A stretch of 64,000 bases of DNA from Fistulifera solaris (Eukaryota), in assembly GCA_030295235.1 (NCBI GenBank), contig AP026127.1, positions 62,001-126,000 on the forward strand, written 5' to 3'. Position numbers and translations under genes: made by a program. Of the stretch, positions 1 to 64,000 are shown piece after piece. The notes beneath the pieces are model-generated. The model was not told the origin of the DNA. It worked only from the letters and a program-made list of their open reading frames with translations, and made no database searches. Position 1 is the stretch's first letter. Each line of letters opens with the position of its first letter.

Positions 1-1
1 T

Positions 2-1126
2 GATCCATCCGAAATTCCGCCCATGAATTGTTGGGATGTTTCGAGAGTAACGGATTTCAGTGAATTGTTTGCCCTGCTACCGACTTTCAACGAACCCATT
101 GACAACTGGGATACGTCACGAGTTACGACGATGCGAGGCATGTTCCTGGAAGCAAAAGCCTTTAATCAATCCATTGGAGGATGGAATACAGCCCGTGTGA
201 CGGACATGGGTTACATGTTTCAACGCGCTTACGCGTTCGATCAGGACATTGGCAACTGGAATACCGGAAGAGTCACTTCCATGCAAGGAATGTTTCAATT
301 GGCGACCTCGTTCGATCAAACTATCGGTGATTGGGATACTTCTCGAGTCACCAACATGATATTTATGTTCGAGTTGGCTGAAGTGTTCAATCAACCCATT
401 GGAGGATGGAATACGGCCAAAGTGACCGCCATGAGTCATATGTTCAGTCATGCGCTTGCGTTTGATCAAAATATTGGTGATTGGGATACCGGAGAAGTCA
501 CAAATCTGCTGTCCGTGTTTTCTAACGCTGAAAATTTCAATCAACCGATCGGAGGGTGGGATACCTCCAAAGTCACCACTATGACCGGTATGTTCTTGGG
601 GGCCTCAGCGTTCAATCAAGACATTGGTAGGTGGGATATTTCCCAGGCGACCGAAGTGTCTCGCATGTTCCAAGGGACGGCCGCCTTCCACAAACCCATC
701 GGTGATTGGGATACCTCGCGAGTGACGACTATGGAGAATCTGTTCGATAGTGCAATATCATTCAATGGTGATATCCGTGCATGGAACACGAGCTTAGTCA
801 CCACCATGTACAAAATGTTTGCGAATGCTATTGCGTTCAATCAAGACATTGGTGAATGGGATACTGGACGCGTTGGTGACATGGGATCGATGTTTACAAA
901 TGCCACGTCCTTCAATCAAGACTTGAGTGAATGGAACGTGACCAGTGTAAACGACCTAACGGACATGTTTAAGGACGCTTCTGTTTTTAGTCAAAACTTG
1001 TGCGCGTGGAAGGATGTTACCGCTCTCGTGTACAAGACAGATATGTTCATCGCGACGAGTTGTTCGCAAGCCAAAACTCCTTCCGGCAATTTCTTTTGTC
1101 AAGAGTGTCCAGTTGCTTCAAACTGA
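2..1126 (+). CDS. DUF285/BspA-like (PARCEL-type) repeat protein, 5'-partial
   Basis: About 12 tandem 25-aa repeats of the form FNQxIGxWDTSxVTxMxxMF. C-terminal Cys cap TSC..PSGNFFCQEC. The frame is open to the window edge (DPSEIPPMNCWD). Confidence 0.9.
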   Translation, partial: DPSEIPPMNCWDVSRVTDFSELFALLPTFNEPIDNWDTSRVTTMRGMFLEAKAFNQSIGGWNTARVTDMGYMFQRAYAFDQDIGNWNTGRVTSMQGMFQLATSFDQTIGDWDTSRVTNMIFMFELAEVFNQPIGGWNTAKVTAMSHMFSHALAFDQNIGDWDTGEVTNLLSVFSNAENFNQPIGGWDTSKVTTMTGMFLGASAFNQDIGRWDISQATEVSRMFQGTAAFHKPIGDWDTSRVTTMENLFDSAISFNGDIRAWNTSLVTTMYKMFANAIAFNQDIGEWDTGRVGDMGSMFTNATSFNQDLSEWNVTSVNDLTDMFKDASVFSQNLCAWKDVTALVYKTDMFIATSCSQAKTPSGNFFCQECPVASN

Positions 1127-1962
1127 CGATTAGTGACATGTCAACTAGTTCATTTCGAAGAATCTCATTGATTTTTTTCTTCATTTATCGACAATACACC
1201 GACTTGTTGATTCCACGCTCATAATCCATCATTAATCTACACACCAATAGTAGAATCCTTCGCCGAACTTCGACATGCGAATGTTTTGAGCCCGATCTCT
1301 GTAAGATCTACCGCTTTTCATCGTATTGTAGTCACCGTTCACCGACTGTGTTCCAGAAACGTCCAGACACGTTCTGATTGGGTTTACACGGTGAATTGTC
1401 GTCTACAACCGAACGCTGTCTGTTGCTGCATGATTTTCGCCGTTCATTTTGGATCGCCAACAGATTACTGTTGGTCGGCCTGGTAACCATTTCTCGTATT
1501 TGCCGGCAACTTTTTCTGTCGCCAATAACGCTTGGCGTAAAACCATGAATGCCGTAGTACAAAAATAACTAAAAATCGACGCCCGAACTATCTCTTCTTC
1601 GCTAGCATAGTTATCCCAGTTCTAGCGTGCTATAATAGAATCCACTTTTCGATTTCGTCCATTTGAACGTCCGCACTCCGCACTTAAAACACTCGTGACT
1701 TAGGATTTCTACTGTGGTTTTGAGAGTAGTCTGGTCGCGAGTTCCGAAAAATTCATGCGAATAAAAGTTTGGCGCGAAGACGCGAATGAAGCGAAAATAG
1801 GAAAATACCAGGTAAGACAAAGGGAAAGAATTACAAGTAAGCCTCATGGCTCATTGATCCAAAAATCGAAGATCGCTTTCAATCCATAGTCTCTAAACAA
1901 CTTCAGTCGTCCTTTTCCTGCTTGTCTCTTCTATTTCTTGTTCGATAGCTCTCTTGAGAAAA

Positions 1963-2700
1963 ATGAAGTTCAACGTTGCGTATTCGCTGTTTGCGCGCAA
2001 CGCCTTGGTTTTGAATTGTGGAAGAAATCGAGATCCTTGTGCGGGCTTTGAACGGTTAGAATTCGACAACAAAGTTGATCTCCAAGCCGCTATCGACGAT
2101 TACTTACAATCACGCTCCGGGTCGCCACCGAATTGTTGGGATATCTCCGCCATTACCGATTTGAGCCAATTATTCAACGGGCAGACGACTCTCTTCAATG
2201 AAGACATTGGTGATTGGGATACGTCGTCGGTCACCAGTATGGAAGGATTGTTCTCCAACGCACAGGCGTTCAATCAAGATATCGGAAAATGGAATACGAC
2301 GCGCGTGTCGGATATGTCCTCCATGTTTGAAAACGCCGCCGCCTTCAATCAAGATCTTCGCAACTGGGATACGGGTCGAGTGACCGACATGTCATTCATG
2401 TTCAACTTGGCTTCATCGTTCAATCAGAATATCGTTTTTTGGGACGTTTCTTCGGTCACGGACATGTTGGCCATGTTCGAAGATGCTTTCGATTTCAACC
2501 AGCCGGTCGGAGGATGGAATGTCGCGAAAGTGTCCGACATGCGATCTATGTTCAACGGCGCCGCGGACTTCAATCAAGATATGTGTGTTTGGACGGAAAT
2601 TACCTTGAGCGCCTTGAAAGGTGGCATGTTTACCGGAACGAGTTGTGCGCAGCAGGGAGAACCGACGGGCAACTTTTTCTGTCGCGAATGCGTGAGATGA
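1963..2700 (+). CDS. DUF285/BspA-like repeat protein
   Basis: ATG at 1963 (MKFNVAYSLFARN). N-cap (LQAAIDDY..PPNCWDISAITDLS), about 6 repeats of 25 aa, and a C-cap GNFFCREC shared with the neighbouring gene. Confidence 0.9.
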   Translation: MKFNVAYSLFARNALVLNCGRNRDPCAGFERLEFDNKVDLQAAIDDYLQSRSGSPPNCWDISAITDLSQLFNGQTTLFNEDIGDWDTSSVTSMEGLFSNAQAFNQDIGKWNTTRVSDMSSMFENAAAFNQDLRNWDTGRVTDMSFMFNLASSFNQNIVFWDVSSVTDMLAMFEDAFDFNQPVGGWNVAKVSDMRSMFNGAADFNQDMCVWTEITLSALKGGMFTGTSCAQQGEPTGNFFCRECVR

Positions 2701-3176
2701 AATCGAATTATGAGGAGTCGTTGATGAGATCGGAGCACGCCGAAATGAAAAACAAAGTCTGTTTTCTTATTTTATATTAAGAATTGTAGGATATAGGGAC
2801 TCATTTGTTTTAGTTTATTTAGAATGTTCGAACCATTTCATTCCGCACTCGCCATACTCGTGACCTGCGTCATCCTTCGCTTTTGTAAAGCGAATAATTT
2901 ATTTTTGACAGACCTCAAGAAAACGTGTCTGACTTCCGTATCTAGGGATTTACAGAAAGGTGTCAGAACTTTATTGTTCATTCAAGTTTGAACTGTAGAG
3001 CCGAGTGTACACAGGCGCGAAAAGCAACATTTCTGTTTTATTCTGCTTGCCGTTTCCGATTTCGCGTTTCTTTGCGCAACACAAAAAAAGATTCACAGAC
3101 GAATGAATAGACTAGTCGAATATCTTTCACGATAACATTATAAATAATCGTTCGATCCTTCTTCCTTTTAACAAAG

Positions 3177-3937
3177 ATGAACGTCTTCAGTAAATCGAAT
3201 CTATTTGCGCGCAACAATATCTTTTTGAATTGCCGAGATCCTCCGAATCCGTGTCCGAATGGCAAACGACCAATAACCGACCTTTTCGAACTGAAACAAG
3301 CCATCATCGATTACCAGAATGATCCGTCGGAACCAGAACCCAATTGTTGGGATATTTCGGCAGTGACCGACTTGGATCAGCTATTCAGAGGAATGGAATC
3401 CTTCAATGAACCGATTGGCAACTGGGATACTTCGGCCGTCACGCGCATGACGCATGTGTTCAGCGGCGCCGACAACCTCCCGAGTAACCACTATGGAAGG
3501 AATGTTTGACTTTGCTGTATCTTTCAATCAAGATATCAGCGGCTGGGACACGTCGGCCGTCACGAGCATGTTCCAAATGTTCCGCGGTGCGCGGTCCTTC
3601 AGCAAAATATTGGAAAATGGGATACGACGGCCGTCATCAATATGCGGAATACCTTCGATCGTGCAACGGTCTTCAACCAAAATATTGCAACATGGGATAC
3701 GTCCAAGGTCACGAGCATGGCGTTCATGTTTCGGGAGACGGCTGTGTTCAATCAAGACTTGAGCAATTGGGATACTTCCGCAGTCACCAGCATGGAGTCC
3801 ATGTTCCAAGATGTTGCAGAATTCAATCAAGACTTGTTTTGCTGCCGGAGATTTACTTTTGGAAATGTACGGGCATAAGTTGTCCGCAAGCCGATACTCC
3901 GTCGGGGAATTTCTTTTGTCGCGAATGCGTCATCTAG
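3177..3937 (+). pseudogene. DUF285/BspA-like gene, frameshifted and internally deleted
   Basis: Same N-cap (FARNN.FLNC, PNCWDISAVTD) and C-cap (PSGNFFCREC) as the neighbours. The repeats are split across several frames, with an apparent deletion near 3480. Confidence 0.8.
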
Positions 3938-4079
3938 CGTAGATTGGCAGTAGTATTTTATGATCAGAAAGACAGTGATAAACAAAAACAATTAATTGTT
4001 GGCAACGTTTCGTCCTCATTGTAGGATTTATTATTGTTTCTGCACATTTTGAATTCTCTATCATCTTTAATAGTAAACA

Positions 4080-4375
4080 AAGTTGACCTCACTCGAAACG
4101 ACGCCTGGGACTCGTCCGCCGTCAAGGACGCAAATGTTTATTTTCGGTGCTACCGCATTCAATCAGGACATTCCCGGGTAAGACACGGCCCAATATAAGT
4201 AACCAGCATGGAGGACATAATTACCAATGCGGCGGCAAACGGCCGAAACTTGAGTGCGTGGAAGAATGTTGGATCTCTGCTCTATTTATGTGAACAAATA
4301 TGTTTGTTGGCACCCGTAGGTATCCTCATCCCGACGCCTGAAGACAACAAATTCTGTGTCACTTGCCCGCCTTGA
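4080..4375 (+). pseudogene. DUF285 gene remnant (3' part)
   Basis: Degenerate repeat fragments (gcctgggactcgtccgccgtc; gcattcaatcaggacatt; ttgagtgcgtggaag; ttctgtgtcacttgc), interrupted by stops and indels. Confidence 0.6.
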
Positions 4376-5130
4376 AGTGGCTCTCTTTGGGACGAAATAG
4401 TCGATGAGAGCGAACTACGTTTCGTACCACGAGTAAATACTCAGTATCATGGCAGGTGCTCTCGTCATCATGTAGAGCCACAAAGCGAGCGATTTTGGTG
4501 ATGAACTATTCGAAGGCACGCAGCTCGCCGATCAGCCTCTTGCATTCAGCTTGATTTCAAAGTAGATCAAGCGATGGCAATTTTCGTTTGTCGTTACTTA
4601 TCGTACTTGGCGACAATAGTGGAATGACACAAACAGTAGCAATTCGTCCTACCGAAATATACAAAAAGTCATTCTCTCTTGAGGACGGGGTATCAACTGT
4701 TGCTTGATGGCGGTACTTTATCTTCCGAAAAGGCGGGTCTTGACGGACGTAGATACCTTTCGGGTGTTGAATAAGTCAATTGAAGGGATTGTAGAGAGCG
4801 GGTGCTGTTCGCTAATACTCGGAGTAATAAGGAACCTTAGATGAGAACCGGATTGATTACCGTTCCGATGTCTCAGGACAGAAGTCGTGTACGAAAGTAA
4901 CACACTACTACTTGTACGACTGTATTCTACCAGCCCAGATTTTTAACGCCGTTCCCGGTGCTTTTCGTTTTTCGACAAAAATCAAACTTGATGCTTCCAT
5001 GCGTTTTTATGTACTGTGTGTACGGATTATTGAAGAGGACATAAAACCTGGAACCAGTGAAAAGTGAAAACGTAAAAACACTCCGACTCCGACGTCTCTT
5101 GGTAGTGCAACACTACCATTATTCTTTACC

Positions 5131-5365
5131 ATGAACGCAAATCTTTCTTTTCTCTGTTGGCGCGGAACGACCTTTTCTTGAATTGTGGTCATCATCGATC
5201 TCGCAATAATCTTCGGTTTACCCCGCTGTCAATAATCCTGACGAACCGAAACCCCACTGCTGGGATGTATCCGCCGTGACCGATCTTAGCCGCCTGTTTC
5301 ATTCTGTAACTACCTTGAATGAACCGATTGGCAATTGGAAAAAATCGGCTGTCACCGACATGTGA
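5131..5365 (+). pseudogene. DUF285 gene remnant (5' part)
   Basis: Matches the 5' ends of the cluster genes (gcgcggaacgaccttttcttgaattgt; EPKPHCWDVSAVTDLSRLF; NEPIGNW), then truncated. Confidence 0.65.
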
Positions 5366-5514
5366 GTATGCTATCTAGCTAGAGTCTAGAGACTGGTAAT
5401 AGTAGTTTTCACAGGCCATGAGAAACGATAGCTACTTGTACTGGAGTCAATTGCTGGTATAACCATCCATCCTTATTCTACGAAGAATTAGTGCTACTGT
5501 TAACCTTGTTAGCC

Positions 5515-5933
5515 TCAATCGGAACGACGAATTTGCGTCGCGCAGAGACCACCGTCAAAATCAATGCAAACGCGGCTTGAAAAGAAGCAAAGTTAGTTAG
5601 GAGTGAGACAGCAGCTGGACCAAGAAAGTGTCCGAGAGTCGCAAAAAATACATACTTTCCCGAACAATCTCTTGATCGACTGCAGGAATCCCCGTCGCCC
5701 TGTCTTTCCGTAACACAGACTACACCACCTTCGACCGCTTTGACACAAATGCCTCGACCATCCAGACAAGTATCTCCCATAATGCCGTCACTGAAAAGCT
5801 CACTATTCCGGTTGCAGTCATCGAATAAGGGCAAGCACAAAAAGTTTCGCAGAAAAAGTGAACGAGGGTCGCTTTCTGCCGCCATGAAAGCCAGAGCGAA
5901 GCAGAGCAAGAGAAAGGTAAATGATTGCTTCAT
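5515..5933 (-). CDS. Small secreted cysteine-rich protein (~112 aa, two exons)
   Basis: Signal-peptide-like N-terminus MKQSFTFLLLCFALAFMAA. Predicted intron 5655..5576 (GTATGT...CTAAC...AAG) joins DCSG-N to RVCIDFDGGLCATQIRRSD*. The mature part is Cys-rich. Confidence 0.6.
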
Positions 5934-6303
5934 TGTCAAGTAATGATAGAAATGGGTTTTTGACGCTCTCTTTTCGATTGCAGTGCAAACGTTGTTTTGT
6001 GAGTTTTTGTCTTGCATAGATCGTTATTGGAATGGGAAATGGCGTGGATAATATTTCGTCGTGTGCACGATACGACATTCCCAATAGGATACAAACCAGT
6101 AATGTCGCTCACACTTGATGTCTTAGAAAAGTCTGTTCCGTGTTCCGTGTACTATCAACGTCCATGTCGTATGTCTGATCTACAAAATAGCCACGTATCA
6201 TTAGTACGAATCAATCTAGCGACGAGCGACGAGGAGTGAAAAGTAAAGATGATTCATTCGTGAATGGTGAAAACGCTGGTCATTCTATAATTAATTACCA
6301 GTA

Positions 6304-6789
6304 CAGCTGTTTTTTCTTTCCGGATCAGGCATGTACACCCGGTACAAAATCTACATACGGCAGCCAGACGTTTTTTCTTTCTACAGCGTATCGCTGCCGC
6401 TGCAGCCTCAATTTTCGTGCTGTTTGAAATTAAATCTGATTTGAAATGCAAAATATTATTATATGAATAGATTCAAAATTAAAAACGAATCGAAAGCTTA
6501 TTGTTGAATATGCAGTTTTTCGTGGTTTTGACCTCGAAAATTTAGTCCAACTTTGGACCGTCGTATCTCCTGCTAGAATAAAAAAAACTGCATATTCAAC
6601 AATAACCTTTCGATTCGTTTTTTAATTTTGAATCCATTTATATACTAATATTTTGCATTTTAATTCAAATTTAATTTCGAATAGCACGAAAATTATGCTG
6701 CAGCGTGCGCGGCGAAGGGAAAATTCCGTGACGTTTTCCGTAGGTTCTACGTATTTCTACATGAAAAATTTGGAACGGAGAAACAGCTG
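6304..6789. mobile_element. Non-autonomous foldback MITE-like element, Tc1/mariner-type ends
   Basis: Ends CAGCTGTTT...AAACAGCTG are flanked by TA on both sides (6302-6303, 6790-6791). Long imperfect AT-rich inverted arms at ~6398-6520 and ~6583-6705. No coding capacity. Confidence 0.75.
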
Positions 6790-6819
6790 TACAAGGCGAA
6801 GGACGATGCGATGCGCATC

Positions 6820-7130
6820 TTTTGGAATTATTGTCGAGATCCTCCAAATCAATCCGCGCCGGAATGGAAGAAGTGCTTTTACCGACAATGTTGAGCTTCG
6901 ACAAGTCATTGTTCCTTACTCCTTTGAATCTTCCGCGCTTTTATTATGTTCAATGGTGCACTCTCTAGGGCTCAACCCATCGGTGACTGAGATACTTTTT
7001 ACAACACGAATGCTTTTCACCAGGCCATCGGCCGTCACCACCATGCAAGATATGTTTCAGTTGACTGCAACATTTATTTCATCAAACCATTGATGGTTGG
7101 AATACTGCTGAAGTTACTGACATGACCGAT
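6820..7130 (+). pseudogene. Highly degenerate DUF285 remnant
   Basis: Fragments match the gene at 3177 (tgtcgagatcctccaaat; gccgtcaccaccatgcaagatatgttt; ggttggaatactgctgaagttactgacatg). Confidence 0.5.
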
Positions 7131-8336
7131 ATCTCAATTCTTCAAAGCAGTCGCGGCAAATCGGACCTGCCAAGCGAAGGAGCTGCCAGCGGAATGGAGA
7201 TCGGCGTGATGCAGTTGTGCACTCTGGTACCGTCGTTTCCAGATTCCTTGGTCTCTAGGTGATAATGAATGAACTAACGTAGACCAAAAAGTTATGTTTT
7301 ATAATATTTTCCCTTACATGGAGAGACCGTCGATGCCAAACAATGCCCTTGTACACCATAAACCATAATCATATCCGATGGCCACATCAAAATAGAGAGT
7401 TGAGCTATTTGTTATAAAATATTATAAAATCAATAAGAACCAAACCGTTAACTTTCCTACATCATCGACCATAGCACATATTTGCTCTGTTGTTGTCTCT
7501 TGCCGCATTTTATTGTTATCACGGCGCTGTCTTTTCGCGTTATTGTATTATTTCCGTTTCCTTCCTTTGCTTCCATTATTGCTTCGTCGTTCTCGGAACA
7601 ATGATTTCTCCGCGCGGTCGGCTAGAGTACGGAAACTTTGCTGTACGATGCTTTGCAATCAATTCCAGTGCGTTTATATTGGATCTACGTTTTGGCCGCG
7701 CGGCCTTGAATCTTTCCTTGACGCGACAAAATGTTCACTATCCAGCTGCTTGATAATAATTTGATGGACCTCCTGGAATAATGAGTTGCTTTCGTGTCCG
7801 CCGGCGGTGAATTCTCTTTGACTCGATCGTGTTTATTCATGGCGTGAGAGAAAAGTCACGACCGTTTGCTTTAGGATATACCGTTTTGGGAGGCGCCCTC
7901 GCAACTGTTTCACTCGTTTTCAATGATGATGACAGGATGGAGGTGAAAAGTTGCTCGAGATTCGGAAGCGCAAACTGTGTATAGAAGAACATTCTATCTT
8001 TGGCTGCGAGAGAGAAAAAAAAAGTATTCGTCGCATTCTCAGGTGAACGAAACGCTGCTGAGAGACACAAAGGGACAGTTTGTTTTTCGGTTTGCTCTCA
8101 GCTTCTTTCACAAGGAAACGTTGTTTGGCAGACGTTTCATTCAATTCGATATAATTCGCGAGACAATCCAAGTGGGCAACGAGTGCACAATGAAGCAGAC
8201 TGTTCTTCATCGCTTGGCCGAACGATCGCTTCAGAAACTGGTATCGTCAATACGCAGCTGGTTCAAAGGGTGCGAATCATTGGAAACGTTGGAGAAACAA
8301 AGACCAAAAACAATTTACATTGCACAGGCTACTGAA

Positions 8337-11300
8337 TTATTCGGACCCGGGTGCCTCCAATCGTGCCACCATTTCGGCCACCAATTGTCGACCTTTGGCT
8401 TCCCACTCTTTGCGATTCGTTTCGGCATAGTTCAAGTATTCATCGCTTGCAACACCAAAGACACCACATTCCTTCAACTTCTTGGCCAGGGGAATGATAT
8501 AAAAATCAAAAAGCCGATTTCCCCTTCGTACCAGACATCGGCAGGATTCTTGGACGCGGCCTTGACGATAGGCCGTCATCATTTCTTCAAACAGACGAGC
8601 ATTCCATTTGCGGTAAATGTGCCAGTGTTGCATCGTGTGCGATACATCGGAGGCTTGAATGACATGCTCCAACACAATGGTCGCCCCTCACGATTGATTT
8701 GCTCTTCGATTTCTTCGGGAAACAGGTTGACGCTGTGGTTGTTTTCGGCAAAGGCTTTGGCCCAGCGGTCTTTGCGCTTGACTGAGTGACTTGTCCATAA
8801 TATCCGTGGCCATGACCAAATTCACAATGAGTTGGCGGAAGCGATTGTATTCGGCCGGTGTGGTGTAAATGCAGTTCGCGCAGATCAATGAAAGCTTCGT
8901 CCATGAGTAATGACCAGGCGATATCGACGGAGTTTTGTTCGGCGACACTTTTGTTGTGGTAGACAGCGGCAATGGGAGACTTTTCTTCGATCAATGTGGC
9001 ATTGGTGACACCCTGGTGATCGACGTCGTGAATGAGAGCCGCAAAGGCGGGCGGCAAATTGGCGTCAATGGCTCGGAGGTAATACCGTACGTGTAATCGT
9101 GGAGAGTCCGGTCGTCTCCGGATACTTCAGGTGCCACAATACGTGAAAAGAGCTTTGTGACCGACATGGTGACGTGACTCACGTGTTCAAAGTTGTGGAA
9201 GGCATTGTTGCGATAGAGTGTAGCAATGGCGTGGACGTACTTTTCGAGTTGTTGCATAACCTTTTCTTCCAAAACGACGGGTGCGAAGCTTCTCCTGACG
9301 CGCCGCCGCTTCGGCATCAAAGGTGGGCAGGGCGAGAATTTCCGTGACTTCTCCGAAAAGCGTGACCCACTTGAGTGACCTCTTCGGAGCAATCGGACGG
9401 CTTCGAAATTGGGGGCAGTGTTCAATGCTTGACGTCGTTGGACCACGTCTTTCAATATCTTGGCAAGGACTTCGGCATTCCACTTCACCAGGCGTTGGGA
9501 TTTTTCCGTCAACGCATTGTTTTTCGATGGGGTAGCATTTTGGAAAAGAGCCGTAGCATCATCACGAATTCTACCTTCGTCATCTCCTTCGCTGGAAGAG
9601 ACACCCGATGAAGTCGACCGGGGACCGTCGTCTTTGACCAGCCAGTAGGTTGTCAATTCGCCCTTGCCTTTGGCGTTGACCTTGTCTTCTCTCAGTCTGG
9701 TCCAGTGCCCCTTGCCGAATGCCTGCAAAATGTTTGCAGTTTCTTCAGAAATGTGGATCATGTTCTTTTTTCCCGTGGTTTCGATACGAGCCGTCGTGAT
9801 TCATCGTGTCACCAAAGAGTTGGAACCGCGCCTTTTCACCACGGAGAACTCCGCCCTATTCGGAAAGGGAAGAAGGATAGTGGTTGAGATAAATGTCATG
9901 GGATGAAGGATTCCATTGGAGCTCCAACTGTATTTTGACGTACCGTCACAGGCCCGCTGTGCAAACCGACTCGCAATCCCAACTCTCCGGTATCTGGTCC
10001 TAATGTAACCTCGAGCTCATTCATCAATGACATCATACAAGCGCGACAATCGCGTGCAAAACGAGCCATGGCGACAGCATGGTCGCGACGTGGATCCGGA
10101 AGACCACACGCTGCTACGTAACAGTCACCCACCGTCTCCACTTTGAATATGCGTCTCCTCTTGGCAATACTGTCGAATTCGGAATATATGGTTTCAAGCA
10201 ACTGGAACACTTGTGCCGGTTCTCTCATCGAACTCCATGCAGTGAAGCCTGACAACAAAATGCGTTGAAAAGGTAAGGCCACGCGTCTCTGGGGCAACAG
10301 AACGTTGATTTCCAATTCGGTTGGTTACTTACCAACAAGATCTGCAAACTGTGCATTAGTAGGAAAAGAAAGGGAGTGGGCTTGTGAGTCTCCGAAAGCA
10401 CACGTGACAATCTGAGCGAAAAATCATGCCTTTGTGGACGTACCATAATTGTTGTGGATGGAAATAGATCAGCGATGGGTGGCATATTCCGTTGTACCGA
10501 CTCGTTGCGATCCCCATTGTCGGGAGTACTCAGCGTTTCCTTCAATCGGTCCTTCATGCTGATACGGAACGCTCCTTTCCCCATTCCTTTCTCGGCCATT
10601 TCCGCCTCCTGCTTGGCCTCGGCCATGATGCGTTCCTGGACGTTTTTGGGAAACAATGATTTGACTATGTCCGTTGTGCGCTTCGCGACTCGTGATATGT
10701 TTCTTTGACGTCGCTCCACGGCACAGTCGTAGCAGAAAAAGATGCCGGTTGTAAAGAGGAAGACACCCAGAATGGCCAACGCGAAGAGATAAGGATCATG
10801 CGTCATATACTTGTCCTTTAGTTCGTCAGTAGGGTAAACATCAATGGTATAGTAGCAATGCTCGACGGAAGTGTCTGCTCCATCGTACTGCGCGAACCCC
10901 GCAAAGTTCGCTTCCATATGCAGGTAGTTGTACTTCGTATCGTGCAAATTCCCCTGTCCGACGACTGTGGCATCGTGTCCGTCGACTCGATACGTTACGA
11001 TTGTGCCGCAATGATCGTTGACTTCAACGATAAATCCATGAATATCGTGCGGAAGAACATTCTTGAAATACTTTTCCCACGGCAATACGGCAAAGACGAA
11101 TCCACCCGGGTCGGTGTAGGACAGATTGTCGCTATGAAGAGTCTTTTGAACAGCTTCCAGGATAACAGACCGCGGATGCCACTCCGAAAGCTCTTGTTGT
11201 CGCGTGGCCTCGAGCAAGTATTCCACATCCACAATGCCGGACATGACGACATGCTCTACTTCGAGAACATCTTGTTCCAACTGATGAAACCAGGAGAAAG

Positions 11301-12078
11301 TGTCCATGTCCAAGAGCATGGTATCTAGGTCATTCGCTTGGGGTGCGACTTGCCATACCGGCACAAACGCAGAGTCTTGGTCATCTTTTTCGGACATGGC
11401 TTCCCCTTGAACATTGTGAATGTGTTTGGGGATCTGTCCTTGGTTGTGTTGGGGCCATTCCATTGCAGTATAAGCCTCAAAGGAGTCTCTCTGCTCCAAG
11501 AGAACCATTGGAGTGAACGCGAACAGCTCGGATCCGGTCAAACGGATGGCTTCTTGCACTTGCTGCGGGAAGAAAGGCAGAGTAACGTTGGGCCAGACCC
11601 CCGCCGTTTGCGAGGCGTGAGACGAAATCGCCGTGGCTAGACTGCGAACTTGCCCGACGGTATTGGCGGCGTTGGTTTCGGACAATTCAATGATTTCACC
11701 GGCCAAGTCACGAAACTGAATGAAAAGTAGAACCGTAGAAAGTGATGGGTTAGAATGCGTAGTGTAAGATGTCGTTCGACACGACAACAAACCTGGACTT
11801 ACCTCTGCTTCAAAGACACTTTCTTCGCTCTTTTTCACAAAGAAGAAAGCTGCCACTGATATCGCTATGCTAGCGAGAAGGAGACAAATGTAAACAATCG
11901 CCTTGGTTCGATTTACAATTCGAGTATCTTCTCGAACGAAACTGCCATTGGAAGTCGAACCATCGGAACGGGCGTTGGTTTGAGACTGCGACGGATCCGA
12001 TGTGCTTTCTCCCTCGTGTTTGGACGAAAGCGACTTGGAGGATTCCGAATGCTCCAATTGAATGATTTGCGGAGGCAT
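8337..12078 (-). CDS. Membrane class III nucleotide (probably guanylate) cyclase fused to a class I phosphodiesterase domain; multi-exon, frameshifts in the 3' half
   Basis: ATG at 12078 (MPPQII). Two hydrophobic TM segments flank a CHASE-like extracellular region. Cyclase motifs FADLVGFTAWSS, KVETVGDCYVA, VGLHSGPV, RFQLFGDTMN, KGKG. PDE motifs FHNFEH, IHDVDHQGVTN, MATDI, QASDVSH. Introns 11802..11716, 10443..10349, 10332..10249, 9943..9856. Confidence 0.9.
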
Positions 12079-12723
12079 TTTTGTGTTTTTATGAGCGAAG
12101 AAAGAATCGATTCGCTTTTGCCGAATTGTTGCGCAGATAACTTGCGACAAAGTTTGGGATGAGATTTGGAGTTGGCGGTTGGCGCTCCAGTGAGAAAATT
12201 TTCTCGTTCGTTGTGACCTTCGCGCTTCGCGACAATTCGTGGAGGCCCAAACGAGACATAATAATGAAATAATACAGAAAACAGGTCGAGTACGGTCATT
12301 TTCAAGTTGAATGATATGATCTGTACTGCAGTTCAATGTAAGCTTATTTCTCTGAGCCAAAGCCCGAGACATTCGGTGCATTATTGCAAAGCTCGCCGCT
12401 CGCCGCCCTCCGCCTTTTTCCTTTTTCCGTGCGTATTCAAATAGACCTTAAAGTACTACGTAGTACGTAGACGTCATTCTGTCTTTATTCTCGGTCTTGG
12501 CATCCGTGCTGTCATCCAGAAGTACTACGGAATCAATAAGTAGCTACTTGAATTGATTCACAGAACAATGACCGTTTTCTCCTGACGTGGTCGACTTGGG
12601 ACCTTGGGACTTGGGGCGGTTGGCGGTTGGCTTTTGGCTTGCTCTCTGCTCTCTTTGGACCTCTGTTCAATAGGCTTGTCGCTTGTCAAGTACCGATAAA
12701 AATGCAGTAGTGCGTTCTGGAGA

Positions 12724-12823
12724 GGACGTAAAATTTTTTTTTTATTTTAAAATAAAAAAATTCTGCCTCCAGTACAAAATTCTACTTAACGTCTATGACA
12801 AGGCAGAATTTTAGCATCGATTC
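12724..12823 (+). repeat. Dispersed hairpin element, copy 1 (diverged, with an AT-rich palindromic insert)
   Basis: ggacgtaaaa...aaaattctgcctccagtacaaaattctac...aggcagaattttagcatcg aligns by eye with the copies at 23794 and 57165. Confidence 0.75.
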
Positions 12824-15517
12824 CAATATTTCCAGTGTTCTACTTTTGCAGGACAAGTAATTCGTGACTAAATATAGACAGTACATTTTCTACATACGTG
12901 GGTGCTCTTACAGGACAAACCTTTCCTGCATACGTACGTTTTGGTCAATCATCGGCAAATGATTGTCCTGCACACGTCGCGATAATTTCTCGTGATAGTT
13001 GCATCAACGGGAAATGAAACAACCGGTCGATACATTTGCAGGACAAGTTTCCTGTCGTACAACTTCTACGAAGACAAAGATCAAAAGCGCACAACATCAC
13101 TTTTTTTCTTCGTAAATGCTATTAATATTATCAAATGGACCAGACGAAGCTTATGAATAAAATGTTAGCAGGCACCGCAAGTAATTAAAACGATGGGTTT
13201 ATTATGTGCCATTGTAAATGGCGTAGGCTTCGTCGGGTGCCAGCTTTTTTCGACGTCGGCTTTACATTACGGCAAAAGGAAAAGAGAGTGAGATGGCGGC
13301 TTTCCGCATTCTTTTTGTTTCTTTTCTGTACCTTTTCGATGATACAAAACATGTATTATCTTCACTTTCATTTCTGAGATAACAATCAACCATTTTTTTG
13401 TCGCACAAATTTCAAACTTGGAAAATTGTCTCACGCGATGAGACGGATTTCGACCTCCATATTGTGACTTCGCGTGAGAGAAATGCATTAAAAAGAGTCT
13501 TAGACTGGTGTGCTACGAAAATGGGTTACCGCGTGTTTTCTCTGTTGATAGTTTCGTGTACGACAGACGTACTTCATCATCAAGTGGGATGAATCTTGTC
13601 GTAGCTCTGAGTCTACGAACAATGATGCTAGATGCTTGAGTTTCGTGGCAGCACGGGTGAATGCAAATTTGAGGCCAGAAAGTGTGCCGCCATGGATGAA
13701 ACAACACGTGGTGTTCGCCTGTTGTAAAAGAAGAATTGGATGAAGTCTTTTAGCTGTAAATAAGAGAAGAATCTCTTTTAATAGCTTCAATATTCCCTAT
13801 ATTCGGGTGCGCAAGACACAACTTGGCCTAGTAATTGTTAGTTAGGACACCGTACGGCACATGTAACCAAGGTTTTTTAAAAAAAAGAAAGTGATCAGCA
13901 TTAGTTTAGTCCGGGACTGATATCGTTGTTAGTCGTAGAACGTTTTGTCTAAAAGTCAAAAACAACAAAGCCACCGTAACATCTTGAGCGAGAAGCTTTT
14001 TAAAAGCACAAGATATTTTAGTGATGATGGGGTGATTGCACATCGTCGAAGATGTGTAGTCGACATAATCCGTGACTGAAAATTTAGGTGAGTCGGAAAA
14101 TACTCTTGTACACTAACGATTATAGTCCGATTCGAATGATTCCGAAGAACTCGCATCTAACTTGATTCGGGTCAAAACGCCGATATAAACAACACCAACA
14201 CAATACGGTCTCCAGCATGATTATTTGGTTCCAAGCCAAAAAGATATATAGAAATTAGCACATAGGTGTAAAGCGGCTATAAAATCAAGCCGAAAAAGTG
14301 ACAACCTCAGGACCATGATTGTTCGTATCGACTTTAGATAGTCGGCAAGAATTTCAACATATTAAATAACTTAAGAAACAAAGCTGACGCTATCTCCATC
14401 TCGCATATCGATTACGTAGTTGCCGTAGGACAGGGCTAGGACAGAACGAGACGCCGATAGTCATCTCTAGTCCAGAATACGAAAAGAAACGTCCGCTCGG
14501 CTCTCAAGCTGCTTGACCACAAGGCCTGATACGCAACTAGTTTTTTGTTTGCGATAGGAAAGATCTAGCAGTTCTCTATTCTCTCTTCCGTGGAAGCCGG
14601 TTCAGAATTTGAAAAGAGAAAACTAGAGGATGCGATTTATGTTTTCATTGTCTCAGACTACTAAAGCTACGAGGTACTCTTTTGTCTTAGTCTTCTGTGA
14701 CTGTAGCGCTTTCTTGTAGAACGGTTGCAATACAGACCATAAAATTTTGCAGGACGACCTTGTCCGGCAAAAGTCGAAGTTTTTACATTGTTCTCACTAC
14801 CCCTCTTGTAGCTATAGCTTGCGGCTTGGCTACGGTGCTTGGGTATCCGCGATCCGCAATCCACATCCGTCCCTCCATTCAAGTAAACATAACGAACAAA
14901 CATCAAACACATGAACTTACAAGGAGAGAAAGAGCTAAAGGAAACAAAGAGAAACAAGCTGGAAGCGCTAAAGACGGATGTCTAAAAATTTATAAGCTAT
15001 TGCTACATCGGCATCCAAAGCAACGTTGAATTGATAACCGTTGCGGGTGGATACGAAATTGGGACGTGGCGGGGAACGTAGACGTCACCAATCACGGATG
15101 ACTCGCGTTATACTTTACTTGCATTATCCAGGATGCTACCCACGGATTGTGAGTCAGCAGTCAGCAATAATGTTGGTTTGGGTCGAATTCGAACACCTCT
15201 ATCTTCTATCTCTGGGCTCTGGGCCTGTTGGAATAGGCAATCCCAACCTTCAAGAACTTGTAGGGGATCAGACAGCCTTCACAAAATCAAAAATTGTCGA
15301 ACAAGTCGACAGTTTTTATTTTCGCCGTAGAAATGGACCAGCGTTTCTACTTGAAAGAATCCGGAACTAAAAGTCAGAAAATCCTCAAAAATTGGTTTTG
15401 ATACGAAACAAACTATTGTATTCAGCATTTTCTAATGCATCTGACTGAACAATTAGATCTTTTGTTTAAGCCATTATTTTGATCAAAAACTGATGATTTA
15501 CATTAATATACCAAGGG

Positions 15518-15957
15518 TTAAGGATATGTTTTGAAAAGGTTGTGCAGTTGTGCACGGTCGGAAATGACTCCTTTTTCATAGAGTACAACGTACAACGGTA
15601 TCACTATCACTATCACTTCCGTTTCTACTAGAGAGGGAGTCATCCTAGTCACAGGTCGAAAGTCGAAAGACGTTCGTTCCGTTGCTTTTCTCGCGGATCG
15701 CTCATCGGCATTCGTCGGCATTCATCGACTTCAAGAGCAGCCTTGGATCTTGGATCTTTGATGAAAGATTCTGGATAATCCGAATCGTGTTTGTGAAGGT
15801 AAAATGGCGCGCCAGCCCTTCGTTCGACGTTTGTGCTTGTAAAGGACCCAGAGTGAAAAATAAAGAATGGAATGGGTATGGCGAGGATCCCTACCAAAAA
15901 TAATGTGAGACCTCCCTTCACTCGGCATGAATTGTTATTGGTGCAATAACGCATCAA
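15518..15957 (-). other. Possible fragment of a type II membrane protein gene
   Basis: Short ORF with one hydrophobic segment (GLTLFLVGILAIPIPFFIF), apparently continued in a shifted frame. No recognisable domain. Confidence 0.25.
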
Positions 15958-16136
15958 TGGATTCAGATATTAAAAAGGATTTCCATTGGTGCTAAAATGA
16001 ATGGGAAGGCCGGGCGAACGACTACAATACACCTCTGTATAAATCGAACAGTCGGCACTAAAAAGTGGATCAATTGTAGCTGGTTAGTTTAAGAAACGTC
16101 ATACAAATATAAACAAAACCTATAACTACTATAAAA

Positions 16137-17709
16137 TCAAATGTCTTCTTCATCGTCACCAAATACTTCCGCCTCTTTCACTTGAATCAAAAGATGGACC
16201 GGATCCAATTTTGCTCCCGCCACCAAATCAAAAAACTGTTGCAGTGTGGTAATTGCCAAATCGCCCTGCGTGAAGGTATGATAGGGCGCTTTGTCAGCTG
16301 TCGAATGGCAAATGATCCATTGCACTTCCATGTCACCCTTGGCCAATTTGGCACTCGTGTCCGCATCAAACTCGTACAAGCCCGCTGTTTGGATGGGCGG
16401 TGCCATTTGCTGTTCCAATGTCAAGGACAAATCATCGAGCATCGGAGTGAAATGCAAATCGACGGATTGCTCTCCGTGAACCGAACTCGTGACCCGGACG
16501 ATGGGAGGATACGATTGCAACTTGCGTTCGTTGCTGGGAGGATAGGCTCCGGTTTGGGGTTGTTTGCCACCAAATTCGGACGCATTCCATGTGGTGGCGT
16601 GCAATCGAGTGGGCAAATCCGACAACTTCGGCCACGTAGATGGATCGTCTTCGTGCAATGTAAATACTTCATAGCACAATTTTCCCGCGTATCCATTGAT
16701 ATTGGTGGACACATGGCCGTCGGTTTGAAAGTTGGCATCCTTCCACACTTCAATCAAATGGGTAAAGTGTTCCAATGTCAACGCATGGTACAATTCACAG
16801 TCTTGTTTCAAAAAACAACGACGGACCAATTCTTCGACGCGCAAGACCGAAGCTTGGGCTCCTCCTTCCTTGAAAGTTTCTCGGAAATTGTTTTGCAGTT
16901 GCGAGAGTGTGGTGGACACGGCCGTCGCCACGGTGGGATCATCGCCCGATACCGTTTTGCGAACGGATGGCTTTTGTTTTTTGCCCCGCAATTTGTGCGC
17001 GTCCGCCGGACCGGCCGTGTGGACTCTCCACACCGTCTGTTTGTGTGTTTGGCCGTTGGTGCCTTCAATTTGTTCGTCTTGTAAAGCGATTTGATCCAAT
17101 TCAATTTCAATCGAAAAGTAAGTCCGGGCGATTCGTTTGAGAACCCCTTCGACCAACGGCACCAACAATGTTCCACGTTGCGAATAGTAATGCACCAAAA
17201 TGGCACCTTCTTCGGCACTCGAATCCGGATCGTCTTCGCTCCAAAAGACCGGTGCTACGAATCCTTTCGGATACGACGCCTGCAAATGATCGTGCAAGGA
17301 ATTCAAGTTGGACAACCAGTCGCGCAGATTGCTTCCGAGACATTCCAACACATTGGAATACCCATTGTCTTGAACATAATCAATAAAGTAGTCACCAAAC
17401 GCGTGCAAGACATCGTCGACACGGATGCCCAAGACTTCGGAGGCCGCGACGACCAATTGCACCGTATCGGCGTCGGGATAGTACTTGTATCGCAAGAATC
17501 CTCCATCCGGAACATCACAATTCGCCTTTTCTTTGATTTGATGCCACGTTTCTGGGGAGGTGAGTCAAAGAAGAAAACGGCATAATGTTGGCAAAGGAAG
17601 TTGAGCCGACCCAGCGAAGGAACCATCAAAAAGGCCACCGATATCGCTTACCTTCCCCAAACTTGCTCACCACCAGACATTCGGTGCAATCGTTGATCCA
17701 ACCAAACAT
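16137..17709 (-). CDS. H-NOX (HNOB, heme NO-binding) protein with a C-terminal extension, 490 aa, two exons
   Basis: Exon 1 (17709..17652) reads MFGWINDCTECLVVSKFGE. Intron 17651..17552 is GTAAG...CAG. Exon 2 reads ETWHQIKEKA...YPDADT...FGDYF...NLNSLHDHL (proximal His)...APVF...HYYSQR (YxSxR heme-propionate motif), matching the soluble guanylate cyclase beta-subunit H-NOX. Confidence 0.92.
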
Positions 17710-17973
17710 TGTTGAAACTGTTGGAGATGTTAATGATGGGTTGCACGGCGATGATTGACATACCTTTCGGTGCAAAACATCATCGCGCCGTTTCTTGTTC
17801 GCGTCGCTCGGTCGGAGCTACCCGAAATTCGAAATTAGCAGAATCTAGTTGGAACTTTATCTGTAATGCTGCGGCGTGTGGCGTACGAGTGACGAATACC
17901 TGGCACAGTACGGTGGTCTACTTGTATCCATCCTCAAAAATCGTTGCTTCTTCTTGCAGCATCGATAGTGCAT

Positions 17974-17994
17974 TGACGTCATGACTCATGAGTC
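17974..17994. promoter_or_regulatory. Three abutting bZIP-type motifs (TGACGTCA, TGACTCA, TGAGTC) upstream of the H-NOX gene
   Basis: Sequence tgacgtcatgactcatgagtc lies ~265 bp upstream of the ATG. Function is inferred only. Confidence 0.35.
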
Positions 17995-18586
17995 GCGGGT
18001 CATGGATCGCGGTTCGTTGCTAAGATAAACAAATAATACGAAGTTCTGCAACGACAACTCCAAACACATATGGTAGACTATAATATACAAAATTCATTGT
18101 GAGGTAATAGTGAATAGTTTTCGCTTTCGTATTTCCGACATGTGTCAAGGGTCTATGCGTCTATGCTTCTAATGCGGATGCATGATGTCGAAGAAACTTG
18201 ATACAGAACACGTTAAGTGGATAATCACTCCTTTCGACTTGCTCGGTGTGCAGTAACAAGTTTGGCAGTCAGCTAACATCCTATTACAGGGAAAGTACCA
18301 TTTACGACTTACAACACCCCGTGGAGTGCAAGCGCGACTATCGGCGACCAGGCGCCCTCCGCCAAGCCTCAAGACAAGTTACTCGTCTTGGGAAGACAAT
18401 GTAGTACCAACAAACCTATGATGCATAGAATGTCTAGCGCAAGGCAAGGAAAAATGAGTAGGACATCAAGTAATGCTTATCAGCTTATTCTGTATTGATA
18501 CTATCATCTGACAAAAAGGAGCCGCAAAATCGAAAGCAATGTCTTGTTGTTTCACTTGATACGGTAAGTAGCCACTCTAAGTATGC

Positions 18587-19590
18587 CTAATCATATGGAG
18601 GATCTCGATAGCCGCAGGAAAAAAGCTTTTCGCCGTGATTGATTGCCAATTGCGTGATGACAGCAACAGCGGCGAATGCGTCGCCATGTTTTACCAGTTC
18701 CCTCGCCATCTCCCCTGCAAGACACTTCCATTGCTTGAAACGCTTGTTGATTGTCTCTTGTCGGTTACGCACCCTTTGCTGCATGTATTCAGTGTAGGGA
18801 GGGTTTGCGAAACCCGCAGGACATTTTACAAACAAAGGATGGTCGCCGATGTAGCCATCGTCTGCCTCGACTCGCTCACCAGGTTCAAGATGGCTTCGGA
18901 GTGAATTGCGAAAAATGTTGATATCCGGCCAAAGCCCAGCTTCGTACGGACCATTTACCCAAACAATGTCGCCAGTTAAAATACATAATGCCACTTCATA
19001 CCGGAATGCCGACTTCTTGAATTTATGGCTGTAAAACGCTCGACCGTGCTCTGGAATCAGGAAGTCTGTTCCGTCAACTGATATCAAACAATCATTTCCC
19101 TTATCCATCTTGAATCGATTCTCCCAGATTATCTGATGAAGAGAGTCGAAAAAGAGACGCGTTAGATGTTATTATCCGATATGTAGGTGATGATTCTTTT
19201 ACTGCAGCAACTTACCAGGAAAGACTGAAGCGAAGAAATTGCCTCGACAAACTGCCAAGACCACTTTCGAAACGTGTCCTTGTCTACTCCGCCAGCGAGC
19301 GCGCACATGACCTTTTCCGTGCCGTATACTTTCAGGAACATAAGTGCCCACAGCAGATGCTCCTTATTGCTTGTGCTACCAGGCGGTAGGCTTTCCGTTT
19401 TTTTCAACAAATTCCACAGAGAAACACAAACACCAACACTACAACCAAACATTTCACGAAACTCGCCGTCTTCGCTCGAGAACGCTCGCTGTTTCCACGG
19501 GTCACGTCGCCAAATTTCTCTAGCAAGAATCAAGAACGCATCCGGAGAGGCCTCATCTGTTAGTTGTTGAACGTTCGCATTACCGAACAT
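18587..19590 (-). CDS. PIF/Harbinger-superfamily (DDE_Tnp_4-like) transposase, 306 aa, two exons
   Basis: Intron 19215..19133 (GTAAGT...CTAAC...CAG) joins LQSFL to IIWENRF in frame. Catalytic motifs VDGTD, YSHK, GP..AG..PD, ADDGY and R..QETINKRFK. The N-terminal part (HLLWALMFLKVY...FRKW) is HTH-like. Confidence 0.88.
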
Positions 19591-20377
19591 GATTGCTCTC
19601 AGTAATCACGTATGCGACAAGAAAAATCGTTATCTTGAAATGGAATGAAGAAGTTTATGCTCTTCATCAAAACCCGATCAATTATCAGCTCATCGCAATT
19701 GGGATCGCACAGACGAGGAGGCAAAAACAAAAAAAGATCCGAGACTCTCGTCACTCATCACAGCGTCACAGGTCACAGTCAACACCCTTTCGCATAGCAG
19801 TCGATACATAGCACAATCGTTGATGGTCCCCCATGCGTTTGAAAATTCGAAATTTCAGATTATTCTACTCAAAAATTTAGTTATGAAGGGAAAGCTTTGA
19901 TAACTTAACCTTTAGTGTTTCGATAGATAGAAGGGATACCTCTGAAAATTGAGTGTTAAGTGAACAACTATCGATCTTTTTGTAAAAAAATGAAAAATAA
20001 CCTCTCTCGCCACTCGCCACTCCTAAGCTAACGCCTTACCCACTGTATAAGTACACGACCAAGTCGACTACTTTACTCACTTACAGTACAACGTTGACCG
20101 TTGTTTGTTCTCAAAGTTCAACATGAACCAAGACCGCCGTTGCGTACTCTTCACCGCGAAAAAAGAGACTTAAAGCTGCACGTTTCGGCTTCCAGCTTCC
20201 AGCAAACCGTACAACGTATGAATTATTAGGAGATGCGAAATGAGAGAATGAGATTTTTAGTGGAACCGATATCCGATGCACAAAGAAAAGGAAGAAGGGG
20301 CATATCATTTTAAAGAAACGCTTTCCTTAAAGAATCGTACTCTCTTGCTTGTAAGTTGTAAGGAAATCCAGGTATCT

Positions 20378-20668
20378 GCGGCATGCGGCATTACGCATTA
20401 CGCATTACCGCATTACAGCCAATCGCGGCAATAATGCGTTCCTCGGCATTAATGCTTTCTGACGCATTACTGCGATGTGCGGCATTAATGCTTTCTGCGG
20501 CATTAATGCTTTCTGGGGCACATGTGCTTCCTCGTACAAAAGTCTACGCCTTTTTCCGTAGAAGACAGCATTTAGTGCTTTCTGGGGAATATGTGCTTTC
20601 TGCGGAATTAGTGCTTTCTGCGGCACTTGTGCTTTTGGCGACATTAATGCGTTCTTCGGCATAAATGC
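20378..20668. repeat. Degenerate 18-bp tandem array with a palindromic GCATTAATGC core
   Basis: Units such as gcattaatgctttctgcg repeat about 11 times with variants, preceded by gcattac x4. Confidence 0.85.
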
Positions 20669-21506
20669 TTTTTTCTTTGAAGATACAGTACTGCTCTAAA
20701 AGTTTTTCCAGTTTTAGTCTCAGTTTTATGTACAGTAGTAATTTTTATTCCGGTAAAATAGGGAGTACTGATTTCTTAAGTGACTCTCGCTACAGTAATG
20801 TGTGTAGTGTGGTTACGATTAATTAACCCCTGTGATTAATCACGGTAAATGATCAAAATTTCTTATTCATCGAAAAACGGAATGCAGTAGTGAATATGCG
20901 ACTTAGAAATCAGAAACGAGACACGGAGTTCTTCTTAGCTGATACTCGAGACTCGAGACTAATTTAACTTTAGTCTGTGCCACATACAGTTGGCGATACT
21001 CAAAAGTAGTGAAAAGCTAAACAAATTCTGAGGCTATTTTAGAGAAAGCACATTTATGGGGTTGAGTGTAGACTAAATTAGCTTGTATCTTGCATCTTGT
21101 ATCGTATTTATTGTGACTTGTGACGATGATTCGTGATTGCTAATCGCCCCTCGATAGCTAAACAGTACATATGATGCTCGTTTTACGTGCATTTTCAAGG
21201 TGGGTGTTCCGTGACCGTGGCTGTCTCCAACCCACTCTCTCTTCAACTAGTGATCAACGAAGAACATCTCGCCCATCTTGCCTCTTGCAACCGCAACATT
21301 CAAAGTAATCACACTTTTGACGCAATTGCCAAAGTTTCACTTTTCAAATCCATCACAATAGACAAAAAGGTACATGAAATGGGATCAAGCACGCAAAATG
21401 GGAAATGAAGCAGAGGAATCCGTAGAATCCTACGACAGGGCTACGAAGTCGACAATCAATGCTTTCGTAGAGTTTTCAAGCTCAGACGATCACAATTTTG
21501 CGCTGC

Positions 21507-21808
21507 ATGATGGCACGCTGGGGCAATCCTGACAACGCAAAACTTCGCGTCTTGTTTGAGCAAGGGCTTCGAAACGGTGGCGCTGATCCAGGAGACCTGA
21601 GTCAGCCTGCAATCGAACGCGTTCGGTTTCGCCATTGGAAAGATCGAGACTACCACGCTTTCGCGCAGATTTACCGGAAAAAGGCTCGCGCTTACCTTGC
21701 GAACGGAACCTTGGTGGGAGCCCGACGAGGTAATTTAAGGTTGCGCAGCTGCAATTGTGCTTCGCGTACTTCACTAACCCTTTGATGCCTTTGTTTGTAC
21801 CAAGGCGG

Positions 21809-21841
<33 letters not shown>

Positions 21842-22790
21842 TCCAGACGTTGAAGAGAACCAGCCACCGAACCCGGAACAGATTCCGCCGCCGAACCCTG
21901 AGCCTCCCCGTCCCCGCGGCCCCGAGAACGGAGACGAGGACGCTGGTGAACAAGAGGAAGAAGGAGAAGAAGAAGAGACTCCTGACGATTTTGAAGAGTT
22001 TGACGAAGAAAAAGACGAGACCGGGGCAGGTGATCTCGAACGTAGTTTTTCCGAGTTTGCCTTAGACGAGATGAAAGGTGAAGACGCAGAAGACAGCAAG
22101 CCTGCCGCCAGAGACAAGAGCAATGTTGTTACTTTGTCCGATGGCAGTAGCTACTGTCTTGTTCACCAGTTTCCCTACTTGGCGTACCACTATGTTGAAC
22201 ACTCGGAGCGTTTTGTGCTGATCGACTTTCTCGTCGCTGGACAAGATGAGCAGAACTTCCGTCCCAGAGTCTCCGCCAATGGAAAAGCGCTTGTTTTGAA
22301 CATGCATATTCCCGAGCTCTTCATCGAGGCAGATCGTGTAGATTGGGTCCGAGGTACGGGTATGAGCCATCATGCCGTGGCTGCTTTGCGTGTGCTGGGG
22401 TCGAAGATTGCCGAGCACCAACAGGATGAACAGGTTCTTCAGAGCCAGAAAGGACAGGTTGTCAAGCTTCCGTTTGAGGTAGAACGCGATCCAGTGGAGT
22501 GGAACCTTGTGCGATTGGAAGCCGGGAATCGCGACCCTGTCCACGTCTTTTGTGTGCTTCTCAAAGGTGTCCAGAAGCTTAAGAAGCGGGACAAAAAAGC
22601 AGGCTACGTTCAAGTCGTTTCTCCTCGAAGTCTGATCCCACCTTCTGGAGGATCTTCGCAGCCACCGACTGGTCAAACCCAGCAGCAACCTCCGGAACCT
22701 GAGCGGGGCCCCGGCTTATTTGGAGCCATTTCGGGCTTGCTCACACCTCGTCCTAAGAACCGAGACGAACGCGGTGTTACCTTCTCCTGA
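21507..22790 (+). CDS. Transposon accessory protein, ~402 aa: helical putative DNA-binding N-terminus, acidic linker, HSP20/alpha-crystallin-like C-terminal domain
   Basis: Intron 21730..21804 (GTAATT...CTAAC...AAG) fuses ORF 21498 (MMARWGNPD...) in frame to ORF 21795. Poly-Ala and E/D-rich linker. Beta-rich region FVLIDFLVAGQDEQNFRPRVSANGKALVL...VVKLPFEVE. Confidence 0.7.
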
Positions 22791-23793
22791 GCTTCCAGCG
22801 ATGTATCTGCATATCTATACATAATTACGTAGGAATTTCATGTTGGTGAATGCTTTAGCTTCGTACTATGTCTGTTTGTGTCTAGTGCCGAGTCATTTCA
22901 AAAGATATGATGCTTGTTGGTTGTTGGTTTATTGGCTCCTCTCATCTGATCAAGGAAAATGATTTGCGATATAATTAGGGCGCGAGTGTCGGAAATAGGC
23001 GATCTCTGTACGGGGTAGTGAGGACTAAAACGTTATCAAGTTCTTGGCTCACTTTCGCTATCTGTTTCTCTAAGCTGGTCTTTACGCATTTCTTTGCAGA
23101 GTGTCGTTATTATTGTCGTCCCCGCTGTCACTTGTCACCCATTGAAGTGCCCTGTCGTTTTTAGCGGTACCTGGGAATTTTTTGCTTCTTCCACCTAGTT
23201 CAGTGCCGTTATGACGTCAACGAAACAAAAACATAAAAGTCGGTGGAATCTCTCGGTTTTGCTGATTTCGGGTAGCTCCGTCATCCGACTTGCATTCGCT
23301 CGGACGGTCATTCTCAGAAATCATTCAGTTTCGAGAGTAATTCCAATAGTACAGAGGGTCACGGAGCAGCCGGCGGCCAATAACGCATCGGGAGACGCAA
23401 TAAAGTGGAAATGCCACATGCCACGTGCCAGTACTACTCAAAGCTTTATAAAGGTTTACCAAAAGACAGAACCAAATTATCAATAGTCATCAACTTCGTT
23501 GTAAGTGTAACTGACGAAAAGTAGAGTAGAATGTAGAATTGTGCGTTGTGCCTTGGGCCCAGGTCACGTGTCCTACTACGTAAGCACGTCCAAAATGCGT
23601 ATTAGCTACTCCGGAGTATTAGCTTTCGGCCTTCGGCATTCTTTTGCAAATCACTCTATTTTCTATTTCTCCGATCCTCCTTTGACTGTATGTAGAAGAA
23701 GTATTATGTATAAGATTGACCGGAATGCCGTGTTTTTGACTAAGAATGTACGTGCCCAAAATATAAGCCTCCTACTTTAGTGATAATGTTCAG

Positions 23794-23893
23794 GAAACGA
23801 CGTTAAAAGTTAAAAGTTAAAACCCTGCCTCGCCGTAGGCTCTACGTAGAAACTTGTACTGAGAGACTGAGAGGCAGAATATTAACGTCCTTT
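23794..23893 (-). repeat. Dispersed hairpin element, copy 2 (inverted)
   Basis: The reverse complement reads ggacgttaatattctgcctctcag(tctctcag)tacaagtttctacgtagagcctacggcgaggcagggttttaac..., near-identical to 57165..57244 apart from slippage duplications. Confidence 0.85.
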
Positions 23894-24362
23894 TTTCCTT
23901 TCCAGTACTCCGTATTTTAATTAAAAATCAAGACCGATGACCAAAACCGGTTTTTTTTTTATTTTAATAAAATATCCCAGAAAGCGTACCAGCAGCCAGC
24001 AGCTTGAAGTTTCCGAAAGGAAAGCGGCATTTCATTATGCCGAACAACGTACGCACGTACTATAAATAGTACCAGTACAACTACGAACGTTTCTCACTTG
24101 CAACTGCAACTTGCAAGGGCCATGCATGGGCCATGGGCCTTCAGAAAAGTACACCTTCAAGGTGGGACCAACGGAAGAACGGAAGTGGACAAGCGACCCT
24201 TCTGCCGGCATAAGAAGATGGACCGACGAAGTCGCTTTGTGACGCTATTTTGTTTGATTTATTGCTTGTTTGTTGTTGTGTTAGCGTTCTCTCTCGAACC
24301 AATCTAAAGTAGACTCCATCACAACAGCAAAGCACAAATCAAAGTGAAAGTAATAGCGTTAC

Positions 24363-27300
24363 ATGAAATTGTCGTCGTCGGCTCCGGAAATGAGCAGCGA
24401 TAATACCACATTGCCGCCCAATCATCCCCCGATCGTTGCGGAAGAAACGAACGGTGAACCCAATCTTCTGTTGCCGCCGGCGGCTTGTCCCTTTCCGGGG
24501 TTGCCTTTGATCCGAAACTTTGGGAAACATTCCAAGCAAAATTGGCTTCCAACGGCGTTTTCCAGCATCCTATGACTCATGACGAGGACCAGGAAAACGA
24601 AGAAAATGTTCATCTCGTATCGTTACGCGGCGAGGTCGACGATAATCTCCCCTTTCCTACCACATACTTCTGGAAAGGATCTGAAGCAACCAATTATCGA
24701 GTACAAGTCATCAACGAAATGACCAAGCGAAGCAAGGATTTGGTGTTGGATCGGTCCAAGAACGAAAGTCTGTACGAAGCCGTGTATGACAATCCTCGCG
24801 TCAAAGAAGCTCACATTCGCAAATGGGGCGCAGAAGTAGCAGAGAATGTCCGCAACGGAACGGCCGAAGTTCGCGTCAAAATCATCGTCGGCGAGGAATT
24901 GTGTTGTTGGCTCACATTGGAAGAAATGAAAACGTTGGGTACGAACGATCTCTATCAAAAATTCATCAAGAGATCGAGATCCATCGATAGAATCCGAATT
25001 GCTTTGTCGTGCGTCGCCAAAGATCATTCCCATCAGCGAACGGATGAAAGGAACGGATCATCGTCGAGCATGAGAAAAGAAAAGACTCTCTGTGTGTTTT
25101 TCAAAAGGTCCTAGTCGCCCGACGTCTCCTGCCAAGCAAAGCAGTCCCATGAAAGGTATTCAGCGAGAAAATGGAAGCAAGCCCTCGTGCCACACATTAA
25201 AAACGGTGTTGGTCGCTCACCGCAGTCCAATGGATGGTCCTCTTCTCACCAGAGAGAACGAGATCACTTGCCTGGATGACATGGTTCAGAGGGGCGATGG
25301 TGTGGACGTGGTGACTCCTTACTATTTGGAAGAATACTCATTTTCAGCGAGTGATGGATTGACACTATCTATACTTGATACAGAATCCACGACTGTTTTG
25401 GACTTGTTGTCATCGTCAACGGTTCGAGCGAAAACGACCATGGGAGTCCGTGTCATCAATCGAGCGTCCAAAAGGAGTAAGGATTTAGTTTTACAAATCA
25501 ATGACACTGACACAATCTTTGATGCGGTCTATGATCACCCAGGAGTCAAAGCAGCGCACGTCCGGAAATGGGGCAGTTCCGTGGTCCAGGCCGTTAAAAG
25601 TGGAACATCGGAGGTTCAGTTTTGTGTCTGGGACGATGATACGGATAGGCCGTGGAGGGTCTTCTCCATTGATGAACTGAAGTCGACTACGACCCGCCAA
25701 CTTTACGAGCTTGTTTCCGAATCGAGCAACCTCATTACTATCTATTTGCAATGCGTGCCTGTCGACAGTCATACTTCAACCTCTGACAACAACTCGTTTT
25801 CCGGAACATCACCGCCAGAACTCAAGATGGAGCCGCTGACAGATAAGGCTAGTGGATCCTCGGTAAGACCAGAAGCAAAAAGCTTATGTAACAGTATCGA
25901 CGAAGACAGTCCTTCGCTCCATGACAAAGAGCTGAGCAGCTTGGAACAGCAGAAGCGACAAACGTTGCAGCGACTGAAGATGATGAATGCGCCCCGTCGC
26001 CCATCCCTTCGAATCATGAAAGATGGCAGGCCGCAATTTACTATAGAGACGGAGGAAAGGTCAACGGATAATTTGGTTGTAAAGAAGCCCAGCCGTGGGA
26101 ACCACATGAAATTGGCTGCGGTGCCCCATATTCCTCGCACTCGATCATTCCCGACGACTCGGGTGGCAACGAATGATAATGCAGAATTCGTGCGCCGTAA
26201 TGGTAGCTACAGTCAAGAAACGGTTTTCACCGATCCAACCGAAACGCTTAGGAAAGAAGGCGTGTCTTATGACTCTTCAGCGGATCCCAATACGGCTGGA
26301 TGCTCTAACACTTCATGGAACTCGCCGACAAAATCTTTGATCCGCAAACGGCTGCTTGGTGCTTTAGACCGTTCAAAGGCGAATTCTCCGGCTACGGAAG
26401 TGTCATCTCAAAGTGCTGATCAGCATGTACATTTGCGAGGAGAGCAGAAGGTGTCGATCCCGTACACCGAAGGAGATGTGACACTGGACATTAAACCGAC
26501 GAAGAATGCAATCGACCAGCAGAGTGGCAACGAAGAGCCATCGCGATCGAAAAGAGAAGTGTTGACGAATCATAGTGACAAGCTGGCGTCGTCAATTGCT
26601 CTTGATCTCCCATCTACATCATTCACAACTATGCAAGACGTCGACTCGAACTCTAACAGCCGGATACATGAGCCACAGGACAAACTCAAGACCAACGATA
26701 AAATAAAACGATTTTTGGCGTTGCAGCAAGGAAAAACAGACTCAGTCTCCCCGGATGATGACGCTTCGTCCGAAGTGCATTCATTGTCCGCGTGCACTCA
26801 AAATCGCCGTGATATGCCACCATTGAAAGAAATATCGGTCATTGCGGACAGTAGAAACTCAGATATTATCCCTCTCCCTCCGGCCGGTCCTCAGGAAATC
26901 TCGCTCCCGGCGAATGTTGTCAAGGATGTCTTCCCATACCATATAATTCTTGATGCCGATTTTGGTATCATACAAGTGGGAAATAACCTCGAGGTTCTTC
27001 TCGAACAAACCGGCCTAACGGGTCTGTGTGTAAATGACATTCTGGCAGTTACGAACCCTATCCCCATGATGGACGGATGGGATTGGACCGTGCTGGAGAA
27101 GATGAAGGATAAAACCATATTTTTTGAATCCGTTCTGCCGTCACCCTCCGGCGACAAACGAAAATTGAAGGGAACAATTGTTGAGGTTTCCGCTTCACCC
27201 AAACACGTCATGTTGGTCCTCTTTCCCAATGTAAAGAACCTTGCGGAAATGGAAGACGCCAATTTATCTATGGGAGACTTGCCCCTTCACAGTTGTCAAC

Positions 27301-29457
27301 GTGAAACAGTATTGTTCGGAGAGCATAGCAAAAGTGAAGTGAATTTAACAAATCATCTTGATCAGCTCCATAGAGATTTGATTGATTCCATGGAACAACA
27401 GATAAAGGATCGTACCGAGGAATTGGCGGCAGCGTTTCGGAACCTTGAAGCGGCAAACGCGCGACTGGCGATACAATCGGCTCGTCAGCTGGAGCATTTC
27501 GCATGTAAGTCTTTTCTGATAACTTTATTGGCTGCTCGTTTCAACAATTGAACTAAGCTAACCTTTGCATGTACCTCCTCCCGACTCGTTTAGGCATGTC
27601 TCACGAAATCCGAACTCCGTTGAATTGTATTGTGGGTATGTCTTCGCTTCTGTTGGACGACGCCGATGACATGGAGCCGATGCATGCCGATTCCATCCAG
27701 ATGATCAATACCAGCGGCGAGTTGTTGAAGGCCGTTGTCGACGACGTTTTAGATTATGCAAAGCTCGAGAGTGGAAGTTTTGAGGTGGACATCAAAGAAG
27801 CGAATCTGCAGAGCACATTAAACAGCGTAGTCCATTCCATGTCCGAGAAAGTGCGAGAGAAGAACATTCGTCTTCGACTGGACTACTCTCCATTTTTACC
27901 CGAAATTGTCGAAACAGATTCCCGGCGACTGCAGCAAGTCCTCTTTAATCTACTCGGCAATGCTGGCAAATTTTCCAACCAAAACAGTGTGATTGATTTG
28001 ACTGTAAGTCTCGTTCCTGTGGAATCGACGGGAGTGGACCCCGCGGAAACGAGCAACGGTCAAGTCATTCGATTCGAAATCAAGGATTACGGAAAAGGTA
28101 TCCAAAGCAAAGACTTTCAGACCATTTTCGAGCCATTCTCGCAAGCCAGCAAGGAGACGCAAACGCTTTATGGCGGCACCGGGTTGGGCCTGAGTATAAC
28201 TTCCAAGTTGGTGCATCGATTGGGTGGAACCATAACGTTACAGTCCGAGTACGGAAAATTCGCCGAGTTCACCGTAAATTTGCCGATGCGAGGTGAAAGT
28301 GTGGACGTCGAATGTCTCTCAAAGCGAGTCGAAAACACCACCATTGTCTTGATCGAAAACCCCACGGTCCATGATTATAGCTTCACCAGTCACGCCATCA
28401 AGCCCGAACCAATTCCACTCAACGCCGAGACGGCAGCGGCCTACCATGTCAACGTCGAACGATGCACGAGTTTGGAAGAAGCCTGCCAGCGCATTCAAAA
28501 CAACAACACTCCGACCAAGACGCATCACTTTGCGTTTTTGGTCCACGAAGAGTTGTATCAAAGCGGAATTCTGGAAAGGCTGGACGGTCTGGTGGGCCAC
28601 TTGAATCACACGCTCATGACCTTTGGTCCGGATTTTAGCGTCGACTCGACAAAGGATCGCCATTTCAAATCTTTGTCCGGTATCTTTGCCTCGTCGCTTA
28701 TTAACAAAATTGCCGGTTACATAGAACAGCGAAGAAGGGAGAAACTATTGTTTGCTACGGGCTCTTCGCTCGCGCCAACAAGTGTTCGTGAGATGCCTTT
28801 AATGACGCCAGCAGCTTCTGCACATGTTTCAACCCAGAACCCTAACCCTCCGCAGCCTGGATCCTCCGTCATCATTTCCCCCAATAAGATTGTCAAACAC
28901 ATTCAACCATCAACGACGGCAACCGCCGAACGGCAGCATTTAAAAATTTTGTACGCCGGTACGTTGTTTCGTGTCTTTGCGCTTTCGACTATGAGCAGAA
29001 TCTCTCACACACTATCAGAGGACAACAAAGTGAATCAAAAAGTCCTTTCGCGCATTCTCACTCGCGCCGGAATCACGCAACTCACCATTGTCGACAACGG
29101 GAAGAAAGCAGTCGATTTGACCGAAACCGAACAATTTGACATTATCTTCATGGATATTCAGGTACGTCAACGTGAATTCACGTAAGATTCGAGGAATGCG
29201 AAATTCGTTTCTTAACTTCCTTCCTCTCTTCGTTCGTTCGCTCTTTCTTCACAATCCTCTAGATGCCCGTCATGGATGGTATGCAAGCCACCAAGATTAT
29301 TACGGAGCGCAATCCGTTCGAAAAGATTATTTTCTGTACCGCACACGCCTTGGAAGAATTCAAAGAACAAACCGAAGCCGTTGGTGCCACTCACTTCATT
29401 TCGAAACCCTTTCGATTGGATGACATTGAGCGCGTATTGCAAGAATTGGGGTATTAG
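24363..29457 (+). CDS. Hybrid histidine kinase: two copies of an unknown ~100-aa domain, HNOBA (PAS + coiled coil), HisKA, HATPase, receiver
   Basis: HNOBA motifs FPYHIILD..IIQVG, LKG, PNVKNL..DLPLH..RETVL. H-box ACMSHEIRTPLN. N box QVLFNLLGNAGKF, G1 DYGKG, F box IFEPF, G2 GGTGLGL. Receiver ILYAEDN...FMDIQMPVMDG...TA...KP. Introns 27505..27593, 28959..29018, 29162..29262. Single-base frameshifts in T-runs near 24493 and 25100. Confidence 0.88.
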
Positions 29458-30445
29458 CGGTGCCTGCAAAGTGAAGGATTCTTCACAAAAGCGCGGCTAA
29501 AAGCTAAATTCCCTCCTAACAGGCCGCATGCACCAACTTTCTGTCCTGTTTACTCCACACACACTTTTTGTCTGGATGCACAAAGAACCATTTTTCATTT
29601 CTCCCTTGTTGATAGAAATAAGAAAAAAGAATCATCATTACCACCAATTAGCGCGACATTTTTCAATCCATTTGTAAAATCAGATAGCTTCCTGTTATTG
29701 TTTTCTTTCAAAGACGTTCTCCTTTCTTGTCGAATTTGTTCACTTGCAGCATGCTCTTCACGTTTGACGACGAGTGCATCGCAACACAAGGACGTGCTCC
29801 CCTCGCGATCCTTCCGTAAGCCCGAATAATCATCCGCACCGACGCGACACTGTATCCCAGTTTCTCAAAGTCTGGATCGATAGGAAGCTGCTGTTGTGAA
29901 TTGTATGGACGTTATCAAAGTTGTTGCAAGCACACTTCTGTTGACGTTTCGATGAAATAATAACGTCGTCGTCCGCTTCTCGCGTGTTGCGTGCTTGCGT
30001 CGCGCAATAAGGATCCGGATCAATACCCACATTTAGTCCGTTGCGTGTACATAACTCACGTGATCCTTCGAGTGCCGGCTTGTATTTTACAGCCTGTAAC
30101 AGTAGCCATGAACAGTACAATTATCTTCAACGGACAAAAATGTGGGCTCTTGATAGTGTAAGCCTTACTGTACCGGTAGCCGTCGACCCTCCATAATGTC
30201 ACAACAGTATTCCGAGCCACTCATTATGCAACAGTCGGGCTGGTGGACGTCGCATAGTCCGCCCGCGACCCGCAACAACCTTTCTCTTTTCAAGAAGTAG
30301 GGCAATCATTGACAGCGGGAATGGCGTTTGTATAGCATATGCTATGATAAAGTCCAGCTACGGTTGATATGGATTTTATTACGTTTCTTGCAATTGTCAA
30401 GCTTGTGACTGCTATTGTGCAATCCAGCGCTATCCAACGCCCTTT

Positions 30446-30886
30446 TCACACATGTTCCCCTTCAAACACAAACGAATGCAATTCTGTAATATGTTCAATC
30501 AATGTCTTTTTGTGATGCGCAGCCTCCGCCTCCTCTTGGTTGGCTTGTACTTGCAATTCGATCATCATTGACACTTGAAGTAACCACAGAATTTCCGTGT
30601 GTCTGTTTTCACGTTCAGTGCACCAACTTTCATCTTTCGATTTTTCCTCACGCAATGCCGACAAAATCGTCTCCAACGTACTAATTGGTGCCGCCGTGGG
30701 ATCAATGTCACCCTCTCTCTTCTTGACACTGTCAATCATTGCTGTGACCCATTTCATGTTTTCATCGATGGCCGATCTTCCTTTTATAGAAGGAGGTGTG
30801 CTGTAGGTAATCAAATTCAATAGATCGACGGCGGCGGCGGTGACTGTTGCTTGGTGGCCGAAATCGCTGATGGTTGGATAGAGCAA
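30446..30886 (-). other. ORF of unknown function, possibly a gene fragment
   Basis: 146-aa ORF with helical, protein-like composition. No recognisable motif and no clear ATG start. Confidence 0.25.
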
Positions 30887-32145
30887 TGCTGACGCGGGTG
30901 TAGCCAGTGCAGGTGTAGCTACCGCATGGGCAAACGGCGTAGCAAAAAATCTGGATGCACGTAGAATTCCAGTACATTTTTCTACGTCAGCGATAGCGCC
31001 GTGTTATTTTTTCGAAGCGTGCCGATGCCAAACGGTGTGACATCGCTGAGTGGAGTAAATAGTAGTTTTTGAAAAAAATAGATTGCAAATTCTAACGACT
31101 TTTTCATCTTCCGACCATTTCGCCTTTTTCCCATTGTCATTTTAAAGCATGATAACGCATCATACGTGTTGCCTTTCCCGTTAGTTTTCTTTGAACAACC
31201 TTTATCAAAGGCATCGAAAGGGTGGTAAAGGCTAGGCTATTGGTCCAGATCAGAGGAGTTGTTCTCAAAGATGCTGATTATGTGCTTCGTGTCCATCGAG
31301 AGAGTAAAGAGCGGACGGCGGGGATTTGAAAGCAATCTACTGGCAGGAGGTCTCTTATGGTCGTCATGATCGTACATTCAATCAACCAGGTGGTGGAAGA
31401 AAGAGGCTTGCTCACGATGAACTTTGTCGGGCATGTTTAGTATGATCAAATGATGCATACACTGTACAATGGATGTTCACTTGAAGTTTGTCAAAGTCAC
31501 ATTCGGTATTCCATCTAACCTTCATATTTCGTGAGGGTTCCTATGTGAACCATTCCTCCACAAATTCTTGTTACTCTCAAACATATTTCTTGGTGTCGGA
31601 AAATAACAATACACTTCTCCTTGAGCACGCAAGGTTGCAGGCTATCTGAAATGTGACGGCGAAAGCGCTAACAGAAATAGCATCTTACGGCAGTGTGTCG
31701 TGCGACAGATATTGGAGTTGGAATTTTAGCAGCGGGTAGAAAATATGCGCTTTCGAAAATGTTTTGAATCGAAAGTGGCAATCCACTCGTCCTGGTTAGG
31801 AAAGATTCTAGGCTAGACAGATGGCGACGGCGCATATGCCCTCAGTGAGAGGAGAATGCGTTTCTCACGACAATCAGACGAAAACTTTCAGTCGAAGAAG
31901 ATAGGAGTTGTTCACATCGAGATAATAGTGGACTAAAGTGGCAATAAGGAGATGCGTTGAGAGTCGAGCGTAGTGACGACGCATGCCGACGTTACCCTAT
32001 GTTGCATCTAGGAACAAATGATGCGAGAATCTAACGTAAGTTACCAATCCATCGGATATAAAGATAAATCGGTGCCATTGTTGTTATTGAAGCGTAAATG
32101 TGGTCTTTGAAAGTTTATTATTGCATGGAAGATACCTTCGGAGCA

Positions 32146-33499
32146 TTAGTTTTTTACTAAGACTTCTACGGTATAAATGCACGTATTTTCTGAAAATGAC
32201 CCGGATTTCCATGGTTTAACACGGGGTATCGCTGACGTGAGAAAAATGTACTGGAATTCTACGTGCATCCATATTTTTGCTACGCCCGTTTGCCCATTTT
32301 CCTTCCAATGCTGAATATATGGTGCCATCTGGTCTCTGGTAAAGGGTCTAGCAAATACACTGGGGAATGCACCAGCCGTGTAAGGGAAAACAAAGTAATT
32401 GTTGACCATGTTCCGAATCTCGCGCGTCGCGATAATACGCTGATCATGTCCATAATTGCTTCGCGATTGTTTTCAAAGATTGGTTCAATTTCCTTGCCAA
32501 TATTCATTAATAACCGTTTCATCTCTTTTTTTAGAGCTTGAGTTGACATATCCTTCCCTTCAAAATTCTGAACCAGTTCCTCCTTAGCTTTCGCGAAAGT
32601 ACGCTGAAATTCCATTTGATTGAACGAGACTCATCGCATTCACTATGCGCTCAAAACACAGATCCTTTATTGCTTGCAACCTTGTAGAATTGTCCAACTT
32701 GATCCAATTGGAGATGTTAGTAAAGGGATATTTGTCAAGTTCTTGGCGAAGGCACCACTCAACCAAGCCCTGCCATGTCCTCCTTGCACCATTCCCGCCG
32801 TCCACGCAATCTCTTTTCTGTTGTCTTTTTGTTTCGTCAATCTGCTTCGAATAAATGTTCCATAACGGCACATTGGGGTGGTCTTCTTGTACGTGATTTT
32901 TTATCATTCTTTTTACATCCTTAAGTACCGTCCGAAGCTGGTTTTCCAGTTTTGTCCTGCAACTCTTCAAAATAGTTAATATCAAAGAACCGCCCAAAAT
33001 CAAGATTGCATTTTAACTTCAATTCTTTTAGACAGACGGGACAACGGACGCCAAGATGCTCAATGTCATTGGTTTGCAAAATTCGAAAACAACGTAGCGA
33101 TTCATCATTTAAAGCGGCTTTGGTTAAAGGATGGAACATATCTGAATTCTCAGCATCAAGGCTTGACTCTTTATCCTTGTTGTCCTTCGGATAACCAAAC
33201 TTGGTGCCACTTTCACTCCTGTCGCTGTTGTCTTTGTCGTTGCTATCACTGTCATTACTGTTGTTCTCGGTGTTTAGGCTATCACCGTCATCATTGCTGT
33301 TCGCGGTGTTGTTTCTGATGTCGTTGTCATGGTCATGGTCGCGGTGGTCATCCTCATCATCATTTGGGCAGAAATAATCAAAATCTTCATTGCCATCGTA
33401 GTTGACATCAGGATCCACCCTTAACTTTTTCTGAGCTGGTTCAGATTCAGTCGAATGACTAGCCTCTTGAAAACTCCTTACTGCAATTTGTGGCGGCAT
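32146..33499 (-). pseudogene. Frameshifted gene of unknown function (D/N-rich N-terminus, CxxC, helical C-terminus)
   Basis: Overlapping same-strand ORFs 33499-32921, 33003-32584, 32615-32280 and 32409-32146 look like one interrupted reading frame. It contains RCPVC. Confidence 0.45.
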
Positions 33500-33542
33500 C
33501 CGGCGTCCAATCGGGAGTGAACTCGAACCGCCATGCTTGCAA

Positions 33543-34726
33543 ACGCAGATATCGACTCAATTTCATGTTTTCAAAATATCCCTTGCCTACCAAATGATGA
33601 GTGGCTTATAGAAAAACAGGCACACGCGGCAAAAACGCAGCAACAACTACTTACGCCGCTGGCGTGCGGTCCATTCTCCTAACACTTCGTGATGGGGCGG
33701 CACATCCATATGACCGTGCTGCTCATAAAAATCAACCAACAAAGCCATGTTCTTGTCCCAAGACTCATCAGATTCTTCTTCATAGGGCAACGGAATGCCC
33801 ATCTGCATCAAACGATCGATACACCCGATGGGTAGCCAGTCGTGCTCGGTCTTGACTGTTTGACAAAAGCATGAGGCAACAGTAAATGAATTCAGAGGAG
33901 ATACTCACAAAACACTCTTACCTTGCTGATGTAAAACCCACGCATTTAATTCCGAATCTTTTTTGTGCATGAAATCAAAGGAACCATAATTTTCTTTGAA
34001 ATCTTGCAGCCGCCAAAACATTGACTCCCATTCTTCCATGTCTCGGCCTCCATTCGGACAAAGCATCACTGGGAGTCTCAAAGAAGTTCATCATTCTTGT
34101 TCTGCGTTTGTCTGAACAAGATGAAGACAAATAACAAAGAGTCAGACGCAAGTATCGCCTCAATTTCATGTTTTGAAAGTATCCCTTGCCTACAAAAATG
34201 TGAGCAGTGGGTTATAGAAAAACGATCAAACGCGACAACAACTACTTACGTTGCTGGCGCGGTCCATTCTCCCAACACTTCGAGATCGAGCGGCACACGC
34301 ATATGACCGTGCTGCTCACAAAAATCAACCAGCAAAGCCATGTTCTTGTCCCAGGACTCATCAGATTCTTCTTCATAGGGCAACGGAATGCCCATCTGCA
34401 TCAAGCGACGGATACACCTTTCGTGTAGCCAGTCCTGTTTGGTCTCGACTGTTTGACAAAAGCATGAGACAACAGTAAATGAATTCAGAGGAGATTGCTC
34501 ACAAAACACTCTTACCTTGCTGATGTAAGACCCACGCATTTAATTCCGGATCTGTTTCTTGCATGGAATCGAAGGAACCATACTTCTCTTTGAAGTCTTG
34601 CAACCGCCGAAGCATTGACTCCCATTCTTCCATGTCTTGACGCCCCCATTCATCCCAAGTATCATCGGTCATTTCTTTTTTGCTGGCCTTCTTGGAGGTC
34701 ATCCAATTAAGGAAAAAGCTTATCAT
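33543..34726 (-). pseudogene. Tandemly duplicated, degenerate helicase-associated (HA) domain gene fragments
   Basis: HA-type motifs WESMLRRLQDFKEKYGS...ELNAWVLHQ and WDKNMALLVDFCEQHGHMRVP...LGEW. Segments ~33543-34070 and ~34145-34660 are diverged direct copies. Confidence 0.65.
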
Positions 34727-35982
34727 GTTTGTTTATTGTTGTCTGGATGAGAAGAAAACAAATAATAAAGAGAAAGAAAAGAACTTTTGCGACCCTGCGA
34801 AGCGCAAAATAAAGCAAAAGCGTGACGGAATTCTTTCTTCGAATTCGAAACGTGACAATTGTCAGTCCCGGTAGGATAAGCTGTATGTTGAATAGACTCC
34901 CTCCACTTATTTACAGTTCGTCAATGAGAAGGTGAAAAGTGATGACTGTGAATGAATGAGTAGCACAAATGGCTAGTAATTTGTGCGGCGTTTTTTATCA
35001 AAAAAATTTGAAACGTTTTATTTTTGATCCGCAAAACCGATGCTTCAATCAGAAGATGGAGTGTTGCGCGCATCGATTTAGTTTTCACCACGGACAGCCA
35101 AAGAAGAAGCGATGATGATGGCAGGATGATAGGCCTCGGGATGATGATGCTCTTTGCAATTTAATTCGAGTGTTTTTTGACGCCTTCGTTCGAAAGAAAG
35201 CGTGAAATGGACCTCGCCACAAGCACTTTATTTCGCGTTTTTGTCAATTGAACCGAACGCCGTTATATGGTTGAATCAACCGGCCTCCGTTCTATAGTCA
35301 GTTCAGAAAGATCCCTTGCCACGTTTCATCATCTGATAGGCGAAATGCGTTTAACTCCGAAAATTTGGAGCGTCTATTTCAGCTCAAGCAGGTCTCTAAG
35401 TGGCGTTTACATCGAGCTCTTAATCCCCAAGCTCAGGCAATTTTTCTGGTCGCTGACACGGCGATCCGCTGTCTCGGTATTTGCTCAATCGACTTTGCTC
35501 TATCCTTCTCTTGGCGAAACTGCCGTTGCATCCCTTTTTGTTATGCAAGGTATACATTCGACAAGCGTTTGTAACTGTGGAAGATTGCGAACTGCAGCCG
35601 CGTAGTTCACAAGCTCGAAGTTGCTCTCACTCTCTTCGTTATGAAAAATGTGAAAAAGCATCCTCATCACCAAATAACGCGAGCCCTATCATTCCATGGT
35701 AATGAATAATCAGTCTCCAGTCGATCTTTCCTTGTAAAGTGGATCTCCTTCCTTGTCGAATTTATGCTTTTTCAGCGGTTTCTTCGGTTTCGACGGTTTC
35801 ACCGAGAACGACTCCTCGTGCACAGGAGCGCTCCCAGCAACGATCGATCCTTGAGTGGGCTCTACAATTTAAATGCAGAGACAAAGTTGGACCCCGTACT
35901 CTGTAGCCTACACTACCTAAAAAGTAAAAATCGCAACCACTTACCCTCTAGTACTTTTTTGAGCGATAGTAACCGTTGCAAA

Positions 35983-38091
35983 ATGCGCCTTTCGACCATG
36001 GGGATCCCCCCCGAAACAAACCAAAACCACGACGACGGCCAAGGGCAGTGGATCCAAAACACCGGTAAAACGAAAACAGGAGCCACTGGCACAAGTGATG
36101 CTGAAGAAACCAGGTTCAAACACTCGATTTTGGCAAAGTTCTCCATCTTGGATGAAGAGGCCAACATTTACACCGATGTGCAACGATTCACCGCAGCTCT
36201 TCTCGGTCATCTACCCGGCGCAAGCATGTTATCCATGAACGAAAAACACTCTATCCACAGTATGGATCAATTCCCCACGACGCCCCCAGTCATTCTGTCG
36301 TTTTTCGACATCAAACAAGAACTCCGTGAGAATCCGACAACGCCGATCAAAGGTTATCATACCATCCGTTTCAAAGTGGAAACCCAGCGCACCTTTAGCG
36401 CCGTTAAAAGCAACACGTTCTTAGAGCACATTCAAGAACACCGCATCTTCATCAAAAGCACCAATGCCGAAACCAACAAGTACGTTAAAATGGGAGTCAT
36501 TACCATGCGCCACACCAAGATCACCAGCACTTTCGAAATCAATCGCCTAGTTCGAGACGCCATTGATACCCATTTCCAGCAGCTCAGCGACAACAATAAC
36601 GGCAATGCAACCACTGCTGACGGCTTGAACCCCAATGTTACCTCCCATGTCTTTGTGCTTCCAGAAAAACCAAACCACACGGTGCCCAGCACGAACCCGA
36701 ACGATCCTAATGCTACCGAACGCATCGAAACACATCTATTCTGCGTCTACACCAAAGCAGAATATGCAACCAAGTTGGCAACATACCTCTCCGCAGAAGG
36801 TGTCTTCGAAGACCACATTCACGGACACTTCACACCCTGGTGTGTCCGCCATTCAAAGCACTTTTCGGCCAGATTCTCCGCAAACACAATGCATTTCTTT
36901 TAAATGTTCGCACATTTGTCATTGAGGGAGTAACCAAAGAACTCATGTTCTCTCCGTCGGGACGCACCATCAATGGCGACGTCGTACCATGCGCTGCTGA
37001 ATTCGCGAACATTGTGGGCTCCACTCGACCGCCCAGCATCGAATGCATTAGAGGAGTACTATGACCGCGACGCAACCCAGCCCATCTGTTTCGCCCCCCA
37101 GAACCGACTAAACTCACCGCCACTCGTGGACGCTGGCTCATTCCGTACTTTCCCGATGAAAACAATACGGCGAAAACCCTTCTCGAAGAAATTATTGTCA
37201 CCTGGAACATAGCTGACCCGAAAGCATTCGAAGAGTTGCAACGCCCCGGAAATCATCAATAAGGAGCAGAGCCAACCAAAACCAAACCCAGCACAACACT
37301 ACATCGATATCTACAGCAGCAAGGGTACTGTCCCAGCAGAGGTTCGACTCAATCCGAGCAAGTACAACACATACAACACCACGCGATCTCCTCCAGTGGT
37401 GATCAACATTCCAACAAACCCAGTAACCACTGGCAACCGCACATGGTCACAGGTTGTTCTCGGACACTCAAACCTACGGTCGCTCCACAAAATTCGGCTC
37501 CTGCTCAAATTCTTAAACCGCCGGCCGAAGTCTTCACTGCAGGCGGCAGCTACAGCAACGACACAACAGGACGAAACCAGTCTCAACCAGACTGTCAACA
37601 CATCACGTTCTGACTTGGAAAGCATGATCAGCAAATTGACTGCCGACCAAGCCCTATACAATCAACGACAACGTGAAGTCGAACAATCCATCAATGAACT
37701 CAGAGCAAGCATGGGCGCTTCAGCGCCCACGGTTTCACAACAGCAGGTACACACGACCGAACAGCTTCAGATGATGAACTTCCTCTCCCAAGGCATGACT
37801 TCTATCATGAAAAGTCTCAACATCCTTCCCCCAGCTCAGCAGTCAGCACTATTGAGCACTGCTATAGTCCCAGTTGTTGACGAGAACCAAACTGAGGATG
37901 TTCAGATGGAAGCAGCATCGCTCAGCGGTTCCAAGCGATCCAAACCCGCCACCCCACAGCGAAACGACACTTTGCCTAGTAATGATTCATTCTACTCGGC
38001 AACTCAGCCACCGGCAACCCCTACAAGAGAGCCGGCGCAACCCACCAATCTCTTTCAAGAAGGCCCCGCATCCGAGGATAGCGGCGCTTAA
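35983..38091 (+). CDS. LINE ORF1 protein (frameshifted)
   Basis: Chain of same-strand ORFs from ATG 35983 to stop 38091, with a coiled-coil-like, low-complexity C-terminus. It sits directly before ORF2. Confidence 0.7.
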
Positions 38092-38097
38092 CAGTCA

Positions 38098-41000
38098 ATG
38101 AGTTCCCTAGGGAACTCCACGGGTGGTCGAGAGGCCACCCACTCCAGCACACTATATCATCACACTAACAACGGCGATACTCAACCAGAGATCGACCCAG
38201 AACCACCTCCGATCCACAACCCCTACTCCCGACCCCAGGGAGAGCCACCGCCCACATCATCAGAACCCAACCACCATTTTGGGGATGACATCTACTTTAA
38301 AACCAAAGGTGTTTATCGCCACATCGGGGGAAATGTCAATGGTATATCCTCCAAAGACAAATTCGCCGATGTCACCGCACTCAGTATTCACGCGATCACA
38401 TGCAAAGCCGACGGGCGAGCTTCATCGAAACCAACATCAACTACGAACGCGATGGCATAGCGCACAAAATCCGCAACAAATTGAAACCAGCATGGCATAA
38501 CAACGTCCACGATGATCCATAGCAATGCTGACATTAAAACAACAAACTACTACCAACCAGGGCGGGAGTATGCCAAGTCATTGGCGGCAGATGGACTCGT
38601 CGCACAACCTGCTCTACTGCTGATCCATCGGGATTAGGCCAGTGGACGTACCAAACACTATCCGGTCCCAATAACAAACAACTAACCATCATTACGGCAT
38701 ACCAAGTCTGTCAAGGCGGCGATAACTCTGGTGAGCACACAGCGTGGCTTAAACGGCAATCAGTACTTACGCGGAACGACCCTGAGAACGACAACAAATC
38801 CCCCAACCCACGCCATCATTTTGCTGCAGACCTCACAAACCTCTGCCGCAAACTCATCTCCCAAGGACAGGCCATACTGGTGTTTATCGGCAGCCAATAG
38901 CAATTTCGAGGATGGAAGCTCATGGCTACACGAATTCCTCAACCGCACGGGCATGCACGACGTTTACAATCACCGCCATGGATACAGTACGAACCCGCGA
39001 CATACACAAGAGGCACCAAGCGCATTGACTTCATGTTTACCACCACCGAGCTACTACCGTATATCGATGCTTGCGGATACACTCCGTTCCAGAGCTTCAG
39101 CGATCATCGCATAATGTATTGTGACCTTCACCTCGTCCGATTCTTTCAAGACGACAGCGGCTCCAAGTCAGGACGATGACACAACACGCTATATTTACAG
39201 TAAATACAAAAAGATGCGAACTGAATACAAAAAGAGGTGCTGACGCGACTAACACACCAGCAGTATGAAGAAACAATCAACAACCTCGCAGAAGCGGCAA
39301 TGCAGCACGGTACCCTATCACCAGAGCAATATAGCCAGCTCGACGAAGTAGATAGACTCATCACTGCCACCATGGTTTCAACGGAAAAGCAAATGCGCCG
39401 TCACCATTCACATCCATGGTCACCAACACTCATCCGTCACATCAAAGCCTGCCAATATTGGAAATCATGGATCAAAGAATTAAGAACCACCATCGATCAA
39501 AGCGGGGCAACGTGCAGAGATCCTTCTCCTGTTCGAGGACACATCCCAGTTCCCTTTGGAGAGCCGACCTTAGCCCAAGCACAACGCGAGTATCGACGCA
39601 GCAACGCAAAACTCAAATTGATGTTTCGAAATGCTGAAAAATTGCGAGAACAGTGGCTTCTTGACCAAGAAGATGTAGCCCGAGATGCTGGAGAAAAAGC
39701 CAAAGCCAATATTCTACGCAATATCAGGAAAGCAGAGGCAACTGCGAGGTCCTACCAACAACTCCGACAAATCGTTCACGGCCGCACCGCCGGGAAACTG
39801 AAATGCGTACTGATACCGAAGGAAGATGGATCGTTCGAGCGTCTCAAAACCAAAAGAACTCATTGAGACACTCATCGCACGGAACATCGCACACTTCAAC
39901 CAAGCCGAAGGCACTGCATTCACAGGACGTCATATACAGCACATCTGTGCAAATACTTTCTCTGCAGCACTTCAACAGCTACATGAGCTCACTGGACACG
40001 GAGACGGGCGTTTGATGCAATCCTCGACGAACTACTTGACCTCTCCACCACACAAGAATGCAACGGACTTATTTCGGGAGCAGAGCTCATGGGCAAATTC
40101 AAATACTGGCGAAGCAACATCCACCTCTCCATCAGGTTGCCATCTCGGTTTGTATCGATCGATCTTGAAAGGCGACAACCCACAAATAGGAACACCTTCA
40201 CTCCTACAAGAAGAGCCAAATCACGGCGACATCTTTTTCGATTGCCTTGCTAAGATCATCAACATCTGTGTACGAACTGGACACATTCTACCCCGATGGA
40301 AATCAGTTACCAACGTTATGCTTGAGAAGATTCCAGGTCAACCGCTGCTTCCCAAATTGCGTGTCATCAACATCTTTGAGGCTGATTTCAACGCATGGGC
40401 TGGTCTGATCTTTTCACGCCGCCTCATCTACCACGCAGAACGACTACACGCTTTCGGGGAATGAACAAGGCGGATCACGTCAAGGGCGCACTTGCATCGA
40501 TGTATACGCAATGAAATTTCTTTCATTTCAGATCTCCCGAAACTACCCGGACACCTCTTGCAGTGATGGACAATGACGCCCAAAGCCTGCTACGATCGAA
40601 TAGTCATGGCGCTCGCATACCTACGGAGTCAACAACTGGGCATGGATCACAGCGCATGCCGCCTTCTTGAAAACTTTCTCAGTCAGGCCCAATACCACAT
40701 TCAGACCCAGCATGGAATCTCAAACCAATCCTACTCTTCTACTGCAGATACTAAACTACATGGACCAGGCCAGGGCAGTCAGTGCTCTCCAGCGATTTGG
40801 ACGCTAGTCAGCACTCTCATCCTCCAGGCTGTCCGCCGCGCAAATCCCCAGGCACAGTATTCACTGACCCGCGACAGCAACTCACAGTAGCTCACTACAT
40901 GCAATCCTTTGTTGACGATAGCTCCATATGGGTGAACGATTTCTTACACAGTCTCCGAGGGAAGACATTGATCTTTCGTCGCTCACAGCAACACTAGAAA

Positions 41001-43929
41001 CGGTAACGCAATGGTGGGAACAATTACTTGTCACAACCGGAGGCAAACTGGAGCTCCCAAAATGCTTTTTCTACATCAACCATTGGCAGTTCTCAACAAC
41101 CGGTGCTGCGCAACTGGCGAGCAATACCGACCATAACCTCCGTGTAACCATCCGACCAGAGCACAGACGGCCAAACAGTTGACATCCGCCGATTGGAATC
41201 CAACGATTCACATAGGACGCTCGGCTTCCAAACAAAACCAAGCAACGACTTCGAAGACCAATACCGAATTCTACTTGACAAGAGCGTAAAACTCACACGA
41301 CAACTGCGCACACATCGCTTAGATCCCACCACCGCCAGCAGAGCATACCACTCAATTTTTCTCCCACGAATATCATATGCACTGAACCTCTGTGGTATCT
41401 CCGAGGCAAAATTAGCGAAAGTGCAATCTCCAGCATTAACAGCAATTCTGCAATTCCTAGGATACCCCAGATCGTTCCCTCGAACCATTGTCTTGGCGAA
41501 TAAACAACAAGGCGGACTGGGATTCTCGTCGTTATATACAGAACAAGGTATACTCAACATAACCTTCATCATGCGTCATCTTCGCCAGAACTCACAGCTA
41601 GGAGACATGATCCGTATTCAACTAAGATGGTTCCAACAGTTTGCAGGGGTCTCCTACCTACTCCTCGAAAAACCGTCACAACCTCTTCTATATCTTCCGA
41701 GCACATGGTTTAATGAACTCCGAGCCTTTCTCTCCAAAGTCAACGGCAAAATTCTCTTACCCGGGGAATGTAAACCGTCTGTGTATCGCCAATGTGATGA
41801 ATTCATTATGGATAAGGCTGCCTCACTCGGCTTCACCAACTCGGAGCTCGACCACCTCAACAGAATCCGACTTTTTCTCAAAGTGGAGCGCATTTCCGAC
41901 ATCACAAATGTTACTGGAGACATACTCCACATTCCACTCAAGCGCAACCCTCTTCCTACCGATCTCAGTTCCATTACCACGACTCTTTGGCCTCGACAAC
42001 TCAACCCAGGCAAACCTAGCTGGCGAATTTGGAAGTACTTTCTGTCTCTCATTACAACAGATGGCAAGCGGCTCCGCTCGATTAGGACCCTGGCTCCCTC
42101 GACAATACGAGCGTGAATGGAGTGCAGTATCACGATATCGAAGCCGATGTGGTGCTTTGCCGCCGCGGCATCGGGATGGACAATTCATACGTACCAAACT
42201 GGGCGAAGAGGAGTTACACTATCCAACGCCATCAACACCACAATTACATTGCCAGCCAACTACATTCCAGTCCAATCACCGACCCCACCAGGTAGAATCT
42301 ATCACATTCCACACCACGTACCACCCGCTCCCCGAACAAAACCAGCACCAACATGGCCGACATATCTTACAACACTCCCAGCCTGGGAATCTGACCTAAT
42401 CTCGAACACTACGGAATTAGTCGAAAACAATAGACTTCTCCACACACTCCATCACCGAGAACAAACACTCTACATAGTATCCGACGGGGGATGTGACAAA
42501 CACGCGGAAGCTTCGGCTGGGTCATTGCCGACGAATCTCGCATACTATGGGAGGGTTGGGGAATTGCGCACGGAAATCCGATGTCATCTTACAGAGCGGA
42601 AGGCTATGGGAGACTGGCAGCCATCCGATTCCTCCTTCACTATGCGACATATCTTGACATTACACCACCAGGCGACATTCGAATAGAGACGGCGACGGAT
42701 AACAAAGCCTTACTCCACCAGGAGGCGCGAGTGGCGCGCAGTCTCAATACCAAATCCTTACCGACAACTCAAACCAGATATTGACATCTTACTCCTTCTG
42801 AATGACAGCTGGCACCAACTTAATCGAAACACAAACCACGACATGTCAAAGGCCACCAGGATGACCATCAACAACAACATCTCCTCCCTTGGAAAGCACA
42901 ACTTAATATACGAGCCGATCAACTTCGCCACCTACGCTCTTGACACGTACCCAGTCAAGCCCGAATGTCATCCGACGGACAACCTACCACATCTATATCT
43001 AAACGGTAAATGGATCACCAGCAAATTTCCCGAGAACTCCGCGCGCCGCAACCCGAAATGTCAATAAAGCGAACTTAGCCAAAATTGGTCTTAGTGAACC
43101 ACTCAATCGATCGGTCAACTGGGAGGCGTTTAACACGGCTCGCAACCGACTGCAACCGTCCCATCAGGCATTCGCACTCAAAGCACTTTACCGACTGGAA
43201 TCCAACGAACTCCAAAACGTCACCGTGAAAATCCGGCAATATCCTCCAAGTGCCCCCACTGCGAGTGGGATTCTGAAGACCTCGATCACGTATTACAATG
43301 CACAGCACTCCAGCATTGGCGTGTCACATTTATGGAAAAACTCAACACAGCCTTCGACAAGGCAAGCACCCCACCAGCATTCCAGGAAGCGCTTTGCTCA
43401 GACATATCACACTGGCTTCACCGGCAGCCATTATTCGGATTCACGACCATGTCCAGAAATCCCAGTTCGACTAATATTGCGAGGAATTGTTCCAAAACAA
43501 TGGGAAACCATCATCAACTCGCACTATGAAGACAATGAACTTCTGGATCATCGCACTACAGGTCGGACGTGGACCACAAACCTCATTCAACTCATCCTTC
43601 AACAAACACAACTCGCCTGGAAGATCCGGACAACACTACAAAACGAGAAAACAGCCACAGCGGCGGAACGCGACTTCGAGTACAAGCACAGCACACAGTC
43701 CAACAACTTTACGCACTCATCCCACAATGCACACTCCGATACCCCTTCGGTAAAGCCACTGGAGGAAAGGCTTCAGCAATCAACAGAGGCCATCCAAACA
43801 TGGATTGACAATAATAGGGACAACATCCATCGCAGCCATACCAGATGGAAGCTCAGAAACCGTCTCAGGCAAACAGACATCAGACACTTTCTACAACGCC
43901 GCGTCAGGAGAAATCGGCGCAGGCGATAG
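38098..43929 (+). CDS. LINE ORF2 polyprotein: APE endonuclease, reverse transcriptase, RNase H, Zn-knuckle-like tail (many frameshifts)
   Basis: APE motifs GGNVNG, DPSGLGQW, TYTRGTKRIDF, SDHR. RT motifs KACYDRI, GPGQGSQCSP, SFVDD, GGKL, RTLG, QGGLG. RNase H motifs IVSDGG, SSYRAEGYG, TDN, HVKGHQD. C-terminal C..SEDLDHVLQC. Confidence 0.9.
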
Positions 43930-44769
43930 CCATCACACACACAACCCACAAAACACATTTCATCACCCGTTAAGTAGTACTCTGCTCTGGCAGAGCATCC
44001 GATTCAGTAATGGCGACTTTACCCGGTTCCGACTTGGTATGACCTCAAGCTTTTCTTGACGTTCCGACCTACATGGCGGAGTACCCAGAGCAAAGATAGG
44101 ATGTTAAACTAGTTTATTCATTTTTATTTTTATCCTTGAGTGGGCTCTCACGTTCAGCGCCAGACGACGTTGTTGCCCCATTCCTCAAGCTTGGATCAAT
44201 AGCCGTTTACTTCCATGAGCCTGATTGACGATAGCGATTGTGACAAGGACATTGTTTCGGCTAATCAATGATTGCTTTGCATCCGTTTTCGCGTTGAACA
44301 CTTAACACAGCACTCGATGAGCGCACGAATTCATTACGCCGTCCTCCAAGGTTTTATCAAGCCTGGTCTAAGTCGCGAGTCGTGACCGATCAAATTATGG
44401 TCTGCGAATGCGAGGGCCCTTTTCCACAAAAGACGGAACAGAATCCCATTCGCCGGGTGTCGGAAAAGCACCCTTAACTTCACGAGTCCGATGAAAGCCA
44501 AGTTCATGGGAATTGATCGGCATCGTCGTCTTCAGTTGCCAAGGAAGAGGTAGAGCGTTTGTTGTTATATGATTTGGAGGATCGTTCACGACAGAATATG
44601 GCAGATATTAGCTCTGTTGGCTGGGAAGAGCTTGCAAATTGGTTTCGTTAGCGTCTTGATGATTCAACTATTGCCATGACACACTAAAGTTCTTAACCAC
44701 CTTTTCGAAGCTTAATCATAAATTGCAGCTTATACACTTAATAACTAAACGGCTCTCATTAGACCCTAC

Positions 44770-45639
44770 TCAGACCACACATTCGCGGCAAAGAAATCAC
44801 CCGACGGGGTGTCGGCTTGAGGGCAACTCGTTTCATAAAACATTTGGAATTTGTCGGTTAGAACGTTGACATCCTTCCACGCACACAAGTTCTGGTTGAA
44901 GGATACACCTCATAAAACATAAAGAACATGTCCGCTACTTTGCTTGTATCCCACGAGCTCACATCTTGGTTGAACGATCCGGCGAGGTAAAACATTTCAC
45001 GCATGCTAGTGACTTCAGCCGTGTTCCACCGCCCAATATTTTGGTTGAACGTGTAGGCTGACGTAAACATACCCCTCATACTGGTGACTTTGGCCGCGTT
45101 CCAGTTGCCAATGTCTTGATTAAACAAACTTCCTTGGCTGAACATTTCTGTCATATCCGTGACAGCCGGCGTATCCCAGTCGCCCAAGTCCTTGTCGAAG
45201 GATTTGGCCGCTAGAACATTATATTCATGTCGGTTACGGACGTCCCATTCGCCGATATTTTGATTGAATCTGTTAGCTCCCAAGAACATGGCACTCATTG
45301 TGGTGACTTTGCTCGTATTCCATTTAGCAATGGGTTGATTGAATACGGAAGTATATAGAAACATTCGTTCCATGGTTGTGACAGAAGACGTATCCCAATC
45401 ATCGATGGGCTCATTGAATGACTCGTCATCTTCGAACAGAAAACTAAAATCGGTAGCTTGAGAAACATCCCAGCAATTGGGCACCGGCCCCGATCGTGCA
45501 CTGGAGTAAGCGACAATGGCGGACCGCAGCTCGGCTTTGTCGGCGAGCACTCGTCTTCCGTCGGCTCGTGCGATCGGCCACACAAGAATAGGTCGTTAGC
45601 ACAAAAGGAGAAGAAAAGAGAACCTTGGTTGACGTACAT
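44770..45639 (-). CDS. DUF285/BspA-like repeat protein (frameshifted)
   Basis: N-cap PVPNCWDVSQATDFS, about 8 FNQxIGxWxTxxVTxM repeats, and a C-cap TSCPQADTPSGDFF nearly identical to the gene at 3177. Confidence 0.85.
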
Positions 45640-46319
45640 GTTTGTTAGCTTATCTCTAGCTGGTGTCAGAAACAACGAAACAACGTTGAATCAAAGAAAA
45701 GATCAAACAAACCGAACAATCTATTTATAATAGCGCGCTGTGTCCGTGTGTGTCACGTAACGTAACGCTGGTCCCGGGTGTCCGAATCACGGGTGTGACG
45801 CTATCCCCGGGGATCGAGCCCCCGCTTGCGGGAAGGGCGAGAACGAAAAAAGCCCGCAGGGGCTAGACGCTCGAAGGCGGCTACTAAAAAATAAAGTAGA
45901 TCGATCTTGTTTGCAAAACACTTACCAGTATTGCAAAACATTTGCGAAACACGGCCCCATGCGCGCTTTTCGCGCATTGTTTTAGTAGCGAGAAACACAT
46001 CATCTCGTCGATCATGAATAGTGCGTCAAGACGGCTGACAGACAGTCCGACGCGGGTGATTATCGATTGATTATTACGGAGTATTTTCTTCTTCGTGATC
46101 TTTTTCTTTGTGCGCAAAAAGATGCGATCATTATTATTTCATTTCATCATTTCCTTGTATGACTCGTCCTTAACACTCCAACAAAGAACTAGTTGGTGAG
46201 AGGAGTTACCTGGTACAATCTGATATCGTTCTTTAAGCGTGGCGTACACAAAAAAGACCAACTGCCGGTCAAAGACTTTGGATCTGCGGCTTATTCGAAA
46301 GAGACGAAGGAGAGGAGTC

Positions 46320-46943
46320 ATGATTCTACAGCGACACGTATTATCTACCGTTCGGCACCTCTGTTCCCGAGGTTTCGCCACAGCAACTTTCAAAGAGCAG
46401 GCTACTTTAAAATGGTTCCGAACGGTTGTACTGGGCGAAAAATTGTGCCCTTTTGCTCGGCCCTTCCAAGAAAATGGCATGCTACGAATCATATCCTCGA
46501 AAGCAAATACACTTCAGGAAGCGATGGACGAGATACATCGCGAAGTGGAAGAACTTGTGGGAGAGAACCGTCAGCGTACTCACGAGTCGACTTTGATTGT
46601 GTTTGACGATCGGCAAGAAATGGCTCTCCATTTCGTTCACTTTACGGATCTTCTCAAAGAGGCTCGAGGAAACTACCGCGACCTTGTTGATTTGATTCCA
46701 TTTCATCCGCGAAATAAACACGCAAACTTGAAAGGTAAAGATGTACCGAACGAAGAGCCTTTCGATTACTCGTTTCGGTCTCCATTCCCTACCATTCATC
46801 TCCTTCGTGAAGAGGATATCATGAAGTCGGAACGTGCGGGTGACACGGACTACATTCGCCGGCGCAATCGAGACCGATTTCATCGACAAGGACTCGACGT
46901 ATGTCGCGAGCGATTGCAAGCTTGCTATGATGTCGAGAAGTAG
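46320..46943 (+). CDS. DUF1415-family protein, possibly organelle-targeted
   Basis: Motifs W..VVLGEKLCPFA, STLIV, FHP and RSPFPTIHLLRE. The Arg/Ser-rich N-terminus MILQRHVLSTVRHLCSRGF resembles a mitochondrial presequence. Confidence 0.8.
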   Translation: MILQRHVLSTVRHLCSRGFATATFKEQATLKWFRTVVLGEKLCPFARPFQENGMLRIISSKANTLQEAMDEIHREVEELVGENRQRTHESTLIVFDDRQEMALHFVHFTDLLKEARGNYRDLVDLIPFHPRNKHANLKGKDVPNEEPFDYSFRSPFPTIHLLREEDIMKSERAGDTDYIRRRNRDRFHRQGLDVCRERLQACYDVEK

Positions 46944-47031
46944 CATTCACAATGGCGTTCTTTCTCATATCGTCGATCTTGTCCTTTATAACAAGAATCT
47001 ATATGCATAGACCGAAGTAGTTCAATTGACG

Positions 47032-47512
47032 CTATTCTACTTTTAATTTAGAGCATCTTGTGACTTCACCCTTATCCTCCTCGAAAGCAATAGTAAAATT
47101 ATCGTTAAGCGACGAGACAAAAATGTCGGTCAGAGTCGATAATAACACTCCACTTCGACAAGTGTCGTGGCTATGCTGCAACAGTGCTGTGTAAAAGAGC
47201 CTTACTTTCAGAATATCATTGTCGACTGTTCGACAAGACTGAACGCCGTGGTAAAATCGGTTGAAGGAAAGTGCTTCGATAATCAACTCGCGGTTCGAAC
47301 ACTGCCAGTCTCCCGGTCAGCGCCACTTTGACTTCCGGATGTGTTTTGACCAACTTCATCAAGGCATGCGCAAAGGTGCCGTCGAGGGTCCGAGGGGTAC
47401 GGTACGGAAACGTCCACCGGTAAATCCACAGGAAGGTGATTCCGCCGAGTAGAAAAGCGAGAACGATCACCATTGCAAGCGCCACGTCATCTGCCACTGA
47501 CAAAGAATACAT
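47032..47512 (-). CDS. Hypothetical single-TM protein (one frameshift)
   Basis: ATG ORF with a hydrophobic helix (VALAMVIVLAFLLGGITFLWIY), continued by the overlapping ORF 47286..47032. Confidence 0.35.
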
Positions 47513-48030
47513 CGAAGAGATGATTGTCGCTGAAATGGCAACTTTACAAACGCTATTGCACCGTTTTTATGATCCAGGATCGAACGAATTTGAATTTCTC
47601 GACGGTCATGTCAAAGAATTTTTATTTTCACTCGTACTTCTCTCTGTACTACTCTTTATTTCACAGTAGTCGCATGTGTACATAAGGGGTACTGGTGCGA
47701 CAGTTGGTCGTTACAGAAATATGGAGCGATGACGAGACGTGCACGTGAGATTTACCTGGTATACGTATTGTACTGTATTCTTTGAATGTTTTCGACAAAA
47801 ACGAAAAGACGACACATTTCGACCATTTGAAGGTTTTGATGCGAGCACTTTCCACGCAACAACGATGATAAACGCGCACAAATTTGCTTTTCACGCTTTA
47901 GCATCTTCGCTACCATGCCTCTCGGTTTCAAGTTCCACGCTCGTAAAAGATCAGTTGAGACTGAGTCGTCGTTCTCATTTTCGACGACTTCGTTCTTCAA
48001 AAGAGATTCTCACTTTTCAAGAGGAAAAAA

Positions 48031-48537
48031 ATGCCACAACGCAAAACGGTCTCCTTTTATCCGATGATCCGAATGCGCAGGGTGGAGCGCCATGATGAAG
48101 AATCTGCCTCCGAACTTTGGTATAGCCTTGCCGATGTCCGTGCTTTTACGGTAGCCAATTATGGCGCAGTCAAGCAGTATCGTGAAAACGCTTTCATGGA
48201 GTCTTCCATGGAGACGTTTATGGGTCTGGAGTGCCTTTTGAAAAAACAGGAAATGAAGCAGAAGCGGGATTGCATATACAATGCCGTTTTACAAGCTCAA
48301 AGGTATTACCATGGTCAAGGGTCGGCCAACATTCCAGAGCAAATCGCTACTGTGTACAAGGAGACTATGGCGATCTTCTCCTATGAACAGACGAATGACG
48401 CAACTGCACAACTCGCGAGTATGGAAATCTTCTCATACGAACAGGCGAATGATGCAACTGTACAACTCTCGAGTATGGAAATCCTCTCCTACAAACAGGC
48501 GAATGACGTAACGGCACAACTCGCGAGTAGTCTTTAG
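48031..48537 (+). CDS. Hypothetical diatom-type protein with 3 x 18-aa C-terminal repeats
   Basis: KTVSF...ELWYS...GLE pattern that I recognise from diatom hypothetical proteins. 54-bp tandem repeats encode M(A/E)I(F/L)SY(E/K)QxND.T.QL.S. Confidence 0.6.
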   Translation: MPQRKTVSFYPMIRMRRVERHDEESASELWYSLADVRAFTVANYGAVKQYRENAFMESSMETFMGLECLLKKQEMKQKRDCIYNAVLQAQRYYHGQGSANIPEQIATVYKETMAIFSYEQTNDATAQLASMEIFSYEQANDATVQLSSMEILSYKQANDVTAQLASSL

Positions 48538-48599
48538 TTACTTATGAATAGCACGGCAAACCGAGTCAGCTTACAATATCATTGCTTTCGCTTGGCGCA

Positions 48600-51261
48600 C
48601 TAGTCGTCACATGTAACTTCAGTGTAGTCAGAATCGTCCTCCACAATCTCAGTGTATTCCGACAATTCAGGTTCTTCCATTTGGTTCGACTTTTTCTTGC
48701 GATACACGGGTTTATATTGCTTGAAAACACTGGGACGAGCTCGTAAGAGTCCATAAATTGTTCGTAAGTTTTCGAGCTCACGTTTCTCCAGATCGGCCTG
48801 GTGTTGAGCCTCCGTTTGGTTCAAGAAGAATGAGGGTCTGCGTTTCGAGAGTGGAATAAACGATACAACAGCGGCAACCATGAAAGGGTACATCCCTTCC
48901 ACTGCCAGTACAGGATCTACCCAGTCTGAATCGACGGACTCATTATCATCGTATACATCCACGCTTAACAGTTGCTCATTCTCGTCATCCACCGCGCGTA
49001 GCTTACGTGGGATGCTCAAACCATCTTCGAACACTCGAATCAGCGCCTCCAGACCACCGTGAAACGGAGTTTTGGACTCGATTGCTAATTGCAACGGAGT
49101 TTCACCCATATTATTCTTGATGCGTGCCGCTTCCGGGTAAAGCTGTAACAAACTTTCTATCGCGGCAGTTTTTCTCCTCAATACAAAGGGATCACCCGCA
49201 ATCATTTCGCTATCACAAATCCACATACAAACTTGGTGTAAAGGCAAATTGCCCAACTCGTTTACAGGTTCTTTCAATTGTCCAGGATTGCTTTGTGCCG
49301 CAATTAACAAGATCGGCAATGGGCAGCCCGTTAGTCCACATGCGGCGTGTAACGATTTGTATTCCGAAGAGTTGTTGTGTTGTCGAAGGAGCACATCGGC
49401 CCACCGCCAAGCCCACCATTCTTGTGGCGAGTCCATCGATGCTGAGAGCGGCGAAAAGTCACTAACTTTGCTGCTGTCCTTAAAGTGCTCCAAGTTGCTG
49501 CGATACAGCAATTCCAAAGGCCCTCTAACACGGTTTTTGTACGATCGAGCTTCAGCTAAATCAGGCCGTTCTTCCAAAAGGGCCCGCATGACCAGTGTAC
49601 TATCGTCTTGGCTGTCTTGCTTATCGCGATGGAATCTCGAATAGCTCAAAATATGCACGTCGAGTGCTGAAAATCCATCGTCCGTAAACACATAAACGCT
49701 GTGTGGTGCATGCTGCAGCAATGAGCGCACCATAGCAACGCCGTCGTGTAGGTCGTAGTCTTGACCAAGAACGAGACACGCATAAATCAGCGGAGTGTAC
49801 TTTTTGACAGAGCACCGCGTAATGGCCGCTTCCGGACAAGCAGCCACCAATTGCTCAATGAGTTCCAGTGGCGCCATCTCAACATCCGGAAGGCTGCCTT
49901 CTCGCAAAAATGGATTGATGCGGCTCATGACCGCCAAATGCAACGCGGTGGTTCCGTCGGATGGTTCGACGCACTTGGCGTCACGAGGATATAGTTTACA
50001 TTCACAACTAACGGCTTCCCAGTTGCATTGTCTTGCGTACTTGTACAAACGCGTGATCGGGAGTTTTGCTGTAGGACTATCGATGGTATCCGATAACGGT
50101 GTTGCGAGCGCGCCTTCTTGTTCGGCAGGCGCAATTCGTAAGGAAGGTGTTTCGGGCCATTGTGTCGTATCGAAAATATCGTGAACCGTAGGCATTTTCG
50201 GAGACCGGGGAACGGTCCTTTTCGGAAGAATCGCAGGAGTGACTGGAACACCCGCTGAAGTAACGTGCGACATCGTGGCTCTGCGATATCGCTGTCGAGG
50301 TGTTAAACCAGGGGTGAGCGGAGTCTGTGGAATGGGATTTTGCTGGGTGTGAAACTTCGATGAAGGCTTTGTTGTTTTAGGCCTTGTTACTTTCGGTGTA
50401 CCCTCTTGAGATCTCGCCTTTAGCTCGGATCCAAGTGGTAGCTCTCTAGCAACAGTGGTCGATGGTCTTGGTATCGCACCCAGGGAACTACGGCGATACA
50501 TTTTCCCTACACTTTTGGAATTTGTTGGCGCATTCAATGTTTTGTTTTGTCGCGTTCTGTCGACATTAGAATTGACTGGTTGCGGTGATAGGTCATCTTC
50601 GGTCAGCGGCACAGCCGGAATGCTTCCAAGTGATTGTCGTCGTATGCGATGTGTTCGGACTGGCGTCTTTTTCACATTTTTGGGTAATTCTTCTCCTGGT
50701 TTCCAAAATGCGTGTCGTCGTAGTCCCATCAGCTTTCCGAATAATGACTTTGCGGTATCGTTCCGCCGATGGATTGGAACTCGGTGAAGAATTCGAAACC
50801 AGAAGCGATGGACCTGGAGAATGATGCGACGTTGATCGGGGAGATTGTGTAGCACTGGCACTCTCTACGGGAGACTCAGGAACAAGAGTCGTCGAAGGGC
50901 TTTGTATGGGTGATTTCGTTGACTGACAGCTTTTATCATTGCTCTTTGACGATCTAAAACTGCCGCTAGAGATTTCAGATGTCGCTATTTGCTTGCTGTT
51001 CGGAGTCGTTGTTGAACTTTGACTCTGACATTCGCTTTTCGGTCCGAAAATCAGATTCCCTTTCGACTCCCATACTTTGCTAGCCCTTTCTTTCTCTCCT
51101 GTAAACAATTTCTTTATTTTTCCACCCTGACCCTTGACTTGCTCTAGCATCGGAGCCATAAGGCCCGAAGGGGACGAGTTTCCAGGAAAGGTCGTCTTTT
51201 TTCCCAAAGGACTGACGCGTGGGCTTTTCCGTTTCTCTCGATCATCTAATGATGTAAACAT
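48600..51261 (-). CDS. Ankyrin-repeat-like protein with a long disordered N-terminus (frameshift near 50703; start uncertain)
   Basis: Ankyrin-like motifs DGTTALHLA, YTPLIYAC, GFSALDVH, GNLPLHQVC and GETPLQLAI. C-terminal EGMYPFMVAA...TIYGLLRARP. Confidence 0.8.
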
Positions 51262-51779
51262 TCTTTGTAAGCTTCTGCTTTGAGCAGAGTTAGAAAGAGG
51301 GAAGCACAAATGAAAGAAGTAGTACCTGGTATAATTGCTTGCAACTTCTTTGTTGAACTTTGTCAACAAGGCGCTCACTTCTTCGCCGCCAGCTGCCAAT
51401 TGCCATTCTGACACTCTCAGCCTGTTTGCTGTTTGCGTCTTTGCGCCAAAATTTCAAAATTTTGAAAGGACCAATACATGTACTTTATCCGCTACAGCTC
51501 TTCTTTTGACTAGGTCTTTGTGTAGTTGGATGGTCATTGCCGGTCATGACACATAAGTTACGTATCAAGCGTGAACGAAATGCCCAGCTTCCCAAAGTAT
51601 CACCCACACTCTTGTAAAGTGTAAAAGACGTATTTCGATGTTTCTCCGCAAAGCCGCAAAATAGAATAGTCACCCATTTTCGTCGCTTCTTTTGCCCGTG
51701 GTGCCTCGCCATTGCTTCGATGAAAAGAGAGAAATACGGCAAAAGTGCCACTTTTACCTACACAACGACTTGAAAAGCC

Positions 51780-53953
51780 ATGAAACAGGAAATGCAAAAG
51801 AATTTGAGTTCGGGGAGTCTGACGACCAAGCGAAAGACGCCAGCTCGCACACAGAGTGCAAGAGTCGGTACGCCCAATGAAACGTTTCCACAATCGTCGG
51901 CATTAGACATGCCTCGTGTTCCAAGCTCCGGAAAACTACCAACCCGAAGCAAATCGCACCGACTGGAACGGAATCAAACTGATTCTGCGGCGAATGCAAC
52001 TTTCGTCGATCCATCAATTTTGAAATCGACCAAAGAAAAGAAGATTAAAGGAGACGCTGAACCGAAAAGAAACGATATTCGGCGCACTCACAGTTCTCGA
52101 TCAGTTCTAAAAACAGCAGATGTGTCATCCGACCAGGATATGGCGAATGCAATCTTCACTCACCCAGTCCTGCCCAAATCAACAATCGACAAGAAAGGAG
52201 ATAACGAAAGCAAACGTCGAGGTATTCGACGGAGTCATAGCGCCCGGTCCAATCTTACAGCAGAGAAATCGGATCAAGCTATGGAACGGGCCTTGAGTTC
52301 AGGGAGTTTGTCGTCAAGGCGGAGTGGTATCTCCCGGACGAATAGCGACCGAAGCAAGACATTGAATGCCACCTTTCCCGATCCAACGGCAAAGTCAAAG
52401 GATGTGCAGCAGCAACTATTCAACTTGACTTCCAGTTCTCACTCCAATCGATCGCGAAAGACCGCCTCACAACCCAAGGTGAAGAATGTAGATGAGATAA
52501 CACCGGATCCGTCCTGGACACCCCTATATCTCTATGCACGTCAAGCAAACTGGAAAGCGGTCAGTCGACAGTGCCGAAAGCTACCTCGCGATGCCAAATG
52601 TGTCGACCCGACGGATGGTACGACCGCGTTACATTTGGCAGTGATCAGTCGAACCAACCCGACGTTTCGGAATCTATACGAGAAAGATACGCCACCGGCA
52701 CCCTTAGAGCTCATTGAAGAGCTAGCGGCAGCTTGTCCCGAAGCCGGTATTATACGGTGCCATTTGAAATCGTACACACCTTTGTGCTACGCATGCTCCG
52801 TCTATGAACGAGAGTACAATTTGCAAAATGCCAAACTCATTGCCCGAATATTATTAGAGCACGCACCGCACAGTGCCTACGTCTTCACCGACGATGGCTT
52901 ATCGGCCTTGGATGTCCACATTTTAAAGTGTTCGCGGTTGTTTAAGAAGGAGCCGAAAACAGATAGCACCATTGTACTCAAGGCACTACTTGACGCCCAT
53001 CCTCGTTTGGCGAAAACACGATGCTACAACGATAAAGTGCGAGGACCAATCGAGATGCTCTATCGTTCCAACCGAGAAAAATTCAAGAAGATTGCAAGCA
53101 AAAGGAATCCCCGGATTCGTGGTGGGCGTGGACGTGGGTGAACAGTTTGCTTCGAAGTTGTTCTGGTCCATCGAGAACCAATGCTCTTCATTCGGCATCG
53201 GGAGTAAATGGATGCCCGGTAGCCATACTGAAGATTGCCGCACAGAATTATCCGCAATATCTCAGTCAGCCCGTGGATGAGTCGGGCAATACGCCTTTGC
53301 ATGAAGTTTGCATGTGGATTGATGAGCAAAACGAAGAAGAAATGACGGAGTTCATCAATCAGCGCAAGCGAGAAGCTATTCAATGTCTATTGCGACTGAA
53401 CTCAAAGGTTTGTAGAATGAAGAATATTTATGGGGAAACCCCCTTGCAATTGGCTATTGAATCACAGACTCCGTACCAGCGCGGAATCCAGGCGTTGGTG
53501 CGCTCGTATCCGGGAGCACTGTCGGTGCCGCGCTCGCTAAGGTCTGTCGAAGATGAGAATGCAAAACTATTGAGCGTTGATCTCTACAATGATAACGAGT
53601 CGGTCGATTCCGAGTGGGAAAACCCTGTTTTGGCAGTGGAAGGGATGTTTCCGTTTATGGTTGCCGCTGTTGTTGCTGTTGAGCCTGCTTCATGGGGATC
53701 ACGAGAAATTCATCTACACGGGAGTAGTAGCGTCAAGAACGCTGAGCAAATGAAGAAGAAAACTCTTGCCAGTCTTGACACAATCTACGGTCTACTGCGA
53801 GCAAAACCGAGTATGCTTGGGCTCTATAAGCCAGTCTATGTCAGGCTTGATTTCAGTGAATCGGAAGAATACACTGACGAATACGTGGAAGAAACAGAGA
53901 GCGAGTACACTGAAGTCACACAGGAAGACGAAGATGATGATGTTTCTTCATAG
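51780..53953 (+). CDS. Ankyrin-repeat-like protein, divergent paralog of the 48600..51261 gene (frameshift near 53102)
   Basis: Shares LYxYARQxNWxAVS, DGTTALHLAV, APHSxYVFTDDG, GETPLQLAIES and DNESVDSxW. Removing one A restores SPDSWWAWTW, matching SPQEWWAWRW in the paralog. Confidence 0.82.
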
Positions 53954-54942
53954 ACTAATGTAATCGTAATCGAAATAGATTCCAAGCTCAGAGATCAACG
54001 CCTCAAAGCTTACAGTACAAATGTATCTACTTCAGCGTTTTATTCCGACAAAACGTTACATTTCATTCTAAAGATGTGGGCCGTCCTCCTCCTATGTCCC
54101 AGAAGACATCTAGTAGTGCAGGACCCTCCTCACCGGGGGAATGTAAGCTGCTTATCGATTTCCATGAGAAACGTTTTTACCTGGTAGTTTTATGGACAGA
54201 GATGATCACTGATGTCGTGGCATATCCAACTTAGCACGACAGGGAAAAATTTGTAAGGGAATATAACCAGCAAAAGTCCGTAAAAGATATAGCGTAGCCC
54301 GGCGCGCCATTTTTCTGGTTCACAACCAACCCACAGCTCCACATGCATAGCAAGTAGCAGGTGGTCTAACAAGCAGTTTCAAAGCCGTTTTTCTTGCCTA
54401 AACATCCTAAGCCTTTGGCGTGAACTATTGCTTCTGCCAAAACCCTACTCGACAAGAAGAACCTATTGAAGATAAAAAAACAATCAATAGAAAATAAAAA
54501 AAAGTTAGAAGCATGTCAACTTTTACACTTGTGGCTGCAAAGAATGTCCTTTGCATCCTTTCCAAGCATCTCCGTCCGTCAAAACCTCGTCAAGGTTCAC
54601 TAGAAGTTCTACACGAGAAGTTCCTTTGCGATAACTTCGTGTTAAAATTATTGATTCCTAGGAACGGCGTTAAAATGCTGCGAAGAGTACAGATGCGCGT
54701 TTGCGTGATTTATCCTCACATTAGGGATAGCTCGCCGTAACCGTTAACTGTTGTTTCACAAAATCACGAACACTACCACTGCATTTAGATGTATTCCTAC
54801 TTTTTCTCGTATACAGACTTGAACACGTGACACGACGCGTCTAAGTTCGAAGGCTAAAGCAACGAGCGCGTTTTGCACTTAAACAATTCACCTGCAAGTG
54901 TAAATGCTCAGTGAATCGCTGACTACGCGTTGGGCCTACGAG

Positions 54943-55064
54943 AGGCAAAAATCTGCCTCCAGGCAGAAAAATCTGCCTCCAGGCAGAAAAATCTGCCTCC
55001 GCGCAGAAAAATCTGCCTCCGCGCAGAAAAATCTGCCTCCAGGCAGAAAAATCTGCCTCCGCGC
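54943..55064. repeat. 20-bp tandem array (~6 units) of (AG/GC)GCAGAAAAATCTGCCTCC
   Basis: Read directly. AG-type units contain the inverted repeat AGGCAGA-AAAA-TCTGCCT. There are no spacers. Confidence 0.95.
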
Positions 55065-55227
55065 GACTATTATGCTCGCGACGCTCGACGCTCGCATAAG
55101 GTTTTTCGACCTCCAACCTGCTATCGACGCTCGACGCATTCAATGAATTCTTTCGATGGAACAAATAAAATAGTGCGAAGCTTTGATTGACTCTTTGCAA
55201 GATAAACTCAACGATTATTATATTGAC

Positions 55228-55953
55228 ATGGCAGCGCGTAAGAAGCCTATTGATTGGCGAAACAGCGAGGCTCGCGTGATCATTATCACGGAACTTGAAT
55301 TGAAAAGGTTGCCTCTTGACGAAAAGGAGTGCTCAGCAGAACAAGCTTGGGAGAAATATGGCAAAATGGTTGAATTTGCCCATGTTCCTTTCAGCCAATT
55401 TAAGGCCCGTCTAGCAGACCACAGATTACAGGCAAGCCGAGTTGACTGGAAGAACAGCAAAGCTCGAACAATATTGATTGAAGATCTTCATGAGGGTTTC
55501 TTGCCACTTGACGAAGAAGATCTTTCGGCCGAGGAAGCGTGGGAGTCAGTCTACTCGCTCCTTGACGAGTTTTTGGATGTTCCATTTGAGCAGTTTGAAG
55601 TCCGTCTTGCTGATCATAGAGCTCAAGTAAAAAAGGAATATCTTGCGTCGATTAGAGATGAAGTCGCATTTATCAACAGTCGGCGGCTTTATCCACGTTC
55701 ACCACTCAACCGCAAAGGAGAAAAGGTATTTGACATGACTACCGCACAAGAGATGCTTCGGCAAGACATCAAGAATGGGGTTGGTAAGTCGAAAAGCCCT
55801 GAACAAATTCGCCTTTCGCGCAAGGAGTACATGGAGTTTGACAAGACAATTTTCCATGGTCGCGTTCGCCAAGCAATTCGCCGCGACAAATTTGAGAACT
55901 TTATGAAAAGAAGAAGAGCAAGAAGAAGGGAAGTAGTACTTAGTGATAATTGA
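55228..55953 (+). CDS. Putative transposon DNA-binding protein with three tri-helical (Myb/SANT-like) repeats
   Basis: Two near-identical ~65-aa repeats (DWxNSxAR...LPLDE..SAE.AWE...EF..VPF.QF..RLADHR) plus a third diverged copy. Basic NLS-like tail. Convergent with a Harbinger-type transposase. Confidence 0.7.
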   Translation: MAARKKPIDWRNSEARVIIITELELKRLPLDEKECSAEQAWEKYGKMVEFAHVPFSQFKARLADHRLQASRVDWKNSKARTILIEDLHEGFLPLDEEDLSAEEAWESVYSLLDEFLDVPFEQFEVRLADHRAQVKKEYLASIRDEVAFINSRRLYPRSPLNRKGEKVFDMTTAQEMLRQDIKNGVGKSKSPEQIRLSRKEYMEFDKTIFHGRVRQAIRRDKFENFMKRRRARRREVVLSDN

Positions 55954-56195
55954 TAGGTTGATATGTAAAATTGCTGTTGTGATCGTGCCTAGCATTTTCT
56001 GTCGACGATACGATGACGACTCGCGTGTCCCGCGTGCGTTTCCCTTACGTAACGGGACTCGTTTTAGTCGTGCCGTTTTTTCGTTTTCTCTCAGCGTCCT
56101 TATGCGGTGCAAAACAGCACTTTTTGTGTCTATCGTCGTCGTCTCGATGATTCTATCATTACAAACGAAACGAATGTTAACGTTAGCCATTTAAT

Positions 56196-57106
56196 TCAAA
56201 CGTCAAAGATAGGACTACCGTTGTCCATCTGGTATTGAACTGTGACGACAACAGCTTGAATGCCAGCTTGTGCTTAATCTTGATGTCGTGCCGGTAAGTC
56301 TCATTGCAGCACGTTGAAGTTCTTGATTCTCCCATTAAAGCTTTCATGTCGTGAGCGTGCTCGCGATTTTAACCTCTCCACTTCGGCGTTGCCTAACCTG
56401 TTTGGCAAAGAAAGTTTTCTCTGTTCGTGAGGCACACTCGTTCGATAGCCTCTGTCGGCAATCACAAGGTCACCGAGAGCAATTTTGTCCAGTAAGCCGC
56501 CTTCGCGAAGGATCGTTATGTCGTGTTTTCCCCCTGGATGCGGCCCATTCATCCAAACACATCGTGGCTCAAAGATCGATAGTGCAATTTCGTATTTAAC
56601 AGCTCCGTGGTTGATTTTGTGCGAGTAGTATCCTCTGTTGACTGGTTCATCGTCATGCTGAACCTCGTCAATCTTCATGTCTGTTCCGTCAACTGAAATA
56701 ACAAATTGCGCTGGATGCGGTTCGTTTAAGCGCGCCTCCCACTTAATTTTGATGTGCTTCAGCATCGAAATTCGTTCGATCCAGCTCCACAAAGGCTTTC
56801 CCTGTGCATACGACAGTCCAATATCAAATCGCTTCGCAAATTGTTCCGTATTTTTGGGGTAAGTAAACAGAAAATAGTGAGCACGTAAAAAGAAATCCAG
56901 TCCCCAACCGCTTTTCTCTTTTCATTCAAGACAAGGCCTGGAATTTGTGTGGTAATAAGATCATTCCACATATCCGCTAATGCGTCATGTGAAGAACCAT
57001 AATGTTTCTTGAAATGTTTAATTTGATTGTCCATGGACTCATTTTCCCAGGCAATGGAGAGAATGTAGAGTCCTCGTTTGAGAATAGTTGCTGCATTGAA
57101 AGCCAT
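56196..57106 (-). CDS. PIF/Harbinger-superfamily transposase 2 (frameshifted)
   Basis: Motifs ISVDGTD, YYSHK, YEIAL, NGP.PGG.HD, ADRGY and RSRHESFNGRIK. The C-terminus VVTVQYQMDNGSPIFDV* lies in a shifted frame. Homologous to the 18587..19590 gene. Confidence 0.85.
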
Positions 57107-57164
57107 GTTGGGGCATTTGTGTTTGTATGAATTTTTTCGAAGAGAAGCAAAGTAAAGGATCCCG

Positions 57165-57244
57165 GAAAGGACGTTAAAATTCTGCCTCTCAGTACAAATT
57201 TCTACGTGAGAGCCTACGGCGTGGCAGAATTTTAACGTCGTTTC
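57165..57244 (+). repeat. Dispersed hairpin element, copy 3 (best preserved)
   Basis: 22-bp arms gaaa-g-gacgttaaaattctgcc / ggcagaattttaacgtc-g-tttc (one mismatch) around a 36-nt loop, ~60 bp upstream of the transposase ATG. Confidence 0.9.
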
Positions 57245-57549
57245 AAAAGCAAGAGAGAGGGGCGCAAAGCCTTGTAAATAAAGCTAGTTAACGGTGGTTG
57301 CCTATGTCTTAAAATTTAAAAAGTACAGGACATCGCATTGCCGTTTGAATTATGTTCGTTGCTGTTTGATTGTTGTTCGTTGCCGTTTGAAATAGTCCGT
57401 TGTCCTTGGATTGGCATTCAAGTAAAACACATAGGAACTTTCCTGTTAAGTGGTGGGTAATTTTTCGTAGCGAACAACAAGAGACGTTCATGTGAAGCGA
57501 CCGTTGAAGTGAAAATGCAGCAATTTTTACCACCGCGAAGGTGCCACAA

Positions 57550-58795
57550 AATGGACCAGGGCGAAATCCACAAGCAGTTGAGACTACGTCGTGTTCAGGG
57601 ACGCTGAAGTAGCAGCAACAAAGAACGGCGGCTCTGTATTTAATGTGGGCATTCCCGATCTTGTTAAACTAAACTCGGAATACAAATCTCTCGGACGCGC
57701 AGAAAAAGATTGTCTCCAACAAGCTGTACGGCTTCAAAAAACTAACCAAAAAAACCTATCGCAGACTGGAAGAAGAGTATCAAGAGCAGAAAGGCTGCCT
57801 TCAATCCTTGGCAGCATTAATTGTAAGGCTCACCATGAACAACGCTGAAACCGATCACGACGGAATGGACACTGATTTTGAGACCGAGAGTCCAAGCTTT
57901 GACCCTGCCGGGGATTATCCTGAAGGGTCCAGAGTTCGCTTTCCTGAATCGATTCTAAGGAACGGCGCAACCCAATCCCCGGTCCGATCTCCGACCCGGT
58001 CTTCGGTGAAGTCTCCACCTCGATCAACAACGCGGTTGACTCCAAACGTTAACGGTCTTACTGCTGATCTGGCTGCACTCAGGTTTTCCGTCCAGCCTGT
58101 CGAGGGGACATTGGAGGATCCTTTTATCTTGTTTGCAAATGTCGGAAAGCCAATTTGGAGTTCATCATCTATAAAACGTATCTCAAAGATGAAGCCCGCG
58201 CCAAATGCGTCCACAAAAAAACAATCACTGCGTGCTAGCGAATGTGCTGTACTGTGTGCATCGCGTTTTACCCGTCCGGTACTCACAATTTGCCCCGCTA
58301 TTTCTTTTTTTTTTAAAAAGGGTTTATGAGACTATTGTGATCTTCAAGCAGTCGCAGCTGCTCGACATCGACAAATGGCATGCATGGGCACCCTCTGCAA
58401 ATGAGTTGCAAGTACAACCGTCATCTTGCGGACAAGTGTATCATGGTTAAAAAACCCATGGTGGATCATCACGCGCAGGAGCTTTTTGCAGATGCGGTGA
58501 AGGCGGATCGTTCGATCTTGCAGAGGGCCATCAAGCGTTTGTTAATACGACAAAGGAAAAATTTGTCTATATTCTTATCGTCTTGCCGGAGAACTTGGGT
58601 TCTATCTACAAAGATGGATTTTCTCCGGACGGCCGAAAACGGGCTATGATACTACGGTGACTCTGCTGAAGAAGGACGTTCACCAGTATAGTAAGCACAT
58701 GCACGAGCAAGTCGTTAACATCTCCTGGTACCGCGCTTGGGGCGAGGCAAGGGCGTAGCCCAAAGAAAGCAACAAAGTCGAGCAAACTCAAATAA
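57550..58795 (+). pseudogene. Degenerate accessory gene divergent from transposase 2
   Basis: Chain of same-strand ORFs (57591, 57808, 58205, 58380) with an acidic and SP-rich linker. Its position is analogous to the 21507 gene. Confidence 0.45.
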
Positions 58796-58918
58796 AGTCG
58801 GCCGTGCAACCTATCATCATCACAAGAGAACAGAAGCAGAGCTATAATTCCAACGCTTGCTCAATTCATTACGAAGTAATAGATAAAGCTATAGTATCGT
58901 TTTATCTGAATTCCAAGT

Positions 58919-59395
58919 TTATCGGCGTTTTCGAGAATCAGTCTTCACCTCTGGCATAGAATAAAATGTTGAATCATCATCCAAGTCTTCAAGTCTAGCC
59001 TCTAGGGTAACTCCAAAAAGTTCTGCAAATTCAGTAACATGCTCAACGTCGATATGGCATATCGCTAGGAGCTTGCATGCTTGATTCATCAAAGCCCATG
59101 CCTCGGGTCGCTTCTTCATGACAGCTCCTGAAATGGTTTTTGGGTCGAACTGCTCAACATTGACAATATTTTCCGTCATTACGCCCACACTAGATGTAGC
59201 ATCCTTGCTAACAAAGACGTAGGTCTTCATTGCTGTTGGTTCCTTAGTGGGATCCAACCATCCCCACTTTCCTTTGTACTTTCCTCCGACAAATTTCACT
59301 CTTGCTCCGACATGGCGTCTTTGTCCATTCTGCTGAGGACGAGCAGTAGCTCCATTCTGCTGAGGACGAGCGGATGCTCCGTTCTGGGTTGGCAT
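58919..59395 (-). CDS. Small protein with a KOW-like motif
   Basis: ATG at 59395. A duplicated ARPQQNG is followed by VGARVKFVGGKYKGKWGWL (KOW-like G.RV...GKYKG..G) and a helical C-terminus. Confidence 0.55.
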   Translation of the reverse strand: MPTQNGASARPQQNGATARPQQNGQRRHVGARVKFVGGKYKGKWGWLDPTKEPTAMKTYVFVSKDATSSVGVMTENIVNVEQFDPKTISGAVMKKRPEAWALMNQACKLLAICHIDVEHVTEFAELFGVTLEARLEDLDDDSTFYSMPEVKTDSRKRR

Positions 59396-62300
59396 ACTCT
59401 GTATTTTTAGAAAAATTGTGAGGATCATCGTGGAACTCCTTCGTGAAGAATCCACAAACTGATATTGCCATAAGTGATCTCCAGAGGGTCACGATTTTGA
59501 CCTTACAAATCACGTAGAAGGCAGCGCGTCAGAAAGTGATCATGCATTTTGCGCTTTCAAACTGCTTTTAAGGCCATAGTTTCGAGTTAATGGTTTAAAT
59601 GATCTTTAATAATATATCATTTACTTTTGACAAAGAAAGCGCGACATTTATACTCGAACAGCTGAGCGACGTGCAGCAGAAAATTGCTACTTCAGTTTAA
59701 GCCGACGACTCTCATGTTGCTATCACCTCTTTTCCTCCAAATCATTCTATAAGTGCGTGAAACCGTGTTTGAGCGGTGTCAATGTGTGAACCAACCATGG
59801 CAATTATTTCTCCTCATGAGCCCTGGATGATGAAATGAGATTTTTCACGGTGCTTCGGTCGCACCTACGAGAAGTAAATTGCCGACTTTTCTTATCAACA
59901 ATCACAGTAAGTGTCATTAACTTTTCGTCGATGCATATAGTAACCGCAAGGAACAACGAGGCGACCGAAGCAATTGCTTTCACGCAAGGTGCAAAGGAAG
60001 TCAAGTCGTCAATGGAATAACGACTTGCTCTCAGCGAGTATCATGTGCGCCGTGTCGACTCGACTCTCCGTCTTCTGCTTTTTTTCACAGTCAGGAGCTT
60101 GTACATTGGTTCATCACAAACAACACATGTGGTGCTGAACCGCAGGCATTGATTACGACACAAAATTTCGTTCTGTTGGCCTTTCATGTTGGCGATGCCT
60201 CGACGACGTTGTCAAAGCGTCAACGCTGCTTTCGCTCAGCAAATGCAACGGTCATTCATAGATTTTCGTCTGACGAGAAAGGATTCAGCGTCCTCCTGTG
60301 ATCAAAAGGACGCACGGCTGCCAAGGGACCGTCGTCTTCATGGCCGCACGGTGCTGTTTTGAAGCTTGTCGGCGCATGTATTCTTTCGGTCATTTTCAGA
60401 TTTTGGCGAGGAATTCACGTTTTAGTGAAACCGGATAGACAGATAGTGTGAGATAAAATGTATATCCGATACCGGTTTGGGGTTTGAAATTTTTTGACAA
60501 AACGTGCGGACGAAACTTGTTTTGTGTCGCGAGCACGTCATTTTCACCTATCACTTGGGGGTATACGATTGTTCTCCTGGATCAAAACAAGCTTCTAGTT
60601 CTTTGTTTAGCATCAACGGACTTAAATTGAACAGATTACGAGTTGCGCAAAAATGTACTTTTGGATAGCATGTGAGGTAGCATATTAGGGTTCAAAATGC
60701 TATCAACACGTATAACCACTAGTGCTTTTTGTTAAATTTAACGTTACCAAAATTCACCCCTACGAAGCTTAACGAAATATGTTTTCTTGGTTCCCGTAGA
60801 CGCCCTCGCGACTGGAAAAGCATTATCAAAATGCATATTCGTAGGTGATCCGCGACTCCCTTAAATAGCCCTAAAAACGTCCATCGCAAGCCAAAGGTTC
60901 ATGACTGCACCCGTCACACTAAGCGAGATTCAACCACATATTCGTTTCTGATTGATTGACAAAGTCGACACTTGCTTTAGAAACCATCAAAGGGCGGGTT
61001 CCTGTCCAAACAAGGATTTTTCGGTAGAAAAACTAGTTCATGGTATTGCACCTCGGATATATCCGGTAACCCGGTCCATTTTCATTTCTTTTCTCTTGGC
61101 GGTGTAAATCTCTGCATATCTCATTCTTGACAATCAAAGAATATGCATTAAAATTCAGGTTGAATCACAAATATAATGTTAACAAATAAGGAAGTAGATC
61201 GATACTAATTAATAATAAGTTAAGGATTTATATAGTTTACTCATCACTATATCGACTCAAAAGCCTACCGTCCGGTTTTATGTAGATGGTCCGAGACGTT
61301 TTGCTAGCTGTTTCGCCAGCGGAAAAAACTGGGAAACCGGGAAAAGAGAAAAGACAGAAAAACTGAATTTTAATGGAATTAGGGAAGCCGACACATGACA
61401 TTAATGCTTCCTATGTAAGCATTTCGTAAATTGTCAGCAGATTAGTCCAATATGTGCTGCTCAGAACGACGAAACGTGGTATTGTCTAGGGATAGCTGTT
61501 CGTCAAACGAGGAGTGTATCTCGGCGAGCTACCAAGGATATCATCCTTGCCCCTAGAGATGAACAGTAGTTGAAGTGCTACATCTTCATTGACGAGAACG
61601 GACGGCGGGAGAAACAATGTGGAGCCATCTCCGGCAGGCGTCTCAGTCAGTAACATTCAGCGACTCCCGCATTACTCGACGAAGATTTATTTCTCCTTGA
61701 GGAACCCTTGGCAGCGATACTGCAACGACCTCTCCAAGACCAACGCGCATGGCTAGAATCGATTCACCGCGCTCGAGCCCGGTTTGAACTCCACTGGGAG
61801 ATCGCCAATTAGAACATACCCCTTTCCCTTAACATCCTTTCGTTGTTTGCCCTTGGATTGTCTTTTACACTCCTCCTTAACAACTTCGGTTGATGACCTT
61901 TATGGTTTTAAAGACCACATATGGTTCGTCAAAACGTTATGGCTCTGCTCCCATGACGGTAGGCTTTATAGTCGGTAAAGTATAATAACTATATTAATGA
62001 TTGTGAATAAATAAATAGATAAAGAGCCAAGTGTTTCTTAGTTGCAAGCAATGCGTAAACAACTTTGTGTTTTATTTCAAAGAGAGGCTGATTTTTGTCC
62101 GACTAAGAGTTTTCGCTTAGAACCACAAGTCCATTCGGGAAAAATGTCTTCCGCGTTCATCAACGCGAATCTATGTTTACTTTTTATCTTTAAGCGACGG
62201 TTTGATTGCGCAGCGAATGAAATTGCGATCTCTGGCTAAATTCAATACTGATTTGCTTCGCAAAAATGGATTGTCGAAATGGTCTCTGATATATCCGGTG

Positions 62301-62936
62301 ACCCGGTCCTTGGTTAAACTACTTCTATTCTTCCATTGACTTTTGTTTTCCAACCGATCCTACAATGACCGTCAGTATAAACTTACATATCATCCATAAG
62401 GCTTAATAACGCTTTCCTTACTGATTTGGTTTGTAAGCACATTTTTAAGTAACGAAATACAAAAGCGCCCATTAAGTCGATTCTTTAAACGAAACAAAAT
62501 TCATTTTTATTTTAGCTTGCAATCTTTATGATACCAGTGGCATGCTGCTGAGTCGGTTTTGAAGTCAGAATAAATGAGACGATTCCTTCTGGACTGTTAT
62601 ATTATTGATAGCTTATAAAGGATAAACCTCAAGAAAAAAAAAATAACCAGGAATTGACGAAACTTAAAAAGGAGCCGAATGGATTGGGCTGATTATCTCA
62701 ATTTGTAGAGACGAAGCTTTATGGGTCTTAGTTGCCACTTTGTTGGAAAATTATTATTTAAAAGCAACATGCGTCGAATCAGCTTGACCTCCGTCTTGGT
62801 TTTGTCAAAAGAGCCGACGTATAGCTAAATGCTTTGCCGTCTTGAAAGCTGTGATTTCCACGACCGTGCAAATCTAATGTGAACTTGATCGTATACTAAC
62901 CTTTCTTGTTGTTGCGACAATCGGAGCATCTGAAAG

Positions 62937-63048
62937 GCGGTGCGTGGAATTACTGCAAAGCTACCTTAGAAAACAAAAAGGAGCAATGGAATGTGAATGG
63001 CGGTGCATGGAGTTAAAGCTAACTTAGAAAACGAAAAGAGCAATGGAA
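62937..63048. repeat. Two diverged ~55-bp tandem copies
   Basis: ggcggtgcgtggaatt...aaagctaccttagaaaacaaaaaggagcaatggaa and ggcggtgcatggagttaaagctaacttagaaaacgaaaagagcaatggaa. Confidence 0.7.
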
Positions 63049-64000
63049 AACTAAGTCGAATATTTGACTTTGAAAAGGAACGAGAGATCTGATCGTCGAA
63101 GCGTGGCAAAGCTTTGGTTATTTAAACATTGCTTGTCACTTTTCCATTTGGTTTAGGGTTTGACTTTATCGGCAAAATCCATTAGCGATGCCACTCAATA
63201 GAATCTAAAGGACAGTGGTTAATTTTTTAAGGTTAAATGTTAGTTTCGGAAGCGGTAAACTTAAGTTACTGGATAAACTCTTTAGGTGCTTATGCGCTAG
63301 GAAAGTTTTCAATCGTTAGCATGCGACTATGATCCTACTGTACAGCTGTTGTTGTCATCGCGCCTGGTGATACTGCCATAGTCAACGTGCAGGTTGTTGT
63401 CTACGCTTTCTTCGCGCCCTTTGATTTTTAAGCAGTCTCCTCACGCAAGCTTCAGTCAGCTTCGTCTCTAAGGGTCAAATACGAAACACGAACTTTCCTA
63501 TTAGAAATTACCCTAAGGAACTTCGCATGGAGCAGGTGCCTTTTTTTTTGAGGTGGCGCTTGGTGTACTAAGAACCCCCTGTGGGCGAAAAGTTTGGCGT
63601 CGTCTAACAGCTTGTGTAGGGGAGGATCGCCTCTTCTGGTGCTTGTTGATCAGGCCTTCTTCCGATTGAAATAATTCCGAGTTCCCGGTGATGAACACAT
63701 GCCTGCAATAGGTAAGGTGTGCGAACGGGATGTGACTACTATGTAACGATTGATTATTTACTTAAAAACTGGGTACGATGCGCTTGAGTGAGAAACGAGC
63801 TAGGATGGTTATGAGTCAATTGATAAATCCCGTGCTAGGTTTTTACTTCAACTCATGTCGAAGTCCACACACACAGTGAATATAATAAGTTTAGTTCAAC
63901 AAAACGGCGCGATACATGCCTGAAATAAAAGTTGCGTTTCTATGCACTCGTTCTCTTATATCTTACTTATTCGTTCTATTTTCCATCGATCGTTCCGCTA

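Follow-up and report, generated by a model that had tools for sequence, protein, structure and literature searches.

The window, i.e., the whole 64,000-nucleotide stretch of Fistulifera solaris DNA analysed here, carries two divergently oriented, intron-bearing genes, one encoding a protein with an H-NOX (haem-NO/O2-binding) domain and the other a hybrid histidine kinase with an HNOBA input region (Table 1). The initial annotation had described them as a head-to-head pair, and while the divergent orientation stands, the two genes are not neighbours: 6.65 kb separates their start codons (17709 and 24363), and this interval contains the remains of a transposase and a two-exon gene that is expressed. 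The intervening gene had no Pfam match and was not assigned to the system. Given the distance and the unrelated expressed gene in between, the H-NOX and kinase genes share no promoter. Both are transcribed and correctly spliced, with all four of their introns backed by spliced, polyadenylated contigs.

Table 1. Features of the H-NOX/kinase locus (window positions)
Feature	Position	Strand	Remarks
H-NOX protein gene	16137..17709	minus	490 aa; one intron
Exon 1; intron; exon 2	17652-17709; 17552-17651; 16137-17551	minus	
Stop; mRNA poly(A) end	16137-16139; near 16104	minus	poly-T loose end at 16104
H-NOX domain	17054..17709	minus	residues ~1-185
Proximal His motif LHDHL	17283-17297	minus	aligned to human sGC beta1 LHDHL
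YxSxR motif (YYSQR)	17175-17189	minus	aligned to human sGC beta1 YYSER
Conserved middle region	16515..16937	minus	long helix, then ordered segment
Ubiquitin-like shared domain, C-terminus	16170..16511	minus	
Conserved acidic tail ...DDEEDI	16140-16160	minus	after ubiquitin-like domain
Harbinger-type DDE transposase relic	18587..19605	minus	outside system; Pfam DDE_Tnp_4 3.3e-6
Expressed two-exon gene	21509..22790	plus	contigs of X2, X3, X4
Its intron	21730-21804	plus	GT..AG reading
Hybrid histidine kinase gene	24363..29457	plus	~1614 aa; ATG 24363; stop 29455-29457
Kinase gene introns	27505-27593; 28959-29018; 29162-29262	plus	skipped in X2 contig
Ubiquitin-like repeat 1	24701..25015	plus	HMM of H-NOX C-termini, iE 8.2e-13
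Ubiquitin-like repeat 2	25446..25757	plus	HMM of H-NOX C-termini, iE 4.1e-25
Linker motifs KIKRFL; PPLKEI	26700-26717; 26817-26834	plus	conserved; just upstream of HNOBA
HNOBA (PAS-like domain + signalling helix)	26898..27504	plus	continues into HisKA helix
HisKA + HATPase_c	27594..28291	plus	Pfam 3.3e-13 and 3.9e-23
H-box SHEIRTP, His codon	27602-27604	plus	
N box (NLLGNA)	27947-27964	plus	
G boxes (DYGKGI; GGTGLG)	28085-28102; 28172-28189	plus	
REC domain	28940..29454	plus	two introns inside; acceptor Asp 29153-29155 in FMDIQ

The intron of the H-NOX gene was first predicted (GTAAGC..CAG), and the joint in the X2 contig then proved to omit exactly those 100 bases; exon 1 (MFGWINDCTECLV...) agrees with the N-termini of relatives. 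The open reading frame at 16137-17564 on the minus strand matches Pfam HNOB (PF07700) at 1.6e-32 (113.1 bits, where the curated cut-off is 25.5), and the same Pfam search found no HNOBA or cyclase domain in it. In phmmer, the protein aligns with the H-NOX domain of human soluble guanylate cyclase (sGC) beta1 at 4.5e-28, motif upon motif, and the haem-ligating proximal His and the propionate-binding YxSxR triad, numbered H105/Y135/S137/R139, are invariant in 46/46 aligned family members. The structure model, which lacks the first 20 residues (those encoded by exon 1), resembles human sGC beta1 (8HBF chain B; Foldseek 1.3e-12, 35% identity) and a Nostoc H-NOX (6MX5; Z 17.9, rmsd 2.4 over 166 residues). 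Hence, judged by sequence and predicted fold alike, the protein carries an H-NOX domain of the sGC-beta1 type, in agreement with the earlier view of an intron-containing H-NOX gene that lacks HNOBA and cyclase domains. Roughly 300 further residues comprise the C-terminal ubiquitin-like domain and a conserved middle region, which has many invariant or near-invariant columns across the 46 sequences and a pLDDT mostly of 82-94, and for which no family was matched in Pfam or the Atlas.

The kinase mRNA is represented by a contig of 5140 nt that terminates in poly(A) (X2 record 12) and spans 24280-29647, placing its 5' end at or before 24280 and its 3' end at 29647, followed by poly(A), and the peptides across its splice junctions agree with the Nitzschia orthologue (P0147). 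In the window, the kinase frame is broken twice, at homopolymer runs (a T missing after 24491 and an extra base at 25080); neither break is seen in the DNA-like run X1 or the spliced runs X2/X3, and the frame is uninterrupted in the database gene model (P0105). The initial annotation had staked its reading on an HNOBA domain at 26900-27400, and Pfam HNOBA (PF07701) is matched there at 5.9e-23 (81.9 bits, where the cut-off is 23.4), as are, across the two genes, the other families that it proposed to search for (HNOB, HisKA, HATPase_c and Response_reg). HNOBA stands directly before the output domain, running from QLEHFAC straight into MSHEIRTPLN, and has many invariant columns among 35 kinases; in a phmmer search of the PDB, this piece matched only sGC beta1 and alpha1, from 2.8e-11 (beta1) to 1.5e-5. 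Response_reg is matched in two intron-split pieces (1.3e-6 and 5.4e-11), the spliced form of which is present in contigs of X2, X3 and X4 and reads FMDIQMPVMDG. With its H-box His, N and G boxes, and C-terminal receiver bearing an acceptor Asp, the protein has the makings of a hybrid sensor histidine kinase, and no HNOB domain was found even at E<=1 in P0105 or P0147, so that the earlier description of an HNOBA-headed kinase without an H-NOX domain holds.

Among the 104 matches to the H-NOX protein, 94 carry HNOB alone, five are fused to HNOBA and a cyclase, five are fragments, and none carries a kinase; among 41 kinase relatives, none carries an H-NOX domain and 33 carry HisKA. Beyond their own families, both halves come closest to the fused diatom H-NOX-HNOBA-guanylate-cyclases (P0096, P0097 and P0099-P0101, P0099 being labelled Dactyliosolen fragilissimus), at 54-58% identity for H-NOX and 37-44% for HNOBA. 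Together with the PDB matches of HNOBA, these similarities support the view, already put forward in the initial annotation, that the two genes look like separately encoded halves of an sGC-type sensor, sharing ancestry with the fused cyclases. Their linkage, which it had proposed to follow in other diatoms, does recur: in Nitzschia inconspicua, as consecutive accessions (KAG7366376 and KAG7366375) and, for a second copy, on one contig 8-9 accessions apart; in a Bacillariaceae MAG (tags SGBAC_001383 and SGBAC_001384); and in Cylindrotheca fusiformis (scaffold4829 genes.26 and.24). In one ENA pair, the H-NOX and kinase contigs are equal in size (14191). On L015 and L016, two H-NOX-bearing metagenome contigs, no kinase was found: on the former over 5.4 kb upstream of the H-NOX gene and 10 kb downstream of it, on the latter over 3.1 kb upstream. 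Three genera or more have kept the linkage, although their H-NOX proteins share just ~50% identity.

Beyond these sGC-like parts, the C-terminal ~105 aa of the H-NOX protein form a putative ubiquitin-like domain that occurs twice more at the N-terminus of the kinase. This shared domain is previously undescribed and absent from Pfam, where no family matched its sequence at E<=0.01. Aligned by hhalign, the H-NOX copies and the kinase repeats agree with a probability of 99.6 (E 7.3e-24, 108 columns). An HMM built from the H-NOX C-termini matches 32/41 kinases and only three open reading frames of the whole window, although its score for the window's own H-NOX copy (1.7e-30) is circular, as a 100%-identical model stood in the training set. 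Reciprocally, an HMM from 49 kinase repeats matches 99/104 of the H-NOX-search proteins, the five misses being exactly the fused cyclases, and gives the window's H-NOX copy only 8.6e-5. In BLASTP, kinase repeat 1 finds repeat 2 (3e-25) and repeat 2 finds a Nitzschia H-NOX protein (P0049; 8e-16); nothing was found between the window's H-NOX copy and the kinase repeats, and this copy is, by its sequence, a diverged one. The AlphaFold2 model of repeat 2 (pLDDT 91.9) has listed neighbours that are all of the beta-grasp type (VIA Z 5.5-6.7, the best being 4TQ0 at 6.7; Foldseek E 0.05-0.4), and residues 347-461 of the full H-NOX-protein model resemble Ubl folds (Z 5.2-7.0); with Z below 8, only a fold class can be assigned, and no family. 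At that level, the domain may be a ubiquitin-like beta-grasp, with a modelled topology like that of PB1, Ras-binding/RA, UBX, tubulin cofactor B/E Ubl and Atg5 UblA domains.

Several known systems invite comparison. In animal sGC (alpha1/beta1; PDB 6JT0, 8HBE, 6PAS), H-NOX, HNOBA, a coiled coil and a class III cyclase lie on one chain. The H-NOX domain at our locus is of the beta1 type and its HNOBA is closest, among solved structures, to beta1/alpha1, but the two lie on separate polypeptides, a hybrid histidine kinase serves as output, both proteins bear an extra ubiquitin-like domain, and Guanylate_cyc is found in neither gene. The fused diatom cyclases are likewise single chains, with no ubiquitin-like domain (0/5 matched by the kinase-repeat HMM). 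The initial annotation knew of no description of such a split, which holds only in part: the arrangement of a free H-NOX with an HNOBA-kinase is, as such, known from cyanobacteria and widespread in bacteria, and it is for a eukaryotic form derived from sGC that we found no published account. The cyanobacterial pairs of H-NOX and HNOBA (H-NOXA) kinases, represented by Alr2278 in Nostoc sp. PCC 7120 and by STHK in Nostoc punctiforme, follow the same logic, and we know of no bacterial H-NOX/HNOBA-kinase protein with a ubiquitin-like domain. Ma et al. 2008 and NpHNOXA, the H-NOXA of Nostoc punctiforme STHK, are cited in a passage of PMC2828450. In bacteria, small proteins are encoded together in operons, by adjacent and co-transcribed genes, whereas the diatom genes are eukaryotic, intron-bearing and divergent and yield separate mRNAs, with linkage conserved nonetheless. 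Unlike the bacterial pairs, they appear, by similarity, to derive from a eukaryotic fused cyclase, and, at E<=0.01, the structure of Nostoc STHK was not among the matches of the window's HNOBA. In the HnoX-HnoK (HqsK, HahK) phosphorelays of Shewanella and Vibrio, a stand-alone H-NOX also regulates a partner histidine kinase in trans, and the NO-bound form inhibits kinase autophosphorylation. These kinases lack HNOBA, however, and structure-based alignment gives no more than 14-20% identity between their H-NOX proteins and the diatom H-NOX; their NO responsiveness is described in parts of PMC3759921 and PMC6759604.

We consider it probable that the gene pair specifies a two-component input for gas sensing, built from eukaryotic sGC-like parts. 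Specifically, the 490-aa protein would bind ferrous haem through its proximal His and YxSxR triad and associate in trans with a dimeric hybrid kinase. The kinase would retain the HNOBA PAS/signalling-helix module, which in sGC relays H-NOX movements, with HisKA/HATPase_c/REC replacing the cyclase as output; ligand binding would then alter how the H-box His is autophosphorylated and how the phosphate reaches the receiver Asp within the kinase itself, from which the signal would pass to an Hpt and a response regulator. The ligand is proposed to be NO because, at the distal-pocket position aligned to beta1 I145, which decides O2 binding, the protein has a Leu where O2-binding H-NOX have a Tyr. 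Docking would probably be aided by the ubiquitin-like domain, present as one strongly acidic copy on the H-NOX protein and two near-neutral to basic copies on the kinase. Across the two families, the mean net charge is -10.5 for H-NOX copies (n=88) versus +1.4 for kinase repeats (n=49), and aligned columns change from basic to acidic between them, an opposition that may be analogous to PB1 domains, in which acidic and basic versions pair by the type I/II rule.

Whether the domain serves to join its carriers can be weighed from its distribution. It was found in 106 representative clusters; its carriers include four CAP-Gly proteins, one protein with an IQ motif and one NOS-like protein, and 77 of 91 newly found carriers have no Pfam domain, so that it may be a general localisation module. 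One tenable, if less probable, explanation is that it takes its carriers to a common place or scaffold, such as the cytoskeleton, without mutual binding, in which case coupling would occur by H-NOX/HNOBA contact alone or be absent; the tubulin cofactor B/E Ubl domains among its fold matches and the two to ten copies per kinase fit this account. Heterotypic pairing fits the charge contrast better than a common ligand does, however, and HNOBA proteins carry the domain in the leading position in place of H-NOX. At the other extreme, it could be a docking module specific to Bacillariaceae, around which an entire NO signalling complex is put together and in which acidic-basic Ubl pairing joins NO source, receptor and outputs: the H-NOX sensor, HNOBA-kinase and HNOBA-cyclase effectors, cytoskeleton-linked CAP-Gly proteins and one or more NOS-like proteins (in P0221, the shared domain spans 50-153 and the NO_synthase oxygenase domain 960-1187). 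We regard this broader proposal as speculative and, on balance, doubtful.

Other readings concern the ligand and the partner of the H-NOX protein. That the sensor answers O2, CO, or haem redox or thiol oxidation in place of NO seems unlikely to us: C70 and C292 are invariant and C11 nearly so among the 46 aligned sequences, but NO-selective sGC beta1 is the nearest match to the domain, which also has the distal Leu noted above. As for precedents, H-NOX proteins as a family are said to bind NO, O2 or CO in a part of PMC10411614, and haem-free redox sensing is reported for Vibrio cholerae H-NOX in a part of PMC7108781. It is distinctly unlikely that the H-NOX protein is a shared, diffusible subunit whose main partner is another protein with the ubiquitin-like domain and HNOBA, with the kinase as just one client among several, or of minor importance. 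A candidate for such a partner exists in P0182, which combines the shared domain (119-229), HNOBA and Guanylate_cyc without H-NOX, and sGC-beta-like transcripts of Pseudo-nitzschia are read as cGMP signalling, with a cGMP output assumed, in passages of bioRxiv 10.1101/286138 and PMC5485032; yet the recurrent linkage is with a kinase, and this cyclase type amounts to the one representative cluster found (three members), against HisKA in 33/41 matches of the kinase search. Finally, it is very improbable that the two genes are functionally unrelated and that their linkage and shared domain are leftovers of domain shuffling, as the gap with its gene and transposon and the two contigs without a nearby kinase might suggest, given that linkage survives at such H-NOX divergence, that no stimulus is known for an HNOBA input that lacks H-NOX altogether, and that the functional residues are invariant in both families.

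In diatoms, NO is accepted as a signal of stress and between cells, as reportedly described by Vardi et al. in 2006 and 2008. The same is stated in a part of bioRxiv 10.1101/286138, and we found no paper describing a diatom H-NOX receptor. The locus thus offers a concrete, expressed candidate for the NO receptor of diatoms, with a predicted output, a hybrid histidine kinase, that differs from cGMP. It also defines a hitherto unannotated ubiquitin-like domain linking sensor, effectors and possibly an NO synthase; if that domain is a docking module, diatoms would provide a case of a eukaryotic receptor for NO whose signal runs through a His-Asp phosphorelay, instead of or beside cGMP. Read in this way, the locus shows a eukaryote taking sGC apart and rewiring it, in parallel to the H-NOX/kinase logic of bacteria.

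In a eukaryotic window with short GT..AG introns, whose genes have named relatives only among diatoms (all Bacillariaceae except Dactyliosolen, a centric diatom), the H-NOX gene encodes a predicted protein of 490 aa with the N-terminus MFGWINDCTECLVVSKFGEE and the same start in relatives. HNOB was the only Pfam match of its main ORF (1.6e-32), in keeping with the initial annotation of an intron-containing H-NOX gene that carries neither HNOBA nor a cyclase. The proximal His and YxSxR motif that it had noticed were recovered as LHDHL and YYSxR in the alignment to soluble guanylate cyclase (sGC) beta1 from human (phmmer, 4.5e-28), and all 46 aligned H-NOX family members retain the His, the YxSxR triad, and one Pro without variation. 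Structural comparison returned human sGC (Foldseek, 1.3e-12) at 35% identity, Nostoc H-NOX at 28-30% (Z 17.9 by VIA for the model), and other bacterial H-NOX at 14-20%. These comparisons assign the domain to the sGC beta1 type. O2-binding H-NOX proteins carry a Tyr at the position equivalent to beta1 I145, and with a Leu there instead, the window protein is expected to be NO-selective.

The family search returned 104 proteins, comprising 94 with HNOB alone, five fragments, and five fused H-NOX-HNOBA-cyclases, with no longer relatives (824-2350 aa) at E<=0.001 in a search that counts as weak evidence. C-terminal of the H-NOX domain, the protein continues with a basic, disordered linker, then a conserved middle region (pLDDT mostly 82-94; no family assigned, no usable Atlas match, and structure-search matches taken up by the two domains on either side), a C-terminal domain, and an acidic tail, DDEEDI, that is nearly invariant at the end of the family proteins.

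The plus-strand ORFs of the kinase gene matched HNOBA (5.9e-23), HisKA (3.3e-13), HATPase_c (3.9e-23), and, in two pieces, the receiver, so that HNOB, HNOBA, HisKA, HATPase_c, and Response_reg were all found on the two genes; the H-box, N box, G boxes, and receiver Asp are all present. The hybrid kinase is free of H-NOX, as initially described, with no HNOB even at E<=1 in either P0105, the database gene model of the window kinase, or P0147, the kinase of the Nitzschia pair. A search with the HNOBA piece retrieved 41 proteins of 555-1926 aa, 33 with HisKA and 20 with all four domains, and none with HNOB or a cyclase. Across 35 aligned kinases, conservation is highest in the HNOBA region. In the variable linker just upstream of it, two short motifs, KIKRFL and PPLKEI, are nearly invariant across the 35 (R883, F884, L885 and P937, P938, E941, I942 in the A4 alignment), and a DSKIDRFL-type motif occurs twice in P0182, a cyclase that lacks H-NOX. 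Motifs of this type could serve in docking.

Both genes are transcribed and spliced as modelled. We compared contigs of four public sequencing runs of unrecorded kind (X1-X4) over 16000-29700. X1 resembles genomic DNA, with flat depth across all 30 bins and no joints, while X2, X3, and X4 resemble RNA assemblies. Specifically, an X2 contig of 5140 nt with a poly(A) end covers 24280-27504, 27594-28957, 29018-29159, and 29261-29647; it skips all three predicted kinase introns exactly, bearing out the intron-bearing kinase of the initial annotation, and its last joint recurs in X3 and X4. The kinase is therefore a single mRNA from the N-terminal region through the receiver. For the H-NOX gene, an X2 joint skips the predicted intron, and the mRNA end is given by a loose poly-T end at 16104; X3 and X4 gave no cover of this gene, and contig depths are no gauge of co-expression.

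In the window, the kinase N-terminus is spread over three frames, while P0105 (99.9% identical) and a second gene model, P0106 (96% in the HNOBA region), read through without interruption. Relative to the window, X1 and X2 have a T inserted behind 24491, and X1, X2, and X3 have one base fewer at 25080. These two, which break the kinase frame, are among nine single-base indels between the window and X1 in 13.7 kb, the other seven lying at 17627, 18699, 18712, 19398, 19870, 23951, and 29623. This suggests that the window frame breaks reflect either assembly errors at homopolymers or variation between strains. With the breaks removed, the kinase has about 1614 aa; P0105 ends within the first intron and hence lacks the kinase core.

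Features of the window, with nucleotide positions and strand
Feature	Position	Strand	Remark
DUF285-repeat ORFs (three)	2-2697; 44861-45595	+; -	6.1e-128, 9.6e-61, 1.2e-65
Cyclase/phosphodiesterase-like gene	8340-12447	-	next downstream of H-NOX gene
H-NOX gene	17709-16137	-	ATG at 17709
ORF with HNOB match	16137-17564	-	
DDEEDI tail	16140-16160	-	
H-NOX intron	17552-17651	-	donor GTAAGC at 17651; acceptor CAG ending 17552, read upstream of the ORF
Interval between the pair	17709-24363		6.65 kb
Harbinger-type DDE_Tnp_4 relic	18587-19605	-	no cover in spliced runs
Two-exon gene	21509-22790	+	75-nt intron, 21730-21804
Element of ~40 bases	23825-23865		probably a dispersed repeat
Kinase gene	24363-29457	+	
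Kinase N-terminus, three frames	ATG 24363; ORF 24458-25114; ORF 25074 onward	+	
KIKRFL motif	26700-26717	+	
PPLKEI motif	26817-26834	+	
Kinase introns, predicted	27505-27593; 28959-29018; 29162-29262	+	
Strand-biased 8-kb region	36000-44000		GC skew about -0.2, AT skew up to +0.28; strong bias; no Pfam family matched by long plus-strand ORFs
DUF1415 ORF	46224-46940		
Ankyrin-repeat ORFs	48603-53950		
Second Harbinger-type DDE_Tnp_4 transposase ORF	56304-56921	-	

Beyond these domains, profile comparisons newly identify ~105 residues at the C-terminus of the H-NOX protein as homologous to two repeats at the kinase N-terminus. The two kinase repeats match each other (BLASTP, 3e-25), and the Nitzschia H-NOX protein matches window repeat 2 over 103 ungapped residues (8e-16); the window's own H-NOX C-terminus has no pairwise BLASTP match to the kinase repeats and is related to them through profiles and orthologues only. 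An HMM built from H-NOX C-termini matched window repeat 2 at 4.1e-25 and repeat 1 at 8.2e-13, along with 32 of the 41 kinases (one to three significant copies each), and found no copy in the remaining window ORFs. Reciprocally, an HMM built from 49 kinase repeats, with the window species' models left out, matched 99 of the 104 H-NOX-search proteins, the five misses being the fused cyclases, and the window's own H-NOX copy at 8.6e-5. Direct alignment of the two family alignments by hhalign gave a probability of 99.6 (E 7.3e-24).

The shared domain matches nothing in Pfam at E<=0.01. An AlphaFold2 model of repeat 2 (pLDDT 91.9) has only ubiquitin-like beta-grasp folds as structural neighbours (Raf-RBD, SHANK SPN, Atg5, UBX, USP Ubl, tubulin cofactor B/E Ubl, and PB1), at modest similarity (Foldseek E 0.05 or weaker; VIA Z 5.5-6.7), and an independent model of the H-NOX copy has the same neighbours. 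The two versions differ in mean net charge (-10.5 for 88 H-NOX copies versus +1.4 for 49 kinase repeats), with several aligned columns changing from basic in the kinase to acidic in the H-NOX version.

Among 1.84 billion representative proteins, a profile search detected the domain in 106 at E<=1e-3, all named carriers being Bacillariaceae. Among the 91 that were new, Pfam scanning recognized no domain in 77, a full HNOBA kinase in four (P0151, with 10 copies, P0160, P0164, and P0190), HNOBA only in two (P0155 and P0204), HNOBA with Guanylate_cyc and without H-NOX in one (P0182), CAP-Gly in four (P0172, P0175, P0183, and P0210), and IQ motifs in one (P0199); a bacterial repeat protein (P0234) is probably spurious. 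CAP-Gly domains bind acidic C-terminal tails, and a link between these carriers and the DDEEDI tail is conceivable. The remaining one of the 91, the NOS-like P0221, on a 4.5-kb contig, combines one shared domain (residues 50-153; 1.9e-7) with an NO_synthase oxygenase domain (960-1187); it is the only representative of its kind and its contig is short, so it is possibly a chimeric assembly.

The initial annotation placed the two genes head-to-head. Their divergent orientation holds, but they are not direct neighbours, as the gap between them contains a transposase relic and an expressed two-exon gene represented in X2, X3, and X4 contigs. The product of this gene contains a tract of poly-Ala/Gln as well as an acidic segment and has no Pfam match; the Cylindrotheca fusiformis pair is likewise separated by one gene, possibly the same. 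Ahead of the kinase gene, many short X1 contigs stop with loose ends at the ~40-base element, where the summed depth rises sharply to 315.

The synteny check that the initial annotation had proposed gave evidence on both sides. Linkage was found in both copies of Nitzschia inconspicua (one pair with consecutive accessions, the other 8-9 accessions apart on one contig), in a Bacillariaceae MAG (tags SGBAC_001383 and SGBAC_001384), and in C. fusiformis (genes.26 and.24 of a single scaffold); one ENA pair was also counted, on the basis of contigs of equal size. Against it, among 19 metagenome loci fetched (13 under 2.1 kb), no kinase lay near H-NOX in the five longer loci L006 and L014-L017 (upstream flanks 0.001-5.4 kb) or in L011 (2.6 kb). 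Two of these contigs were counted against linkage, since the upstream flanks of H-NOX (5.4 kb and 3.1 kb) carry no kinase; both flanks are shorter than the window's own gap. A further locus, L019, is a fused H-NOX-HNOBA-cyclase gene.

As to the initial suggestion that the arrangement had not been described, we found no literature report of H-NOX or HNOBA in diatoms, so the diatom version appears new, while the logic of a free H-NOX protein and an HNOBA kinase is known from bacteria. In Nostoc, HNOBA-bearing kinases are encoded beside H-NOX genes. The control of histidine kinases by free H-NOX proteins is established in bacteria (PMC10411614), and the Nostoc work (Ma et al. 2008), with NpHNOXA, is cited in PMC2828450. 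The window pair likewise combines a free H-NOX protein with a histidine kinase, but control is established there and proposed here. sGC-like genes have been noted in Pseudo-nitzschia, with cGMP signalling assumed (bioRxiv 10.1101/286138 and PMC5485032); a separate Pseudo-nitzschia paper reports NOS genes and makes no mention of guanylate, cGMP, a sensor, or NO-binding.

Judged by its domains, the next gene downstream on the H-NOX strand resembles a receptor-type bifunctional guanylate cyclase/phosphodiesterase. Its N-terminal region has a large loop flanked by two hydrophobic segments, after which come Guanylate_cyc (2.1e-22 and 6.5e-7, in two exons) and then PDEase_I (6.1e-12 and 2.8e-5); neither HNOBA nor the shared domain was found in it. 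Such genes of other pennate diatoms respond to pheromones (PMC5485032).

All steps of the mechanism, from haem binding onward, we infer from sGC and from bacterial H-NOX/kinase pairs. In a predicted complex of the Nitzschia pair, chosen because the window's H-NOX would have entered without exon 1, the kinase P0147 was represented by two copies of its HNOBA region (962-1161) and ubiquitin-like repeat 1 (73-180), and the H-NOX protein P0146 of the adjacent gene was entered at full length. The ipSAE values were 0.14 and 0.10, where 0.34 is the mark; from ESMFold2 run without supplied alignments or controls, this is no evidence either way.

Outside their own families, the nearest relatives of both halves of the pair are fused diatom H-NOX-HNOBA-cyclases, to which the H-NOX domain is 54-58% and the HNOBA region 37-44% identical (E 1e-35 to 2e-42 for the latter). 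Further, the PDB matches of the HNOBA piece are sGC subunits only, the cyanobacterial kinase structure not being matched. Both observations make a bacterial origin by gene transfer less likely; judged by such similarity, the two genes probably descend from a eukaryotic sGC-like gene that was split in this lineage, rather than from an imported bacterial operon. The most original element of the locus is the unannotated, putatively docking domain that its two proteins share.
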